DNA of 64,000 nt from Escherichia phage JLBYU08: sequence record OK272482.1; one strand, written 5' to 3'. Numbering within the stretch: the first letter of the stretch is position 1; every line of letters begins with the position of its first letter. The notes beneath the pieces were generated by a model. It ran no database searches. It saw nothing but the letters and a program-made list of their open reading frames with translations, and was not told the origin of the DNA. Position numbers and translations under genes: made by a program. Shown here piece by piece: positions 1-64,000 of this stretch.

Positions 1-2
1 TG

Positions 3-74
3 CTGGCACGAGACGATAGTGAAGACCAGAAATTCCTGGTTATTGAACTGAACGGTATTTTTGTAGAACGTTAA
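3..74 (+). CDS. 3' end of an upstream gene (partial, runs off window start)
   Basis: Frame open from window edge to TAA at 72-74; next gene starts 103 with its own SD. Confidence 0.3.
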   Translation: MARDDSEDQKFLVIELNGIFVER

Positions 75-102
75 TTTAAAACAACATAAGGAGACTCTTA
101 CT

Positions 103-408
103 ATGGCTAAATCTAAAGTTGAACTGTTCACCTCTCTTCCTTCTGACACTGCAGAACGTGATCGCCTTCGCAAAACAATCGAAGAACTGGTGGAACTCCA
201 ACTTCAGATTAAAGATCTGAAAGATGCCATCAAGGATATCATTCTTGTTGAGAAGCAGGATCATCTGTATTCTCCTAAATTCATCAAATCTCTGGTGGCT
301 ACCGAGTTCGATATTCGATATGAGGCTGAAAAACGTCGAGCTAAAATCGAAGAAGAGGTTGAGCACATGTCCGAGGCAGACATTCTGTTCAAACGCTCTG
401 TAGAATAA
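103..408 (+). CDS. hypothetical protein, 101 aa, charged/coiled-coil-like
   Basis: ORF with AAGGAG about 9 nt upstream of ATG; followed by hairpin terminator. Confidence 0.6.
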   Translation: MAKSKVELFTSLPSDTAERDRLRKTIEELVELQLQIKDLKDAIKDIILVEKQDHLYSPKFIKSLVATEFDIRYEAEKRRAKIEEEVEHMSEADILFKRSVE

Positions 409-417
409 TGACAAAGA

Positions 418-441
418 GAGGGGCTTGGGCCCCTCTTTTTA
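418..441 (+). terminator. rho-independent terminator
   Basis: GAGGGGC-TTGG-GCCCCTC stem-loop followed by TTTTT. Confidence 0.7.
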
Positions 442-463
442 CTATCTATGAAGGAGATTTGAG

Positions 464-790
464 ATGGGTATACCGATCACTGTAAAAGAATTGAATGAAC
501 GTGATGCAGGCGGTCTATGGCCTGCACGAAAAATACGCTGTGTCTACATGAAAGAGAATCTTGAACATCTTGATCAACAGATCAAGGTCGGTGATATTTT
601 CGAGGTCTTCTATTCCAATCGTCGCAACTGGGAAACCATTCAACCTTCTGGTTTTGTTCTTGCCAAACTTGACACTGGAGAAGTGATTATCCCAGGGTTG
701 GATATTGTCTTCGAAATTATCCAGGAGTGGGATCCGGATAAGATTAGATACGAAGAGTTATTCGGTAAAGGTATTATCAAACCTGCGTGA
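464..790 (+). CDS. hypothetical protein, 108 aa
   Basis: ORF; GAAGGAG SD upstream of ATG. Confidence 0.6.
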   Translation: MGIPITVKELNERDAGGLWPARKIRCVYMKENLEHLDQQIKVGDIFEVFYSNRRNWETIQPSGFVLAKLDTGEVIIPGLDIVFEIIQEWDPDKIRYEELFGKGIIKPA

Positions 791-1098
791 GGTGGATTAT
801 GTCTACAAAGGCGGCTAAATACTCCTACATGCCATCAACCTCTGCAGAGGTAGACTTTAGTTTCGATGTGTTTCCACTGTTTGAGGTGGTTCTGGCATAC
901 CCAACAATACTATCTACTCCCGAATCACTTGTGCCTGTTAAGTTGCAGAACGCTATGCATTCTATGCACTACAACAATAAATGTAGGCACAGATGGTGTC
1001 AGGACGGGGAAAAAGATCTGGATAGTTTGAGAGATTTTGACAGTCACCTTTTGACACCTTTCAGCTACTCCAACCTTGATAAGCCCTCGTGGGTATAG
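787..1098 (+). CDS. hypothetical protein, 103 aa
   Basis: ORF overlapping stop of previous gene; GAGGTGG SD. Confidence 0.5.
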   Translation: MRWIMSTKAAKYSYMPSTSAEVDFSFDVFPLFEVVLAYPTILSTPESLVPVKLQNAMHSMHYNNKCRHRWCQDGEKDLDSLRDFDSHLLTPFSYSNLDKPSWV

Positions 1099-1122
1099 CA
1101 AAATATCAAATTTAAGACACCT

Positions 1123-1149
1123 AGGACGCTCTGTGGCGTCCTTTTCTTT
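1123..1149 (+). terminator. rho-independent terminator
   Basis: AGGACGC-TCTGTG-GCGTCCT stem-loop followed by TTTTCTTT. Confidence 0.6.
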
Positions 1150-1311
1150 ATCTAGTGCACGATTGCATACCTTGGACAGGTAATCTCATTACAGAGCGTT
1201 TAAGAGCTTTCTGCAAACAACTCCATATTTCGAGCGTAGCGAGAACGCACGTCCGTTTTGACCCAAATCACCATACGCTCGGATTTTAACCAAACCCTCG
1301 CGGCGTTTCTG

Positions 1312-1340
1312 TTGACACATTACCGCCCTCGTGATATTAT
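1312..1340 (+). promoter_or_regulatory. sigma70-like promoter (TTGACA-17-TATTAT)
   Basis: Consensus -35 hexamer and near-consensus -10 with 17-bp spacer, downstream of terminator and upstream of next ORFs. Confidence 0.5.
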
Positions 1341-1372
1341 CCACACATCGTTTAGAGAATATAGGATACACA

Positions 1373-1462
1373 ATGAGAACATTGTCCGAAGTTTTAGTGG
1401 TGATCCTGATGATCATTACGTCCATAGCGGCTGTTGCCGGAATACTCACGGGTGGAACATGA
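1373..1462 (+). CDS. small hydrophobic protein, 29 aa (MRTLSEVLVVILMIITSIAAVAGILTGGT)
   Basis: Short ORF below the ORF-track cutoff; AGGA SD; ATGA overlap with next gene. Confidence 0.35.
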   Translation: MRTLSEVLVVILMIITSIAAVAGILTGGT

Positions 1463-1671
1463 TCAACACACCTGTATCTGAAGAGACATTCAAAGAAGTG
1501 ACCATATGTCCCTTGGCTGAGCCAGGGAAAGAGGAAAACTTCGATTCTGAAGATTCTCCATCTTCGCTACAGGTAGATCCTGAGGCTGATGACCTGACGT
1601 GGGAGGACATCGTAGATATCTGGTTCTCTATTATGCCTGAGCACGAAGAGTTCAGGGGTGGTAGACTATGA
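1459..1671 (+). CDS. acidic hypothetical protein, 70 aa (start trimmed from ORF 1258..1671)
   Basis: In-frame ATG with GGTGGA SD, coupled to preceding small ORF; upstream part of the track ORF overlaps terminator and promoter. Confidence 0.5.
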   Translation: MINTPVSEETFKEVTICPLAEPGKEENFDSEDSPSSLQVDPEADDLTWEDIVDIWFSIMPEHEEFRGGRL

Positions 1672-1791
1672 AGCACCGAGCACACACAGGTTCCTCATGC
1701 TAAAGCATGGCCTGAAGAGGCAAACGTGCATAATTCCTGTGCATTGTGACGTATAAAACCCGTCCACACTCTCATTTTCAGAGGAGATTTC

Positions 1792-2007
1792 ATGAAGATA
1801 GAAATATTTGGTGGAGCTGACAACACTCGTGGCCTGATTTACCTTGAATTCGATGAATCATACCTGCCAGAGGTGTTAAATATAGACTCTGTTGCGGAGG
1901 CTTTGGGAGTAAACCCTAAAGAACTCCACTCTTGTGCTGAGATCGATGGTTGGGAAGAGACCATGAACATTGATTTCAGTGAAGTAGAGGATGAACCGCT
2001 GGACTGA
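1792..2007 (+). CDS. hypothetical protein, 71 aa
   Basis: ORF with GAGGAG SD. Confidence 0.5.
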   Translation: MKIEIFGGADNTRGLIYLEFDESYLPEVLNIDSVAEALGVNPKELHSCAEIDGWEETMNIDFSEVEDEPLD

Positions 2008-2772
2008 CACACAATTAGCTGCCCGGCTAAAGTGCTGGAAGCACCTATAACACATCTTTCAACTAAATTTCCTACAACCACAATCACTTACCTCCCACAC
2101 ATGACTGTTTGCTTGTTTAGTGAGCAGTCATGCCTTGACATTCTTGCCTATCCTGATAAAATTAAGTTCTTCTCTTTTCTTTTACCGAGTAATTCGGGTT
2201 TTCTGTTCTCTTCGGTTTGAAGGGGTATGGAGATACACCTGAGTGAACAGGGTGAACAACCGAACATTTGGCTATGGCATTAGCATGGCGAAGCGGACGG
2301 GTGACGAAAGAGGGGCCGGAGGACACCAGTCACTGCCATATGATATATGGGTGATAACCTGAAGAGTCTGAATAAGTGTTTAAGTACCAGTCAGAGGAAA
2401 AGGTGAATGGTAGCCGAAGGGGGAGGGGGGGTTTCTTGTATCTTTAATTTGTATATTATGTATACACTTGTAAACCAATCTCATTTGAATTTGTTTACCA
2501 CACAAAGGGGATAGAGACAAATATTATCTATTAAACTTGAATTATTTATAGAAAATACCACAACACCACTTAAGTCTTTGATTTTACACACAAATCCTAC
2601 AGATATTCACCCTCCATATTTAACATACCTGTAACATATTCCATACCCTACCTGTCTGATCAATTCACCCAACCACACCCTCCATATTTTCCCTGTCTGT
2701 ACCACCCCTGCCCCGCCGGGAGTCCCGTCATATCTGGCTTTCCAGCAAATATCACACCCACAAATATCATTG

Positions 2773-2900
2773 CCTGAAGAGGGTTTCATCCCATAATACC
2801 TGCCTTACCTGAAGAGCGCTTCATATACCCCGTAAATTTTTTTAATTGACCTCCTCCCCGCCGCCGGAGGGGTCGGCTTTTCCCACACAGGCCTGAAGAG
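2773..2900. repeat. three copies of the 9-mer CCTGAAGAG within 130 bp
   Basis: Exact 9-mer at 2773, 2808 and 2892 in a coding-poor region. Confidence 0.5.
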
Positions 2901-3537
2901 TCAGCCAGAAATATTTGAACAGGTCCAGTTATACCACGATTTTGACCTGACCGACAGGGAGGCCCGAAGGGTCTAGCTTTCAGCTAGAGTCCTTGCAGGA
3001 CCTACAGGAGCGCTGCCAGGCGGACGAAATGGGAATACTTCTCATTCTTATAACAATTCTCAAATATCAAGGCAGTGAGGCAAATTAATAGGTGAGGCCG
3101 TTCACATAGTGGCACAACATTTGCAATCTATTTTGTGTGGGGGAATGAGAATACATATCATTGTGAGAACCATTATCATTACGGGCAATTTAACATAATA
3201 CCCATTATACGCACCACTGACGATACATACAGGGATTGATAACATGGGTTACTGTTTACGCATATAACAATTATATTTCTTACTATTTGTGTGGGATATA
3301 GTTAGCAGCCGATAGATTAGATATTGACCTGCGGACTTCTGACCGTCTAGACGTCTAAACGCCCACACAACAAGGCTTATACATACATCGCTGAATGTAA
3401 ACAGGGCCGCAAAAATGCTACCATACCAGATTGTAAATTTTTCATGCAGCACTTGACAAAGAGGAGAAAAACTTGTCTGACACAATATGACATACTGGGC
3501 ACATTAAACACACTTTAGACTTAATTGACATGCCTGA

Positions 3538-3660
3538 CTGTTTACGCTGTCACTATTCACGCTATTACTATTCACTCCCTTTACTGTTCACGCTCTTACT
3601 GTTTACATGCTTAATGGTTTACATGCTTAATATACTGCATGTCTAATAGTTTACATAGCT
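3538..3660. repeat. iteron-like array of 7-8 short direct repeats (TGTTTAC / TATTCAC / TGTTCAC), 14-16 bp period
   Basis: Directly visible tandem degenerate repeats; no ORF. Confidence 0.6.
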
Positions 3661-3684
3661 AACTATTTATACAGATATGATAAG

Positions 3685-3901
3685 CCATGCCATTCGTTTG
3701 CATGTTAATAATTTATGACATAATATAAAAGCAGGGCAACTATTAGCAGATCTATAGTTGCCTTGCTTGTCATGTCATGATTAACTAAATACAAGGCAAC
3801 TATGATCTGATTAATAGTTTGCAGACAAACTATCACGGGGGTGATGGTTACTGCTTTTATATTATGTCGCGACTCCGTCGCGCCATGCCATTCGTTTGCA
3901 T
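3685..3901. repeat. palindromic element: 19-bp direct repeats flanking an 18-bp inverted repeat pair and inner hairpins
   Basis: CCATGCCATTCGTTTGCAT at 3685-3703 and 3883-3901; GACATAATATAAAAGCAG at 3717-3734 inverted at 3851-3868; inner GGCAACTAT/ATAGTTGCC hairpin around a BglII-like AGATCT centre. Confidence 0.6.
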
Positions 3902-4516
3902 AGTTGCCTTATTGTTACAGATAAAATAATTGTATTGTTAATTATTTCTTATCTTTCTCTTAGTCATCTAATGATTCCAGTTAGTATAGTAATGTACAGT
4001 AAACATTAGACGACTAAAGATTTATATGCTTATAATAACTTACAGTGACAATTTCGGACTGTTTACGAAAAATGTTGACACCTGAGCCGATTTATGTTAT
4101 GCAGTTTACACGAATAATTATTTTATGCAGGTATTGACTATTCCGTTATTCCATGGTTGGAATAAATACTTAGCAGTCTATAGAATGGTGACGCTACGTG
4201 AATTCTGGAATTTAGTGGCTATAGTTATACTCGATTTTTCACGTAGAACACGCTTTTGTTAGTGTGTAAGTGTATGACTTATAAAGATTTTTAGTTGTTG
4301 ACAAGATACTGAAGATATGCATCAGGTTAAATTTTGTGCAATAGCGGCATTACGTGCAATTTTGGGAGAGAAAACGGGCAAAAATGGCCTTGCTACCACA
4401 CAATGAAAAATTATGCAATAGTTATTTTCCATGTATATTTGTACAGTGTGTGGGATTAATGGCTAGTCAATTATTCCACTTGCCAGGTAGGGCCGTTTAT
4501 GGTAGGAGAAGAGCAG

Positions 4517-4543
4517 ACAAAAAGAAAGGGGCCTAAGCCCCTT
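4517..4543 (-). terminator. rho-independent terminator at end of leftward block
   Basis: On minus strand: AGGGGC-TTAG-GCCCCT hairpin followed by TTCTTTTT. Confidence 0.6.
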
Positions 4544-4561
4544 GATAATTCAGTTAAAAAA

Positions 4562-4981
4562 TTATAATGATTCGTATATTTCAAAAATCCGATTTGCCAG
4601 GTCGTTACGGTAGCGGAATTTTTCCTCACGTTTGATCATAAGATCTTTATAGCCGTACTCTTTAAGCACTTCATTAACTTTATGGCGGCATACTTTCATA
4701 TTATCCTGCGCGTCACCAATAAATCTGTTGCTATGGTGCATGGCTTTAATTTCTTCTTCCAGGACCAGGGCAACTATGCGGACCGGATCAAGCTGATAGG
4801 CGGTAACATCCATGCGGCATTGTAGACGGCTTTTAACGTCCGCCACCGGATATACTGCAACCTCTTCCCCGTCAACATTGACAATAATTAGTTTACCATC
4901 GATTTCGAATCCTTTCGCCGCCGGACCGTGACAAAAAGCGTTATCAAAGCTATATGCCGGATTATCAGATTTAATGTTCAT
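4562..4981 (-). CDS. hypothetical protein, 139 aa
   Basis: ORF with GAGAGG SD; terminator downstream. Confidence 0.6.
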   Translation of the reverse strand: MNIKSDNPAYSFDNAFCHGPAAKGFEIDGKLIIVNVDGEEVAVYPVADVKSRLQCRMDVTAYQLDPVRIVALVLEEEIKAMHHSNRFIGDAQDNMKVCRHKVNEVLKEYGYKDLMIKREEKFRYRNDLANRIFEIYESL

Positions 4982-5127
4982 GGTGTTTTTTTACCTCTCA
5001 GTTAATTTTCTTACAACTTCCCTTCAAAAAAGAATATAGCAAAACTGCCGATCCCTGTCAACCAAGGATAGCATAATTTTTATGTGATCAAGGGGCTTTA
5101 TTGCCCCTGACCATGTAACTTGTTGTA

Positions 5128-5391
5128 TTATTTGTTGCTCATCCAGTTTTCCCAAGCTGCCTGATAATCTGCCTCACTACGGCGGATCTCTTCTTGTTCT
5201 TCAAGTCGGATCTCTTCTTCCAGGTACCCCAAGATGTCAGCCTTTTTGGTCTGGCGTAGCATCCAGTCATCTTTTTTGCGGGTAAAGATCTTATAAGCTT
5301 TCTCGCAAACCTCTTTTTTGCTACCTTTCTGGACTTCCAGAACACGATAAGCCATATATTGAACTAGTTTGAGCTGGTCAAGACGTTTCAT
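5128..5391 (-). CDS. hypothetical protein, 87 aa, basic
   Basis: ORF with AAGAGGA SD. Confidence 0.6.
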   Translation of the reverse strand: MKRLDQLKLVQYMAYRVLEVQKGSKKEVCEKAYKIFTRKKDDWMLRQTKKADILGYLEEEIRLEEQEEIRRSEADYQAAWENWMSNK

Positions 5392-5453
5392 GATGTTTTT
5401 CCTCTTTATGTGGTTTTTGTTTAGTGGGCCTTTTGGCCCGTGTCATTATCTTA

Positions 5454-5726
5454 TTACTTACGGCGGCAGAATTCAAGCGTTTTTAATTGATAATCTTCCT
5501 CAGCCTGGAGTACAACCGCCTCGATCATTTCGTTGGCATTGTTGAAGCCATACCCTTTAGCGAACTCATCCGCACCACCTTCGTGATCATGTTCTGCGTT
5601 CATCGCTTCCACGAAATGGAATTCAAGATTATTGAGATAAGGGCTTGATGTTCCGTCCTCTTTTTCGATGAGATCCCAAATAGCATTAAAACGTGATTCG
5701 ACTTCTTGATTAATCCAGCTTGACAT
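5454..5726 (-). CDS. hypothetical protein, 90 aa, acidic
   Basis: ORF with AGAGGAAAA SD. Confidence 0.6.
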   Translation of the reverse strand: MSSWINQEVESRFNAIWDLIEKEDGTSSPYLNNLEFHFVEAMNAEHDHEGGADEFAKGYGFNNANEMIEAVVLQAEEDYQLKTLEFCRRK

Positions 5727-5945
5727 AATGTTTTCCTCTCTTCTGGTTGTTGTGTGGGCACTTTTGCCCCTTCAAGATAAATGTTACCCCACCACCTGGC
5801 AGATGTCAACGGTTTTTATAGTTCTTATATGACAGGCAGGCCCGGTGATTGTCTCCCCCTGTTCCCAAGTGCCGCCCGTTTAATAAGAATAGCAAAAGGG
5901 GCCGAACAAGTCAACCCCCAAAATCAGTACCAAAACACTTTTTAT

Positions 5946-6257
5946 TTATACGGTCCGATCATTGGCCTTTGTCCAGGACCTGGCGATCCGTTTCCCGGTC
6001 ACCTGGAACGGAGACTGCATTGTGTGTAAGGAGTCCAGCGTAAGGGAGGACCGTTTACGGCGTATCTTCAGGATCGCTAACGTATTGTCCATCTCACGGC
6101 CAGGCCCTGGGCGGTATGGTGTGCCTCCAGCGTTAAGGTTGATGATCTCATGTATTGAGATCCGGCGTTGTTTTGCTTCCGCATCTTTGAAGATAGCCAG
6201 CGGAGGAGCTATGCGTTGCCGATACCAATCTAAAACGGTTGGCGTAATAGCGATCAT
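5946..6257 (-). CDS. hypothetical protein, 103 aa
   Basis: ORF; ATGA overlap with upstream gene. Confidence 0.45.
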   Translation of the reverse strand: MIAITPTVLDWYRQRIAPPLAIFKDAEAKQRRISIHEIINLNAGGTPYRPGPGREMDNTLAILKIRRKRSSLTLDSLHTMQSPFQVTGKRIARSWTKANDRTV

Positions 6258-6445
6258 ATTTTACCCCCTATGTAGTCCGGTCGGTTTTTCTCTGTCATGC
6301 GCTTAAGCAATTCTTGCATATGGCTGATAGCTTGTAGCGTGTCTTCTTCCAGGCTTGAATCTACATAATCAGGATCGTCTATGACCTTTCTATGATTATG
6401 ATAACGCAGTACCGCCAATACCTTTCTAACTTGTTCAGTATTCAT
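6254..6445 (-). CDS. hypothetical protein, 63 aa
   Basis: ORF coupled (ATGA) to downstream gene. Confidence 0.5.
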   Translation of the reverse strand: MNTEQVRKVLAVLRYHNHRKVIDDPDYVDSSLEEDTLQAISHMQELLKRMTEKNRPDYIGGKI

Positions 6446-6461
6446 TTTACATCTCCCTTAC

Positions 6462-6752
6462 TTATTGTTGGCGGTTTACGTAAGCTTTACCGTTTACGGT
6501 GATGGGCAGATCTTCCAGGTCTGGATCTTCCTTAAGGTCGCGAGCAAGCTCACCGCACCGGATACCCTCAAATCCGTAGTACTCTGTTGTACCGTCATTA
6601 AAAGTTTTAGTGGCAAGGCATAAGCGATAAGTAACCCCGATTCGATTGACGGCATGAATATCCGTTAGATTAACCTCTTTTGCCAGCTCATTAGCCATTG
6701 CAGGCGCACTAAGTCCAACAACCAGGGCAACCACTGCGATCATCTTTTTCAT
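6462..6752 (-). CDS. secreted or periplasmic protein, 96 aa, N-terminal signal peptide
   Basis: MKKMIAVVALVVGLSAPAMA signal-like N-terminus; AAGAGGA SD. Confidence 0.65.
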   Translation of the reverse strand: MKKMIAVVALVVGLSAPAMANELAKEVNLTDIHAVNRIGVTYRLCLATKTFNDGTTEYYGFEGIRCGELARDLKEDPDLEDLPITVNGKAYVNRQQ

Positions 6753-6843
6753 TGTGTCTATCCTCTTTCTGCTACGTTTAAGGCGGCGGTAACCGCCTGT
6801 TTATGCTTTGTTGGTTAATTTTCGGGTATCGGTATAAATTAAA

Positions 6844-7059
6844 CTATGCTGTACGCTCAACTATAACAACGGTTTGGGGGATCTCCCCTTCCACCACTAG
6901 TAAGGCCTTTTTCTGCGTGATAGATATCTTTACCCGTTGCAGCGTGGCGGTGAAGTCTTTCATTTCGTCACGCGGTGTTTTAGTGCAGTACCAGATCTCA
7001 GGCTTGCCGATCTGTAAGTTGCGTAAAAATTCTGTTTTGCCTGTTTTGTTAGTGATCAT
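6844..7059 (-). CDS. hypothetical protein, 71 aa
   Basis: ORF with GGTGAGG SD. Confidence 0.5.
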   Translation of the reverse strand: MITNKTGKTEFLRNLQIGKPEIWYCTKTPRDEMKDFTATLQRVKISITQKKALLVVEGEIPQTVVIVERTA

Positions 7060-7062
7060 TTG

Positions 7063-7173
7063 CCAACCTCACCCGATACCGTTGGAAGACAAGATCATAT
7101 TAGACATGGTTGCAATCAGGCCAATACCCAGGGCAATAACCAAGATCACTGCATCGATTAATTTCTGTTTCAT
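7063..7173 (-). CDS. small membrane protein, 36 aa
   Basis: Hydrophobic short ORF below ORF-track cutoff, in intergenic gap. Confidence 0.3.
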
Positions 7174-7250
7174 AGTGTTTATTCTCTTCTGTTAGTAACC
7201 TTATTCATGGGGCCGCTACCACAGCCCCAGGGTAAGGCGGCTATGTGCTT

Positions 7251-7496
7251 TTAGTGTTTCATTCCAACCATCGCGGCACGGATCGCCGTAGTGCTGTACT
7301 TGAAGCCGTCCGGGGTCTTATCTTGTCCGGTTAGCTCCAGAAAAAGCATCATATCCCGCGCCGCATCATTACGATCAGCATTAGCGTTAATAAATCCTTG
7401 GGCCAACCGGTACAATGACTCATCGTTATTAATCCAAAGGCTTACATTCCAATGAGTTTTGTTTTTGTAACCGTTATAACCTTTATTGCTTTTCAT
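7251..7496 (-). CDS. hypothetical protein, 81 aa
   Basis: ORF with AAGAGG SD. Confidence 0.55.
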   Translation of the reverse strand: MKSNKGYNGYKNKTHWNVSLWINNDESLYRLAQGFINANADRNDAARDMMLFLELTGQDKTPDGFKYSTTAIRAAMVGMKH

Positions 7497-7587
7497 GGTG
7501 TTTACCTCTTCTTTGTTCCGGGTGGCGGATCATTCCACCACCTTATGTATTATGCTTTGTTAGATGGTTGTTTGTTGTCAAACTATT

Positions 7588-7767
7588 TTAACGATAATCA
7601 TCGTACGCTTTATTAACCTGGCGAATATAACATTCAAAAGCTAGATCAATAGATTCATATTCACGGATATACTCACCATAGGAAACCACATACATTTCTA
7701 TAACTTCCTCATATGCGAGGAGAATAGAATCTAAGCCTACGATCTCGGTCTTTGCAATAATAGCCAT
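7588..7767 (-). CDS. hypothetical protein, 59 aa
   Basis: Short ORF with AAGAGGA SD, not in ORF track. Confidence 0.45.
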   Translation of the reverse strand: MAIIAKTEIVGLDSILLAYEEVIEMYVVSYGEYIREYESIDLAFECYIRQVNKAYDDYR

Positions 7768-7843
7768 GATTTTTTATCCTCTTTGTGGTTGGTGGGGCTT
7801 GTTGCCCCCTTTGATTTATATACTACAGTTTTATATGGTCATG

Positions 7844-8077
7844 TCAACTATTTTCAAAAAATTTTTCTGCTGTAATATTTTTCCCGGTAGGGTTCGCTAC
7901 TTTCAAAATTTTATCATGCACTGGACGCCCAAAAGAATAAGCGCCGTACACAGTGCACCAATAATCGCCGTCAGGCTGTACTATTACAGCCGCATAGGGT
8001 ACGCCTTTTTCGTTTTTGCTGACAAAATAGATCACGTTGCCATTAATAGCCTCGGCGCGTTTAATTTGTTCCATCAT
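7844..8077 (-). CDS. hypothetical protein, 77 aa
   Basis: ORF with AAGAGAGG SD. Confidence 0.55.
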   Translation of the reverse strand: MMEQIKRAEAINGNVIYFVSKNEKGVPYAAVIVQPDGDYWCTVYGAYSFGRPVHDKILKVANPTGKNITAEKFFENS

Positions 8078-8132
8078 GATGATTTGCCTCTCTTTATTTT
8101 CATAATTGGGGGCCTTTTCGGCCCCGCCAGGT

Positions 8133-8417
8133 TTATTTATTGATAGCGTGCAGCGGGAAAGGTACGCCAGGTTGATAGATAACTTTTACAACCTCATCAG
8201 AGCAAAAGAAATTACAAAATTCACCCTGATAAGCCTCATCCTCTTTTAATTCTTCATCAACATACTGGAAAAAGTAGTCAATGCTTGGATAATCCTGACC
8301 GGGATTATATTCAACCATGGTTAATAACAATTCTTGATCATTCCGTATGATATGCATACCAGCTTTTAAGTATTTGGCTTCCATTTCTACTACATCGCCA
8401 ACGGTAACAATAGCCAT
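8133..8417 (-). CDS. hypothetical protein, 94 aa, acidic
   Basis: ORF with TAGGAG SD. Confidence 0.55.
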   Translation of the reverse strand: MAIVTVGDVVEMEAKYLKAGMHIIRNDQELLLTMVEYNPGQDYPSIDYFFQYVDEELKEDEAYQGEFCNFFCSDEVVKVIYQPGVPFPLHAINK

Positions 8418-8622
8418 GGTTTTAACTCCTATCTATCCGGTTAATGATTGGAGGCCTCACCGCCCCCGACACCCTTTATTATCCATATTGTAGGACTTGA
8501 TGCAAGTACTTCTTTAAAAATTTTTTAAGCGCCTTGGGGGCCGCTGTAACGCCAAAATAATAAAGGCTATGCAACCGCATAGCCTTTATGTGATTATATC
8601 GCTGCAGGCCCTGCCAGGGACC

Positions 8623-8973
8623 TTATTTTGCATTCTTTCCTATATTGCCGCTACGGTACCAGCGTTTACGGTGAAAATGGTAATAATCACCATCGGCATT
8701 GAACATCAGATGATTTTCAATAACCAGCTTACGAAGGTGGGCCGGATCTTGTTCCATTCTTGCCAGATTCTGGCGGCTGTTACGTAAGCGGATAAATTCT
8801 ATATTCAGGCCGTTGATTGCAGCATGGATGTCAAAGTAACCACCTTTGAGACGTTCACGCATGGCGTTAAGCTCAACACAATATACAGATTTCTCACAAA
8901 TCAAGGTATTAGCCAGGGCGCGGACCTGGGCAAGGGGGTTAAGCTCATTAAGGTAATATAGTTTTACTTTCAT
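8623..8973 (-). CDS. hypothetical protein, 116 aa
   Basis: ORF; weak SD. Confidence 0.5.
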   Translation of the reverse strand: MKVKLYYLNELNPLAQVRALANTLICEKSVYCVELNAMRERLKGGYFDIHAAINGLNIEFIRLRNSRQNLARMEQDPAHLRKLVIENHLMFNADGDYYHFHRKRWYRSGNIGKNAK

Positions 8974-8990
8974 AAAATCACCTGCTGAAA

Positions 8991-9290
8991 TTAGTTTGAG
9001 AAAACATCGTTCACAATAGCGATCACAATGCCGCCCACCTTGTCACGGTCAACAATGCACAAATCACCATAGATCATGTGGTAGTCTGGATGATCTTTGA
9101 CGGAATAGTCGATAAGTGTTTTCTTGTCATCCAGCTTACTAACTTCCATTCTCATAACGATATGAGAATCATCAAAGGCATTATTCCGAAAAGTCATAAC
9201 CTGACCGCCAGGGCACCCGGTGATTTCCACCTCCACGCCGTCTACGATCTGACCATCAAAGAAATAAAGATTATTAGCCTGGATAAACAT
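8991..9290 (-). CDS. hypothetical protein, about 100 aa (start moved to ATG after AAAGGAG)
   Basis: Track ORF starts at GTG; AAAGGAG SD sits in front of the in-frame ATGs. Confidence 0.55.
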   Translation of the reverse strand: MFIQANNLYFFDGQIVDGVEVEITGCPGGQVMTFRNNAFDDSHIVMRMEVSKLDDKKTLIDYSVKDHPDYHMIYGDLCIVDRDKVGGIVIAIVNDVFSN

Positions 9291-9332
9291 GATCATTACT
9301 CCTTTTTGCACTGATTATTTTAACAAGGTTTA

Positions 9333-9378
9333 AATTTACTTTATTGATGGCCCTGGAGTCAAGGCCATCTAAAAATAA
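9333..9378 (-). promoter_or_regulatory. repeated promoter-hairpin element copy 1 (TTGACT in hairpin loop, then TAAATT)
   Basis: One of three near-identical 44-bp elements; 7-bp stem GATGGCC/GGCCATC; lies upstream of gene 8991..9290. Confidence 0.5.
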
Positions 9379-9381
9379 ATT

Positions 9382-9582
9382 TTACAGGCCTACAATCTCT
9401 TTAATTCGTTTTACTGCTGCCTCAGCGCCTTGAGGGTAAAAATTATGGTAACCAATCACGCGAGTGATACTAATCGCCGTTTGATGATCTTCATAATCAC
9501 CTTTAAAGATTTCTTGACCGTCAATCAGCACGGCAATTTTTTCTTCTTTTTTGAAGTTAATAACGCGGATATTGTTGCTCAT
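9382..9582 (-). CDS. hypothetical protein, 66 aa
   Basis: ORF with AAAGGAGAA SD. Confidence 0.6.
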   Translation of the reverse strand: MSNNIRVINFKKEEKIAVLIDGQEIFKGDYEDHQTAISITRVIGYHNFYPQGAEAAVKRIKEIVGL

Positions 9583-9680
9583 TTTGTTTCTCCTTTTGGA
9601 ACTTTGTCTATGCGGTGGGGAGTGTCTCCCCGTTGATTGTTATTATCCATATTCTGGATCGGATTGCAACACTCAGGGAG

Positions 9681-9720
9681 AAAAAAATTTGAAAAGTTAG
9701 GCCCCCATGATCGGGGGGCC
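9681..9720 (-). terminator. rho-independent terminator
   Basis: On minus strand: GGCCCCC-loop-GGGGGCC hairpin followed by T-rich run. Confidence 0.55.
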
Positions 9721-9723
9721 GTT

Positions 9724-9843
9724 CTTAGTTACTTACAGCGATAAAGTACATCCCTACGCCTAGCAATATTTCAAGGGCGATAATCTCAAGCCATACCATA
9801 ACGCGGCGCACCTTATCGGTGCATGGCTTATCCTTGGTTGTCA
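9724..9843 (-). CDS. small membrane protein, 39 aa
   Basis: Hydrophobic short ORF not in ORF track. Confidence 0.3.
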
Positions 9844-9953
9844 TCGTCTCCCCCTTTCCTTCTGGTAGTAGTGACGCGATCTACAATGGCCCCCAGGAGT
9901 CCTATCCCGACACACACCACAAGAAAAATTATCTCCGCTGTTGTTCGATCCAT
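9828..9953 (-). CDS. small membrane protein, 41 aa
   Basis: In-frame ATG with GAGGAA SD inside track ORF 9828..10010; hydrophobic core. Confidence 0.3.
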   Translation of the reverse strand: MDRTTAEIIFLVVCVGIGLLGAIVDRVTTTRRKGGDDDNQG

Positions 9954-10063
9954 TGTTATAAAATTCCTCAAGATCAGGCCTGAAAATAAAGCGTTCGTTA
10001 TTGAATCCATCCCGCCAGGCGGCTGGCTTCAAATCTTCACTAAAGGGATTAATTAACGTGGCA

Positions 10064-10435
10064 TTATTTAAACGGCTGGTCCACATATTTTCTATTCCTC
10101 TCAAATAGGCGATCCGCCTCAGTTAAACAAATCTCATGGGCGTGATCTCTGGTTTTAGCTTCATCGAAAACCTGTTGTGCAAGGCTGCAACGTAGGGAGA
10201 CTGGAAGATCACTATAATAGGCGTTGACAAACGTTTGAGCGTCGTACAGGTCTGAAAATACTTTACCCTTTCTATTATTCCCCTTGTCAACAATTGCAAG
10301 GATAACCAATACAATAGTTGCAACCACCCCCAGGAAAATAGATATAATAAACCATAAAAAGGCGGATCTTCCCATCTTGCCAGCGATCCAGGCGTTAAAC
10401 AAGGCAACCAATACAGCCAAAATAATAAATTCCAT
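10064..10435 (-). CDS. membrane protein, about 123 aa (start at MEFIILAV)
   Basis: AAAAGAGG SD before internal ATG; two hydrophobic helices at N-terminus. Confidence 0.55.
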   Translation of the reverse strand: MEFIILAVLVALFNAWIAGKMGRSAFLWFIISIFLGVVATIVLVILAIVDKGNNRKGKVFSDLYDAQTFVNAYYSDLPVSLRCSLAQQVFDEAKTRDHAHEICLTEADRLFERNRKYVDQPFK

Positions 10436-10499
10436 TCTATGTACCTCTTTTACAGTTCTGATTAACAATAAGGCGGCAAATATGCCGCCTGCTACCTGA

Positions 10500-10880
10500 T
10501 TAAAAATTATCGCCGTAAATCTTTCCGCTTTCTACCCATACCACCACGCGAGGCATACTATCCCACACGTCTTGTTTTAGATTGAGCGCGTGCAATTCTT
10601 CGGTGGTGCTCATACCGGGCACGGGCTGATTGTATACTGCAAAACGACCGCCTGCATAATCATAGGCCAGGGTTAAATCACACTGGATCATCTTTTTGAT
10701 CATGGTATTAAGCATGGCGTTAGCCGCATATTGATCACGTTTTAAAGGCAACTCTTTGATTAGTTTGCGATAGTTTTCGATATGGTCGCACACTGTTTCA
10801 CGAGGAAGATCTTTCATATCTTCACGGAATGTAACCAGGTTAAACATAACGGTGTCAATAGCCTTGGTAGTGTTTTTCAT
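10500..10880 (-). CDS. hypothetical protein, 126 aa
   Basis: ORF with AAGAGGA SD; own promoter. Confidence 0.6.
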   Translation of the reverse strand: MKNTTKAIDTVMFNLVTFREDMKDLPRETVCDHIENYRKLIKELPLKRDQYAANAMLNTMIKKMIQCDLTLAYDYAGGRFAVYNQPVPGMSTTEELHALNLKQDVWDSMPRVVVWVESGKIYGDNF

Positions 10881-10934
10881 GATGTTATCCTCTTTGTTTT
10901 GTGTTGGGGCAAACGTCTTGCCCCCTTGAGTTTT

Positions 10935-10962
10935 AATATAGCAGGTTTTTAGGTTATTGCAA
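10935..10962 (-). promoter_or_regulatory. sigma70-like promoter (TTGCAA-16-TATATT)
   Basis: Hexamers read on minus strand, 16-bp spacer, upstream of gene 10500..10880. Confidence 0.45.
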
Positions 10963-10970
10963 CACTTTAT

Positions 10971-11594
10971 TTATGAAAAAGTCATCTCACCATATTCATC
11001 GACATCAAACCGCCAATCATTGGCCTCGATAAGGCCGATCAGGTTTTCTGCGGTGAACTGTTCTAGATAGGCCTCCTCCAGGTCTACGTAAACCTTGCGG
11101 GATAGCTCCCGTACCGTCTCGGTGATCAGTTCTTCCAGGTCTTCCACTTTGTTTTCTTGTTTGGCGGTCAGATCTAGCCAAGTGGTATCAATGTACCCGC
11201 TTACAGTGTTTTCATGGCTGTAATGGCTGTACTTGTCGCGTTCAACACTGGCTGATAACTCGCCATCGTGCATTGTGCCGAACAAGTGACGAATTGATCG
11301 GAACTTGGTCAGGGCCTTTACTTTACGCAAAAATTTTTCTAAATCCACGTTTTCAGCACTGATTGACGCGCCGTCACCCTGGCACCAAAAGCCTGACCAA
11401 TGTACTTCGGTATCTTCAAGGCCATACTCTGGAAAAACATATTCTTTATAGTATTCAATTACACTTTCTGCAAAAAAGTTATCCCCGCTGTGTTCTTCTC
11501 TTTCGCGGACCATTTCAACGGCTTTTTCTTTTTGTTCGTCGGTCAGCACGTCGAAAGATAAATTGTAACCTGCGGTAATGTTAACGGTGGTCAT
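10971..11594 (-). CDS. acidic hypothetical protein, 207 aa
   Basis: ORF with TAGGAGAA SD; own promoter. Confidence 0.65.
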   Translation of the reverse strand: MTTVNITAGYNLSFDVLTDEQKEKAVEMVREREEHSGDNFFAESVIEYYKEYVFPEYGLEDTEVHWSGFWCQGDGASISAENVDLEKFLRKVKALTKFRSIRHLFGTMHDGELSASVERDKYSHYSHENTVSGYIDTTWLDLTAKQENKVEDLEELITETVRELSRKVYVDLEEAYLEQFTAENLIGLIEANDWRFDVDEYGEMTFS

Positions 11595-11651
11595 GATATT
11601 TTCTCCTATTTTCTTTGTTAGTGGCGGGAAGTTTTCCCGCCTGTGTGTTTA

Positions 11652-11679
11652 AGTATACTTATTGAGGCTTACTTGTCAA
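11652..11679 (-). promoter_or_regulatory. sigma70-like promoter (TTGACA-16-TATACT)
   Basis: Consensus -35, near-consensus -10, 16-bp spacer; upstream of 10971..11594. Confidence 0.55.
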
Positions 11680-11929
11680 CACTATTTTTTAAATTATTGT
11701 GGCGCAAAATGTTTAAAATCTCCTCAACGTCATCAACACGGCGGCAATTTTTAAACGCTACCAATTGCCCCATGATTTTAATCACTGGGCGGCCTTGCCA
11801 GTGCCCTTGAATAAAGCGCGCCTTAACCTTATCGGTGGAACTATCCCGCCACCAAACGGCTTTATTATTGCAGTAGTAAAAATTATTTAGGACAACATCG
11901 ACTTTATCAAAATTTTTCAATTTACGCAT
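11669..11929 (-). CDS. hypothetical protein, 86 aa
   Basis: ORF with AAGGGGGG SD. Confidence 0.55.
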   Translation of the reverse strand: MRKLKNFDKVDVVLNNFYYCNNKAVWWRDSSTDKVKARFIQGHWQGRPVIKIMGQLVAFKNCRRVDDVEEILNILRHNNLKNSVDK

Positions 11930-11966
11930 GGCGTTTACCCCCCTTACTTCTCGCTTTGATGTGATT

Positions 11967-11994
11967 AGTATAGCTAACCTGTTGACGATGTCAA
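11967..11994 (-). promoter_or_regulatory. sigma70-like promoter (TTGACA-16-TATACT)
   Basis: Same architecture as the promoter at 11652; upstream of 11669..11929. Confidence 0.55.
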
Positions 11995-12152
11995 TGATAT
12001 TTTTAACGCCATGAAACGGCCCTGGGCGATGTTTTCAGGTTAAAGGGGGCGATTGCATAGGTGGGGGCCTTTTTGGCGCTTACAGGGCCAACCAGGGGCG
12101 CTATTCGTAGGATAGAAATAAAAAGCCCCGCACAATGGCGGGGCGTTGGTTG

Positions 12153-12350
12153 TTATTTGTCTTTATGGCGGTATCGTTCTGCCTGTCGTTCACGTTCCAA
12201 AAGTAGGCCGGGCAATTTACGATCATAATGATTACGCCAGATCTTCCCAAACCTTTTTGGCTTATTCAGTTTATTGTTACGCTGGCGGCGTTCTGGCAGC
12301 TCTTCGGAATCATGAGGGCGCTTTACAATTTTCTCGAAATTAATTTTCAT
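12153..12350 (-). CDS. highly basic small protein, about 65 aa
   Basis: Arg/Lys-rich ORF; AGGGGGG SD before internal ATG. Confidence 0.5.
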   Translation of the reverse strand: MKINFEKIVKRPHDSEELPERRQRNNKLNKPKRFGKIWRNHYDRKLPGLLLERERQAERYRHKDK

Positions 12351-12693
12351 ATATTCCCCCCTTGCTAACTTCAATATTGGCCTGAATAGCCCGGATACGG
12401 CGCTTTATAACTTCCTGATCTGTGTGGTCGTATCCCCAAAAGTCTACAATTTTTGCGCCCCCCGCCTCCAGGCGGTATAGTGTTTCCTGCATTTTGTAAG
12501 CCGGGATCGGTCGCGGTGTTACTTGGTCACCTTCTTTATTTTTATACTTTATAATATAATCTTCGTTATCGTTGAATGCCCAAAATGGATATTCTGCAAG
12601 GGCGGTACTTCCTCTTTCCTTTTTATCCTGGATCTTATTTACAATTAAAGCCGTAGCAATAGCGCCAATAATAAAACTTGCCCCGCTGATCAT
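12340..12693 (-). CDS. membrane-anchored protein, 117 aa
   Basis: N-terminal hydrophobic helix; AAAGGAGAAA SD. Confidence 0.6.
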   Translation of the reverse strand: MISGASFIIGAIATALIVNKIQDKKERGSTALAEYPFWAFNDNEDYIIKYKNKEGDQVTPRPIPAYKMQETLYRLEAGGAKIVDFWGYDHTDQEVIKRRIRAIQANIEVSKGGIYEN

Positions 12694-12767
12694 GTACTTT
12701 CTCCTTTCATGGTGTTAATAAATTATCTTTATAGATGGCCCTGCAACCAGGACCACCGAAAAAATAA

Positions 12768-13013
12768 CTATTTCACAATGCCTACAAAACAGATCCCGCC
12801 TTCACCTATATAAGCAATATCGGTCACTTTATAACTTGTCAAGATCTGCTTATTTAGTTCATTAATAAAATCGGTCATTGCGTTGGTGTAGTTGTCTTCC
12901 GTGTCTAAGGCATAATCCCAGGTGTACACCTTTTTACGTCCGAAGCCTTTTACCATGATACGGGCGCTTTTGGTGTTGGTAGGGGCATAATATTTGGTGA
13001 TTAGTGCTGCCAT
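12768..13013 (-). CDS. hypothetical protein, 81 aa
   Basis: ORF with TAGGAG SD; promoter-hairpin element upstream. Confidence 0.6.
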   Translation of the reverse strand: MAALITKYYAPTNTKSARIMVKGFGRKKVYTWDYALDTEDNYTNAMTDFINELNKQILTSYKVTDIAYIGEGGICFVGIVK

Positions 13014-13054
13014 GGTTTTAACTCCTATGCATTAGTTCAGTGTTAACAGTATAA

Positions 13055-13100
13055 AGTTTACTTTATTGATGGCCCTGGTGTCAAGGCCATCTAAAAATAA
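13055..13100 (-). promoter_or_regulatory. repeated promoter-hairpin element copy 2 (TTGACA in loop, then TAAACT)
   Basis: Near-identical to the copies at 9333 and 13676. Confidence 0.5.
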
Positions 13101-13102
13101 GC

Positions 13103-13444
13103 TTACTCGTTTTCTTCCAGCTCCGCAAGCTCTTCTTTTGCTTCTTCTAACTCTGTCTGTAATTCCTGGTATTCTTCATCGTCCTCAATATCCAGGCTGT
13201 CGATGTAGTCGCTAAATCCGCAGCGGTAAGCGATAGGATCTAGCTCCTTGAGGATACGCGACGGAAGAAAAGAAATGTTTCCGATCATAATTTCGCCGTA
13301 GATCTCGTCTAACCATTCATCATAGTTTTCGTCGTACTTGTCCTCGTCGATTTCAAAGTTATCGATCTTATTCTCAAGGTCTGCGATCTGTTTTTTCAGT
13401 TCAGCGATCTGCATAGCTTTTTCTGAGGCGGTCATAGTAGTCAT
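13103..13444 (-). CDS. acidic coiled-coil protein, 113 aa
   Basis: ORF with AAAGGAGAAAAA SD; consensus promoter upstream. Confidence 0.6.
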   Translation of the reverse strand: MTTMTASEKAMQIAELKKQIADLENKIDNFEIDEDKYDENYDEWLDEIYGEIMIGNISFLPSRILKELDPIAYRCGFSDYIDSLDIEDDEEYQELQTELEEAKEELAELEENE

Positions 13445-13495
13445 GGTGTTTTTCTCCTTTTGTGTGTTCTGGGAAGTTTTCCCGTTTATGTGCTT

Positions 13496-13523
13496 ATTAT
13501 ATCGATTTAAGTTAGCTTGTCAA
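13496..13523 (-). promoter_or_regulatory. sigma70 consensus promoter (TTGACA-16-TATAAT)
   Basis: Perfect -35 and -10 hexamers with 16-bp spacer on minus strand. Confidence 0.6.
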
Positions 13524-13643
13524 TTAAAAGTTTAAGAAAAATTTTGCGACACCGTTGGCGCTACCCATCAACATTTGCGCCAGGATGTACCCAATGATGC
13601 AAACGATGATGGTTACCTTTGTGTGCTGGCGTGTAGTGCTCAT
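13524..13643 (-). CDS. small membrane protein, 39 aa
   Basis: Short hydrophobic ORF with AAAGGAGG SD, not in ORF track. Confidence 0.4.
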   Translation of the reverse strand: MSTTRQHTKVTIIVCIIGYILAQMLMGSANGVAKFFLNF

Positions 13644-13675
13644 CTTTAAGCCTCCTTTTCCGCTCAACTGTGGTT

Positions 13676-13721
13676 AGTTTACTTTATTGATGGCCCTGGT
13701 GTCAAGGCCATCTAAAAATAA
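13676..13721 (-). promoter_or_regulatory. repeated promoter-hairpin element copy 3
   Basis: Near-identical 44-bp element upstream of small gene 13524..13643. Confidence 0.5.
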
Positions 13722-13723
13722 AC

Positions 13724-14119
13724 TCAATAAGTTTTTAGTACTTTCCCGTCCAATCTGTCAAGCTGGATCTCGATAGCTGCAGAAAACCTATTGTAAACCA
13801 CATCGCCCAGGGAGTCCAGCCAATCTATGACGTTATATACCTGCTCTTTATTCTTGCAAGTCCGGATCCGTTTCATTACGTAAGACGGATCAATATTAGC
13901 GCTCTCGTTGTTGTGGTCCTGCGCCTGGCCTGCTGCGCTAGTTATAGATTTTACAACCACCTGAAAGGGCTTTAAGGTGCCTTTTGCGTTCATCTCACGC
14001 GCTTTTGCGGCGCGGTTGTTATATGTTACACAACGGCGGCAAATGTTGACCAAATGCATATCAATAATTTTTTCATCGTTTGCCAGTTCGTTCATGATGC
14101 GGCGTACGTTCTTATTCAT
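13724..14119 (-). CDS. hypothetical protein, 131 aa
   Basis: ORF with AAAGGAAA SD. Confidence 0.6.
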   Translation of the reverse strand: MNKNVRRIMNELANDEKIIDMHLVNICRRCVTYNNRAAKAREMNAKGTLKPFQVVVKSITSAAGQAQDHNNESANIDPSYVMKRIRTCKNKEQVYNVIDWLDSLGDVVYNRFSAAIEIQLDRLDGKVLKTY

Positions 14120-14167
14120 GATCTTTTTCCTTTGTGCTGGCGGGAAACATTCCAGCCTTTTGTGTCT

Positions 14168-14195
14168 AGTTTACTTAAATTTTGCAGCGTGTCAA
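14168..14195 (-). promoter_or_regulatory. sigma70-like promoter (TTGACA-16-TAAACT)
   Basis: Hexamers on minus strand upstream of 13724..14119. Confidence 0.45.
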
Positions 14196-14201
14196 TGATT
14201 T

Positions 14202-14600
14202 TTATTCGTGGGCGCATGTTACAATGTGTTTTTTATAGCCCAGGTGGTCAGCAAGTGCCGACAAAAACTCTTCTTCGTAGATCCAGCCGTCGGCAGTGAT
14301 CCCCATAGCATTTAATGCGCTCTCAAGTGCTGCGTTAGCTTTATCGTAACCGTGACCGCTCGCCTTGCCGCCAGTATAACCGTACTTATTGTTCTTGTTG
14401 TCGTGAATCCAAAACACGCAGTAGTGAGTGTTCCCGCTGGCGGCGGCATAATACCGGATCTCAGCTACTTCGTGCAAATTATTGTCATCGTCCAGGCCCA
14501 CCAGATTATAAGCCTTGTAAAATCCACGATCACGGCGGCAGTTCTTGACATCAGAAAAAGAAAAGTCTGCATTATCAAAATTAAAGGTAGTGGTTTTCAT
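14202..14600 (-). CDS. hypothetical protein, 132 aa
   Basis: ORF with AAGAGGA SD. Confidence 0.6.
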   Translation of the reverse strand: MKTTTFNFDNADFSFSDVKNCRRDRGFYKAYNLVGLDDDNNLHEVAEIRYYAAASGNTHYCVFWIHDNKNNKYGYTGGKASGHGYDKANAALESALNAMGITADGWIYEEEFLSALADHLGYKKHIVTCAHE

Positions 14601-14664
14601 GATTTTATCCTCTTAGTGTCTTTTGTGCTTTTAGTGTATTTGGTGTCGGACTGTATGTCAATAC

Positions 14665-14862
14665 TTATTTTTTATTAAACCAGTGGTTGATCTGACCTTT
14701 TGTCAGGGCGCAACGATTAAGCTGTTGCAGGGTATAGCTATGACCGCGACGAAATTTATAAAGGCCTTGCCCGTTGTTGATGGTTACATCCACCCGGCAA
14801 ATCACTTGATTGGTGACCACCTGGCGAGTGTTGCGACGTACTTTGATCCCGTATGCGTTCAT
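14665..14862 (-). CDS. basic hypothetical protein, about 65 aa (start at MNAYGIKV)
   Basis: AAGAGGA SD before internal ATG; upstream part of track ORF overlaps a promoter. Confidence 0.5.
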   Translation of the reverse strand: MNAYGIKVRRNTRQVVTNQVICRVDVTINNGQGLYKFRRGHSYTLQQLNRCALTKGQINHWFNKK

Positions 14863-14912
14863 AAATTTATCCTCTTTACTGGTTAGTGCGGTGTTGTTCA
14901 CCTTGTAGGGTA

Positions 14913-14940
14913 ATAATACCATGATTAACCTTGTTGTCAA
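14913..14940 (-). promoter_or_regulatory. sigma70-like promoter (TTGACA-16-TATTAT)
   Basis: Hexamers on minus strand upstream of 14665..14862. Confidence 0.45.
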
Positions 14941-14948
14941 CGACTATT

Positions 14949-15110
14949 TTAAATTATTTTTATGATAGAATCCACCTGCCGTCCCCGCCAGGTTAACCAC
15001 CATTTTTCGTACTCTTCTTTATGTTCCAACGCTCCCGCCATAGCCTTTTCAACCAGGGCGATAGCCTCAGAGTCATTAATAGCTACATTTTCCAGGGGGG
15101 ATCATATCAT
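14949..15110 (-). pseudogene. small acidic ORF broken by a frame shift at a C6 run (G6 on plus strand, 15095-15100)
   Basis: Strong SD (GAAGAGGAGG) and ATG, then stop within 10 codons; a 50-codon frame resumes after the homopolymer. Confidence 0.3.
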
Positions 15111-15264
15111 TTTTGTACCTCCTCTTCAATTGTTACCTATCCTGTAGCATAGGCCCACCAGGTTTACAAGCCTTCATTCTCCCCTACCTGGTCAGTTAGG
15201 TCCTGCCAGGCTGGCCCCGCCAGGTGGCACAATATACCTATCGAAAGGACGGCAGGCACCGGTG

Positions 15265-15470
15265 ACGGGGGAGACAACCACCGGGGATGGGCGCTGCATA
15301 AAATGAGAACGGTTATCATTATCATTTAAAAATTTATGCAAAAAAAAAAATCCTTGCTTTCTTTGTCCTGTGTGATACTATAATAACAAGCCGGGGCAAC
15401 AGGGGCCGGGAGACAATCACCGGGCCTGCCCGTTATTCTGCAAACGAGAATGATTATCATTCAAAATTCT
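15265..15470. repeat. two imperfect direct repeats of about 65 bp (GGGAGACAA-CACCGGG ... ATGAGAAC ... TTATCATT)
   Basis: Visible by eye at about 15267-15330 and 15406-15467; A11 run at 15340-15350 between them. Confidence 0.5.
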
Positions 15471-15574
15471 AAATGAGAACTCCTCGCATTTAATAAATTT
15501 AATTAGCACGCTAATTACCCTCCGTAACAATTTACTATAAAATAGTATCCACTAAAATATTCCCATATAGAAAT

Positions 15575-15770
15575 TTTAAAAATCCATTTCTGAAAACGAA
15601 AAATCGATTTCGTCCCCAAAAATTTCAGGTTGAGAGCCGGAACGATTTCCAGAAAATCCGATTCAGAAAACGAAAAACAGATCGAGTACTGAGAAATTTA
15701 TCGAGAAAAATTTTCAGAAAATCCAAGCCCTGAAATGAAAAGTAGATCGAGTACCTGGAAAGCTGCACCG
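15575..15770. repeat. A-tract repeat cluster (TCAGAAAA, AAAATCC, AGATCGAGTAC motifs)
   Basis: Several copies of short motifs in a 900-bp non-coding gap. Confidence 0.5.
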
Positions 15771-16066
15771 CAACTTCAAGATAGCGGTTAGATTGTTACC
15801 ATAGAAGGTCAAGGGTAAGTGGAGGAAGTTCTAGTAGAGAGAGGTTAGCATGTGTGGGAAATCTATAATGGTGGCCTGGAATATGGTGCAAACGATAGGA
15901 TGAGTTATTCAGCTTGTCGCGCCTACTCTGAAAAATCCATTTTAGTTTTCGATCCATTTTCTGATTTTCTAAGAATTTTAAAATATCCAGCCCGGTGAAA
16001 TATCAAAAGGAGGAAATCCATTTTAGAAATCCCCCTTATACTTGATATGCCAGAAATTTTCAAGTA

Positions 16067-16396
16067 TCAGTTGTCTTTGTTTTTAGGTTTGTACATGCGC
16101 AGAGGTATGGTCTTTGTAACATTCCATTTCCTCAACCCTTCCCAGCTCCAGTTGTGGGCGTGGTATCCGGTTATGCATGCACTACTGGAGTGATCGTAAG
16201 CATAAGAGAACGCTAAGCGCACCAGGTGGGGCCAGTCCTTCCATGGTTGTGGACCGTAAGCTTTTCTCCAACACCGACACAAACTAAATGTCTCAAGGAT
16301 AGGAAGGATAACAAACCCATACACTGTCACCAAAATAGCCAGTGCAATGATTGTCAGGAATACATACCCTGCAGTTGAAATGATGATCTCTGTCAT
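16067..16396 (-). CDS. membrane protein, 109 aa
   Basis: N-terminal hydrophobic segment; AGGGGAGGA SD; ATGA coupling. Confidence 0.6.
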   Translation of the reverse strand: MTEIIISTAGYVFLTIIALAILVTVYGFVILPILETFSLCRCWRKAYGPQPWKDWPHLVRLAFSYAYDHSSSACITGYHAHNWSWEGLRKWNVTKTIPLRMYKPKNKDN

Positions 16397-16590
16397 TTGT
16401 CCTCCCCTTTCTTACGAATATAGATGTGAGATCCTGCCTGTATATAAATTTCTCGACCATCTTCTGCAAAGATATGAAATACACGATCACCTTCGTACTC
16501 GATACGAGATATTTTCATAATGGTCTTTCCACCTGGGATACGGATCTCGTCCCCCACAGCGATGTTCCATGCAGATTTAAGCTTAAACAT
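16393..16590 (-). CDS. hypothetical protein, about 65 aa
   Basis: AAGGAAGG SD before internal ATG of track ORF. Confidence 0.5.
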   Translation of the reverse strand: MFKLKSAWNIAVGDEIRIPGGKTIMKISRIEYEGDRVFHIFAEDGREIYIQAGSHIYIRKKGEDK

Positions 16591-16828
16591 CTGCACCTTC
16601 CTTTGGGAGCTCGAACTCTGGCATAGCCATATACGCCACAACAGGGTTGTAATCAAAGTAGAAATGACCGTTAATTATCCCAGTTTTGTGAGCATAGTCA
16701 CCAGATCCTGCAAGAACAACCTCGCAAACTCCGAAATCAACCTTGCCATTCTCATCTGCCATGGCTACAATATACTTTCCTAGAGGCATGTTTTTAACGC
16801 CGTCTACAAATGTCCACCCTTTGTTCAT
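16583..16828 (-). CDS. hypothetical protein, 81 aa
   Basis: ORF with GGAGA SD. Confidence 0.55.
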   Translation of the reverse strand: MNKGWTFVDGVKNMPLGKYIVAMADENGKVDFGVCEVVLAGSGDYAHKTGIINGHFYFDYNPVVAYMAMPEFELPKEGADV

Positions 16829-16849
16829 AACTTTATCTCCTGGACTTTC

Positions 16850-17182
16850 TTAAGGTAACCAGTAAACAATTTCGCCTTTCAGTTCCATGTCGTTACCGAC
16901 ATAGATTTTCCAGCCATCCATTTTAGCCACTGCAGGAGTGAAGTCCGAAGAACCACTAACCTCTTTCCAAGTCCCGTAGTCAGGTTGCCAGATATAGAAT
17001 CCACCTTCCTTGTCCCATGCTCCATATACCACATCGAGCAGGTTGCCCATTGCAACAATAGTAGGCCGTGGGAATAATACACCTACAGATGCACCACAAT
17101 TTCGGGTAGATTTTAAATTACAATCCCAAAAGATGTCTGCCAGTGTGGCGGCAATAGCTTTACGTCTTTCCAATGTTACCAT
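16850..17182 (-). CDS. hypothetical protein, 110 aa
   Basis: ORF; weak SD. Confidence 0.5.
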   Translation of the reverse strand: MVTLERRKAIAATLADIFWDCNLKSTRNCGASVGVLFPRPTIVAMGNLLDVVYGAWDKEGGFYIWQPDYGTWKEVSGSSDFTPAVAKMDGWKIYVGNDMELKGEIVYWLP

Positions 17183-17192
17183 GGCACGATAC

Positions 17193-17384
17193 TCACTTGT
17201 TGTTAAGAAGTTCTAAAACTTTCTGTTTTACTTTGTCAAGGTCTGTGGATTCAAAAACTGTACGATATCCCCAACTTTGCCCATAGGAGTGACTGCAATC
17301 CCCGTAGCACCATTGCTCAATTTGATAGTATTCAAGGAAGGGGTGCTGTCTAACTATGATACCATCCCGGTTAAAAATTACCAT
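17193..17384 (-). CDS. hypothetical protein, 63 aa
   Basis: ORF. Confidence 0.45.
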   Translation of the reverse strand: MVIFNRDGIIVRQHPFLEYYQIEQWCYGDCSHSYGQSWGYRTVFESTDLDKVKQKVLELLNNK

Positions 17385-17447
17385 AATACATCACTCTCTG
17401 TTAGTTTATGCATATATTATACACTGCAGTTTTCAGATGTCAATCTT

Positions 17448-17642
17448 TTACAGGTTACTCCAGTATAATCGGCATTTACATTTTGGGCAATGAGGTTCTT
17501 TTATGTAATAACCATCAGTCTTTGGAACACTTTTTGGTGCAGTTTTAAGATTGTACCTGGTAAAACATCGGAAGCAGGTTACCTCTCCCACCTGTTGATC
17601 GTTGATCCACTCACCAGAGTAAAGCTCTTTCTTGTTTCTCAT
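17448..17642 (-). CDS. zinc-ribbon-like small protein, about 64 aa (CxxC...CxxC)
   Basis: Two Cys pairs; GGGAGAG SD before internal ATG. Confidence 0.5.
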   Translation of the reverse strand: MRNKKELYSGEWINDQQVGEVTCFRCFTRYNLKTAPKSVPKTDGYYIKEPHCPKCKCRLYWSNL

Positions 17643-17668
17643 AATTCTCTCCCAAATCCTCTGCAATC

Positions 17669-17839
17669 TTATACCAAAATCTCCAGCCAGAAAGCACACG
17701 GGAACACCTTGAGGATTGAATCTTTACTTGGCTCGGAAGTTCTTTTTCCGTATGGTAGGTAGAAATACCCCCCTGCAGATTCGAATATAGCTCCTTCGGT
17801 TGTATCTACCACAGCAAGAATTAAGATTTTAGTCTCCAC
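17669..17839 (-). CDS. hypothetical small protein, about 56 aa, GTG start
   Basis: GAGAGGAGAG SD before GTG; not in ORF track. Confidence 0.35.
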   Translation of the reverse strand: METKILILAVVDTTEGAIFESAGGYFYLPYGKRTSEPSKDSILKVFPCAFWLEILV

Positions 17840-17893
17840 AGTGCTCTCCTCTCTTAGTTGTTGTGGAAACTATATCACCTCAGAAGATGGTCG

Positions 17894-18352
17894 TCAACAC
17901 TTTTTGTACTCTACTACAACCACATCAATATCTGTGGTTGCAAGATTAATTACATCTTCTACATGTTCCCACTTTAGACCGCCAATACCGCATCCAATTT
18001 TAGGAATGTAGAACGGCAATGACACACCTTTGAATACCTCGTTGACTCGCTCAAAACCTTTCATTATTGAGAAGTATTCAGCATTGGGCCCTGGGTAGAA
18101 CTGGGTATACAGGTTGATTCCATATACGACCCTGTTCTTGGCAAAATGCTCCCAACAAGAAAACATACCCAGCTTGTCCAGATTACCATAGGCAGTCTCT
18201 TTGTCGGCTGCCAGTGCTTGAGGGAACTCACGGGCAATATCTTTCGCTATGCCTGCACCCATTGTATGAAAGCAGTTACAACCGTGGATCAGGTGACCAG
18301 CACCGCTCTTAAAAAGGGAGATTAAATCTCCCGCTACAGTATCAATAATCAC
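17894..18352 (-). CDS. macro-domain protein (ADP-ribose binding/hydrolase-like), 152 aa
   Basis: GDL...HGCNC...MGAGIAKDI and IGCGIGG motifs match macro-domain signatures; GTG start coupled to upstream gene. Confidence 0.7.
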   Translation of the reverse strand: MIIDTVAGDLISLFKSGAGHLIHGCNCFHTMGAGIAKDIAREFPQALAADKETAYGNLDKLGMFSCWEHFAKNRVVYGINLYTQFYPGPNAEYFSIMKGFERVNEVFKGVSLPFYIPKIGCGIGGLKWEHVEDVINLATTDIDVVVVEYKKC

Positions 18353-18767
18353 GGTATGTTAGCTCCTCTTCCGCAATTTCAAAAAACTCATCCCAACCTT
18401 GTGGCATATTTGAGTTGCCGAAGTGGCTTTCATAGTAAAGGTTCTCACCACTTGGGAGATAGAAATCTGTTACCTCGTAGAATCCACAATCGTCGCACTC
18501 GCCTTCTTCAAACTTGGCCTCAACCTTAATACCTAGGAAGGTGAAAAGTTTATGGATATCTTCAGTTTCGAACTCCCAGAAGATATTGTTTTCCGCATCG
18601 GTGTAGAACTGGATCAGCAGACCATTATCCAGTTTACCAAAATATTCTGTGAAGTAACTACCTTCCCAGAAATCTTTATGACAAATAATATCCATGCGCT
18701 TGCCCATGATAAAGGTGTGGGCGTTTTGGGCATCGTCACGAATCAGTTTTGGCATTTCATAGATCAT
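18342..18767 (-). CDS. hypothetical protein, 141 aa, acidic; coupled to macro-domain gene
   Basis: ORF with GGAGAA SD; 11-nt overlap with macro-domain gene. Confidence 0.6.
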   Translation of the reverse strand: MIYEMPKLIRDDAQNAHTFIMGKRMDIICHKDFWEGSYFTEYFGKLDNGLLIQFYTDAENNIFWEFETEDIHKLFTFLGIKVEAKFEEGECDDCGFYEVTDFYLPSGENLYYESHFGNSNMPQGWDEFFEIAEEELTYRDY

Positions 18768-18835
18768 CTTAGTTCTCCGGGTTCAACAGGTGGGGGTGCT
18801 ACAGGAAGATCATAAAACATAGCTATCACAGTCTC

Positions 18836-19033
18836 TTACACAGGAATTGCTTCAAACAGGCCGTTATCTATACCGTCCTTCAGATAGAGATTATATTCTA
18901 TGTCGGTATCTGTATAAAGGGCAGCATCCAGCATTCTATCTGTGAGTCCATCCATTGGGTGGAGAAACCACCACCCACGCCAGTCAAAGTAACAGCCTGG
19001 TGCATCTTCTCTTACACGGATTCGATAAATCAT
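18836..19033 (-). CDS. hypothetical protein, 65 aa
   Basis: ORF with CAGGAGG SD. Confidence 0.6.
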   Translation of the reverse strand: MIYRIRVREDAPGCYFDWRGWWFLHPMDGLTDRMLDAALYTDTDIEYNLYLKDGIDNGLFEAIPV

Positions 19034-19129
19034 GGGCAGTGGCCTCCTGTTAGTTATACATCCCAGTTTTCTTCGTTCATCACGTCCTCCCGTTCTATGA
19101 AGTTATAATTGCACACCTTTCCACCTGTG

Positions 19130-19546
19130 TCAACAGAAAACTTCAACAAACTCTTCCACAGTTTTAATGTCGTGGGAAAAAGGTTTACGGCTATAACGGG
19201 CAATAGCACTATCAACCACCGCCCGGTACTCCAAATCTTCAGAATATTTCATGAAGCATTGCAGCGTCTCTGGGCAGATAGCTAAATAGCTCCACCACCC
19301 TTCTTCAGATTGGTAGTCGAATCCCATACTTTCCAACCATGAAGCATATACTCCTGCACCCTCAAGCCAGTGAGTATTTTCATCCAGAAACTTGTTAATA
19401 GACATGTGAGCTTCTAAGCATTTATCCAGCTCTTTTCCGTTAACCAGCCACGCACTGACCGTGGCGCATCCAAGGTCTACAGATTGAGTTGACAGGTTGT
19501 ATTGGTCATAGTTCTCAGGTTTAACAATGATATCTTCTAATGTCAT
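19130..19546 (-). CDS. hypothetical protein, 138 aa
   Basis: ORF with AAGGAG SD just after terminator. Confidence 0.65.
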   Translation of the reverse strand: MTLEDIIVKPENYDQYNLSTQSVDLGCATVSAWLVNGKELDKCLEAHMSINKFLDENTHWLEGAGVYASWLESMGFDYQSEEGWWSYLAICPETLQCFMKYSEDLEYRAVVDSAIARYSRKPFSHDIKTVEEFVEVFC

Positions 19547-19565
19547 TTTTTAGATCTCCTTATAC

Positions 19566-19593
19566 AAAAATGCCCCACCCTTTCGGGCAGGGC
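19566..19593 (-). terminator. rho-independent terminator (copy 1 of an identical hairpin)
   Basis: Minus strand: GCCCTGCCC-GAAA-GGGTGGGGC followed by ATTTTT; identical hairpin at 30031-30057. Confidence 0.7.
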
Positions 19594-19608
19594 TATGTTA
19601 ACTAAATG

Positions 19609-20835
19609 TTAAAATGGGATGTCATCATCAAAGACGTACTGTGCTGGATTCTGATCCATTGGGTCATCTTCCGCATCATTTACAGGAGGAGCGTCTACAG
19701 TGTTTTGCTGTGGAGCTGCTTCCTGTTTGGCAGCCTGAGGTTCTTGATGGTCAGTGGACTCAGCACCGTTCTTGATCCAATCGTACAACGGCTCAGCTAG
19801 ATTAGTCAAGACATCTTTTGCTTCTGCAGTAATTGCCACTGCAAAATCATCAACTTTCGTTTTCTTGTCAATACGGCGACAAGCGTTCAACACCGCATTA
19901 CCGACACTGGCACCTACTTCATCTTCAGTTCGGTTGGTGGCTTGAGCATACTCTTTCTTAAGCTCAATGGTGACTACGTGCAGTGTTTTAGCCACGCCCA
20001 GTGGGTCGTCTACCTTAAACCCGCGATCCAGGATGATCTGCAACGCATTGATGCTATGCCCCGTTTCCACACCGATAGGGTCGTAAGAGGATTTACGCTT
20101 GCCACCAGAGCCTTGAGTGCCGTTCTCTGCCTTAGGGGGATAGGCCTTGAAACCACTGATAATGTTTCCGGTGTCTTTGTCAACAATGGCTGCAACACGA
20201 CCACCTACCACCAGGTCTTTAAGCTGCTCATCAGTTACAACCATAGCACCTTCGCCAATCTTGTGGTCATTAACAGTAACCACGTTGCCAACAATCTGAG
20301 TCACATCACCATAGATGCGTAAAACGTCCTGATTGGCATTCTGCTGAGGTTTCTGCTTCTGGCCTTGTGATTGTGCACCTTGTTGCTGTTTTTGCTGCTG
20401 AGTCGCTGCTGGAGCCTCTCCTGCACCCAGCTTAACCATCTTAGCCAGTGAGCCCTTGTAATAGGTCTTACCGTTATGCTCGTTTGCCTTCAAAGGGATA
20501 TTTACGATCCATCCTGGCGTTACGGTTTCCCACTTGTCATCAATCTTAACAGAGACAGAGTCTTGATGACCTGGTTTAAGCAGCTTATCACCCATGCTGA
20601 TCCAGACTTCTTCACCACCTTGAAGCAGGTTATCAGAGGAATCCAGTTCAGAAATCAGTAAAGAGATGGTGTGGCTGGATTCAATTTTCTTACCTTGCCA
20701 CACAGTGGTTTTAATACCTGTTGTAGGATCAGCACCTTTGATAGGCTTAATGCTAACACGTTTAATCATGCCGTGAGCCAGTAAAACAGTTTCACGCGGA
20801 TTCATTGGGTTAGCGAATTGTTGAATAACGCTCAT
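19609..20835 (-). CDS. single-stranded DNA-binding protein-like, 408 aa, Gln-rich linker, C-terminus DDDIPF
   Basis: Last six residues identical to E. coli SSB tail; Q-rich linker; position beside replication genes; AAGGAG SD. Confidence 0.6.
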   Translation of the reverse strand: MSVIQQFANPMNPRETVLLAHGMIKRVSIKPIKGADPTTGIKTTVWQGKKIESSHTISLLISELDSSDNLLQGGEEVWISMGDKLLKPGHQDSVSVKIDDKWETVTPGWIVNIPLKANEHNGKTYYKGSLAKMVKLGAGEAPAATQQQKQQQGAQSQGQKQKPQQNANQDVLRIYGDVTQIVGNVVTVNDHKIGEGAMVVTDEQLKDLVVGGRVAAIVDKDTGNIISGFKAYPPKAENGTQGSGGKRKSSYDPIGVETGHSINALQIILDRGFKVDDPLGVAKTLHVVTIELKKEYAQATNRTEDEVGASVGNAVLNACRRIDKKTKVDDFAVAITAEAKDVLTNLAEPLYDWIKNGAESTDHQEPQAAKQEAAPQQNTVDAPPVNDAEDDPMDQNPAQYVFDDDIPF

Positions 20836-21200
20836 TATTTATCTCCTTGTTCTTCGTTAGTGTTTGCCGTGTGTGCAAACCCTGCTTGAATTAATTTGTC
20901 CTGAACTTGAGCCAACAGGCCCATTGCAAAACTTGTGGTCCCAGAGAGGGCCATTAGCATATCTCGTTGTTGAGCTACCCAACCTAAGGCATAGTCCAAA
21001 CGACGATATTTTTCTTCTTCGCGCAGAGCCTGAAATAATTGTTCAGCCTCCGGTTGTTGTGTGAGCTCCTGAAGTCTTCCCATGAAAGAAGAAAGCACTA
21101 GCAAAAGAGACACTTGATCTTTACTTAACCCTAAGAAAAATTCTTGAGGTTGTTCTTGCTCGTTCATCGCAACCGACTCTTGATCGTTCATTTGTTCCAT
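20835..21200 (-). CDS. hypothetical protein, 121 aa, acidic
   Basis: ORF with GGAGAT SD; TAATG coupling to SSB-like gene. Confidence 0.55.
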   Translation of the reverse strand: MEQMNDQESVAMNEQEQPQEFFLGLSKDQVSLLLVLSSFMGRLQELTQQPEAEQLFQALREEEKYRRLDYALGWVAQQRDMLMALSGTTSFAMGLLAQVQDKLIQAGFAHTANTNEEQGDK

Positions 21201-21283
21201 TATGGAATCTCCGATTTTATTTGAACAACATAGAAGGAGACACTATTTTAGCATCCCCTTCTGTAAATTACAATAGGTATTTG

Positions 21284-21529
21284 TTAGTCAATCACTTCAA
21301 AAGTTCCCCAATTCCCGTCCAGCAGGCAGGTGATCGGATCCCCATCGTCGTCAAAGATTTCAAAGTTCTCAGCATCCAGGATGTGGCCCTCGAACACAAT
21401 ACTTTCGTCGCCACCACCAGAAATAACAGCGTATTCCTTACCTTGAGTCAAGTTTTGACATCCTTTGCCACCAAAACCTACTTCAACACAACGTACTTTC
21501 TGTCCTGCGCGAGCAACTACTTCAGTCAT
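21284..21529 (-). CDS. hypothetical protein, 81 aa
   Basis: ORF with CAGGAGA SD. Confidence 0.6.
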   Translation of the reverse strand: MTEVVARAGQKVRCVEVGFGGKGCQNLTQGKEYAVISGGGDESIVFEGHILDAENFEIFDDDGDPITCLLDGNWGTFEVID

Positions 21530-21546
21530 CTTAAGGTCTCCTGATA

Positions 21547-21849
21547 TTAATCGTCAAGTTCAAAATAGATTTTAACAGCTTCATCAAAGATTGGAATCCC
21601 GATGTTGTTGATAAGCTGCCAAACTACCATATCTTTGCCTGGGTCTGGGAGAATGTCAACCTTTCTCCATGCGCTGTATATCCAGTTTGGACCACCTTCT
21701 GCACTAACTGGCAGATTTTCACCAGCCTCCTGCAGATACTTATACAGCAAAAGATATTCTGGATACTCTAGAACACTGTCCTCTGTAGTATATAGCAGTT
21801 CACGGTATACTTTTAAGAACCCTGCTGGGGTGATGTTTTCAGTCTTCAT
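21547..21849 (-). CDS. hypothetical protein, about 100 aa
   Basis: GGGAGAAG SD before second ATG. Confidence 0.55.
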   Translation of the reverse strand: MKTENITPAGFLKVYRELLYTTEDSVLEYPEYLLLYKYLQEAGENLPVSAEGGPNWIYSAWRKVDILPDPGKDMVVWQLINNIGIPIFDEAVKIYFELDD

Positions 21850-22231
21850 TTGCTGCTTCTCCCGCATTCATCAGATCTGCCATAGCGTCACCCACGAAGA
21901 GAACAACCACATCGTTTACCGCGTCAGCATCATCTTTGTTGACGTTGCTGAATTTAGGACACACAGCAATAATCATATAGACACCGTTACCAACCTGAAC
22001 TGTCCGTGTGGTGCACATCATGGTGGTATTTGTGCCTTCTTTGAAGGCGAAGCCTTGAAGACGCTCCTCTAAAGTGTTACCGGTAGATTTCAGAAGCGCC
22101 AGCTCGTCCAAGGCATAGATGATATCTCCGGAAGTTAGTGTTGCCTTGCCATCAGACACCATAATAACTCCATCAGCACCGTCAAGCTTAGAGGCTTCAA
22201 AGATATCAATATCCCAAATATTTTTCATCAC
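21839..22231 (-). CDS. hypothetical protein, 130 aa
   Basis: ORF with GAGGAAG SD. Confidence 0.55.
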   Translation of the reverse strand: MMKNIWDIDIFEASKLDGADGVIMVSDGKATLTSGDIIYALDELALLKSTGNTLEERLQGFAFKEGTNTTMMCTTRTVQVGNGVYMIIAVCPKFSNVNKDDADAVNDVVVLFVGDAMADLMNAGEAANED

Positions 22232-22488
22232 GCTTCCTCGTCGTCTAAAGAGTTGAAGATTTCACCGAAGTATTCTAAGACTTCTAGCTCCCGTGTGGTG
22301 CAGAAAACACAGTCACCGTTGTCATCCTCGATAACGGCCTCTTTACCCAGCACATCTACTTCAAGTTTATCGTTCAACAGGACAGCCCCTGTGTAAACTT
22401 TGTCGGCTGTGCAGTCCCGAAAAGCAGAGTCTTTCTCCAGATAGTCTGGCTTAACCTTGGCTTTAATTCGTTGGTATTGTTTGGTCAT
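22228..22488 (-). CDS. hypothetical protein, about 86 aa
   Basis: AAAGGGGA SD before internal ATG; track ORF begins at TTG. Confidence 0.45.
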   Translation of the reverse strand: MTKQYQRIKAKVKPDYLEKDSAFRDCTADKVYTGAVLLNDKLEVDVLGKEAVIEDDNGDCVFCTTRELEVLEYFGEIFNSLDDEEA

Positions 22489-22551
22489 TGCTGTGGTCCC
22501 CTTTCGTTTTGATAGGGCCATTATATTAGGCTCCATCACTGTTGTCAAGTA

Positions 22552-22773
22552 TTAATGTTCAGGTTTTACAAAAACTACTTCATTAACAGTGCACCAGACA
22601 GAGTCTCCTTCATCATCTTTAAAGGTAAGGCACTGTGCTGAGTTTTCCAGCTCATCGATCTCTTCTTGTGATAAAGGGGCCCCTTCTTCCAGGAGGGCTT
22701 TTACCAGGGGGGTTCTCACAAAACTCTGCTTCATAAATTGCACCGACTGTGCAATCTTTAAAAGCTCGGTCAT
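22552..22773 (-). CDS. hypothetical protein, about 73 aa
   Basis: ORF; no clear SD. Confidence 0.4.
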   Translation of the reverse strand: MTELLKIAQSVQFMKQSFVRTPLVKALLEEGAPLSQEEIDELENSAQCLTFKDDEGDSVWCTVNEVVFVKPEH

Positions 22774-22883
22774 TTGCAACGCATTCTGACTTCAAAGTAA
22801 TTTTCATCTTGGCAGTCTCCTTAGTTATTTAAAAATCAACGCTCTGTTTGTGTGAAACATCTTATATCTAATCTTACTTCTTG

Positions 22884-23255
22884 TCAATGACTATTTTCAA
22901 TCAGCCACACAGGGTCGAGGTAAATTTGTTGGCGTGTTGCCCAATGACAAACTTCATTGTACATCTGAACCTCTTTGTCTGTCAATTCACGAATAGGCTC
23001 ATCTATACCCTCATTTTTGTGGTAATCCCAGTCGGCATCGATTTCCCACAGCCATGACTTGTTGTCACCACGCTTACGCACACAGAAGTCACCAGGACGG
23101 CCTGCCAGTGCATTTAAGAACTCGTTCTCTGCTCGCTCCTGAAGAATGCTAAGGAGCAAAACGTTAGAACATGACCGTAGAATATGCTTCAGCTCACAAT
23201 CATCAATCTCAACTTCAATACGCTGTTTGACTGTGTGAGTACCTTTTACTAACAT
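22884..23255 (-). CDS. hypothetical protein, about 123 aa
   Basis: GGGGAGG SD before internal ATG. Confidence 0.55.
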   Translation of the reverse strand: MLVKGTHTVKQRIEVEIDDCELKHILRSCSNVLLLSILQERAENEFLNALAGRPGDFCVRKRGDNKSWLWEIDADWDYHKNEGIDEPIRELTDKEVQMYNEVCHWATRQQIYLDPVWLIENSH

Positions 23256-23265
23256 CCTGCCTCCC

Positions 23266-23460
23266 CTATACAAACTCTGCAAGTGTTGTGTTGTTCACTG
23301 CACCGCAGTAAATGGAGTATCCCAGCCCATTAAAGTGCAGAAACCACGGCGTGCCGGAATTATCTTTCACGTAGACATCGCCGTTGCTTGTAAAGGGCCA
23401 ATATTCTTCACCAAGGGTGAAATACCTACTCATACCCTCAGCCAGATACTTTACTTTCAT
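23266..23460 (-). CDS. small protein, 64 aa; member of a three-gene tandem paralogue set
   Basis: Shares pattern F..G..Y.V...D..G..W(F/Y) with the two upstream genes; ATGA coupling. Confidence 0.55.
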   Translation of the reverse strand: MKVKYLAEGMSRYFTLGEEYWPFTSNGDVYVKDNSGTPWFLHFNGLGYSIYCGAVNNTTLAEFV

Positions 23461-23684
23461 AGGCCCTCTTCAACAGCTACAAACTTGGCAAGCAGGGTGG
23501 TTCCGTAGATATGATACTCACCGTTTGCCAGATGGGAGATAAACCAGGCAATCCCTTCCTCGTCTTTAATCATCTTGTTTGCACGATTTTTATCGTAATA
23601 AACCTCGTAGGTCTTTCCTTCTTTAAAGAATGACAGGTCTGTCATCTTTTCTTCTACAAAGGTAGCTTTAACCAAAGTCGTCAT
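23457..23684 (-). CDS. small protein, 75 aa; tandem paralogue
   Basis: AAGGAG SD; ATGA coupling; shared motif. Confidence 0.6.
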   Translation of the reverse strand: MTTLVKATFVEEKMTDLSFFKEGKTYEVYYDKNRANKMIKDEEGIAWFISHLANGEYHIYGTTLLAKFVAVEEGL

Positions 23685-23965
23685 TGATCGGTCTCCTTCT
23701 TGTTAAGTCTGAATACTGCAATAATAGCATTCCCAAGGTGCAGTGTCAAGTCATTTCCAAGATACCACAGCATCCCACGGTCATCTTTAATGAAAGGGTA
23801 ACAATCTGGTGCCTTCCAGACATTGTACACTTTCCCAACCTGAAAGAAATCAGGCCCTGTTGGGATTTTGGTGCCAGGCCACACTTGAGATACCTGAACA
23901 CACTCCACCTGCATAATAACAGGAATGGTCATGGATGTAAATGTTTTTGTTGGCTCTACTACCAT
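23681..23965 (-). CDS. small protein, about 94 aa; tandem paralogue (start at MVVEPTK)
   Basis: AAAGAGGAGA SD before internal ATG; track ORF N-terminus would overlap polymerase exon 2. Confidence 0.55.
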   Translation of the reverse strand: MVVEPTKTFTSMTIPVIMQVECVQVSQVWPGTKIPTGPDFFQVGKVYNVWKAPDCYPFIKDDRGMLWYLGNDLTLHLGNAIIAVFRLNKKETDQ

Positions 23966-24014
23966 AAAAGTCTCCTCTTTGCTCAACAACACTTCCATGT
24001 GTTGATAGTTTACA

Positions 24015-24368
24015 TTAGTGACAATCACCCCAATTACGACCACACAAGTATTCACCTGTGATCTGGAACGGGACTCCCATCATTTTAGAAGCTTGCCAGA
24101 AGCAATGTACCACCATTTCGCCCACAGGACTCCAGATAAGTTCAAGCTTTCCGTCATCGTTCAAGATAGGATCGTACACCGTGTTTCCGTCTCTGTCAAC
24201 CACTTCGTTTCCGTTTTCATCCTTGCGTGCCTTTTTGTACTTATGACCGTCGAACACATGAAGTTTGGCCTCCTGCTCTGCCTTAAATGCTTCCAATTCT
24301 TCAATTGTGTCGAAGGTGTACACAGTCTTATACTTCGGTGTGTCAGGTACTTGAAGCTGATATTCATC
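24015..24368 (-). CDS. DNA polymerase (family A) exon 2: motif C (H|DEYQLQV) and C-terminal end ...NWGDCH
   Basis: Supplies the HDE motif and terminal His absent from the upstream 809-aa ORF; follows the omega-G of the intron. Confidence 0.75.
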   Translation of the reverse strand, partial: DEYQLQVPDTPKYKTVYTFDTIEELEAFKAEQEAKLHVFDGHKYKKARKDENGNEVVDRDGNTVYDPILNDDGKLELIWSPVGEMVVHCFWQASKMMGVPFQITGEYLCGRNWGDCH

Positions 24369-24697
24369 CATCTGTTCAGGTAGGTCGTTAAGCTACCCCG
24401 CACCATTACGTGCATAGCCATACAGTTTCCTGTATGGATCGGACTACCTCACTGCCTTGGTAACAAGGCACCTCCCATTTCGACCGCACTTGCTGGCCTA
24501 CTCTACTCGCTTCTTCACACCAACCTATGTTGGAGCTATGCTTTCGATAGTCTCTGAACGTTCATCCTCTCGGATGCTTCGCTGCGGATTAGCATATTGA
24601 GCTTTTACCATACTCAGGTGTAAAAGTCAACTTAGCTTTCCCGTCAATTAAAGAGGTTATTCGACATAGATCACTCTATGAAGCCACAATGTTATTT
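24369..24697 (-). mobile_element. group I self-splicing intron, 329 nt, no internal ORF
   Basis: AAUUGACGGGAAAG, GUUCAGAGACUA and GGUAGUCCGA elements; exon 1 ends in U, intron ends in G; in-frame TAA just inside intron. Confidence 0.8.
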
Positions 24698-27121
24698 ATG
24701 GTAATAGATAATACGACGGACACCTTCATCGTACCACCCACGCTTCACCATTTGGTGGTGCATGAGTATCCCAACTAAGTCACACAACGATGCACCACCA
24801 TTTTGTTGGTATGCATTAAGTAAAGAGTGTTTAGATCGGGTCCAGATGGCATGACCATCAAAAGAGTATATAAACTTCTTACCAGTTGCTTCCCAGAATT
24901 TCTCCAGATCCTCTTTACGCCCCTTAAGACCAGGGTTGGCATCCCAAAGCGCATCGATTACCCTTTGCCCCAACTCTGGAGAGATATCCAGCATGTCTGC
25001 AACTTTATCTTTTTGTGCCCCGTACATAACCCCATACGTGATAGGTTTACCGTCGTTACGGGACACCTCTCTGCCTGCTACTTTTGTATATGCCTCAGCA
25101 TTGTTTTGGTGTGCGTCCCCGTTACTTACAACATCATAATACAAGCCGTTGTCGAACTCAAAGGCACCCCAAGCCCCGATAAGCTGCTCTAAGTTGGACC
25201 CGTCAATACCGATCTCAAAGTATCCTGGAGGAACACCCCACAGACTACGCATCTCTTTACCCATAACCACTTTAGGAGATGGTTTAGGCATGTTTGCACA
25301 AATACTGTGTTTCTGTCGGGAAGTGTTTGTTAGCCCAGAACTTTTAGCAGGAAGCTTATGGTCAATCTTCAAACGTGGGTGATTAAGAAGACCAGTATCA
25401 ACCTTATCCTCCTTGATTGGATCAAGGACCGATCTGCGGTTTCGCAATGATAACCACAAGACGATATCTTTAGCCATCTCTCCGTTCAATTTTTCAAGAT
25501 TTGGGCATAGGTGTCCAAACGTATCTTTCAGCTGCGGAGAAGTAATAAGTGCTCTGGCTTTTCTACGTATTTTCCCGAATACTTCCTTTTTAATCCTTTC
25601 GGAGTTAGGAAAGCTTCGGAACTTGTGCACGGTTGTCTGAAACTTAGCATCAGTTTTGTTCCAGAAGTTGATAATCAGGTCACAATACTCTGACTCTAAA
25701 AGCTCGTCCATGTATGCATATACTCGTGCATCAACATCTGCATCAGGTAGAGCTTTCTTCTTGCTGTCTTTAGTTACATCCTTAGTTCTCCACATTGTCG
25801 GAAGCCAACCAGCACTGATCAGGTATCGCTTAATGTCGTCCTGATTGCTGATTTTCATAGGTATCTTGCAGTCCGGCATTCGCTTCTGCTGTAGATCACT
25901 TATTGCCTGATCCATCAGCTCTTTAGGTAAAGGTTGTGGTGTGGAAGTGCCCTTAATATAGCCTCTCAAGAAATCAGCCATCTTATCAGGGTCTTTGCAG
26001 CCCATCTCTTCACACCATTTTATCCCCATCTTGCTGACATCTCCTGTGGAGGTAAATGCTCGCTTAGGCGGGGCTTTGAACTCCAAAGCACTCATGTCCA
26101 CAGGATAGCCAAGCTTATCTTTTAACCATTTCCAACCATTGTTGGAGATTGTCCCATCTTGGTTAAACGGCTTTTCAGGGAACTTGGGCCGCTGAGACAT
26201 TGACAGCTCTTTTAAAGGAAGTTGAGGTTCAACACGATCAGCGATTTCTTTCATCCACGCATCGCAACGGTCACGTAAAGCAATAGCTCCATCTATGTCG
26301 AAGTATACACCCTGACGGGCCTGCAGCTCCATCAGGAAGTGCTGCAGCATGCCTCGACGTAGTGCGTTCTTCCAGGTGATCTTCTTGAACCCTTTCGGCT
26401 TCTCTTTGGCTGGATCGTACATAAAGTTCTGCATGTCAGATTTGCCGTAGAATACACCTTTTGATTCCGCTACCAGCTCTTTCCAGAGCAGCTCCTGGAT
26501 GATAACGTCCTCGAATACACGATCCACATACTTCCACAACGGAAGATCGCGCCAGTCATCAATTTGAACTTTCTGGTTACCAAGGGCGTAGCCCCATGCC
26601 ATAAGGCCGTGAGGACCAACAGGCTGCATTTTCTTAGTAACCGGGTTGAATACAGAGTCCGGACAACCTTTTGGTAAAGGGCGATCAGGCCACAAGATTC
26701 GGCTCATCGCCAACGTATCAAACAGGTTAACCTGGTGGTCGTTGATAGTCCCCATACATTTAGGATCACGGAACATATCAAAATGAATACCGGATAATCT
26801 CTCCATCAGCATAAAGTCATAACTGTAGCAGTTATGGCAGTTCAAAGCTGTTGGTGACCAGTCGGAATTGCCTGTAAGCCAACCCTCCAACTCTGAAAAA
26901 TCTGCTATGCGAACTTCAAAATCTTTATAAAAAGTTTTCTTTGCCAGAATAAAGTTCTTAGCCTTCTCTATATCCTCTTCGGAGTAGTGTGTGCGGTCAT
27001 TTAGAGGAAGGAACAGCATAAAACGGTTCTTATTCAGCTCTTTAAACAGGCCGCAGTGATAATAAAGATCTGGGTCTTCCAGCAAACCGGATGACTCAAA
27101 ATCGAACGACCACATGCTCAT
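24698..27121 (-). CDS. DNA polymerase (family A) exon 1: 3'-5' exonuclease and polymerase domains through motif B
   Basis: N-terminal WSFDFESSG exo motif; IGIDGSNLEQL (motif A-like); KPITYGVMYGAQ (motif B); AAGGAGAA SD. Confidence 0.9.
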
Positions 27122-27179
27122 ATACAGTTCTCCTTAAAGGGGAGGTGGTTGTACTACCCCTCCCACTCTTTGTTAAACA

Positions 27180-29258
27180 TTAAAAAGGTGTTTCATCATC
27201 CTCAAAACCAGGGACCGGATCAGAGGATGGATCATCGTATTGGAGGTCTTCCTGCGTGTCAATAGGCTTGACAGTGGGTGTTACAACCTTATCAGCCACA
27301 ACCTTGCCCATAGGTGTTTCTACAACTGCATGCTCCTGATCCTCAAACATAGCCTGAGGTCTCCAAACAACCTCCCCACCTTCTCCGTCTGTGAACATCT
27401 GCATTTCTTTGTCCCAGTACCAATTACTGGCATCATAGAACTTACCTGTATGCGGATCCATAACTAAAGTGTCAGCAATACCTAAAGTTTTTGCTGGACG
27501 GTTTTTAAGACCTACCAGACGGACACGTCCACGAGAACGATCCACCATTTCTTCGGCCTCGACACCTATGACTACCCAACTCAACTGTTCAAGCCCAGCC
27601 GATCCTCGCAAATTCTCTTTTCGCACAGGATACCAGAAAGGTAATGGGTTACCATCCTTGTCCTTAGGGGGCACAATCTCTGTACGTTTGAGGTGAGCGA
27701 TCACCAAGATAAACACGTTAAACTGCTTACAAAACGCAGCCAGTTGGGTCATAGCCATGTCCAGTTCTTTTCGCTCATCCTTAACATTAAGCCCTGAAAT
27801 TACCATGGACAGGTGATCCAGCACAATATAACGACAATGGTACAGGCAAACCATTTGCTTAAGCTTGGTAATCAACTCGTCCACTGGAATAGACCCGAAA
27901 TGTTTGAACACTTTGATTTTTCCAGCTTTTGCCCATGATTGGTGAATCTCTGCGTGTTCTTGATCAGTTAAAAACTGGCTAGGATCTTCAACAAACTCTT
28001 TAACATCAAACCCTAACTGGTTTGCATACAAGGAGTTAATTGCTTCCTCTGGGTCCTCCTCAAGATGAATCATGCATAGACGATCATCCTCTTCATAGTC
28101 ATCGGCCTTCGGGCATGTCGGGTCCATTAGGTATCTTGCAATACAGTGTTCCAGTTTTTTAGCCACGGTTGTTTTACCGCCGCCTGATGGACCTGTAAGC
28201 ATTACAAGTGTCCCTTTGTGCAAGCCTTTTAGCATTTTTTGCAGTTTTGGGAACTCTGCACTGATATCTACCCCGTTGGAAGTCTTTTTCCGCAAAGACT
28301 CGATAGAGAAGTCTTCTAAATCCGACACAGCATCAGGCACATATTTAACAGGGTGCCGGAACATGTTGACAATATCTTCCAGCTTTTTAGCCTTCAGCAT
28401 GTCTCGGATATCTTTTACACCGTCAGGGTCATTTACTTCACCAGGGTATTCTACGTGGTAAACGTTATCAGCCATCAAAAATGCTGCGATATTGTGCGTG
28501 GCCTCAACACCTTTAATGACGTGTTTTTGCTTCTCTACCTCGTTAGCTGCATCGTTATCCATTGCCAGCACAACTGTTCCATAGCTACGGATAAACTTCT
28601 CATTGTTTGCAAAAGTATCTACTGCGTTTGCACATCCACAGTTAATTCCAACAAAAGGCAGGCAGGGTTTTCCTGCCAGATCACCACCGTTGATAACTGC
28701 GTCGATCCCGTCCTGGACCTCTTTAGCCCACTGCTTCACCTTTGCCGGGGCTTTAGCGTTGGTGAGAATCCCTTTTACTTGTATCTGATATGCAGCCTGC
28801 CATGCTGCAATAACATCACCTTCTCCCTCACAAACGTTAATCTGCTTACGGTTGTTGGAAGATGCACACAGCTTTTGACCAAACATCTGGGAGTTGGCCT
28901 TTACGATACCAACAACGGAGAAATGGCCCCTTTGCTCTTTAGGAATAGTCCAGTCACGCTTTTTGAAACCAGACAGATTTCCGTAGCGGTCGTAATATGG
29001 GAAATATGTTGCAGTGACTGTCACACCGTCTTCTTGGGACAATGCTGATCGCACACCAAAATATTGTGCAGCCATCAGACCGATATTTTGTTGTGGGACA
29101 GGGACAATTTTAGTATTTTCTAAAACAGTCTCTACAGTTTCAACTTCTTTTTCATCACGATAGTCTCGTTTCACACTTCCCCCACTTTTATACTTAGTTT
29201 CTTTCGGGTTTGGCTCACCGAAACGGTTGTATGCAGATGCCATAAATTTACTTCCCAT
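27180..29258 (-). CDS. primase-helicase (T7 gp4-like: TOPRIM primase plus DnaB-like helicase), 692 aa, acidic tail ending in F
   Basis: VCEGEGD and LAMDNDAANE TOPRIM motifs; Walker A TGPSGGGKTT; Walker B IVLDHL; C-terminus EDDETPF; AAGGAG SD. Confidence 0.85.
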   Translation of the reverse strand: MGSKFMASAYNRFGEPNPKETKYKSGGSVKRDYRDEKEVETVETVLENTKIVPVPQQNIGLMAAQYFGVRSALSQEDGVTVTATYFPYYDRYGNLSGFKKRDWTIPKEQRGHFSVVGIVKANSQMFGQKLCASSNNRKQINVCEGEGDVIAAWQAAYQIQVKGILTNAKAPAKVKQWAKEVQDGIDAVINGGDLAGKPCLPFVGINCGCANAVDTFANNEKFIRSYGTVVLAMDNDAANEVEKQKHVIKGVEATHNIAAFLMADNVYHVEYPGEVNDPDGVKDIRDMLKAKKLEDIVNMFRHPVKYVPDAVSDLEDFSIESLRKKTSNGVDISAEFPKLQKMLKGLHKGTLVMLTGPSGGGKTTVAKKLEHCIARYLMDPTCPKADDYEEDDRLCMIHLEEDPEEAINSLYANQLGFDVKEFVEDPSQFLTDQEHAEIHQSWAKAGKIKVFKHFGSIPVDELITKLKQMVCLYHCRYIVLDHLSMVISGLNVKDERKELDMAMTQLAAFCKQFNVFILVIAHLKRTEIVPPKDKDGNPLPFWYPVRKENLRGSAGLEQLSWVVIGVEAEEMVDRSRGRVRLVGLKNRPAKTLGIADTLVMDPHTGKFYDASNWYWDKEMQMFTDGEGGEVVWRPQAMFEDQEHAVVETPMGKVVADKVVTPTVKPIDTQEDLQYDDPSSDPVPGFEDDETPF

Positions 29259-30012
29259 TAATTCTGCTCCTTACTGCAGGCTCGTTTGCTAAGAATACGG
29301 CTTTTGCCCAGCCACGTGGTGTGAGGCTTCGGATCATCTTCGTTCTTGCACTCTTTCCACCCAGCTTGGCGTGTTGCATGGAATACCCGCTAACCGCGTC
29401 AACTATTTGCTGGACAGGTTTTGTGGCCGGGATTATAAATCCATTACCTATCCAGCCGCAAGTTATTTTTGGATAGGCATCACGTGGAGCTATAAATTCA
29501 GGAAACCAGGGGTTTACATCATCCTCCGGTAAATACCCGCCATAGTCAGAAGGGTGAAAACGGTAATCAGGTTTGCGCCACAGTGTGGACATAACACCCA
29601 CAGGATTCTCTACATGCCACGGGCAATCGTAAATCTCTCCCAACTCTTCTGCAACCCGAGCATCCTTTACAGCATTAATCTGGATCAGCGGGTCCTTAGC
29701 CAGCTTCTTCTTAAAGTGTGCAGCACCTGACACCGCTAAGTGGGTGCACGGAGGAAATGCAAGAACAAAGTCCGGAGCTGGGTACATGCAGAAAGTTTCC
29801 TGAGGGAACCATGGATCAATCCAATAATCTACATAGTGAATATTTGGATGATCGGTGATCACCTCTGCATAACTGCCGTGGTCAGCACCTTCTGCGTTAA
29901 AGCACAGGCACAGATATCCAGCTTTTGCCCAGTCAATGACTGCACCGCCAGATCCGTCAAATAGACTCCACACAACACCTTTGTGGTAGTGTTCTTTATA
30001 GATAAATTTCAA
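29248..30012 (-). CDS. DNA (cytosine-5)-methyltransferase-like protein, about 254 aa, probable TTG start
   Basis: Motif I LFDGSGG, motif IV FPPCTHLAVSG, motif VI HVENPVG; AGGAGA SD before TTG; small and lacking an obvious target-recognition domain. Confidence 0.6.
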   Translation of the reverse strand: MKFIYKEHYHKGVVWSLFDGSGGAVIDWAKAGYLCLCFNAEGADHGSYAEVITDHPNIHYVDYWIDPWFPQETFCMYPAPDFVLAFPPCTHLAVSGAAHFKKKLAKDPLIQINAVKDARVAEELGEIYDCPWHVENPVGVMSTLWRKPDYRFHPSDYGGYLPEDDVNPWFPEFIAPRDAYPKITCGWIGNGFIIPATKPVQQIVDAVSGYSMQHAKLGGKSARTKMIRSLTPRGWAKAVFLANEPAVRSRINGK

Positions 30013-30030
30013 TTTGCTGTCTCCTAATGC

Positions 30031-30057
30031 AAAAAGCCCCACCCTTTCGGGCAGGGC
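30031..30057 (-). terminator. rho-independent terminator (copy 2 of identical hairpin)
   Basis: Minus strand: GCCCTGCCC-GAAA-GGGTGGGGC followed by TTTTT. Confidence 0.7.
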
Positions 30058-30063
30058 CTAGTG

Positions 30064-30546
30064 TTAAACCCGGATACCTATTGTATACTCGGTGGATACC
30101 AATGTCAAATCTAAATTTAAAATTTCTTGCATCTCATAGTATGCATCCAGGGTGAGATACATTTCCCCATCCTTTTCTACATACTTGTCAAGGTGTTTGA
30201 GGCACTTTGGATAACTATTAAGGGCAGCCTTTAGGCACTCAAACTCTGTGCTGTTGATGAATCCTTCCATCTTGGCTACCCGTTCTGGGGTAACGATAGC
30301 ACTGTAGTGAGATTTAGCTTCCTGAATGCAATGGGTCCAAGCATCAACTTTCTCTTCGAAAAGTCCGAAGAACTTCTTTTTGGTGAGCTTCAGATTCTTT
30401 AAGTGCTTAAGCACTCGGTTGCCGATCACAGATACATCACGAAACTTAAAGATCACTTTGTCAATATCCTCGCGGCCTATTTTTACAAAGCAAGCCTCGC
30501 ACATTTCAGGAGAGGCATAACCTACTTTCCACATAAAATCTGACAT
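30064..30546 (-). CDS. hypothetical protein, 160 aa
   Basis: ORF with AAGGAGAG SD. Confidence 0.6.
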   Translation of the reverse strand: MSDFMWKVGYASPEMCEACFVKIGREDIDKVIFKFRDVSVIGNRVLKHLKNLKLTKKKFFGLFEEKVDAWTHCIQEAKSHYSAIVTPERVAKMEGFINSTEFECLKAALNSYPKCLKHLDKYVEKDGEMYLTLDAYYEMQEILNLDLTLVSTEYTIGIRV

Positions 30547-30558
30547 AACACTCTCTCC

Positions 30559-30954
30559 TTATTCCTGAAAAGCAACGATATCATATGCACTTACCAATGA
30601 TTCCGGTGAAGAATGACTCCAGTCCAGGTTATCAGAGTATCCAGCGTGCTGTGCACCGCTACGTAGTTTGTATTTTACCCACTTACCTGGTGCAGGGTTT
30701 TCACCACCTTCCCATGCTTCCCAGTCTTCTGACAGGCCGTCCTGAGAGCAGTCATCCACTTCACTGATAATCTTAGGGTTTGGCACCAAGATCCCTGCAG
30801 GCTCCTCCTTCCGGATAAGTGTCCACACAGCGTAGGTGTCTGAGCAGGCGCATGATAGCAAAGTATATCCACTATTTAGAACTTCTGCAAGCTCTTTTTC
30901 AGCATCTTCCAATTTGGTTAAGTGGTATTGGATAATCTTCACACCTGTAATCAT
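30559..30954 (-). CDS. hypothetical protein, 131 aa, acidic
   Basis: ORF with GGGAGG SD; TGATG coupling. Confidence 0.6.
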   Translation of the reverse strand: MITGVKIIQYHLTKLEDAEKELAEVLNSGYTLLSCACSDTYAVWTLIRKEEPAGILVPNPKIISEVDDCSQDGLSEDWEAWEGGENPAPGKWVKYKLRSGAQHAGYSDNLDWSHSSPESLVSAYDIVAFQE

Positions 30955-31259
30955 CAGAAACCTCCCACTTCTTCAGCAAATGCAGCTGCTGTCGTCGCTG
31001 CATCCAGATAGGACTCTAGTTCACGAGCTGCACGTTTGTAAATTGAGTGGCGAATATCGTTTGGCAGTTGGTGGAAGTCCACCTCTTCACCGTTGCGGTA
31101 AACATGCACATCAGTGATCTGTCTAAATCCGTAATAGTCAACATCAGAATCACGGCACTCCGGGTCTGGCAACTGGACAACTGCCTGAGCTTCTACAGTG
31201 AACATATCGTCAAGTTCGAAATCGATTTCAAAAGTGTATGGTTTATAACGTTTCATCAT
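30954..31259 (-). CDS. hypothetical protein, about 101 aa
   Basis: AAAGAG SD before internal ATG. Confidence 0.55.
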   Translation of the reverse strand: MMKRYKPYTFEIDFELDDMFTVEAQAVVQLPDPECRDSDVDYYGFRQITDVHVYRNGEEVDFHQLPNDIRHSIYKRAARELESYLDAATTAAAFAEEVGGF

Positions 31260-31272
31260 TTGATTGTACTCT

Positions 31273-32598
31273 TTATTGATCAGACTTATCTTTCGCAATT
31301 AAGGTCGGGGCAAGTTTGTAATAACGGAAGCCACCACCACCTTGCCAGTTTACAGACTTAGAAATACCACCTTGATCTTCACCGTCGATCACTTTTTCCA
31401 AGCGCGGAATAATATGGGTATGACAATGATCACCTAGCTCGATTGAGATCCAACATCTTTTCATCTTGTGAGCTACAGCGGCGGTAGTTCCCGAACCACC
31501 GAATGAATCCAATACCAAATCACCTTCTCGCGTACACATTTCGAAAATCCGCTTCAAAAGCGCTTCCGGTTTTTTCCCATTTTTGAAACTAACGCCGCCT
31601 TCATTTGCTATTCCATTCCAACTAATGTCTGTCCAAACATCAGTTATCAGTTCCGCAGGTTGCATCTCACCATCAATTTCCAAAAGCCTGTTGGAGTAAA
31701 AGACCATTTGCCTACCATTTGCGATATAAAATCCTTCAACATCCTCATTTGGATGTACATAAACCTTATCTCTATCTTTCTTTGACTTCTCTATAGTTTC
31801 TTTTCTCTTTATTTTAGCACCACCACCAATTGCAACAGATTGAAATACACGTTCTGCATTATCAATTGCGAATTGTGCTAATTCATCATCGAATGTATTA
31901 GGCAGTTTTTTCTTGGCTTCTTTTGCATCTTTATAGCCATTGGCCTTTGCAAACGCATCGGCAATACCGCACCACGTCCAATTTTTATAATGGTCGTCCG
32001 GGTTTAATAAGTATTTGTTATACCCTGTATCATACCCTTTAGGTATATAGATTTTGTTAAGCGGTTTCTGGGTGCGATCTTTTGCATATACAAGCAAAAA
32101 GTTTGCTGTGGAGAAAACTGTAGCTCCTGTTGCCTTAAATCCTGAAGGGGAGTTTGTGGTCATCGATATGGTATTTAACTGATTTGCACGACCAAAAATC
32201 TCGTCCATCAAAACTTTTAAATACGCCATTTCGCAATCATCTAAGTGAACGAATATTACCCCATCATCACTTAGAAGATTACGAATTATTTCTAACCTAT
32301 CCCTCATTAAGCCCAGCCAAATGGAATGCTCCAGGCTATCATCGTAGTGCTCAAAAGCCCTTCCGGTATTGAATGGTGGGTCGATGTAAACACACTTCAC
32401 TTTGCCTGTATACTCTTGCTCTAGCGCCTTCAATGCTAATAAGTTATCTCCAAAAATCAGTTTATTATCAAAAATACCGTTTTCGGTCACTTTCTGGCTG
32501 CGGTAAGACTTGCTCGAATCTTCTAACAAAATGTGCGGCTCTAGCTTTTTGCGCTCGTTTTTACCTATCCAGGTAAGTTCTAATTTAGTTTTGCTCAT
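31273..32598 (-). CDS. DNA methyltransferase, beta-class amino-MTase (N6-adenine or N4-cytosine), 441 aa
   Basis: Motif IV DPPF near N-terminus and motif I DSFGGSGTT near C-terminus (beta-class order); AAGGAGAG SD. Confidence 0.8.
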   Translation of the reverse strand: MSKTKLELTWIGKNERKKLEPHILLEDSSKSYRSQKVTENGIFDNKLIFGDNLLALKALEQEYTGKVKCVYIDPPFNTGRAFEHYDDSLEHSIWLGLMRDRLEIIRNLLSDDGVIFVHLDDCEMAYLKVLMDEIFGRANQLNTISMTTNSPSGFKATGATVFSTANFLLVYAKDRTQKPLNKIYIPKGYDTGYNKYLLNPDDHYKNWTWCGIADAFAKANGYKDAKEAKKKLPNTFDDELAQFAIDNAERVFQSVAIGGGAKIKRKETIEKSKKDRDKVYVHPNEDVEGFYIANGRQMVFYSNRLLEIDGEMQPAELITDVWTDISWNGIANEGGVSFKNGKKPEALLKRIFEMCTREGDLVLDSFGGSGTTAAVAHKMKRCWISIELGDHCHTHIIPRLEKVIDGEDQGGISKSVNWQGGGGFRYYKLAPTLIAKDKSDQ

Positions 32599-32659
32599 CG
32601 TTTGGTGCTCTCCTTAGTTTTTGTGGGGAGGAGTGCCTCCCCTTTATACTCACATCTTA

Positions 32660-33001
32660 CTACTCAAGGTCTTCAGAGTCAAGCTCAAAAAGAATCAAAC
32701 TGTGCATGCCTGCAGAGAGATTAACACACCCTGCAACAATAAGGGTTTGATAGTAAGGTTCAGCACCCTCAATGTCTTCGTTAAAATCCACAACAAGGTA
32801 GTCACCTTTGTTAAAGGTGTATTTGTCCGATGTAAACGCAAAACCTGCCCAGTCCCCTACTGCAGGATCTTTATCAGTCACCTTTGTTAGCAGTAGATCT
32901 TTTTCACGAGATCTTTTAGTAAAATCGTGAATCACAACATCCTTCTCTTCAGGAGTCGAATTGCCACACACGTAGTTAACGATATTTCTCCACAAACTCA
33001 T
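32660..33001 (-). CDS. hypothetical protein, 113 aa
   Basis: ORF with GAAGAGGGGG SD; ATGA coupling to helicase gene. Confidence 0.6.
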   Translation of the reverse strand: MSLWRNIVNYVCGNSTPEEKDVVIHDFTKRSREKDLLLTKVTDKDPAVGDWAGFAFTSDKYTFNKGDYLVVDFNEDIEGAEPYYQTLIVAGCVNLSAGMHSLILFELDSEDLE

Positions 33002-34368
33002 ACGTCCCCCTCTTCTGCTCTGGTTTCAAAATCTTTCCTGACAATTTTGTCTAAGTCAGGGAATGTTGTATTGTAAAACTCTACTACTCGCGGGTCAACA
33101 ATAATGTCAACTTCTCTTAGGGGACGCAACAAGTTTATTCCTTGTATTGTCTTAACTCTACTCAAAGCGACATACGTCATCCCAGGGGAGAAAGCTCCGT
33201 TCTTTCCAAGGTCTAGGTTGTAACAATCTAGCGTAAGTCCTTGACTTTTATGAGATGTTACGGCGTACCCAGATTTCAGAGGAAGTTGCTTGTATGACCC
33301 AATCACTACCCTCTCTATAAACTTCTCCATCTTCCTTTCTGCAATGTTGTATCTCTGAGAGGGCTTATACTCGTTATTCTCCCACAACCTCTGCTCTATG
33401 TCAACCTGTGTTCCATCTTCAAGCTCTACCACCACCGCCTTGTTCTTAAATTTAACAATTGTGGCACGTGTTCCGTTAACATAATAAGGTACTTTGTGCG
33501 TCGGGTCAACATCGTTGGCGGTTATCATAACTTTCATGCCAATTTTCAACCTCATCTCCTGCTCAACTGGCAGGGTGGAGGGAAACTTACCCTTCATTTC
33601 ACCAGTGTATACCTTCTCTGGGGCGTTGATGGCATCATAGAACCTTCTGTTTACTTCCTCTGCTTGTTTGTTGGTGGCGCAAATTGTGAGAGCATCTGTT
33701 GGTACACCACCTTTGTAACAGCGAGCATTGAGTTCTGCTACAACCTCTTTTATGCGACGACCCTCACGAACACAGTTGAGCATTGTGGCAAATCGAATAG
33801 AATCCTGTCGGAACTGATCTATTAGGGCTATGTTGTGGAGGTCAAGCTCTTTCCAAGATTCGGTGTAGCAACACAGGTCCGTATGGTAGAAGTTGAAGTA
33901 GGCTTCCTTCTCCATAGAAGAGACAACAGGAGGTGCCTGGTAAAAATCGCCAAACAATATGACCTGTATGCCTCCGAAAGGTTTGTCATTTTTTCGAAGG
34001 AAGCGGAGTTTCCTATCCATCTCTATAAACTTATCAGCACGGATCATAGAGATTTCATCGATAATTAGGATGGTAAATGCCTTGCTTTTCAAAGGCTTCG
34101 CTGTTTTTGCCCTTATTGCGGTCCAGTCCGACTCCATGCTCACACCTGCTGCAAGATCGAATGTTCGGTGTGCTGTTGCTCCATTAACGTTTAAAGCGGC
34201 TACCCCTGTCGGGGCAACCGTTATGCAAGAGTCTCCATACATTGACTGGATCATGTTGATGAGATACGTCTTCCCACAACCTGCAGGTCCTGAAACGAAG
34301 ACATTCTCACCACTCATGATTGCAATGAGGGCAGCATCTGTGCCTACGTCATACTGCCCTTTTTCCAT
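32998..34368 (-). CDS. Dda/PIF1-like superfamily 1 DNA helicase, 456 aa
   Basis: Walker A GPAGCGKT, TGVAA motif, Walker B IIDEISM; GAGGAGG SD; TAATG coupling to rIIB. Confidence 0.8.
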   Translation of the reverse strand: MEKGQYDVGTDAALIAIMSGENVFVSGPAGCGKTYLINMIQSMYGDSCITVAPTGVAALNVNGATAHRTFDLAAGVSMESDWTAIRAKTAKPLKSKAFTILIIDEISMIRADKFIEMDRKLRFLRKNDKPFGGIQVILFGDFYQAPPVVSSMEKEAYFNFYHTDLCCYTESWKELDLHNIALIDQFRQDSIRFATMLNCVREGRRIKEVVAELNARCYKGGVPTDALTICATNKQAEEVNRRFYDAINAPEKVYTGEMKGKFPSTLPVEQEMRLKIGMKVMITANDVDPTHKVPYYVNGTRATIVKFKNKAVVVELEDGTQVDIEQRLWENNEYKPSQRYNIAERKMEKFIERVVIGSYKQLPLKSGYAVTSHKSQGLTLDCYNLDLGKNGAFSPGMTYVALSRVKTIQGINLLRPLREVDIIVDPRVVEFYNTTFPDLDKIVRKDFETRAEEGDV

Positions 34369-35573
34369 TACGCCTCCTCGTAGATAATGTCGATGATGTT
34401 ACCATCACGGTCAACTACGTATTCAATCGGATCGCCATCTTTGCGTGATTCCGGTGCTGCTACGATTTCGTAGCGGCATGCACGGCACTTAGCACTGTTG
34501 TGTTGGTATGGCACACTAACCACATCCGCAGGGTCAACCATAACCATCATTACAGTGCCATAGCCCGCTGCATACTCTTTGCTGGCGCAGTGCAGGCCAT
34601 AAGAACACGCAGCTTCCGGATCATCTTCTACAAAGTTACGAGGCATGGACACAAAAGCACCCTGGTATTGTGGAACTTTACCGCTGTGCCAATCCACCCA
34701 CCTGCTCCCGTTAAACTGAACCCCCTTATAGCAAATGATTCGACCATCTTCTGCAACCTGGATGTCATTAGCCTGCATGAAATCGTAGAGCATGTTCACA
34801 GATTTTGCAGACGGGTTGCGTAGCAGACGGACAAGGAATTTAACATATCGGTCGTCCAGTGTTCCATCTACATAATCTTCCTCAATTTTCTTTGCAATGG
34901 TGGATCGCATCTCTACACCGTAGTAGTAGAGCTTACCATCTTTCATGATCAGGTTGTCTGCAAGTGTGGTGAACTCATTCTTGCGTTCCAGCCAGACAAG
35001 GATTTCACCAATTGCCTCATCATATTCCTGAACAGAAATATGGTCGAAGACTTTCTGGTAAACTTCCTCACTTTCGCTGCGGCGAATTTCAAAAATGCCT
35101 TCGTTGCAGGTGATCTGGAGGAGTTCCCCGCAAATAACTACCAAAGGATCGATGCTTCGAGACTGTTGCTGAGACACACTGCTCACCACTTCCAGCACCG
35201 GATCTTTGACTTCTACTAAAGGTTCTTCTGACTTGATTGCTACCCCAGTGAACCCCACACCGTGAACAACACACAGTGGGTATACCACGCCCCAACGTTT
35301 AACGGAACCTTCACCTGAATCTAAGATCATGGCGTACTTACCGTTGTCTTCCAGTCCGTAGCGGAATAAACGGGCCTCTTCGCGGGTTTCAAAATCCTCA
35401 CGGGTATAGCAGACACTGTCTCGGTCAGGATCAAACAGCTCTGGGGCACCTACTGCCAGTGTCCATGTTGTAGTACCTTTCTCAATAGCACATGTGAAAC
35501 CCTTCTTCTCAAGTTCTGCACGGCGGTCGCGTGCTTCTTTACGAGTTTTGAAATGTTCGTAGATGAAAATCAT
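34368..35573 (-). CDS. rIIB: rIIB-like protein, 401 aa
   Basis: C-terminal region resembles T4 rIIB as recalled from memory (NDIQVAEDG..., MPRNFVEDD...SYGLHCASK, VDPADVVSVP...CRYEIV); directly downstream of rIIA-like gene; AAGGAGA SD. Confidence 0.65.
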   Translation of the reverse strand: MIFIYEHFKTRKEARDRRAELEKKGFTCAIEKGTTTWTLAVGAPELFDPDRDSVCYTREDFETREEARLFRYGLEDNGKYAMILDSGEGSVKRWGVVYPLCVVHGVGFTGVAIKSEEPLVEVKDPVLEVVSSVSQQQSRSIDPLVVICGELLQITCNEGIFEIRRSESEEVYQKVFDHISVQEYDEAIGEILVWLERKNEFTTLADNLIMKDGKLYYYGVEMRSTIAKKIEEDYVDGTLDDRYVKFLVRLLRNPSAKSVNMLYDFMQANDIQVAEDGRIICYKGVQFNGSRWVDWHSGKVPQYQGAFVSMPRNFVEDDPEAACSYGLHCASKEYAAGYGTVMMVMVDPADVVSVPYQHNSAKCRACRYEIVAAPESRKDGDPIEYVVDRDGNIIDIIYEEA

Positions 35574-35583
35574 AGCTGTCTCC

Positions 35584-37566
35584 TTATTTGGTGTTATTCT
35601 TTGCGTCGATCAGTTCACGGTATTCAATCATAGCAGGAGTGTCCCAATATTTCAAGCCCACATGCTTCAAAAGTGGATATTTCTTTTCCAATCTTGCAAT
35701 ATAGGCCTTCCCGCACTTGACTCGGTTGGCGATTAAGATTTTGGCACGATGATTTAGCTCACTGTGCTTCCACGCGGTGTTACCTTCCCACTTGTGGAAA
35801 TGTGGCCGATAATTTCCAAAATCTTGCATGGGGATAATTTTCCCTAATTGTCTATACAGGCTGTCATATGAAGTTTCATTTGCTGCGCGAGTCAGTAAGA
35901 ATTTCCAGGCGTCCTCTTTCAACAAATGTTCCACATTTTTCTCTGTAACATACTGGCAATCAGGATCAGTCCAAAGCAGACGAGATTCTGATACCAGGTA
36001 CAGATCTTCCCCTTCAGGAATCTGGAGTGCCGCACGCACACGGTCATAATTTTGCTGGTAGATGTTACTTAGCTGTCCCAGCCAACAACTTCCACGTTGG
36101 ATATCACCCTCATAAGGAATGCAGTGCTTAATCTTCTTGAACTCTGCCTTAGTAATACGCTCACGACGGAAGTAACCATCTTTCTCAAGTTTTTTAACCC
36201 AATACCCTGGCTCATAGTGAGTTTTTGTTTCACCTTTCTTTACAGGACGGCGAGGGAGCTCTGATAACAATTTGACCGTATCTGCAAAGAACGGGTGGTG
36301 TGCCGCTTCTTTAAACTCTTCCATCAGATCCGTGTTACGGCAATAGAAAACGTTGCGTCCGGTGATCTCGCTTAAGTAGTTACACTTATTTCGGTTATAT
36401 TTGCCGTCTCCGTCGTTAAATACAAGGTATACACCTCGTAAGAACTCCGACTTTCCGTAACGAGCATAGCCTATGCGGCCTTTATTTAAGCCGCCAGCGA
36501 AAATTTCACAATCGCCTAAGTCGCCAAGCCCTGTTTCTTCCCAACGGTTCCACATAAAGTTTTTGCCGAAGATGTGTCCGAACACTCCACTGTTCTTCAT
36601 CATCTCACGTGCTTCTGAGGATGTTTTTGCTGTCTCCAATTCCGCAACAACTTCTGCCCCACGAAGACGTATACCTTCTTTGACAAAGGCCTCCAGGCGA
36701 TCCTGGAATCCACCGTCGTCATGGCCCTCTATGGTCCATTCACGCCCAGGGTTAATATTGCAATCCCCAATAGGAATTTCCACGCAGATTGCAGGGTAAT
36801 CGGTCAATGTCTCCAGGAACTTAGAGCGGTAAGGTTGGTGACCCATCACAACACGGCTCTCATCAGAACTGGTATAACCTTTCAGGATAGTCATTTTCCA
36901 ACCATCTTTCTCGTAGCGATACTGCGCCTCAACCTTGTCACCTTCCAGCATCTTACTGGTCATAGGGTCGGTAACGGTAAACGGAAACTTTGCATAGCGT
37001 AGGCATGACGCAATAGCAGTGCGATATTTCAGAACATGCTCTTTCTTAACATGGAACTGAACTTTTACCCCGTTGTGCTCTTCAGTCTTCCGCTCGCGGA
37101 TCTTGGTAACGTTTGGGATACCCTGATCCAAGAACAATAGATATGTGCTTTCAACACCGTTGTGCACACTAATCACATCGAAAGTGTCCACCATGCTGAA
37201 CGGGGCCTTTGAACCTACACCTTTATTACCTACCAGAGCGTTGCTGTTGCGCTTGGTTGACTCCCCGAGGTTCATGAAAGTGTTGCGGACCATCTCTTCT
37301 GACATACCCAATCCAACGTCCTGCACAAAGAAGTATGGTTCAAGGTCTGTAGGGGAGTGAATGATGATCGGTACATCACCCCGTCCAGACTCAACATGGG
37401 AGTCCACAGCATTGAAGATTGGTTCACGGCAGCTTGCCAGCACCTTATCTTCGTAAATCCCTTTAATGATTAGCCCAAAAGTCTCTTTGTTCAGAGAAAT
37501 TGAGCCCCTGGTGACCTCCATATTTCCGGTTAGCACTGCTTTAGTTTCATTACTGTTTACAATCAT
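35584..37566 (-). CDS. rIIA: rIIA-like protein with N-terminal GHKL/histidine-kinase-like ATPase domain, 660 aa
   Basis: GHKL motifs (VQDVGLGM, GNKGVGSKAPF); size and pairing with rIIB-like gene; AAGGAG SD; ATGA coupling. Confidence 0.75.
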   Translation of the reverse strand: MIVNSNETKAVLTGNMEVTRGSISLNKETFGLIIKGIYEDKVLASCREPIFNAVDSHVESGRGDVPIIIHSPTDLEPYFFVQDVGLGMSEEMVRNTFMNLGESTKRNSNALVGNKGVGSKAPFSMVDTFDVISVHNGVESTYLLFLDQGIPNVTKIRERKTEEHNGVKVQFHVKKEHVLKYRTAIASCLRYAKFPFTVTDPMTSKMLEGDKVEAQYRYEKDGWKMTILKGYTSSDESRVVMGHQPYRSKFLETLTDYPAICVEIPIGDCNINPGREWTIEGHDDGGFQDRLEAFVKEGIRLRGAEVVAELETAKTSSEAREMMKNSGVFGHIFGKNFMWNRWEETGLGDLGDCEIFAGGLNKGRIGYARYGKSEFLRGVYLVFNDGDGKYNRNKCNYLSEITGRNVFYCRNTDLMEEFKEAAHHPFFADTVKLLSELPRRPVKKGETKTHYEPGYWVKKLEKDGYFRRERITKAEFKKIKHCIPYEGDIQRGSCWLGQLSNIYQQNYDRVRAALQIPEGEDLYLVSESRLLWTDPDCQYVTEKNVEHLLKEDAWKFLLTRAANETSYDSLYRQLGKIIPMQDFGNYRPHFHKWEGNTAWKHSELNHRAKILIANRVKCGKAYIARLEKKYPLLKHVGLKYWDTPAMIEYRELIDAKNNTK

Positions 37567-38063
37567 TTATTGCGCTCCTTGTAGTAGATATGACTCCCGA
37601 ATTGAGCTGTCCTCTGCATCTTTTTTGCCCATTTCGGTCGTACTTTGGTTGTATGGTAGTGTGTTGCTCCACCTGTTATGTCCATAGCCATGTATGCAAC
37701 ATGGTTGTTATTATAGACCTTTAGAAGCATCTTTGCAAGACTTTTAGCGTGATCCCATGAATCTTTTTCTGTCACCTTAAAAGTTTTGCCGTGGTTTGTC
37801 CACGAAAACTGGTTAGGTTGGTAGACAATCTTTCTTATAGTGTCTGGGTATTTGGGGTGAGATTTCCTGTTTAGTGTGGCAAACCCTGATGCCAGCATAC
37901 CCATCGTGCCATCCCCTCTAGCCTCCCTGTAGATATTGCATGCCAGAATGTTTTCCTTAGTATCTGATGGCTTGCAAGTATGATATACTTTTTGTTTTGG
38001 TGCTGCAACAACAGGCAGCGATAAAAGTGCGCTCAAAATAATAGCAAAGATCTTAATTTTCAC
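37563..38063 (-). CDS. secreted cell-wall hydrolase, SleB/Hydrolase_2-like, 166 aa, signal peptide, GTG start
   Basis: N-terminal signal peptide; NIYREARG...YQPNQFSW motif; GGAG SD; sits just after a terminator. Confidence 0.65.
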   Translation of the reverse strand: MKIKIFAIILSALLSLPVVAAPKQKVYHTCKPSDTKENILACNIYREARGDGTMGMLASGFATLNRKSHPKYPDTIRKIVYQPNQFSWTNHGKTFKVTEKDSWDHAKSLAKMLLKVYNNNHVAYMAMDITGGATHYHTTKVRPKWAKKMQRTAQFGSHIYYKERNK

Positions 38064-38070
38064 AATGACT

Positions 38071-38100
38071 CCAAATAGAAAATCCCCGCCGAAGCGGGGG
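38071..38100 (-). terminator. rho-independent terminator
   Basis: Minus strand: CCCCGC-TTCG-GCGGGG hairpin followed by ATTTTCTATTT. Confidence 0.6.
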
Positions 38101-38112
38101 AGGTCTTAGAAA

Positions 38113-38493
38113 TTAATCGTAGTGTGCCAAAATCTCTCCATCGTTGCAAGTTCCCTCTACAAAGTTATGAAGATTCATGCACTCATCTTGATAGAAGAAT
38201 TTACCGCTTTTCAGCCGTAGGCCAAACAACTCCGCATCTCCACGATGGCAAGCCTCTACAAGTTCATAGATTTCATACGGCAACTCTCCGTCGTCATGGA
38301 AGAATCCAGCCTTATCGTTGACATAAATGAAGAAATAATCACTGCTATCGCAAGCGTCCAATATTTTAAACCAGACTTCATCTACATCTTTTTCTCGGAT
38401 ATCGATCACGCAAGTGGAGCTGCATTCGTACTCCTTCTCCGGCTCCTCGGTCAATACCACCAGGTAGTTTCCCCGCTTACCTACTTTAGCCAT
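38113..38493 (-). CDS. hypothetical protein, about 126 aa, Cys-rich
   Basis: AAGGGGGG SD before internal ATG (MAKVGKRG). Confidence 0.55.
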   Translation of the reverse strand: MAKVGKRGNYLVVLTEEPEKEYECSSTCVIDIREKDVDEVWFKILDACDSSDYFFIYVNDKAGFFHDDGELPYEIYELVEACHRGDAELFGLRLKSGKFFYQDECMNLHNFVEGTCNDGEILAHYD

Positions 38494-38503
38494 ACAACCC
38501 CCC

Positions 38504-39688
38504 TTAAGCTTTAGCCAAAATGGCGCTAAACTCTTCACCAAACTCTTTTACAATCTTCATCAGGTTTGGGTATGCTTTGATCAGCTGAGCAACAATCTTG
38601 TCACGCCCTTTACCGATAAGCAAGGCATTTCCTAAGGCATTAGGTTTCATCATCGCCATAAAGACTGAGAATACAAAATCTCGGTTCTCGTCCTTGAAGT
38701 TTTCCCAAAGGAAATCGAGGAAGTTTGCCACGCAGCTGACAAGATCTTCGTCTGAGATACTTGCATTTTCCATCATATTACGAATAGCGATACAACCTTC
38801 AGATCCAAGAATCCACAAAATGTCTGGCTGCTTAGGACCTACGTATTCTTTGCAGCCACCTGCCATAATCCGACCGATTTCCGGTAAATTGCGTTTCTTG
38901 GTGTGGTATGTCCAGATCTCTACCGCTGCAGTGTGACCAATAGCACCTTGCAGAAGAACACGGGCCATAGCGTCAGAAATAATACCGCTGTCAAAATCGT
39001 GCAAGATGTCAGATGCAGCAACCCAAGATCGTGGTGTGGCAAAAGATGGACAATTAATCTCAGCCATAGCCTCATAATTATCAATAGCTGATGGAACTCT
39101 TTTCAGATACCCAATTACAGAGGAGTGAACCCCGTTGAGGAATGCGTAGTCCTCAATAAACACCTCTGCATTGCTTGTAACCTCTACAATGATAAAACGG
39201 TTAGCCAGAGGGGCTTCGAGCGCCGAAAGAACCGCACCATCTGTAGAACGGTTACCCGCAGCCACAAAAACAGAACCCTTAGGGAATGCATAGGTGCCGC
39301 ACTTGTGGTCAAGCATAATTTGCATTGCAACCTTTTGCAGGTAGTTATCTGCATGAGTGAGCTCATCCAGAAAGATAATTCCGCTCCAGTCAGGATCCGC
39401 AGGCCAAAATTCTGGAATTGCAAACACTGTACGTGTAGTTCCATCCGCTTCTACAGGGATAGGTAGCCCAGATAAGTCGGCAGGATCTTTATCTGACAGT
39501 CGCACGTCAACAAGGTTGTCATCTCGCTCACCGAACATATTATCAGCGATCTGCTTCATCACCTGGCTTTTACCCACACCCATTGGTCCCAAAATTAGGA
39601 CAGATCGGCTATGACGTTGGGCAAACTGAATAATAGCTGGCAACTCACGGACAGTGATTTGACCACTTTCGAATACGTTTCTTGACAT
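38504..39688 (-). CDS. MoxR-like AAA+ ATPase, 394 aa
   Basis: Walker A GPMGVGKS, Walker B IFLDEL, MoxR/AAA_5-like spacing; TAGAGGA SD. Confidence 0.8.
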   Translation of the reverse strand: MSRNVFESGQITVRELPAIIQFAQRHSRSVLILGPMGVGKSQVMKQIADNMFGERDDNLVDVRLSDKDPADLSGLPIPVEADGTTRTVFAIPEFWPADPDWSGIIFLDELTHADNYLQKVAMQIMLDHKCGTYAFPKGSVFVAAGNRSTDGAVLSALEAPLANRFIIVEVTSNAEVFIEDYAFLNGVHSSVIGYLKRVPSAIDNYEAMAEINCPSFATPRSWVAASDILHDFDSGIISDAMARVLLQGAIGHTAAVEIWTYHTKKRNLPEIGRIMAGGCKEYVGPKQPDILWILGSEGCIAIRNMMENASISDEDLVSCVANFLDFLWENFKDENRDFVFSVFMAMMKPNALGNALLIGKGRDKIVAQLIKAYPNLMKIVKEFGEEFSAILAKA

Positions 39689-39957
39689 TAGTAAAAGTCC
39701 TCTACTTGTGTGTAAGTGTTTTCAAAGTTTTCCAAAACAGATATCACATCGAATCTGTCAATATCATACGTGACTCTCCAGTTGTACGCAACCCTTTCTG
39801 CTGTTGCCTCTTCTGGCGCTAGTCGTCTGCTGGCATAAAAGAGTGTTGGAGTACACTTTCTTGCTTGCCCTCTAACTTTCCCATAATAATATCTGTGAAT
39901 ATCTTTGTCAAAATTTAACTCTTTTTCTGCACGAAGTTCATATTGCTGGTATAACAT
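39688..39957 (-). CDS. hypothetical protein, 89 aa
   Basis: ORF with AAGGAG SD. Confidence 0.6.
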   Translation of the reverse strand: MLYQQYELRAEKELNFDKDIHRYYYGKVRGQARKCTPTLFYASRRLAPEEATAERVAYNWRVTYDIDRFDVISVLENFENTYTQVEDFY

Positions 39958-40001
39958 CTCTACTACTCCTTAAGCAGCATCCTTGCCGCCATTCCTGCCC
40001 A

Positions 40002-40382
40002 CTAAAATGCAGTCCGAATCCAGACAAGGTTCTTATCTGCCCAATCATAGAGGCAAGTCATTGCACTATTGAATTGCTCACACGGAGGATAATCTTCTTC
40101 CATCTGGCGCATAGCAGAGCCTTGTGGGTAAAGCTCCCGTGCTGCAAACCACGCGTCGTAGTCATCAACGGTGTCGAAGTAGTATACAACATCCTCTAAC
40201 TCAGGATCGAACTTTGAACTATCAGGATCCAGTTGTTCAGGGAACTTGGAGCGTAACTTGCCAGCCACAATACTTGCCAACTCGCTAACATGCTTATTGT
40301 CCCACTCCACTAGCTTCCCGTCTTCAGTGATGCGTCCTAACCACTGATCATGAAGGTCAACTGTTGTCTTCCACTGAGCCAT
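40002..40382 (-). CDS. hypothetical protein, 126 aa, acidic
   Basis: ORF with GAGGTGGA SD. Confidence 0.6.
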   Translation of the reverse strand: MAQWKTTVDLHDQWLGRITEDGKLVEWDNKHVSELASIVAGKLRSKFPEQLDPDSSKFDPELEDVVYYFDTVDDYDAWFAARELYPQGSAMRQMEEDYPPCEQFNSAMTCLYDWADKNLVWIRTAF

Positions 40383-40384
40383 TA

Positions 40385-40642
40385 TCAGTCCACCTCTTCT
40401 TCTCGTTGTAGTTCAAGATACCCGTAGGTCTGGACATCTTGAAGGGTGTGGAACTCCCCCTCTGCCGCTAAGGCACGAACAACTTGGCACAAAACCTTAT
40501 GAGGAACTTCATCCAAACCTAGATTCAGTGCAGGAAACACCTTATCTAAGTCAACAAAATAAACGAACTGTAGCTCACCAGCTTCAAAAGGTGTATCTTC
40601 AATAAACATCTTCTCGGCATTAGTCAAGATCTGCACTTTCAT
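40385..40642 (-). CDS. hypothetical protein, 85 aa
   Basis: ORF with GAAGAGGGGG SD; TAATGA coupling. Confidence 0.6.
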   Translation of the reverse strand: MKVQILTNAEKMFIEDTPFEAGELQFVYFVDLDKVFPALNLGLDEVPHKVLCQVVRALAAEGEFHTLQDVQTYGYLELQREEEVD

Positions 40643-40998
40643 TATTCTACCCCCTCTTCTTTTTCTTCGGCATTAGTTTCATGGCTACCCCACTCGGGAG
40701 TTTCCACCTCGATAGTAAACTCACGCACTACACGGTAATTGCCCATGAAGCGCTCTACTTCGTCAAGGCTTATGGAGAGGCCATTGGCAACCAGGTCTGC
40801 AGCACCCTCTTCTACCAGGTAGTCCAGATTGGCTTCCAGAGCCTCAGGTTCAAACCCTGTCAATGCAATCAGATAACCTTCCCCTTCATCAGGGAGGACA
40901 ATACAGCCCAATTGATTTTCTTTAAAAAGGCAGTGACCATCATTATTGATTGGGTGTTCATTGCAGTAAATAGCTGCACGATAAGTAACTTTAGACAT
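40642..40998 (-). CDS. hypothetical acidic protein, about 118 aa, starting MSKVTYRA (start lies in the 29-bp inverted repeat)
   Basis: AAGGAG SD 9 nt before ATG; first 8 codons identical at nucleotide level to an internal restart of the rightward gene at 42842. Confidence 0.55.
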   Translation of the reverse strand: MSKVTYRAAIYCNEHPINNDGHCLFKENQLGCIVLPDEGEGYLIALTGFEPEALEANLDYLVEEGAADLVANGLSISLDEVERFMGNYRVVREFTIEVETPEWGSHETNAEEKEEGVE

Positions 40999-41003
40999 CG
41001 GTA
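40975..41003. repeat. 29-bp perfect inverted repeat, left copy (TACCGATGTCTAAAGTTACTTATCGTGCA read on minus strand)
   Basis: Exact reverse complement of 42837-42865. Confidence 0.85.
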
Positions 41004-41011
41004 AGGTCTCC

Positions 41012-41290
41012 TTAGGCAATTGTCATTTTACATTCTTGAAATTTTAACACAAGACGGTGATTGTGTCTAGTGTCTAAAAAGATTTTTTCAACCATCAGGC
41101 ACACGGTATAACCGTCCATCTTGTTGACAACAAAATCTCCAGGATGAGGGAGGATGTCTCCCGGATTGGGGAAACATAGTCCACTCAGAAAGGCATCGTC
41201 AGTGGTGGACTTAATAGATTTCCACACACTGTCTGCCTGAACATGTTCACCGACGTAATATACATTACCACATGCCTTCATCATAGTCAA
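41012..41290 (-). CDS. hypothetical protein, 92 aa
   Basis: ORF with GAGGG SD; inside the inverted-repeat-bounded segment. Confidence 0.5.
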   Translation of the reverse strand: MTMMKACGNVYYVGEHVQADSVWKSIKSTTDDAFLSGLCFPNPGDILPHPGDFVVNKMDGYTVCLMVEKIFLDTRHNHRLVLKFQECKMTIA

Positions 41291-42186
41291 ACCCTCGCAT
41301 AAATTAAACTTGTATCAGTATACTTCTTTAATGGGTAAATATCCTGTCCATAGATGCAATCATTAAACACCTCATCTACCCAAAGGCTACACTTATATCC
41401 CATCATTTCTAAAACACCCATCTCTTCTTCTGTAAACTTATCACCGCTCTTGCAAGATGTCAATACCTCATTCTGAACTCTTGCTACCTCGAAGCGGTTA
41501 TTGGCAATATCGCTATTGGCGATCAAATACTCACCTAGAGGGTGTGCGGCATTAAAGATGCACAGTGGACGGCTGACGTAATAGTCTCCGGGTGTATAAA
41601 AATTGTTGAGGTCTTTCACTAGAACATTCTTATCAGTCACTTCATTTATAACATCATGCATATCGCACATCTTTATATGTTTGAGGATTCCATCCCCCAT
41701 CACAAAATAAAAACTTGCTGAGACACTTTCGGCATAGATCTTACTAGATCCGTTGTAGTTGTATTTTACTCGGATGCTAACGGGGGTTTTTCCTGTCGCG
41801 TTAGCCATCATCCAAAGAAATGGCAGCTCATACTTCTCCTCTGAGGAAACAAAAGGTGAGGTAGCCAGAGATCGAAAACCTCCAGAGAAGTTGAAAGTTA
41901 CAGAACCGCTCCGGCGGTATGATACCGCGTATTCTACTTTTATATCGACGTACCCATTGGAATAGGTGTGTCCTTCATTATCTAAATATGTCCACTTATC
42001 AGACCCAGATACCAATCTACGCTCGATAACCTTCATCACTACAGGAATTAGTGGGTTGGTACAAACCGCTTTTGAAGTAGCTTTATCATCTAAAGCCTCG
42101 TAAATTGCAGAAAGGATGTCCCCAGCTGAAAGATTGGTTGTTATGTCCTGTTTCCACCGCGTACTAAAACTGTTAAGATTTGCCAT
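41287..42186 (-). CDS. hypothetical protein, 299 aa
   Basis: ORF with TAGGAGCA SD; inside the inverted-repeat-bounded segment. Confidence 0.6.
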   Translation of the reverse strand: MANLNSFSTRWKQDITTNLSAGDILSAIYEALDDKATSKAVCTNPLIPVVMKVIERRLVSGSDKWTYLDNEGHTYSNGYVDIKVEYAVSYRRSGSVTFNFSGGFRSLATSPFVSSEEKYELPFLWMMANATGKTPVSIRVKYNYNGSSKIYAESVSASFYFVMGDGILKHIKMCDMHDVINEVTDKNVLVKDLNNFYTPGDYYVSRPLCIFNAAHPLGEYLIANSDIANNRFEVARVQNEVLTSCKSGDKFTEEEMGVLEMMGYKCSLWVDEVFNDCIYGQDIYPLKKYTDTSLIYARV

Positions 42187-42265
42187 AAGTAAGTGCTCCT
42201 ATGTTAGTTTTCTTTCGAATGGGTGCACTATATTGTGGAGTTAGAGTAAAGTCAACACGTTTTTG

Positions 42266-43306
42266 ATGTTGACATCTGTTGAGACAATTGATACGATTTC
42301 TTCACTTACAGAGCACGAGAGACGACTCATGAATCTTGAAAAATATTATACACCAGAAGAGTTAGAGCGCTTGCTCAAAAAATATAGACGCAAACAGAAT
42401 AACGCACGGAAACGAGATATAGAGTTCGACCTGTCATGGGAAGAATACCTCCTATTTGGTAAAAAACTTTTAGGAGATGGAGTATGCGACTATACCCTTA
42501 TACCTTTTGACATGCACACAGATGAAAACGGGCTGGGAAATCCTTTCTACCCATCTCTGGAGCGGATAGATGATGAAGGTCCTTATGCGGTTGATAACTG
42601 TTGTGTGGTGGGATTGAGATGCAACTCTCTAAAGGACTGTCTGGTAGATAAAAAGACTGCAGTCTTGATTAAAGACGAAACTGATCGAAAAATTGTCCAG
42701 CAGATGATGCTCCACCTGAGCGAAGAGCGTATGGAGAAATTGAAAGGTGATTATACTTTTGAAGATTTCATCTTACAATATGGAACGGAAGAGGATAAAC
42801 TAGCACTCTTTGACGAAGAAGAGGAGGAAGATATGCTACCGATGTCTAAAGTTACTTATCGTGCACCCAAGAAGCACATTTCCGACATTGTAAACGAGCC
42901 TATCACAGAAGAGATTGAAGAAATGACGCAACAGGTGCATGAAGAGGAAAAAGAGACTCAGGAGGTCGAAGAGGAGCTTACAGAAGAGGTTCCTGCACTA
43001 CCTGATGATGTTGAGATTGCCAAAGCTTACACTTTCTATTGTCAAACGTTCTACGATGTAGGTATGAAAGTTGATCTGTCGTTCAGCCAATTTAAGAGTT
43101 CGTATATTCGCAAATGCTGTGCTTTAACTGGTGAACGTCTTGGAGCTGGACTTAAACCTCTGTTGGTGACCGACTGGAATAAAGGTTTCACTAAAGGAAA
43201 CTTTATGGTAGTATCTCCAATTATGGAGAAAGCTATGACAGATCTTATGAAGACCACCCGCATGACAATGACCGAGTTGGCAGGTATTTTCAAACACGTT
43301 AAATAA
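42266..43306 (+). CDS. ORF with two tandem copies of a Cys/Asp-rich domain, 346 aa; possibly two in-frame genes, second starting at MSKVTYRA (42842)
   Basis: Both halves carry C-x-(Y/A)-T...(R/T)(I/D)D...G(Y/F)..GN(c/f).V motif; GAGGAGG SD before internal ATGs; no clear SD at annotated start. Confidence 0.5.
   Translation: MLTSVETIDTISSLTEHERRLMNLEKYYTPEELERLLKKYRRKQNNARKRDIEFDLSWEEYLLFGKKLLGDGVCDYTLIPFDMHTDENGLGNPFYPSLERIDDEGPYAVDNCCVVGLRCNSLKDCLVDKKTAVLIKDETDRKIVQQMMLHLSEERMEKLKGDYTFEDFILQYGTEEDKLALFDEEEEEDMLPMSKVTYRAPKKHISDIVNEPITEEIEEMTQQVHEEEKETQEVEEELTEEVPALPDDVEIAKAYTFYCQTFYDVGMKVDLSFSQFKSSYIRKCCALTGERLGAGLKPLLVTDWNKGFTKGNFMVVSPIMEKAMTDLMKTTRMTMTELAGIFKHVK
42837..42865. repeat. 29-bp perfect inverted repeat, right copy
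   Basis: TACCGATGTCTAAAGTTACTTATCGTGCA on plus strand. Confidence 0.85.
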
Positions 43307-43310
43307 TAAC

Positions 43311-43335
43311 AGGGGCCAATGGCCCCTTCTGGAGT
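43311..43335 (+). terminator. possible weak terminator hairpin
   Basis: GGGGCC-AAT-GGCCCC followed by TTCTGGAGTTTT; short loop and interrupted T-run. Confidence 0.35.
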
Positions 43336-43339
43336 TTTA

Positions 43340-44800
43340 ATGGATAGCAGAAGTTCAGAAATCATTGCCTCGCAGAAAGATGATGCCCTGAGAATGTTGC
43401 AGGCTGCACGTATGTATCTCCTTGAAAAGCTGCCGTTCTATGGCACACTACTGTCAGGGTTGCAGTTCGTAGAAAACCACACATGGTGCTCCACCATGGC
43501 AACCGACCATAAACGCATCTATTACAGTCCTGAGTTCATTATGGGATTGGCTGATGAACGCAAGGCTATTCTTAAGGCTTCTCTAACTGACGAGCAGTTT
43601 GAGATGGCTGAAGTTTTCTATTCCCCAAAATCTGTGAAAGAGGTGGCCTTCCTTCTGTCACATGAGGTGGGGCATATTATCTGTGATCACCTAGTCCGTG
43701 GTAAAAGCTTTGAGCCGGAACTGTTCAATATTGCTTGTGATCACGTTATCAACACAGGCCTTGTGGTTGACTTTAGCAAACCTCCTTGTGTTTTCTTCCC
43801 GAAGGGGAAAAGCACTACGTTCGTGAAAGGTAAGCCTTTTGGCTTCTTAGCCAGCTGCTACTGCGACATGAAGTTTCATGGATGGATTGCTGAGAACGTT
43901 TATGCAGTTCTTGATAAGCAAAGAGATCAGAATAACGGTAAAAGTAAGAACGGTAAAGGTGAGAACTCTCAAAGTGATAAGCGACAAACCGATGATCACA
44001 TGAGTGGGAACGGTGGCACCAGTGATAATCTTGGAAAGGCTATGGGGTATGATCAGCCACAACCTGTAATCAGCCAATCTGATAAAGATCAGGCCATGCA
44101 GGACTCTGGTGATATGCTGGAGGCAGCAATGCAAGCGTCCGGAGGCCGTTGCCCTGAGGCGGTGCGTGAGTTTGTCAAGAACAGAGGTAAACCTGTAATC
44201 AACTATATAGACATCATTAAGCAACGCATGTTGTCTAAAAGAAAGGCCGAACTGACCTACAGAAAACCTGGTCGCCGATCTGGGTCTTTGACCAGCACAA
44301 TGCGAAAAGTTGGGGCTATAAACAAGAACCAGCACGTTATTGTTCCTGGTCGTAATCCGGAAAACACTATAGATATTGTGGTGGCTTTAGACGTTTCTGG
44401 CTCGATCTCTCAAAGAACTTTAAAGAAAATGTTCAATGAAATCACCGGATTGTGCAATCTGTATAAAGAGTTTAAGGTTACAATGTTCTGTTGGTCAACT
44501 GAGGTTGGAGAGGTTAAAGTATACACTCGCGGCAACATAGACGAGATGATCAACTATGAGGTCCACTCAACATGGGGCACAACAGCTGCTTGCGTGTTCG
44601 AGCATCTGGATGCCAACATACCTAATGCAAAAGATGTCATCGTCCTGACCGACCTATACTTTGAGCATAACTTTGAACAAAAGGTTGTTGACAACAAGTG
44701 GAAAAAGTACGATACTCTATGGGTCCTCACTGAGGGGTATAATAAAAATTATATCCCGAGCTTTGGGAAAACTGTGGAATTAATCGAGTACGCTAAGTAA
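43340..44800 (+). CDS. putative metallopeptidase (HExxH) plus von Willebrand A domain protein, DUF2201-like, about 486 aa
   Basis: HEVGHIICDH zinc-binding motif in N-terminal half; MIDAS-like VALDVSGSIS in C-terminal half; GGAG SD before internal ATG. Confidence 0.7.
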   Translation: MDSRSSEIIASQKDDALRMLQAARMYLLEKLPFYGTLLSGLQFVENHTWCSTMATDHKRIYYSPEFIMGLADERKAILKASLTDEQFEMAEVFYSPKSVKEVAFLLSHEVGHIICDHLVRGKSFEPELFNIACDHVINTGLVVDFSKPPCVFFPKGKSTTFVKGKPFGFLASCYCDMKFHGWIAENVYAVLDKQRDQNNGKSKNGKGENSQSDKRQTDDHMSGNGGTSDNLGKAMGYDQPQPVISQSDKDQAMQDSGDMLEAAMQASGGRCPEAVREFVKNRGKPVINYIDIIKQRMLSKRKAELTYRKPGRRSGSLTSTMRKVGAINKNQHVIVPGRNPENTIDIVVALDVSGSISQRTLKKMFNEITGLCNLYKEFKVTMFCWSTEVGEVKVYTRGNIDEMINYEVHSTWGTTAACVFEHLDANIPNAKDVIVLTDLYFEHNFEQKVVDNKWKKYDTLWVLTEGYNKNYIPSFGKTVELIEYAK

Positions 44801-44815
44801 GAGAGGAGGTTATTT

Positions 44816-45079
44816 ATGGCAACAGAGTTAAAATTTGCATCAAACCGTAAAACTAAGAAGTATCTGTCCTCAGTAGCTCCAGGCACTGTGGTGATGTTTG
44901 TTGATGAACTTGGGGATGTGAATACAGCACTTGTTGTAAAATCACATCCTGCAAACATATATGTTGGGGTATTTGACCTGTTCAGAAAGGTGTTTGTAGA
45001 ACTACCTCACAGTTTGGTTGTTACAGAAATGGATGCCTGCATAGAAATTCTTGGCGAAGTTATGGTGGAGGAACAATAA
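44816..45079 (+). CDS. small protein, 87 aa; paralogue 1 of a four-gene tandem array
   Basis: Shared pattern MAT..kF.s..k.K.....GtVV...D.......mvvk...fdl...L...kVtE.d..I.iLGE; GAGGAGG SD. Confidence 0.6.
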   Translation: MATELKFASNRKTKKYLSSVAPGTVVMFVDELGDVNTALVVKSHPANIYVGVFDLFRKVFVELPHSLVVTEMDACIEILGEVMVEEQ

Positions 45080-45342
45080 TGGCTACCAGCATTGTATTCA
45101 ATTCTAAGGTGAAGAACAAAAAGCGTGCAGACAGCTTTCCGTGTGGGACCGTGGTAAGTTGCGACGGAGACGGCATTCAAAACATAGTTATGATTGTCAA
45201 AACAGGAGAACATTGTGTGTGGGGGTTCGATTTAGAAAATAATGAGTTGTACGATCTGCCACCAAACATGAAAGTTACAGAGCTTGACACCAAAATTACC
45301 ATCCTTGGAGAGACAAGCTATTCAAAAGAAGGAGGAGAATAA
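45079..45342 (+). CDS. small protein, 87 aa; paralogue 2
   Basis: TAATG coupling; same length and motif pattern. Confidence 0.6.
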   Translation: MATSIVFNSKVKNKKRADSFPCGTVVSCDGDGIQNIVMIVKTGEHCVWGFDLENNELYDLPPNMKVTELDTKITILGETSYSKEGGE

Positions 45343-45605
45343 TGACCACAAAAATCACTATCGCAGAACCGAAAGCTAACACTCAACCTATCGAAAAGTT
45401 TAAGTGCGGTGAGGTGGTAACATTCACACCAGATAATGAAGATGCTAAGATTTTCGCAATGGTCACAGCTGAGTGGATGTGTGACAACACCACACAGGTT
45501 CTGCGTTTTGACACCTATCTTACCGATGAAATCAGGAACGACAAGATTGTGACTGGTGTGGATACTGAGATTGTTTTCTACAAGAGCTTTTTAGAGGGTT
45601 TCTGA
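45342..45605 (+). CDS. small protein, 87 aa; paralogue 3
   Basis: TAATG coupling; same length and motif pattern. Confidence 0.6.
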   Translation: MTTKITIAEPKANTQPIEKFKCGEVVTFTPDNEDAKIFAMVTAEWMCDNTTQVLRFDTYLTDEIRNDKIVTGVDTEIVFYKSFLEGF

Positions 45606-45606
45606 T

Positions 45607-45840
45607 ATGGCAAAAATTCGTAAATTATCTAGCAATCAGGTTGTGAAAGACTTTGAATCTGGAGAGATTCTTTATGTTCGTGATGCAGATGACGAAGGTG
45701 AAGATCTCGTTATGTTGGTGGGGCACGCTGAGGACGGATGCATCCAAGCTGTTTTTCTTGAAACAGCTATGGTGCACTGGATAGAGCTGGACCTGAAAGC
45801 ACGAAAACCTAAAGCAGAAATCCTGATTTACGAAGATTAA
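45607..45840 (+). CDS. small protein, 77 aa; divergent paralogue 4
   Basis: Coupled start; similar size; weaker motif match. Confidence 0.5.
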   Translation: MAKIRKLSSNQVVKDFESGEILYVRDADDEGEDLVMLVGHAEDGCIQAVFLETAMVHWIELDLKARKPKAEILIYED

Positions 45841-45855
45841 TAAAAGGAGAGAGCC

Positions 45856-46305
45856 GTGTTGAGCAAACGTGAATGCGACAGCATTAGCCTGAATTCTTAT
45901 AAGAAACAATGGTTTGGGGTAGAAGTTTGCCGACTGCGGCTAGGCTCCTACCTGAACTTCGTTTATTATGAGAGTGACAGTCGTATCGTTTCTTATGAAG
46001 TGTTCTACACTAAGAACACCTTCGAACTGCGCCGTAAAGTGGATGGCGGGAGAACTACCGCCCAGAATAATTGGGAAACTATTCTGCCTCCAGATGTTAT
46101 AGGAAGCCCCCTGAATGTATCTGAAGATGAAAATCTTATGGTTCATGCTATGATGGGACTTGACAGCTTAGAGCTGGCGATCTATGATATGTCCATAGAA
46201 GCAGTTAAGCTGGACTACATCGAAAACACTTTAGAGGAAGGTATCAAGAAGTTTCTCAGTGAGAAATTAAAAGACCACTTTCATAAGGAGCTATATCTGT
46301 TATGA
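45856..46305 (+). CDS. hypothetical protein, 149 aa, GTG start
   Basis: AAAGGAGAGAG SD before GTG. Confidence 0.55.
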   Translation: MLSKRECDSISLNSYKKQWFGVEVCRLRLGSYLNFVYYESDSRIVSYEVFYTKNTFELRRKVDGGRTTAQNNWETILPPDVIGSPLNVSEDENLMVHAMMGLDSLELAIYDMSIEAVKLDYIENTLEEGIKKFLSEKLKDHFHKELYLL

Positions 46306-46547
46306 AGACCCGTAAAGAACGTAACAAAATTTTACCTGGAGCTCTCGAACACCTGATGAAGTGCAGATCTATTTGGCACTCTGCCAAGGAAGGGCAGAAG
46401 GTGGTTGTGGTTAGTGACAATACCAACCCGTTTGGAGATTATACCACCATGATGGCCCCATATGTCCGTGATGGCGTTGTAGAAGTGGTCCCTTACAACG
46501 GTTTGCATGAACGGCACTTTGAAAGCACTTTGCTAGTGGAGCTATAG
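46302..46547 (+). CDS. hypothetical protein, 81 aa
   Basis: ATGA coupling. Confidence 0.55.
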   Translation: MKTRKERNKILPGALEHLMKCRSIWHSAKEGQKVVVVSDNTNPFGDYTTMMAPYVRDGVVEVVPYNGLHERHFESTLLVEL

Positions 46548-46549
46548 TC

Positions 46550-47116
46550 ATGGCGGTCAATGTGGCTTACAACACAGGAAAGCTTGACAGAGACATTGGG
46601 TGTCTTGTCCTTTCAGATACAGAAGAGTATTGGGGTTATGGGTTGCTGTCAGACCCACACCCGAGCAACCTTGTATCAACAGTGCTATACCGCTACGACC
46701 CTGTGCCAACGGTACACGACAAAGACATTCACGACCTTCGGATCAAGTGTCTGGAAGATCTGCTGAACAATGGTTGCAACGATCTGCGGGTAGCCAAGGA
46801 GAAGCTTACAAACATTCACAAAGAGGAAGTGATGAGTACCCTCAGTAAAAGATCAGTGCACAAAAAGACGATGCTGAACTTTGCAATGGGTATCTACATG
46901 GATGGGTATAAGGGAGGGGATCCGATCCTCAAGCTTCGCTGCCCGACACTGTGGGAAAGAGTGGTTGACAGTAAGGACGGTACTGCCCTGCTCGAACTCC
47001 ACACTGCAGGTTGGATTTGGAGGTATGTAGACGGATACCCTCTGTGGGCATGTGGACCTGGGGAATTTGTTGACAGACCTAGCGCTGTGGTGGACTTACT
47101 ATTGCAGTTTGAATAA
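46550..47116 (+). CDS. hypothetical protein, 188 aa
   Basis: ORF with GGAGCT SD. Confidence 0.6.
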   Translation: MAVNVAYNTGKLDRDIGCLVLSDTEEYWGYGLLSDPHPSNLVSTVLYRYDPVPTVHDKDIHDLRIKCLEDLLNNGCNDLRVAKEKLTNIHKEEVMSTLSKRSVHKKTMLNFAMGIYMDGYKGGDPILKLRCPTLWERVVDSKDGTALLELHTAGWIWRYVDGYPLWACGPGEFVDRPSAVVDLLLQFE

Positions 47117-47173
47117 AAAGGTGAGTTATAAGGTATTCATACACCTACCAACAATACAACAGGAGAGACTAAG

Positions 47174-47449
47174 ATGACGAAAGAAGAGGCCGACGTATTA
47201 GATTTTGCACTAGAGGCTACGCAGGAGGCTTTGGTGTTAGCTTGGAAAATGAACCAGCGTGCTGCAGAATGCAACCGCCGCATCAATGAGATCTTGGGCA
47301 TGTCTATGTATGATTTCACCATGCATGCCGGAGAGATTCCTGAATTAACTGCCGAGATGAATGATCTTGACGATAAAATTAATATCATTCTGAAGACAGC
47401 AGAAACAACTCACCAAACCGCCCGTAAATTTATCAACGAGAAGGTGTGA
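47174..47449 (+). CDS. hypothetical protein, 91 aa
   Basis: ORF with GGAGAGA SD. Confidence 0.55.
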   Translation: MTKEEADVLDFALEATQEALVLAWKMNQRAAECNRRINEILGMSMYDFTMHAGEIPELTAEMNDLDDKINIILKTAETTHQTARKFINEKV

Positions 47450-47918
47450 ATATGGACTACAGCTACTGCGGGGAAGAAGTCCCTTTTAATTACAGCAATC
47501 TTACCACGAGCAATCCATATGAGACTCGCCACGGCACGCACATCATTGCCATCGACTTTGATGGAACGTTTAATGCGAGCCCTTTCATCTTCTCCCGCCT
47601 GATCAGGGATCTGAAGAAGGAGGGGGGTGGACAGTCTACCTTGTGACTTTCCGATTCATTACTCAAGACAATGTAGACATTGAGTATTGGCGCAAGGAGC
47701 TCGATGTTGGTGTGTTCTACACAGGTGGTGTTCAGAAGGCAGCCTACCTGGCGCAGTTTGATATCTACCCAGATATCTGGATTGATGATTCTCCGGCATG
47801 TATTCCGGCTAAGAATCAGTTAGAGTTTGCAATGAAGGAGATTGAGTATAAGTCTGAGGCTAAGCGGAACGGATGGCCCTTTATTATTGAAGATTACCCA
47901 GATCCTGAACCGGAGTAA
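47446..47918 (+). pseudogene. HAD-like phosphatase/nucleotidase gene split into two frames at a G6 run (47622-47627)
   Basis: N-terminal ORF carries HAD motif I (IAIDFDGT); downstream -1 frame carries K and DD motifs (DIWIDDSP); the two frames overlap only across the homopolymer. Confidence 0.5.
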
Positions 47919-47923
47919 GAGCC

Positions 47924-48094
47924 ATGAGGCGAAGATATCATTACCTGATGTGGAAGTTATATCAAAATGCTGCCAAAGCCTATCATACCATGTTTGGCAA
48001 TGACGATCACTACATCATGTTACATCTCACCGCTATTGAGCATCACAATGAGTGGATTCATGCAATCGTGGCAGGTGATAAAGACTTTAAGTAA
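47924..48094 (+). CDS. hypothetical small protein, 56 aa, His-rich
   Basis: ORF below track cutoff with GGAGTAAGAG SD. Confidence 0.35.
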   Translation: MRRRYHYLMWKLYQNAAKAYHTMFGNDDHYIMLHLTAIEHHNEWIHAIVAGDKDFK

Positions 48095-48144
48095 AGTATA
48101 CCTCAAAAACGTATAGTGCGGCTTTCTAGACGGAGACTGATTAA

Positions 48145-48525
48145 ATGTGCAAGTGTAAATCCTATAATTGGAAAGTGAAAGGTGCCAAGCATCCAAATGT
48201 TATCGTTGATGTGCCTAAAAATCTTCGTGACGGCAAAAAACGTGTGTGCCTTGATAAGTGTATGGCTAAGCCTATCATGAGTTTGTGGGCAGCAGGTTTG
48301 AAAACGCTAAACTGCTGCTGTGGTCATAACAAAGATATTCCAAGCATCATTATCCCAGAAGATGCAGATCCTAAAGCTTATGCCAAAATACTGACCCGCT
48401 ATCCCAGCACCTTCCTGATCGGAAAATGGTGTCACGATGAACTCCAATGGTGGATAGCCTATGGTAGTATAGGCACTACTTTTGGCTTCCCAGCTTTGTC
48501 AGAGCGCTATGTCAAAGTGTCATAA
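48145..48525 (+). CDS. Cys-rich hypothetical protein, 126 aa
   Basis: ORF with GGAGA SD. Confidence 0.55.
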   Translation: MCKCKSYNWKVKGAKHPNVIVDVPKNLRDGKKRVCLDKCMAKPIMSLWAAGLKTLNCCCGHNKDIPSIIIPEDADPKAYAKILTRYPSTFLIGKWCHDELQWWIAYGSIGTTFGFPALSERYVKVS

Positions 48526-48686
48526 TAGAATTTAAGGCCTCAAACGAGGCCTGTGCCTTCATAAATTTCCCCACCCTGTGCGATTGCCTTCCTGAATAAA
48601 ATACCCTCTCAGATCTCTTAAAATTAAGCTTGACACCACCACCAGATCTATATATAGTTCTCACCAACCAAACAGAGGAGATCGTC

Positions 48687-49094
48687 ATGGATAATCTTGC
48701 AGATGTAAATGTCGAAATTGTTAAACTAAAGTTCTTGGGCTTTCGAGACCCTTATTCTTTAACAGCCATACTAATGGATACTCACTTCACACCAGGTAAA
48801 GAGTACACTGCCTTCCGTTATATTTGCGGAGATCACGAATCAGCTTACAGTGTGAATACAAACCTCGGCGAGGGATATTTCATCAGAGATATCACAGATC
48901 ACTTGTGGGGTATGTGGGAGTTGGTGGAGGAAGAGAATAAATCCCTTCCTAAAGAGATTTGGGTGCACACCTTCCACACAGGTAAGTTTGGAGGTACGGA
49001 ACATAAGTCTATCCACTATGATGAAGAAAGTGCCATCAAACAACAAGCTGTGCTTGGTGGATCTATAGAAAAATTTGTTAAATGCGAGGACTGA
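48687..49094 (+). CDS. hypothetical protein, about 135 aa (start at MDNLADV)
   Basis: GAGGAG SD before internal ATG. Confidence 0.55.
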   Translation: MDNLADVNVEIVKLKFLGFRDPYSLTAILMDTHFTPGKEYTAFRYICGDHESAYSVNTNLGEGYFIRDITDHLWGMWELVEEENKSLPKEIWVHTFHTGKFGGTEHKSIHYDEESAIKQQAVLGGSIEKFVKCED

Positions 49095-49097
49095 GAA

Positions 49098-49298
49098 ATG
49101 GCTGATTTTTGTAAAGATTGCTCTGAAGAGTTGTTTGGCTTTGACTGCAAAGATTTGGAAGGTCTGATCACTGAGGATCAGTGGAAGGAAGGCTATGCAG
49201 CACCTGTTATTTGTGAAGGTTGTGGCTATACCTATGTTGACCATAAAGGTAAGCGCGTCAAGCCGTCTGAAGATGGGGCATGTTGGGAGTATTACTAA
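49098..49298 (+). CDS. small Cys-rich (zinc-ribbon-like) protein, 66 aa
   Basis: CxxC ... CxxC; GAGGA SD. Confidence 0.55.
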   Translation: MADFCKDCSEELFGFDCKDLEGLITEDQWKEGYAAPVICEGCGYTYVDHKGKRVKPSEDGACWEYY

Positions 49299-49302
49299 CT
49301 AT

Positions 49303-49333
49303 AAAAAGAAAGGGGCCGTTTGGCCCCTTTTTA
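49303..49333. terminator. bidirectional rho-independent terminator between convergent blocks
   Basis: GGGGCC-GTTT-GGCCCC hairpin flanked by an A-run upstream and a T-run downstream. Confidence 0.75.
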
Positions 49334-49345
49334 TTTACCCCCTTG

Positions 49346-52300
49346 TTAACGAGAAAAGGTTGCGTAGGCTTCTAGACGATACTGCTGGTCACCAGGGAAC
49401 ATAACACCTATAGAGGCTGTCCCTAGAATCCTGCCTTCCTTTCCAGACTCCATTCTGAACCCTACCCATCCTGAACTCCTTGCAGCCTCGATGTTGTCGC
49501 TATACCCGAAAGTGGCAAGATCGTCAACACCAGCCCCAAACAGCAACTGAAGCTGACTTCTCGGAAGACCTATAATTTCAGGAATATACGCACCAAAGTA
49601 CACCATCTGCCCTACCTTAGGACCGCTGCCGTACTCCATCGGTTTGCTTGTAGAGAAAGTCTTCATACCAGAAGTACCTGCCGGATTAGGGTATGCCCCG
49701 TTTGTTGCTGTACCTATCCACATTCTCCACTGTGGTGCCATCTGTTTGACAGTAAAAGATGTTGAAGACGTTTTGCGCCCTGCATCATCTGTAACTACAA
49801 ACTTTATGGTGACATTCCCAGTAGCTTTAAATGTTACCAGTCCTGTGGTGGCATCCACTGTTGCAATGTTGGTATTACTACTTTCCCAAGTCTTTCTAAT
49901 CCCGGATACGTTGGAAGGGGTAATAGAAGGTTCCTGCATCTGCAGTTTACCACCAACAATCCCTATGCCGTTGCCCGGATTATACAGCGCACCAACCTCG
50001 TCTATAATGTTCCCTGCTTTGAGACTATACTTCCTTGAGAAGTTGTAGGTTCCGTTATAAGTGTGTGTCCCTGAGAAGGTGACATCTGCCTTCCCGTAAG
50101 AGATGCAAACCAAAGCATACTTCCTGTCAGGCAACGTTGCTCCAGTCTCCGGGTGAGTTTTACCCACCTGAAACACACTCGGGTCAGTGGAGTCGTGGCT
50201 ATCACTAACGGAGCTTGGACCACCCATCAGTTGTGACAAGCAATTCCTTACCCATGTCCAGTTATTATCGCTGGAGAAGTCCACAGTCAAATCAAACACA
50301 ACCCACTCATTTGGCTTCCACACAGGTGTTGTAATGGACTTGCCTACACCACCTCCTTGGAGTGTTGCCGACTGTTCGGTGATCAGGGCCGCATAGGCCA
50401 GAGTTCCTAAACTCAGAGTCTGGCTTGCTGTCCTCACTACCTTAGAATCAGCATCTGTGAAGTTGTTGATGATTTGGAATGTGCCATAAGTGTTTTTACA
50501 GGTAATTCTGGCGTTCAGCGTGTCAATCTTCCTCACATCTGCCATAGCAGTGTTAGACACAGAGAAGTCAGAAGCTTTAGCTGAGTTTGCCGCAACAGCA
50601 GGATCAACGTTAAGAGTTGCGTTGAACTGACAGGCAGGGGTAACCAGCAGCTTGTTATCACCTATTTGCTTCCATGAAATACTTTGGACAGGTAGATTCC
50701 ATTTAATACCTGAGAAAACTTTAGCAACCCTTGGCCCCAAAGCTCCAGTCCTGTTGTCTTTACAGCACATAGACATGGTGATCGTTGACGGAGTTGCCTG
50801 ACCAAATAATTGCTGTGCTTTTGCAGAGGACATAGTGTAGAAATTGTCCTTAACAAACTCATCAGCGGCTAAAGATCCGTCAGCCCTCCACCATTGAACC
50901 TGATACCCTGTTTTGTCCCAACCACCGACCTGCTTCAGGTCTTCCCAGGAGATTTCCAGATCCCCAGTGGTAGGGTTGATTGCAGCAGTTCCCGGTGTTC
51001 CTGGTGACCACAATGGAATATCGAACCACGCTGGTTTAACCGACTGCACTGCGCTGGGACCTATTGCGGCAGCAAGTTGCTGGCCCATCAATACGCGAGC
51101 ATCTTTCACCAGACCCCACTCGATCATAGACCCAGAGTAACCTTCTTTCTTGTAGGCTGAGGATCCGTTCAAATGGATGAGTCGGCTTGTGCCAAAGTTA
51201 TGTGCTCCACCACCGTTATCGTCTGCAAAATTGGTTATGATTCTATCCCTGATATTTTTCCATGCCCTGCCCCCAATCTCATAGTCATGGTCATAACATC
51301 TTTGCAGTGTTGTCCAGCAAATGATCGCCATCCTTCTACCATCGCTGAATCCAAAGGCCTGATCGTTAAGCTCTCTCCACAAGTAGCAGTTAGTGGTCCA
51401 CATGGCCCTATGAATGTTAAACCAGTTTATAGATTTGGCTGAGTTGTCCCACTGAGTCCCAGGTAATTCAGGCCATACTGCATTAACCAGCATGTCTTCT
51501 GTTCCTGCATCAACCAAGAACCCTCTTACCTTCTTACCCATGCCTACCCTATCTTTTGCAATCCAGCTGCCAAACAATCTCAGTTTTGGACCGTAGACAA
51601 CATCTTCCGGATGCTCAAAAGAAACATATTTTAGGTATATTGTAGGGTCACCATAGGTGCCATCACAAACAGCTTTGTGCATGTTCTCGCCAAGGTCTAG
51701 ACGAAGTCCTGTTACAACTTTAGACGTGTCGGTGAATTTGTCTGTTAAATCAAACTCATACCACCACCAACCTGCACCCAACAATACTTTCTTACAACGC
51801 TGTGCGTCTGTATCAGATATTCTCTTATCCCCTGCAAAAGGTGAGTCAGCAAACTGATAGTGCAGAGCGATCTCAAAAGGATGTGTGGATGTCCCGTTTT
51901 CTGCAAGAACTTGTTTACCTATCAGGTCGCACTTAATGATCATCACAACACGTTTGTATCCGTTTGTTACCGGAATTTGCATGGACATGGGTGTCCCATC
52001 CATGTTTGATCTCAGTGCAGTCATGATGATATAAGGGTCAACTGCATTGCCCAAAGTCTCAGGACCGGGGATTATCTTATACTTCTTGACCTGCCCCATG
52101 ATGTAGTCACTTGCGTAAGTTGCCTCATTCAAGCAAGATCCCCCACCAGGTAACTCACCAGGTCCCCAGAAAAATGCGCCGTAACAGTTGTAGAACCACT
52201 TGTTAGGATCGTATTTATTCTTGAAGGTCTGAACCTCGTTGGCCTGTTTTGTCAAGAAAACCTGCGTGTCTGTGAAGATTGCAGGGTTTACTCTCGCCTG

Positions 52301-54982
52301 TCTTGGAGGGTAACCTGTAGTTTGGTTAAACCACAAATTACAAGAGTAATCCCTCATATAGTCATAATCAGAGTATTTGTTTACATCTTCGTTCCAACAC
52401 ATGTTTAGGTTGGTACCGCCCATGCATACAATATATTCTGCGACATACTTATCACTTCTGGTAGGAATACCTATGAACCATCTGTTAACAGGCTCATCCC
52501 AAGCTGTGCGCTCATCTTTAACGCAGATAGCAATCCAGTCATGTGTTCCTGTTTTCTTGCACACATCTCGCTTCATACCATAGTAGAACTCTTTAGTATT
52601 CGGCTCAGGTGCATTTATCAGGTAACTCCATGCCTGATTTGCATAAGTTCCATTGGTGCGAGGATCATGGTCAAAGGCATACATGATGATCCTTTCTCCA
52701 CCAAGATGTTCACCGAGGGTAACTTTGATGTTTACATCACCGTAACCGTTACGAACTATATCCATATTGTCAATAGAGATGCCTCTAGGGGTGTAGGCAA
52801 TTTTCAGAGAACTATCTTCACTGGTACCACCCAGAGTAATACCTATATTGTTTGTTGTTCCATCAACATATTTTACTGTAGCTTCCCAACGTATCCCGAA
52901 ATACCCTGCGTTGTGGCTAACAACTTTCAGTGTGCGAGCACCTGGGTGAGGCTTACCAGGATCAGGCCATGGATCAGCATGCTCGTGCACTGTTAACGAT
53001 GTTCCGTTCTGCTCGTTAACCTGCAGCATCTTCCCGCCTTTGCCGTTAGGGTTGAACTCCCACAAGGCTTGTGTTTTCACAATATTGTCATACGTGGCGC
53101 GTCTTTGATCGTAGATCTCTTGGGTCACATCATAAGTGACTGATCCAGCATCCATTCTGTGGAGTCTGACCATATACGATGTATCCCCTTCTACTGCAGG
53201 CTGGGTCCCATTCAGCCCAAAGTATACAGTATCGTTAACATGGAACTGCTTGTTTCTACCAACGGTATGCCACTTGCCGTTGGACGGATACGCAGGAACT
53301 ATGGTGTTCCAGTTCAAAGTCCTTGTCGTGTGAGTTCTGCCTGTGCCATGCTTGTCATGATAGGTTATTTTTACAGAGTACAGGCCACGTCTGTTAACAT
53401 TTCTGTTATACTGGGTAACAACAACTTCGTTGGCCCCGCCGTGGTTCCAGTTGGTGGAGAATTGGTAATTTGCATCTGTAACAACCGTACCTGCAGCATT
53501 CACCAGTTCAATCTTGTCAATGATGAACGTAGCTCCCTCTGGCTGAGGCTTCAATTTCATCTTGACCGTGTCACCAATGTAGATATTGCTAACACTGCTA
53601 ACACCATTAACGTCGAAAATATCATCAACGCCCCAACTGTCTACTGGGACATTTTTATACCAATTCTCAGGAACCTCTGTGAACCCCTGACTATTAAGTC
53701 TGCCGCCAAACAGGTTATTAGAGCCTGTAAAACTTCCCCTTGGGATACCTGACCACCAAAGTTTACCATTAACAACAGTAAAGGTCCCTAAGAAACCTTC
53801 TCTGTGGATGCCTTGGAAATAAACACTCTCTGTCCAGCTGACTGGCAGGCGTTGCTCAACATATTTAGCTGTAGCAAGAGCTTGATAGTGGATAAAATCG
53901 GCCCTAGGACTATTGTTTGCAGATTGTGCACCAATATCATTACATAAGTTGCGAGAGAACCCACGATACTGCTTAGTGCCATTATTGAAGAAAATGCCAC
54001 TTGTGCCGTACCCACGAGCCATCATTACCTCATGGGTGTAGGTGATATTCAGTTCCCGCCATGTATCATCTCCCCAAATGTTTTGACCATAAAATACGTT
54101 AACAAGCTGCTGGTCATCGGGTCTATGCATCCTCTGTGTAGCAATTACTGCCCCGTTAGGACCACACATAAACCCTTTCCACTCCTCATCTGCAGGAATG
54201 CCCCTCAAATCGTTACGAGTAATCTGCACAGGAGGCCAAACAAGGTCGTTTCTACTGTTATTTCTCAGAAAGTCGTATCCAGCAATCCAGAAACCCCTAG
54301 GACCACCGAAAATAACAGAGTTGTCATGCACCTCACAGTTGATGCTTGGGTTTTTCCAAGGGCCTGTTTCAGGATTTTCCGATGTCTCACCAATCTTTAC
54401 AGGGGTTGCATGCTGATTTTTATCTACATGCAAAGATCCGTAGGTGTTGTTACCAGATCCATACAGGTTAAGTATGCCAGTACCTTCTGCCTCTGCAATA
54501 ACCCAGACAGTGTTGTTAATACCGCCCATCACCTCAATAAGGCGTTCTGGGTGGGTGTCAAGGTGCAATCCTTTAACAATCTGCTCTGGGAGTGGTGTCC
54601 ACTCGTTTACGCAAACATCATTACCGCCTGCCGCAGTGGATCCGATAAGACCTGCAGTGCAGCCGATGTAGAAAAACTGGTTATCAAAAGTCCGGATCAC
54701 AAACGCGCGGTCTGCTCTCCACACATGATCAACATTCCAGGCTGTTTCGCTCGGATAGTTTATAGGGCTACGATCCCCAGTGCGGCACTCTCCGAACTTG
54801 TTATAGCCAGTAATATTAAGCTGACCATCATCAAAAAGTATAGCTAAGCTATTTACATAGGATACTGTGTTGCTTGTACCATCACTGTTGTCTATTGGGT
54901 ATGACAGAACAGCAAGTTCCTTAATTCCACCCCTCTTATCGAGGAAATGACGACCAAGTTTTAGCAAAGGGATTGGAAGCAT
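49346..54982 (-). CDS. large tail fibre or adhesin-like structural protein, 1878 aa, with an Ig-like (Big_2-like) segment
   Basis: Single uninterrupted 5.6-kb ORF in the tail module; Gly/Asn/Thr-rich beta-type composition; Ig-like stretch near C-terminus. Confidence 0.75.
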   Translation of the reverse strand: MLPIPLLKLGRHFLDKRGGIKELAVLSYPIDNSDGTSNTVSYVNSLAILFDDGQLNITGYNKFGECRTGDRSPINYPSETAWNVDHVWRADRAFVIRTFDNQFFYIGCTAGLIGSTAAGGNDVCVNEWTPLPEQIVKGLHLDTHPERLIEVMGGINNTVWVIAEAEGTGILNLYGSGNNTYGSLHVDKNQHATPVKIGETSENPETGPWKNPSINCEVHDNSVIFGGPRGFWIAGYDFLRNNSRNDLVWPPVQITRNDLRGIPADEEWKGFMCGPNGAVIATQRMHRPDDQQLVNVFYGQNIWGDDTWRELNITYTHEVMMARGYGTSGIFFNNGTKQYRGFSRNLCNDIGAQSANNSPRADFIHYQALATAKYVEQRLPVSWTESVYFQGIHREGFLGTFTVVNGKLWWSGIPRGSFTGSNNLFGGRLNSQGFTEVPENWYKNVPVDSWGVDDIFDVNGVSSVSNIYIGDTVKMKLKPQPEGATFIIDKIELVNAAGTVVTDANYQFSTNWNHGGANEVVVTQYNRNVNRRGLYSVKITYHDKHGTGRTHTTRTLNWNTIVPAYPSNGKWHTVGRNKQFHVNDTVYFGLNGTQPAVEGDTSYMVRLHRMDAGSVTYDVTQEIYDQRRATYDNIVKTQALWEFNPNGKGGKMLQVNEQNGTSLTVHEHADPWPDPGKPHPGARTLKVVSHNAGYFGIRWEATVKYVDGTTNNIGITLGGTSEDSSLKIAYTPRGISIDNMDIVRNGYGDVNIKVTLGEHLGGERIIMYAFDHDPRTNGTYANQAWSYLINAPEPNTKEFYYGMKRDVCKKTGTHDWIAICVKDERTAWDEPVNRWFIGIPTRSDKYVAEYIVCMGGTNLNMCWNEDVNKYSDYDYMRDYSCNLWFNQTTGYPPRQARVNPAIFTDTQVFLTKQANEVQTFKNKYDPNKWFYNCYGAFFWGPGELPGGGSCLNEATYASDYIMGQVKKYKIIPGPETLGNAVDPYIIMTALRSNMDGTPMSMQIPVTNGYKRVVMIIKCDLIGKQVLAENGTSTHPFEIALHYQFADSPFAGDKRISDTDAQRCKKVLLGAGWWWYEFDLTDKFTDTSKVVTGLRLDLGENMHKAVCDGTYGDPTIYLKYVSFEHPEDVVYGPKLRLFGSWIAKDRVGMGKKVRGFLVDAGTEDMLVNAVWPELPGTQWDNSAKSINWFNIHRAMWTTNCYLWRELNDQAFGFSDGRRMAIICWTTLQRCYDHDYEIGGRAWKNIRDRIITNFADDNGGGAHNFGTSRLIHLNGSSAYKKEGYSGSMIEWGLVKDARVLMGQQLAAAIGPSAVQSVKPAWFDIPLWSPGTPGTAAINPTTGDLEISWEDLKQVGGWDKTGYQVQWWRADGSLAADEFVKDNFYTMSSAKAQQLFGQATPSTITMSMCCKDNRTGALGPRVAKVFSGIKWNLPVQSISWKQIGDNKLLVTPACQFNATLNVDPAVAANSAKASDFSVSNTAMADVRKIDTLNARITCKNTYGTFQIINNFTDADSKVVRTASQTLSLGTLAYAALITEQSATLQGGGVGKSITTPVWKPNEWVVFDLTVDFSSDNNWTWVRNCLSQLMGGPSSVSDSHDSTDPSVFQVGKTHPETGATLPDRKYALVCISYGKADVTFSGTHTYNGTYNFSRKYSLKAGNIIDEVGALYNPGNGIGIVGGKLQMQEPSITPSNVSGIRKTWESSNTNIATVDATTGLVTFKATGNVTIKFVVTDDAGRKTSSTSFTVKQMAPQWRMWIGTATNGAYPNPAGTSGMKTFSTSKPMEYGSGPKVGQMVYFGAYIPEIIGLPRSQLQLLFGAGVDDLATFGYSDNIEAARSSGWVGFRMESGKEGRILGTASIGVMFPGDQQYRLEAYATFSR

Positions 54983-55030
54983 TGTGTTCTCCAGATAAGA
55001 AAACCGCCCCGTCAGGAGCGGTTAGATATA

Positions 55031-56776
55031 TTAACGTTGTGCAATTACTACGTCTACGATATCACCAACACCACAATACGTTAATTGCAGCAAGGTAACA
55101 CTGTTAGCCTTGTTGTTAATAACAGGTGTTGCCGACAGGATAGCATACTTATCGTGCAAAGTCACGTTGTGACCTACAGCATCCTGAATTACATAGATAA
55201 CCGCAGTGAATGGATAAGGTTTATCTTCCGCTGATGTCCCAGGCCACTGTCCTATTGTAAAATCCCCTTTCGCGTGAACAACATACATACTGGCCTGCCC
55301 GTTAGGTGTCCATGTCCCACTGGACGCGTCAACCTCCTCTAAATCAAAATCTACCTTTCCTGCGTGGAAAGTAGGGGCAGTAATGGTTTTACCCGCCTCA
55401 ATTTCTTGAGAGGTGGTTATCTTGCCACTGGAGTTAATGCCATTACAGACAAAGTTGACATTAGAGAAGTCAGGCAACCACCCAGTCACCGTGCCGGATA
55501 TTTCAAGGTTGTGAACAGAGGTGGTGCCAGTCCCTGCTGCGTTTAAACTGACATCTCCATTTACCTGCAAGTTGCGGGTAACGTTGCAGTTTTCAGAGTT
55601 TGCAGTTGTTGCAGTTAAAGTGGTTGTTGTCAGCTCGGTAATTACACCTTTGTTGGCTGTAAGCCCTTCTCCTTCAAAAGTTGCACGCTCATTGACTCTT
55701 AAGGTATTCAGAGCTATGTTTTGGATAGAGGCCGTACCTCGAATAACTACAGACCCGCCAACCTCCAAATCGCCATTTATCAATGCATCACCAGTGCTTT
55801 CAATATAGCTAGGGTAGATCATGGTGCCATCGACAGAGTATGTTATCCCTGTAACGGTACCTGTCACCTCAAGGTTCTTAACCCTGGTGGTCCCATCTAC
55901 CTGCAATGTCGGTTCGGTTGCTGCCTTCATGGCATTACCACGAATGTACACGTAGTCAAAAAAGTTATTACCCAGACCATCAAAATGCACATCGTTATTA
56001 TTAGCCACTGGTTTCCCAGAAGTTATAGTGTCAGCTATAACCCTGTGGGTGGACACTTCATGAGGTTGCAGCTCTGTACTTCTCCAGTCTGCATGCTTAG
56101 GATCGCTCCACGCAAAAGTAAGTGTAGAAGTATTTGCCGTGAGGATTAGATTCCTAAAGCGTGCAGTAGAATCTGCCCCATTAACAGGTCCATGTAAGGT
56201 AAGGGTGCCACCAACTATAGTGTTAGCGAGTTCTGTAAGACCTTTTACCACCAAAGACCCTACAGTAACTTTCATCCCCTCCATGGCTTTAAATATGCTA
56301 TCAACATAGTCAACAACAAACTCTGTGTTTGCTATGGACTCTGACTTATCGTCCATTGGAGGTGTAGGTACTCGTGGGTCACCTTCGAACCTCGGGCTGT
56401 TAAGTTTTGCGTAGTATTTTGCCATTACTGCAGAGTCGGTATATAATCTCCAGTTTGGAGATTGTGAAGGATCTGCTGGCATTCTAACCGGGTTAGATTT
56501 TGATGCTGCGGGAGCGTACCACCACTGAGGGCCTGTGTCCCCTTTAAACTCGTACAGCTGGTTAAAAACTGTTGTGGATGCACCATACGCCCAAGGGATC
56601 GGTGGCGTTTTAAAATAAAGGTTGTCAAGCATGGCTTTTCGTACCGTAGGGATGGTGGTCCCATCCTCTACGACAACTTCATCCACAGCGTTACCGTTGA
56701 CAACCAAGTGCAAACGTTCAGAATCAACAATTACTTGATCTACCGCCTGCTCAAAGCTTGTCATGTCTTGCGCCAT
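55031..56776 (-). CDS. tail fibre or tail spike-like protein, 581 aa
   Basis: Thr/Gly/Asn-rich repetitive beta-type composition; position in tail module. Confidence 0.6.
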   Translation of the reverse strand: MAQDMTSFEQAVDQVIVDSERLHLVVNGNAVDEVVVEDGTTIPTVRKAMLDNLYFKTPPIPWAYGASTTVFNQLYEFKGDTGPQWWYAPAASKSNPVRMPADPSQSPNWRLYTDSAVMAKYYAKLNSPRFEGDPRVPTPPMDDKSESIANTEFVVDYVDSIFKAMEGMKVTVGSLVVKGLTELANTIVGGTLTLHGPVNGADSTARFRNLILTANTSTLTFAWSDPKHADWRSTELQPHEVSTHRVIADTITSGKPVANNNDVHFDGLGNNFFDYVYIRGNAMKAATEPTLQVDGTTRVKNLEVTGTVTGITYSVDGTMIYPSYIESTGDALINGDLEVGGSVVIRGTASIQNIALNTLRVNERATFEGEGLTANKGVITELTTTTLTATTANSENCNVTRNLQVNGDVSLNAAGTGTTSVHNLEISGTVTGWLPDFSNVNFVCNGINSSGKITTSQEIEAGKTITAPTFHAGKVDFDLEEVDASSGTWTPNGQASMYVVHAKGDFTIGQWPGTSAEDKPYPFTAVIYVIQDAVGHNVTLHDKYAILSATPVINNKANSVTLLQLTYCGVGDIVDVVIAQR

Positions 56777-56785
56777 GATTTCTCC

Positions 56786-57052
56786 TTAAGCTTTTTGCTC
56801 TTCGTTTTTAACGTGGTCAGGGTGCTGGCAACCCCATCGGAGCGAGATGAATTTGCTAATAAGCTGGGGGCAAGCTACTGAAGGCGCGTATATCCACGCA
56901 TACCATTCAGGAAGCGTATCATTATACCCCATATGAATAAACACCCCAGTCATCACCGCCATGCCTATGTTCGACCATAGCTTATTTTGGGACACTTTCG
57001 TAGGGTCATCAGATGCCGCAACCAGTCCCCATAAAAACTGAGTTAGTTTCAT
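56786..57052 (-). CDS. small membrane protein, 88 aa (holin-like features: hydrophobic core, charged C-terminus)
   Basis: Hydrophobic segments and charged tail; function not established. Confidence 0.45.
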   Translation of the reverse strand: MKLTQFLWGLVAASDDPTKVSQNKLWSNIGMAVMTGVFIHMGYNDTLPEWYAWIYAPSVACPQLISKFISLRWGCQHPDHVKNEEQKA

Positions 57053-57063
57053 TTACCCTCTTT

Positions 57064-58110
57064 TTAAGCATAAGATATAGTGATCCATTGACCATTTACA
57101 AGTTTTTGGATAGCACCTGTCCAGTAATCACCTTGATAAGGGTGTTTATAAGCGTAGTTACCAGAGCACATCACATGTCCAGGGTAGACTCTTGACTCTC
57201 TGTAGGTGGTTTTGAAACGGTTTGCTATCCTTACATCATCAACCCCTCTGCTGGGCATAGGGATAGTAAGGTTACCACTACTGTCTGCGCCGTTACCATT
57301 TACCCTGCGGACCACGTTTCTTCCGCCAACTGTTGCATATTGACCCCTGACTGTTTCATCGTTACAATCAACTCTTCCACCTATTTGAGCGCTTCCGCAG
57401 GATTGTTGTCCGTTAACAGTGGCTCTTGGTATCGTGACCGCATTGGCATTTGCAGAGTAACTTTTTGCATCGTTGCATTCAAGATTTCCTTGGATAGCCA
57501 GTCTTGCACGGTTGGCAGTTATAGCATTGAGCTTCATAGCCGAAAACACAGGCTGCCCACCAGAAGGTTGAAATCTCCAACGGAACCCGTCTATTTGGTG
57601 AGAAGGATCATCAAGGTCTGTGCCGTCAGCACCACCGATGTTGTCCATAATCCAGAAGTCCATCGTCGTCTTGTCTGGAGTTATGGTGGTATATATTGCC
57701 GCATTGTCTGTTGACGCAGATGCAAACTCGATTCTTTGAATGCCTAAAGTTTGAGTCTGAGTCATTATGTCTCCAGACTTGTCAACATACAGATCGTCCA
57801 TTTCTTCAGGCGAGTATACATTGAGAACTTGACGTGCAGCAGCTTTGTCTGGAACGTCTGCTAGATTATTAGTGACCCTTAAGAATCTATTATCCCATCC
57901 TGGGACAACATCTTCTGTTAAATGCTTTAACCACGCAGAAAGCATGTGAAGTTCAAAGTTAACAACTTCACATGCCACTCTTTGTGTCATATCCCAACCT
58001 TTCAATCTCTCTTCTTTTTTTGGTTGAGACTTATTCAACTCTCCCGTATTTTCAAGCACAACATCCTGATTGGCCCAAATATCAAGAGGGATAACTGGTT
58101 TAGTCATCAC
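57064..58110 (-). CDS. tail fibre / receptor-binding protein, paralogue B, 348 aa
   Basis: N-terminus (PLDIWANQDVVLENT) and C-terminus (QKLVNGQWITISYA) shared with 59122..60162; central part divergent. Confidence 0.7.
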   Translation of the reverse strand: MMTKPVIPLDIWANQDVVLENTGELNKSQPKKEERLKGWDMTQRVACEVVNFELHMLSAWLKHLTEDVVPGWDNRFLRVTNNLADVPDKAAARQVLNVYSPEEMDDLYVDKSGDIMTQTQTLGIQRIEFASASTDNAAIYTTITPDKTTMDFWIMDNIGGADGTDLDDPSHQIDGFRWRFQPSGGQPVFSAMKLNAITANRARLAIQGNLECNDAKSYSANANAVTIPRATVNGQQSCGSAQIGGRVDCNDETVRGQYATVGGRNVVRRVNGNGADSSGNLTIPMPSRGVDDVRIANRFKTTYRESRVYPGHVMCSGNYAYKHPYQGDYWTGAIQKLVNGQWITISYA

Positions 58111-58196
58111 GTTCTCCTGAGAAAATTCCTTAGGACTATTTTAACACTTTAGGGAACAAAATGCAAGAACGGAGTCCTTTCCGTTCTGACCTTTGT

Positions 58197-58511
58197 TTAC
58201 CTTTTACTATGCTCTACGAGCATGTGCAAAATCTTTTGTACATCGGCTCTGATGCCGGAGACATCTGTCCTGACATCCTGCTTAAGGTCGTTAATATCGG
58301 CCTCTAGCTTGCTTAACCGGGTCTCTATAACGGAATCAAGTTTATCTTTTGTAACCATACTGTTTTTCACTAAGATGAGGTCTTTCTCCAGCTCTTCCAA
58401 CCTCTTGGAAATGCCTTTCCATTTGGTGTGCCACTGGTTGAAAGCCCATACACAGATCGGGACAACGGTACCCATGCAGATACCGTACAATGCCGCCAAA
58501 TCCAACTCCAC
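58197..58511 (-). CDS. membrane-anchored coiled-coil protein, 104 aa
   Basis: N-terminal hydrophobic helix followed by heptad-like charged region. Confidence 0.5.
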   Translation of the reverse strand: MELDLAALYGICMGTVVPICVWAFNQWHTKWKGISKRLEELEKDLILVKNSMVTKDKLDSVIETRLSKLEADINDLKQDVRTDVSGIRADVQKILHMLVEHSKR

Positions 58512-58522
58512 AACACCTCCTC

Positions 58523-59107
58523 TTAGAGGGTAGGTCGCTCCGGGAAGAAAATGTCAGGGGCTTTAGATGTATCTATTTCAAGAAGTTTTACCCTGTACAT
58601 TTTCAAATCTCTGATGTTACGTTTCTGGTCATCAGTAAGATCATATTCAAGGTCAATCATGTCTTGATAGGCACCAATTCTAGCAGTAGCCCAAGCAAGT
58701 TCTGTCTCTATGACACCCTCTGCCTGTTGAACAAAGAATTCATTGTCTGTGACAAATTCATCACCAACTAAACGCAAAGCGTCGTGGTGAAGCATAATGT
58801 TTTCTGGTACCTCTTCTTTTTTGGCGATAACCACACGAAGACCTGGAGCAGGCCATAAGGCATCAGGTTCTTCTGTAGATGTCTTAAGAATTCCCTTCTC
58901 GTCAACAAGTAGGAAGATACACCCTGGATTTTCTTGTCGTAATGTTCGTGACTGCACATACCAATCACCATCATCATTACGTAAAAAATACCCAGTGTAT
59001 GCGGTGTAATCCTCGACCTCTTGAGGGGTCAGCTCCTTGGTTTCCTTGTTGGAGTGGTATTCGCCAGATCCCGGTTGGTAAAGTTTAAACTCTTGAAGTA
59101 TTTTCAT
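58523..59107 (-). CDS. tail fibre assembly chaperone (Tfa-like), 194 aa
   Basis: C-terminal ...YRVKLLEIDTSKAPDIFFPERP resembles the conserved Tfa C-terminal motif; immediately downstream of a fibre gene. Confidence 0.6.
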   Translation of the reverse strand: MKILQEFKLYQPGSGEYHSNKETKELTPQEVEDYTAYTGYFLRNDDGDWYVQSRTLRQENPGCIFLLVDEKGILKTSTEEPDALWPAPGLRVVIAKKEEVPENIMLHHDALRLVGDEFVTDNEFFVQQAEGVIETELAWATARIGAYQDMIDLEYDLTDDQKRNIRDLKMYRVKLLEIDTSKAPDIFFPERPTL

Positions 59108-59121
59108 GCTAGTCCTCCGAT

Positions 59122-60162
59122 CTATGCATAATTAACAGTGATCCATTGACCATTTACAAGTTTTTGTAAAGGTCCTGCCCAGTAGGTTGAACCACGCATC
59201 TCTTTTTTGTCACCGAAACGCCAGCCTGTGACAACGTATCCGTTGCGGATTGGAGATTCAGAAACGCCGTCCACAAGTCTTGCACCGATTCTGATGTCTT
59301 GCACACCTGTCTGCGGGATAGTGATCGTTACATCACCGTTACCGTTAGCCGTCACTCCATTCACGGAGCGCACCACATTTCTGTTACCGACAACACAGTG
59401 CTGGCTTCTTACAACCATACTGTCACAACTTGCACCACCATTAACATATACTGACCCAGCCGTCAACTGACTGGCCACATTACAGTTGGTGAATGTTGCT
59501 GTATTGCTGATAGTAAGGTTATTGCACCTCATGTTATCGACAACTTCAACATTGCCTACCACTTTCAACAGCGCACGATTAGCCGTGATCGCGTTAAGGT
59601 ACATCAAAGTGAACTCTGGATTAATATCCGGCTGAGTTGGCTGGAATCTCCAACGAAACGCATCTACTGTAGATGTACCACCATCATCAAACGACCCGGT
59701 ATTATCACTTAACCCAAAGTCGAGGGTTGTCTTATCTGGGCCAATAGTTGTCTCTATCCAAGCCTTATCTGTCTCGGCAGCTTTAAAGTTGATACGTTGC
59801 AACCCCAAGGGGCCTGTCATTGTATCACCTGTAACTTTTACATACCTGGCGTCTGCCTCTTCCTTAGTGATAATCCCAAGGTTTCTACGGGCAACAGGAA
59901 TGTTCAAAAGATCGCTCAAGTTATTATCACGTACCAGATAACGGCCTTCTTGAGCTGGGATCTGCTCGTCAGCAATGTATTTTGCCCAAGTCCCGAGCAT
60001 ATTGAAAATATAGTTAAGTTCTTCACATGAGGGCTTTTGACCAAGATCCCAACCTTTTCTCCACAAATCATCAATCGGGCGTAGCCTGTTCTGTCTGTGG
60101 GTGTTAGGCAGAACCTGATCCTCCTCTGCCCAAATCTCTAATGGAAAACTAGGTTTTGACAT
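59122..60162 (-). CDS. tail fibre / receptor-binding protein, paralogue A, 346 aa
   Basis: Shared termini with 57064..58110 (ends QKLVNGQWITVNYA). Confidence 0.7.
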   Translation of the reverse strand: MSKPSFPLEIWAEEDQVLPNTHRQNRLRPIDDLWRKGWDLGQKPSCEELNYIFNMLGTWAKYIADEQIPAQEGRYLVRDNNLSDLLNIPVARRNLGIITKEEADARYVKVTGDTMTGPLGLQRINFKAAETDKAWIETTIGPDKTTLDFGLSDNTGSFDDGGTSTVDAFRWRFQPTQPDINPEFTLMYLNAITANRALLKVVGNVEVVDNMRCNNLTISNTATFTNCNVASQLTAGSVYVNGGASCDSMVVRSQHCVVGNRNVVRSVNGVTANGNGDVTITIPQTGVQDIRIGARLVDGVSESPIRNGYVVTGWRFGDKKEMRGSTYWAGPLQKLVNGQWITVNYA

Positions 60163-60174
60163 TTTATCTCCTGA

Positions 60175-62247
60175 TTATGAGAAGTCTGGCGGGACAACAT
60201 CTTCTACATACCCTTTCAGAGCAACCTGCCCCATATGAAGCACGGTAGAATCTCTAGCGGTAACAGTGATGCTGTCAGACATTACTTGCGGGTATGCCCA
60301 CACATACTGTTTTACCTCAGGATATCTATACTCTATAGTTGCCATGTTTCCGCAAATACATCTCCATAAAAATTCTTGGTAATTCCTGGTTGGGTCGTAA
60401 CCATATACCGGAGCAAGCTCTTTACTAGGAACGAACCCTGCAAGGTATTGTATTTCAGACGGTTGCCAACCTAACTTAACGATAGGTATGTTTACAGACT
60501 CTTTTGCCTTTTCAATACCTCCCTGCATCACCCAATCGTAGCACTCGGTGCAGAAGAAATCAAGAGCACCTGCTTCCTTTTTATATTGGTCAGCAAGGTT
60601 AAGCTTTTGCGTAAGCTCGGTTTCCATAATGGTTGGGAAAAACAGCAGAGCTGTCATCTGAGCTGATGCAGCGTGTGCCTTTATTGCCTTTGAAATAGCC
60701 GCAATACGAGCGCCAAGCTTACCACGACAAAATGCTACATACTTATCGTAAACACCGCCAGTTTTAGGATCGTCAATAGTCCCAATATCTAATGCATACT
60801 CGCCTGTCTCATCATAAAACGCCTGTTTTGTAGGGTAATCATAAATACAAGGTCTACGAGTATCGGTATTGTACCACCACCACGGTTCACCAACCTGCAT
60901 AATCACTGGCAGGTTGTTTCTCATAGCGGCTGATGCAAAATTCTTAAATACTGCAGTAAGGAAATTCATACCCTCTTCAATGGTTGGAGACAGGAGGTAG
61001 CTACAAGGTGTATACCCTGTTTTAGCGTAGTTATCGTTCCAGTCTCTTTGGGTCCATTCCAACGGGCAGGCATCGCTGAAAAGCTCAAAACTTACAGATT
61101 GCATAACGTCGAAGTTATGTCGTTTGGCATTGTACATAAAATCATCATGCCATTTATAAGCTGCAGCGTTTAGCGCTCCTGTTCTGTTTATAGACCATTG
61201 GGTTCCTGACCATGTGTAGTCATAATAATGACTCATACCAACATAATGGTTTATGGTTCCGGTATAGCCCAGACGCTTGATATTGTTCAACACCCTTAAA
61301 GGAGACACGTTCCACATATCGTCATATGCGGTGCAGATCCCAACATCGTGCTCTCTCACCTGGATATTGTTAAGTTGCATCATTTTCCAGCCTGTGTCTG
61401 GCTGAAGCAGATCTAGGCGCAACTCACACTCTACATTTTCCGTTCTCGGGTCTGTGCTATTACTTACCCAGTCTTTAGGCATAAGCGGTATTAAAATCCT
61501 TCTCACCTGCCGAGGATCAACACCCATCATGTTGTTGTTCTGGTCCATCCCGACGCAGTCCTCAAAATCAATATGAATTTCTGCAACATTCTTATCCTCT
61601 GAGATGCTGACAGCATATTGAGCTAAAGGAACATAGATGATTGTGCCATCAACAAGGTCTACAGTCATAATCATCTTTTCAGGAGTGGAGAAGTTGCTGG
61701 CGTTGGTTATTGACATTCTGAACCAAAGCTTGGTGTTTCTCATCTCATAGTGATCATCAAACCCAATACCGAAATGGTCATACTTGTCAACTGTTTCCCA
61801 AATGCACCCAGCCATACCTCCATATGTTCTTGACACTAAACGGTTAATACAACAGTTGTTATCTGCAACAATACAGGTACTTTCAGTCTGCTGAGTGGTT
61901 GTAACCCAATATCTTGGGTGAAACATTCTCTCCTCAACAGTATCCCAAGATATCCTGTCAAGATTCTCATCTGAAACTATTGTACATTTCGCCCTTTGTG
62001 TTCCAATCATCACCCCTTGAGATTTTGATGAAAACTCCATAAAGAAGCTTCTTGGCAACCTGTTGGGTAATTTGTCAACAATTTCCACGGGGATCTCAAT
62101 ACTGGTTGCCCCAACTGGGATAGTTACATCGCCCTCAACATGATCATAATCCCTACCAGGAACGGCAGTATCCTGAACTGTTCGGTAATGAAACCGTGCA
62201 GCCATTGTAGAGTAATCACGGTAAGGTTTAAAAACAGCTGTTGCCAT
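60175..62247 (-). CDS. tail or baseplate structural protein, 690 aa
   Basis: Large ORF in the tail module; TAATG-style coupling to upstream gene. Confidence 0.65.
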   Translation of the reverse strand: MATAVFKPYRDYSTMAARFHYRTVQDTAVPGRDYDHVEGDVTIPVGATSIEIPVEIVDKLPNRLPRSFFMEFSSKSQGVMIGTQRAKCTIVSDENLDRISWDTVEERMFHPRYWVTTTQQTESTCIVADNNCCINRLVSRTYGGMAGCIWETVDKYDHFGIGFDDHYEMRNTKLWFRMSITNASNFSTPEKMIMTVDLVDGTIIYVPLAQYAVSISEDKNVAEIHIDFEDCVGMDQNNNMMGVDPRQVRRILIPLMPKDWVSNSTDPRTENVECELRLDLLQPDTGWKMMQLNNIQVREHDVGICTAYDDMWNVSPLRVLNNIKRLGYTGTINHYVGMSHYYDYTWSGTQWSINRTGALNAAAYKWHDDFMYNAKRHNFDVMQSVSFELFSDACPLEWTQRDWNDNYAKTGYTPCSYLLSPTIEEGMNFLTAVFKNFASAAMRNNLPVIMQVGEPWWWYNTDTRRPCIYDYPTKQAFYDETGEYALDIGTIDDPKTGGVYDKYVAFCRGKLGARIAAISKAIKAHAASAQMTALLFFPTIMETELTQKLNLADQYKKEAGALDFFCTECYDWVMQGGIEKAKESVNIPIVKLGWQPSEIQYLAGFVPSKELAPVYGYDPTRNYQEFLWRCICGNMATIEYRYPEVKQYVWAYPQVMSDSITVTARDSTVLHMGQVALKGYVEDVVPPDFS

Positions 62248-62933
62248 TAACCCTCCTGTCTAGTTGCGTTTACTGTAATACTTTCACAATAAATGGTTGT
62301 GGTGTCCCAATCAGGTCTTACGTCAGGAACATACAGCAAAGTAGCCAGCCCACCAACTCCAAACTGGTTTTCTTCCCATACTGATCCGAAGCCAAGAGCT
62401 GTAGAGTCCCCTTCAAAACCAAAAGCTTGCCCTTGCGATTCTGTAAGACGCAAATGACAAGGCAATGGTAGCATATCTAAGATCTGATCGATAGACTGCA
62501 ATATGTCAAAGCAAGTTTTTCTAATATTTATGTCAAACCTGAAGTTGTCTCCTTTCCACGTATCGAAATTGTCTCTTCCGAACAATTGTCGCAAGGTGGA
62601 GATGACATCTTCGCGAGTCCCGCCCCTTGATGCTGCGGCCTGCTGAATAATTAGTGTGGCACGAAAATCAGCATCTGAAAGTCCATTCCTAAGAATACCA
62701 AGTTGATTACCAACTTCGTCAAGGTATCTTCCGCTGGCATTGTTAAGCAATCTTCCTTCAGCCAAACCTACCAGCATCTTATCAACATCCTCCAACCTTT
62801 TAAGGTATACGGTTAAGAATGTGACTAAATTAACCTTCTCAGCCAGAAAATCTCCAGGCAGGTAGTCAAGACCTCCCTGAACAAAATCTGGCAGAGTGTG
62901 GATGTGGTTAACATCCGACTTAATCTCTGCCAT
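62247..62933 (-). CDS. putative baseplate component, 228 aa
   Basis: Position between the baseplate-like gene and tail proteins; coupled start. Confidence 0.5.
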   Translation of the reverse strand: MAEIKSDVNHIHTLPDFVQGGLDYLPGDFLAEKVNLVTFLTVYLKRLEDVDKMLVGLAEGRLLNNASGRYLDEVGNQLGILRNGLSDADFRATLIIQQAAASRGGTREDVISTLRQLFGRDNFDTWKGDNFRFDINIRKTCFDILQSIDQILDMLPLPCHLRLTESQGQAFGFEGDSTALGFGSVWEENQFGVGGLATLLYVPDVRPDWDTTTIYCESITVNATRQEG

Positions 62934-62944
62934 ATCTTGCCGCC

Positions 62945-64000
62945 TTAAATAGTTTGTTGGAAAGTTATATTACTTTCGTCGAGGTCAAACACCTCGGTCA
63001 TGTTCGCAACAATATCGTTTGTAGTGTAAGCTTCATCAGAAGCTCCTACGGATTTAACTTGAATTACCAGCCTATTAAATCTGCCTATTGACACAGCAGC
63101 AGATGCAGCACCTACCAATTGGATATTATACAACGTATCTGCAACATCCAGTCCGTTAACAACCTGCAAAAGAGCCTCTATAATGGCATCTTTTTCGGTT
63201 GTAGAAAGCGCAGCACCGGAGTAGGTAATTCTTACATCTAGGCGGTAGGTGTTTGCCTTGGAGTAATAAATTCTTTCAGTTTGACCGTCAGATGTAGTCA
63301 CATCGTAGAAAATATTACCATAAGTCCTGTTCGTACAGGCTATAGTTTGGTAAAGTGCTTGGCAAATGTCTTCCGTTGCACCACCAAACACAACCACTTG
63401 GAACTTGTAAGGAGGTATACCTTTAGCATCAGTTTTATCGGTGTTGTTGGAGAACACTCTCACTTTCTCAACACCTTTCACCTCGCTTACAGCGCTAAGG
63501 ATTGCAGGACGGGTAGTCTTAGATGTTAACTGTTTTGTGCTGGAAGCTCTTAAGCGATACTCTGAGTCTTTCTCAACATCCCTGCCCTCATTGAATCTTT
63601 CTCGGTTGGTAAGCTTGATAAATCCACTAGGAGTAGGTGACATTGTTGTCACGGTTTCTGCTTCTCTTGACAGCTCACCAGCCTCGTTAGCGATAACATC
63701 CAGTGTGATAGTTCTTTCCCCTACAATCGGGGATACTCTGAAATCTACCCTACTGTTAAGTCCAACTTGATCAAGATTCGAATTGTACCCTATCCACAAC
63801 GTTCCTGTCAACATATCGATCTGAATCAAATCGTCGTTCAACAGGGTTGTATTATCGACAATGAATTGCTTAATCTCTCCGTAAAAGCTTGGCAAATCAG
63901 AAGAGTCCAGAGATTTATCTGTTAAAACTAGGCTTTTTGTTTTGATACTTCCATCTGTCTGGTTGGTAATTTGGAAGTTGTATTTCCCAATCCTTAGGTC
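62945..64000 (-). CDS. putative baseplate protein (possibly Baseplate_J-like), 5' end beyond window
   Basis: Reading frame stays open from the track TTG start (63895) up to the window edge with no stop and no SD at the TTG, so the gene probably begins upstream of the window. Confidence 0.55.
   Translation of the reverse strand, partial: DLRIGKYNFQITNQTDGSIKTKSLVLTDKSLDSSDLPSFYGEIKQFIVDNTTLLNDDLIQIDMLTGTLWIGYNSNLDQVGLNSRVDFRVSPIVGERTITLDVIANEAGELSREAETVTTMSPTPSGFIKLTNRERFNEGRDVEKDSEYRLRASSTKQLTSKTTRPAILSAVSEVKGVEKVRVFSNNTDKTDAKGIPPYKFQVVVFGGATEDICQALYQTIACTNRTYGNIFYDVTTSDGQTERIYYSKANTYRLDVRITYSGAALSTTEKDAIIEALLQVVNGLDVADTLYNIQLVGAASAAVSIGRFNRLVIQVKSVGASDEAYTTNDIVANMTEVFDLDESNITFQQTI

What the first reader, a model, noticed from the sequence alone, without database searches (positions are those of the whole stretch)
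57064..60162. Two tail-fibre paralogues with conserved termini and swapped central regions, separated by a Tfa-like chaperone
The 348- and 346-aa proteins share N-terminal (PL(D/E)IWA...) and C-terminal (QKLVNGQWIT...YA) segments but differ in the middle. This is the pattern expected for alternative receptor-binding proteins attached to the same virion site, and could broaden host range.
Basis: partly seen in the sequence, partly recalled or inferred. Interest (0 to 1): 0.5.

Follow-up and report, generated by a model that had tools for sequence, protein, structure and literature searches.

The report
Two known rV5 short tail fibres
The window is an rV5-like coliphage, and the two ~347-residue proteins are its already described pair of Mu-type short tail fibre paralogues (rV5 gp33 and gp30) with one shared assembly chaperone; they are related along their whole length, not swapped in the middle.

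Summary
The two ORFs exist at the stated coordinates. They are paralogues: 43% identity over the full length, E 2e-93. The locus is 99.8% identical to Escherichia phage rV5_ev146. The proteins are rV5 gp33 (A, 59122-60162) and gp30 (B, 57064-58107, probably starting at the ATG, giving 347 aa).

This pair was described in 2013 (42.3% identity, "two LPS chemotypes"). In 2021 it was described again as [quoted passage not shown]. It is therefore already known.

The "swapped central region" is not supported: homology is continuous. The gap between the two genes holds a Caudo_TAP chaperone and also a 104-aa membrane/coiled-coil gene.

Details added here:
- A is the positional orthologue of the single fibre in related genera.
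- B is a lineage-specific duplicate. It sits where relatives carry a 157-aa membrane-protein gene.
- B lies behind its own conserved promoter-like element.
- B evolves about 4x faster than A but is still under purifying selection (dN/dS 0.08).
- B has lost the baseplate-anchor motif (RPIDDLWxKGWD...) that every other family member sampled here keeps.
- The distal tips of A and B differ in this lineage, but are near-identical in a divergent two-fibre lineage.

So "same virion site" is doubtful and untested. Interest is low.

The parts
59122..60162 (-). Short tail fibre paralogue A (orthologue of rV5 gp33), 346 aa. It is the positional and closest orthologue of the single short tail fibre of related genera.
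   Evidence: ORF. At least 98.6% identical (tblastn) in the Vequintavirus rows listed. rV5 annotation. 45-48% identical to the single fibre of Av-05 and Seunavirus, against 37-39% for B. phrog_4465 E 5e-171.
59893..60162 (-). A, residues 1-90: N-terminal baseplate-anchor domain carrying the family-wide motif RPIDDLWRKGWDLGQKPSCEELNY.
   Evidence: phmmer to phiTE short tail fibre 9cuy residues 1-111, E 1.2e-19. Family profile E 4e-35. In phiTE, residues 3-92 are modelled on wedge 1 (PMC11972413).
59125..59328 (-). A, residues 279-346: distal Mu GpS-type tip (putative receptor-binding domain that also docks the chaperone).
   Evidence: phmmer to 5yvq_A residues 440-501, E 1.8e-5. Profile to Mu S residues 438-503, E 5.7e-14, and to S' 8ju3. 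Foldseek top hit 5yvq_A, E 4.3e-6.
58523..59107 (-). Tail fibre assembly protein (Tfa; orthologue of rV5 gp32), 194 aa. It is the only one in the 64-kb window.
   Evidence: Pfam Caudo_TAP E 9e-12. phrog_136 E 2.2e-36. tblastn of the window finds no second copy.
58197..58511 (-). 104-aa protein (orthologue of rV5 gp31) with an N-terminal hydrophobic segment and a charged, heptad-like (coiled-coil-like) remainder. Function unknown. It is conserved after the Tfa gene in single-fibre relatives too.
   Evidence: ORF. Hydropathy. phrog_5345, unknown function. Orthologues in Av-05, R7 and TH18.
58166..58187 (-). Terminator-like hairpin just after the 104-aa gene.
   Evidence: Scan. RNA fold -16 kcal/mol, z -2.6. 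The hairpin is weak in L007 and L006, so it may be specific to this lineage.
58138..58166 (-). Promoter-like element TTGCAT-N17-TAAAAT with a TGn extended -10, upstream of paralogue B. It corresponds to the putative late promoter P030 of rV5.
   Evidence: Sequence. TGNTAAAATA match at 58137-58146. Both boxes are invariant in an otherwise divergent spacer across the window, L007 and L006. rV5 Table S4 lists P030. Not tested experimentally.
57064..58107 (-). Short tail fibre paralogue B (orthologue of rV5 gp30), 347 aa from ATG 58107. It is the lineage-specific, faster-evolving duplicate.
   Evidence: ORF. Start codon. 95-99% identical in 115 phage records. dN/dS 0.081 against 0.023 for A. phrog_4465 E 2e-165.
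57856..58107 (-). B, residues 1-84: diverged anchor domain with QPKKEERLKGWDMTQRVACEVVNFE in place of the family motif.
   Evidence: phmmer to 9cuy residues 1-83, only E 1.6e-9. The B-clade-specific motif is conserved among B orthologues. B forms a long separate branch in the N-terminal tree.
57067..57267 (-). B, residues 281-347: distal tip. It is the same module type as A's tip, but only 30% identical over alignment columns 301-340.
   Evidence: In the tip tree, window B and L007 B form their own long branch (100% bootstrap).
57065..57126 (-). 62-nt box at the 3' end of B, 84% identical to the 3' end of A. This is the only stretch of DNA-level similarity between the paralogues that BLASTN detects.
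   Evidence: Synonymous divergence pS is 0.29-0.33 here against 0.53-1.1 elsewhere. 11 of 13 conserved residues use identical codons, against 38 of 113 in the rest of the alignment.
59123..59184 (-). Matching 62-nt box at the 3' end of A.
56786..57052 (-). 88-aa gene (orthologue of rV5 gp29; its PHROG family is named 'membrane protein') directly downstream of B. Context only.
   Evidence: phrog_1322. Orthologues in single-fibre relatives.
55031..56776 (-). 581-aa tail fibre protein (orthologue of rV5 gp28). Context only. It may share a transcription unit with B, because the rV5 paper lists terminator t028 just downstream of gp28.
   Evidence: phrog_4549. Pfam Phage_phiTE_241_N/C on the orthologues. 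Terminator list.

Best explanation
The locus encodes two separately maintained short tail fibres of the Mu GpS type. They belong to an rV5-like Vequintavirus and share one Tfa chaperone.

Shown:
- Each protein has three parts. The first ~90 residues are homologous to the wedge-binding anchor of the phiTE short tail fibre. A shaft follows, carrying the 'NLxDxxxxxxAR.NL' fibre motif. The last ~65 residues form a distal tip homologous to Mu GpS/S'.
- A (gp33) is the ancestral, positional orthologue of the single fibre of sister genera.
- B (gp30) arose by duplication in the common ancestor of at least three divergent two-fibre lineages. It now occupies the slot where single-fibre relatives have a 157-aa membrane-protein gene.
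- B has a conserved promoter-like element of its own.
- Both genes are under strong purifying selection.
- B evolves faster and has remodelled both its anchor motif and, in this lineage, the loops of its tip.

Inferred:
- Each protein forms homotrimers, folded from the C-terminus with the help of the single Tfa (gp32). Shared use of that chaperone would explain why the last ~20 residues stay conserved and co-vary between A and B within each genome.
- A docks on the baseplate wedge like phiTE STF and phi92 gp147, and mediates binding to the LPS core.
- B is a second fibre with a changed docking interface and a different tip. Its expression is set independently. It gives a second binding specificity or geometry.
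- Whether B uses a different baseplate site or competes for A's site is not known.
For: Identity of the phage and genes:
- megablast 99.8% to rV5_ev146; 113 records cover at least 80% of the query.
- Annotations as short tail fiber, chaperone and short tail fiber.

Paralogy:
- BLASTP E 2e-93.

Domain homologies:
- 9cuy anchor, 9zd7 repeat motif, 5yvq Mu S and 8ju3 S'.
- Foldseek 5yvq_A, E 4.3e-6.

Chaperone:
-; a single copy in the window.

Synteny and the replaced 157-aa gene:
-.

Two-fibre architecture in divergent lineages:
-.

Origin by duplication:
- A and B are sister clades: 100% bootstrap full length, 99% for the middle region.

Anchor motif:
- Loss confined to the B clade.

Tips:
- Tip discordance between lineages, and L006 A and B tips 88% identical.

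Selection:
- dN/dS 0.023 for A and 0.081 for B across six Vequintavirus genomes.

Promoter-like element:
-.

3' ends:
- Low synonymous divergence.
- C-termini co-vary within each genome: YA/YA in the window against TL/TL in L006.

Literature:
- Mu Tfa stays bound to the distal fibre (PMC9608196).
- phi92 gp147 is fibre III, docked on wedge protein gp145 (PMC13450770).
- The LL12 terminal receptor lies in the LPS outer core (PMC8594841; PMC7229145).
Against: - No experiment shows that either protein, or both, is in the virion. The rV5 MS table as held here lists 19 proteins and none of 346/347 aa, although the paper's text names gp30, gp32 and gp33.
- No receptor has been assigned to either paralogue.
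- The AlphaFold monomer model is poor (pLDDT 60), so domain boundaries rest on sequence homology.
- The Tfa has no significant sequence match to the crystallised Mu Tfa domain. Its use by both fibres is inferred.
- The promoter is a conserved motif only. The hairpin is strong only in this lineage.
- BASEL reported little allelic variation in either paralogue among Vequintavirus isolates, and a uniform dependence on waaG and waaC. This gives no phenotypic sign of two specificities.
Confidence: 0.6

Rival explanations
1. A and B are alternative receptor-binding fibres that compete for the same six docking sites on the wedge. Virions would then carry mixtures, or be a population mosaic, which broadens host range.
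For: - Both keep the first ~12 residues and the invariant anchor positions P4, P7, W11, A12, L18, N25, P29, G37, D39, E47, N50 and W59.
- Both still match the phiTE anchor.
- The wedge protein is ~495-497 aa in both single-fibre and two-fibre phages according to the annotations. There is therefore no obvious extra docking domain.
Against: - The motif conserved across the whole family, including phiTE, is specifically replaced in all B orthologues. The replacement is itself conserved among them. That pattern fits a new interface under its own constraint better than a shared one.
- B has separate transcription signals.
- In L006 the two tips are nearly the same, so alternation of receptors is not the general reason the duplicate is kept.
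Confidence: 0.25
2. A and B co-assemble into heterotrimeric fibres, so the pair encodes one fibre rather than two.
For: - They share a C-terminal ~20 residues and a single chaperone that could nucleate mixed trimers.
- Their lengths are similar.
Against: - Only 43% identity, with clade-constant indels in the shaft (2 residues near position 118, 4 near 160, 2 near 187). These would put chains out of register.
- Single-copy relatives build the fibre from one gene.
- Each gene appears to have its own transcription unit.
Confidence: 0.05
3. B is a redundant or decaying duplicate, or a non-virion protein, with no role in adsorption.
For: - B evolves about 4x faster than A at non-synonymous sites.
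- B has lost the family anchor motif.
- No 346/347-aa protein appears in the rV5 MS table as held.
Against: - dN/dS of 0.081 indicates strong purifying selection.
- The ORF is intact in 116 phage records and in lineages whose synonymous sites are saturated.
- The B-specific motifs are themselves conserved.
- The same MS table also lacks A, so absence from it is uninformative.
Confidence: 0.05

Closest known systems
rV5 gp30 / gp33 with gp32 (Kropinski et al. 2013, PMC3606486), also called the 'two paralogous short tail fibers and a tail fiber chaperone' of Vequintavirinae sensu stricto (Maffei et al. 2021, PMC8594841, S5D Fig)
   Same: These are the same genes: 98.8% protein identity to rV5 gp30 and the same gene order. 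The published 42.3% identity matches the 43% measured here. The published homology to Mu GpS/GpU is reproduced.
   Different: Nothing material differs. This report adds evolutionary detail: the origin of the duplicate, the loss of the anchor motif, B's own promoter-like element and the tip discordance between lineages.
Phage Mu tail fibre GpS/GpS' with chaperone GpU/GpU' (PDB 5YVQ, 8JU3)
   Same: The distal domain is homologous (profile E 5.7e-14). Part of the shaft is homologous too (profile positions 75-191 to Mu S residues 150-261). A Caudo_TAP chaperone gene lies directly downstream of fibre A.
   Different: Mu alternates two C-termini by inverting the G segment. Here two complete genes lie on the same strand with no flanking inverted repeats. 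There is one chaperone for two fibres. The N-terminal anchor is of the phiTE/phi92 type, not Mu's.
Short tail fibre of Pectobacterium phage phiTE (PDB 9CUY) and fibre III (gp147) of phi92
   Same: The N-terminal ~90 residues are homologous (A: E 1.2e-19). The last ~20 residues are also homologous. phi92 gp147 aligns to B over 99% of its length. In those phages this fibre docks on the wedge and points downward.
   Different: Those phages have one such fibre. The phiTE shaft is a coiled coil with Ig domains. In the Phapecoctavirus fibre compared here, BLASTP aligns only the two ends to A. Paralogue B has lost the anchor motif that phiTE and A share.
T4 gp12 short tail fibre
   Same: The functional label is the same: a short, LPS-core-directed fibre thought to mediate irreversible binding. 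The rV5 paper reported HHpred similarity to 1PDI.
   Different: No gp12 chain was recovered by sequence or profile search of the PDB at E <= 1 or 0.1, or by Foldseek among the 50 matches listed. The chaperone system also differs: Tfa here, gp57A in T4.

Membership tests
Mu GpS-type tail fibre | C-terminal distal domain homologous to Mu GpS residues ~438-503 | tested here: met
   A alone: E 1.8e-5. Family profile: E 5.7e-14 to 5yvq_A and 8e-6 to S' 8ju3. Foldseek 5yvq_A, E 4.3e-6, probability 1.00. B alone does not reach significance against 5yvq, but it is 43% identical to A throughout.
Mu GpS-type tail fibre | Caudo_TAP (Tfa/GpU-like) chaperone gene immediately downstream | tested here: met
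   Met for A: the Tfa gene lies at 58523-59107. Not met for B: the gene after B is an 88-aa protein of the PHROG family 'membrane protein', and the window has no second Tfa. B would have to use gp32 in trans.
Mu GpS-type tail fibre | Homotrimeric fibre with the chaperone retained at the tip | not testable with these tools
   Only monomer prediction was available (pLDDT 60). Retention of Tfa in Mu virions is from the literature.
phiTE/phi92-type wedge-anchored short tail fibre | N-terminal ~90-residue anchor with the motif (R/S/K)PI(D/N/A)DL(W/L)xKG(W/Y)DxGxKPxxExxNY | tested here: met
   Met for A (E 1.2e-19; motif present). B keeps the scaffold positions (E 1.6e-9), but the motif is replaced in all B orthologues. 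For B this feature is only partly met.
Caudo_TAP tail fibre assembly protein (the 'Tfa-like chaperone') | Pfam PF02413 above the gathering score | tested here: met
   45.7 bits against a cut-off of 22.1, residues 121-192. phrog_136 E 2.2e-36 over the full length. There is no sequence match to the crystallised N-terminal domain of Mu Tfa. This is expected, because that domain is variable.
Invertible-segment alternative tail fibres (Mu G, P1 C) | Inverted repeats flanking alternative C-terminal exons, plus a site-specific invertase | tested here: not met
   Both genes are complete and on the same strand. The only inverted repeats are chance-level pairs of 14-18 nt.
T4 gp12 short tail fibre | Sequence or fold homology to the gp12 receptor-binding domain | tested here: not met
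   No gp12 chain appears, or among the 50 Foldseek matches listed. The published HHpred hit was not reproduced with the tools used here.

The most novel reading that the evidence does not exclude
Paralogue B is not an alternative occupant of A's site. It is a neofunctionalised fibre whose remodelled N-terminal anchor docks on a different partner, either another wedge surface or another fibre protein. rV5-like virions would then carry two distinct rings of Mu-type short fibres (12 trimers), expressed from separate late transcription units. In some lineages the two rings would have the same tip; in this lineage the tips have diverged.
Probability: 0.3. Interest if true: 0.45.

Novelty: already known. 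Interest (0 to 1): 0.18.

Why it matters
rV5-like phages are among the most commonly isolated coliphages and are candidates for therapy and biocontrol. [quoted passage not shown] The paralogue pair itself is textbook-level for this group.

The practical value of this re-analysis is as follows:
- It corrects the 'swapped centre' reading.
- It flags that virion presence of both fibres is not clearly documented.
- It points to B's N-terminal anchor, rather than only its tip, as the part to test when the rV5 baseplate is solved or when the fibres are engineered.

Tried and rejected
1. Swapped or unrelated central module. Rejected: identity is continuous, and the middle-region tree puts A and B as sisters. 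Conserved ends around a highly diverged centre do occur between genera. For example, with the Phapecoctavirus fibre, BLASTP aligns only A residues 1-76 and 287-345.

2. B as a truncated or extended relative of the 157-aa gene it replaces. Rejected: that protein is very hydrophobic (probably a polytopic membrane protein) and has no similarity to the fibres.

3. Recent gene conversion making the L006 tips identical. Not supported as recent: DNA identity there is only 75% and pS is about 0.4. An old conversion or retention of the ancestral tip both remain possible.

4. Virion proteomics from the rV5 paper. Peptide strings from A, B and Tfa are absent from the supplement, and no 346/347-aa locus is listed. 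It therefore could not be used as evidence either way.

5. Other proteomic papers did not cover these genes. The O177 phage paper has no MS. The Septuagintavirus W70 paper concerns a different fibre type.

6. AlphaFold2 monomer of A. Low confidence (pLDDT 60). Only the Mu fibre hit was usable. A second model was not run because monomers of intertwined trimers are uninformative.

7. Terminator between the two transcription units. The hairpin is convincing only in this lineage.

8. Invertible-segment mechanism. Rejected.

9. Match of the Tfa to the solved Mu Tfa. None found.
Full report
**What is there**

The region 56.7-60.3 kb of the window is 99.8% identical to Escherichia phage rV5_ev146. 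It matches 116 phage records at 90% identity or more, nearly all Vequintavirus. All genes are on the minus strand.

In transcription order the genes are:
- a 690-aa N4-gp65-like fibre protein (60175-62247);
- paralogue A (59122-60162, 346 aa);
- a Caudo_TAP chaperone (58523-59107, 194 aa);
- a 104-aa protein with an N-terminal hydrophobic segment (58197-58511);
- an 89-bp spacer;
- paralogue B (57064-58107/58110);
- an 88-aa gene whose PHROG family is named 'membrane protein' (56786-57052);
- a 581-aa fibre protein (55031-56776).

In rV5 these are gp34 to gp28. The BASEL annotation calls the two paralogues 'short tail fiber protein' and the gene after A 'tail fiber chaperone'.

**The observation**

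The two proteins are clearly paralogous: 150/352 identities, E 2e-93, aligned end to end.

The centre is not swapped. In 30-residue windows the identity is highest in the middle of the protein (0.5-0.63). The lows are around columns 41-100, 211-260 and 301-340.

The spacer between the two genes contains two genes, not only the chaperone.

The B start is better placed at the ATG at 58107. Annotated genomes use that start. A divergent orthologue has only that ATG. With it, the two N-termini align residue for residue.

**What the proteins are**

- Both fall in phrog_4465 'tail fiber protein'.
- Against solved structures, residues 1-108 of A match the short tail fibre of Pectobacterium phage phiTE (9cuy, E 1.2e-19). 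B matches it more weakly (E 1.6e-9).
- In phiTE, residues 3-92 were modelled by cryo-EM as the globular joint bound to wedge protein 1 (PMC11972413).
- A profile of 33 family members matches four PDB sequences:
  - 9cuy, E 4e-35;
  - the repeated 'NLaDv..kaaAR.NL' motif of another short tail fibre (9zd7);
  - Mu GpS, both in the shaft (profile positions 75-191 to Mu S 150-261) and in the distal domain (279-345 to 438-503, E 5.7e-14);
  - Mu S' (8ju3).
- An AlphaFold2 monomer of A is poor (pLDDT 60). Its only significant Foldseek match is the Mu fibre-chaperone complex 5yvq_A (E 4.3e-6).
- The chaperone is supported by Pfam (45.7 bits against a cut-off of 22.1) and by PHROG 136. It is the only copy in the window.

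**This is already published**

- Kropinski et al. [quoted passage not shown]
- Maffei et al. [quoted passage not shown] They also wrote that these show little allelic variation and relate to the single short fibre of phi92-like phages.

**Origin of the second copy**

Single-fibre relatives have a common gene order: fibre, Tfa, 104-aa gene, a 157-aa very hydrophobic (membrane-type) protein, an ~88-aa gene, then the 581-aa fibre. This holds for Avunavirus Av-05, a Seunavirus-like Salmonella phage and phage TH18. A Phapecoctavirus has a single fibre followed by Tfa, but different downstream genes. In the window, B sits exactly where the 157-aa gene is in those three phages.

A is closer to the single fibres than B is (45-48% against 37-39% identity).

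Two divergent, uncultured lineages recovered from public assemblies have the same two-fibre layout:
- L007: A 87% and B 78% identical to the window.
- L006: A 73% and B 49% identical to the window.

Neighbour-joining trees place the A clade and the B clade as sisters, with 100% bootstrap for the full length and 99% for the middle region. B is therefore a duplicate made in the common ancestor of these lineages, after they split from the single-fibre genera.

**How the copies differ**

1. Anchor. Every family member sampled keeps a motif like RPIDDLWxKGWDxGxKPxxEExNY. This includes A, the single-copy homologues down to 37% identity, and phiTE. All B orthologues instead carry QPxK(E/D)xRxxGWDxxQ(R/K)xAxExxNFE, and that version is conserved among them. 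In the N-terminal tree, B is a long separate branch.

2. Tip. In the window and in L007, the tips of A and B are only 30% identical over columns 301-340. In L006 they are 88% identical there, and the L006 B tip groups with the A tips (87% and 83% bootstrap). Across the family the tip is clearly a swappable module. For example, Av-05 and TH18 are 84% identical by BLASTP but carry different tip types.

3. Rate. Among six Vequintavirus genomes, dN/dS is 0.023 for A and 0.081 for B. B's dN is four times A's. Both genes are strongly constrained.

4. Expression signals. The spacer upstream of B has a hairpin (-16 kcal/mol, z -2.6; weak in the other lineages). It also has TTGCAT-N17-TAAAAT preceded by TG. 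Both boxes are invariant across three lineages whose spacer is otherwise divergent. The rV5 authors listed this site as putative late promoter P030.

5. 3' ends. Synonymous sites between A and B are saturated everywhere except the last ~21 codons.
   - There pS is 0.29-0.33, the minimum of all sliding windows.
   - 11 of 13 conserved residues use the same codon, against 38 of 113 in the rest of the alignment.
   - The uncorrected binomial P is about 2e-5.
   - This is the only stretch that BLASTN detects.
   - The extreme C-termini also co-vary by genome...YA in both copies here and in L007...TL in both copies in L006.
   - I read this as shared constraint from the one chaperone, or as local gene conversion. 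The data do not separate the two.

**Mechanism**

Shown: the two genes are homologous fibres with a recognisable anchor, shaft and Mu-type tip. There is one Tfa. Both are under purifying selection. B has separate conserved upstream signals, a remodelled anchor and a remodelled tip.

Inferred from Mu, phiTE and phi92:
- Each protein forms a homotrimer whose folding starts at the C-terminus with gp32, which may stay on the tip.
- A docks on the wedge and binds the LPS core. This would be consistent with the dependence of LL12 and the BASEL phages on waaG and waaC.
- B is a second fibre with another specificity or geometry.

Heterotrimers are unlikely, because clade-constant indels in the shaft would break the register.

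The question of same site or different site is open.

**Caveat on virion presence**

[quoted passage not shown] Its MS table as held here has 19 proteins. It contains no 346/347-aa locus and no peptide from A, B or Tfa that I searched for. Its gene table marks gp34, but not gp30 or gp33, as having MS evidence.

**Verdict**

This is a real feature, correctly located and partly mis-described, and already known. The added evolutionary detail is incremental.

Noticed in passing
window 57064-58107, compared with L002:5949-6422, L003:5997-6470 and L005:6020-6493: Single-fibre relatives (Av-05, a Seunavirus-like phage, TH18) carry a conserved 157-aa, very hydrophobic (probably polytopic membrane) protein (phrog_7451, unknown function) exactly where rV5-like phages carry paralogue B. 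Three small genes of membrane-protein type (104 aa, 157 aa and ~88 aa) sit inside this tail-fibre locus in that group. Their role is unknown.
   Followed up: partly
PMC3606486: main text compared with Additional files 3 and 5: The rV5 paper's text says gp30, gp32 and gp33 were detected by proteomics. Its MS table as held lists 19 proteins, none of 346/347 or 194 aa. Its gene table does not flag these genes as having MS evidence.
   Followed up: yes
search results: Between 16 and 21 GenBank records named 'Campylobacter phage' (host C. jejuni, e.g. MG065635, MG065647, MG065672) are about 98-99% identical to this E. coli Vequintavirus locus. Others match phi92-like phages. This looks like mislabelled or contaminant phage genomes.
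   Followed up: no
L005 (TH18) compared with L002 (Av-05) fibre genes; also P0015, P0028, P0033: The Av-05 and TH18 fibres are 84% identical overall (BLASTP) but carry completely different distal tips. The TH18 tip groups with P0028 and P0033 at 100% bootstrap. This is a clean example of tip-module exchange in this family, bounded by the conserved GRNVVRxVNG...ADGNGN box and the terminal IQKLVNGxW box.
   Followed up: partly
L004:4001-5032 (Phapecoctavirus anhysbys): With this single fibre, BLASTP aligns only A residues 1-76 (38% identity) and 287-345 (59% identity). 'Conserved ends with a highly diverged centre' therefore does occur between genera. tblastn of A against phi92-like genomes shows the same two-piece pattern. 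It is not what separates the two paralogues in the window.
   Followed up: partly
window 287-344 of protein A (nt 59131-59304), compared with ~52-kb Salmonella/Escherichia myophages (SE13, rivia, CF2, SPLA2): The tip of A is 58-60% identical to the tail fibre C-terminus of these otherwise unrelated ~52-kb phages. SE13 belongs to the Rosemountvirus/Loughboroughvirus group according to PMC7432712. This indicates horizontal spread of the tip module.
   Followed up: no
window 9316-9325, 21244-21253, 31810-31819 and 58137-58146 (all minus strand): The extended -10-like motif TGNTAAAATA occurs four times, all on the minus strand. About 0.8 matches are expected by chance, and 2 of 100 shuffles reach four. 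Only the last site was examined.
   Followed up: partly
window 60175-62247: The 690-aa protein upstream of A has Calx-beta, NCTSP_N and NCTSP TIM-barrel domains (N4 gp65-like non-contractile tail sheath protein, E 4e-80). A 2026 preprint links the homologous deacetylase-domain fibre protein of Vequintavirus and phi92-like phages (exemplified by phi92 gp142) to binding of the NGR polysaccharide.
   Followed up: no
window ~42000-48000: GC skew turns positive (+0.10 to +0.17) over about 6 kb in an otherwise negative-skew window. This coincides with a block of plus-strand genes between the two minus-strand structural blocks, as seen in the CarlMeissner annotation.
   Followed up: no
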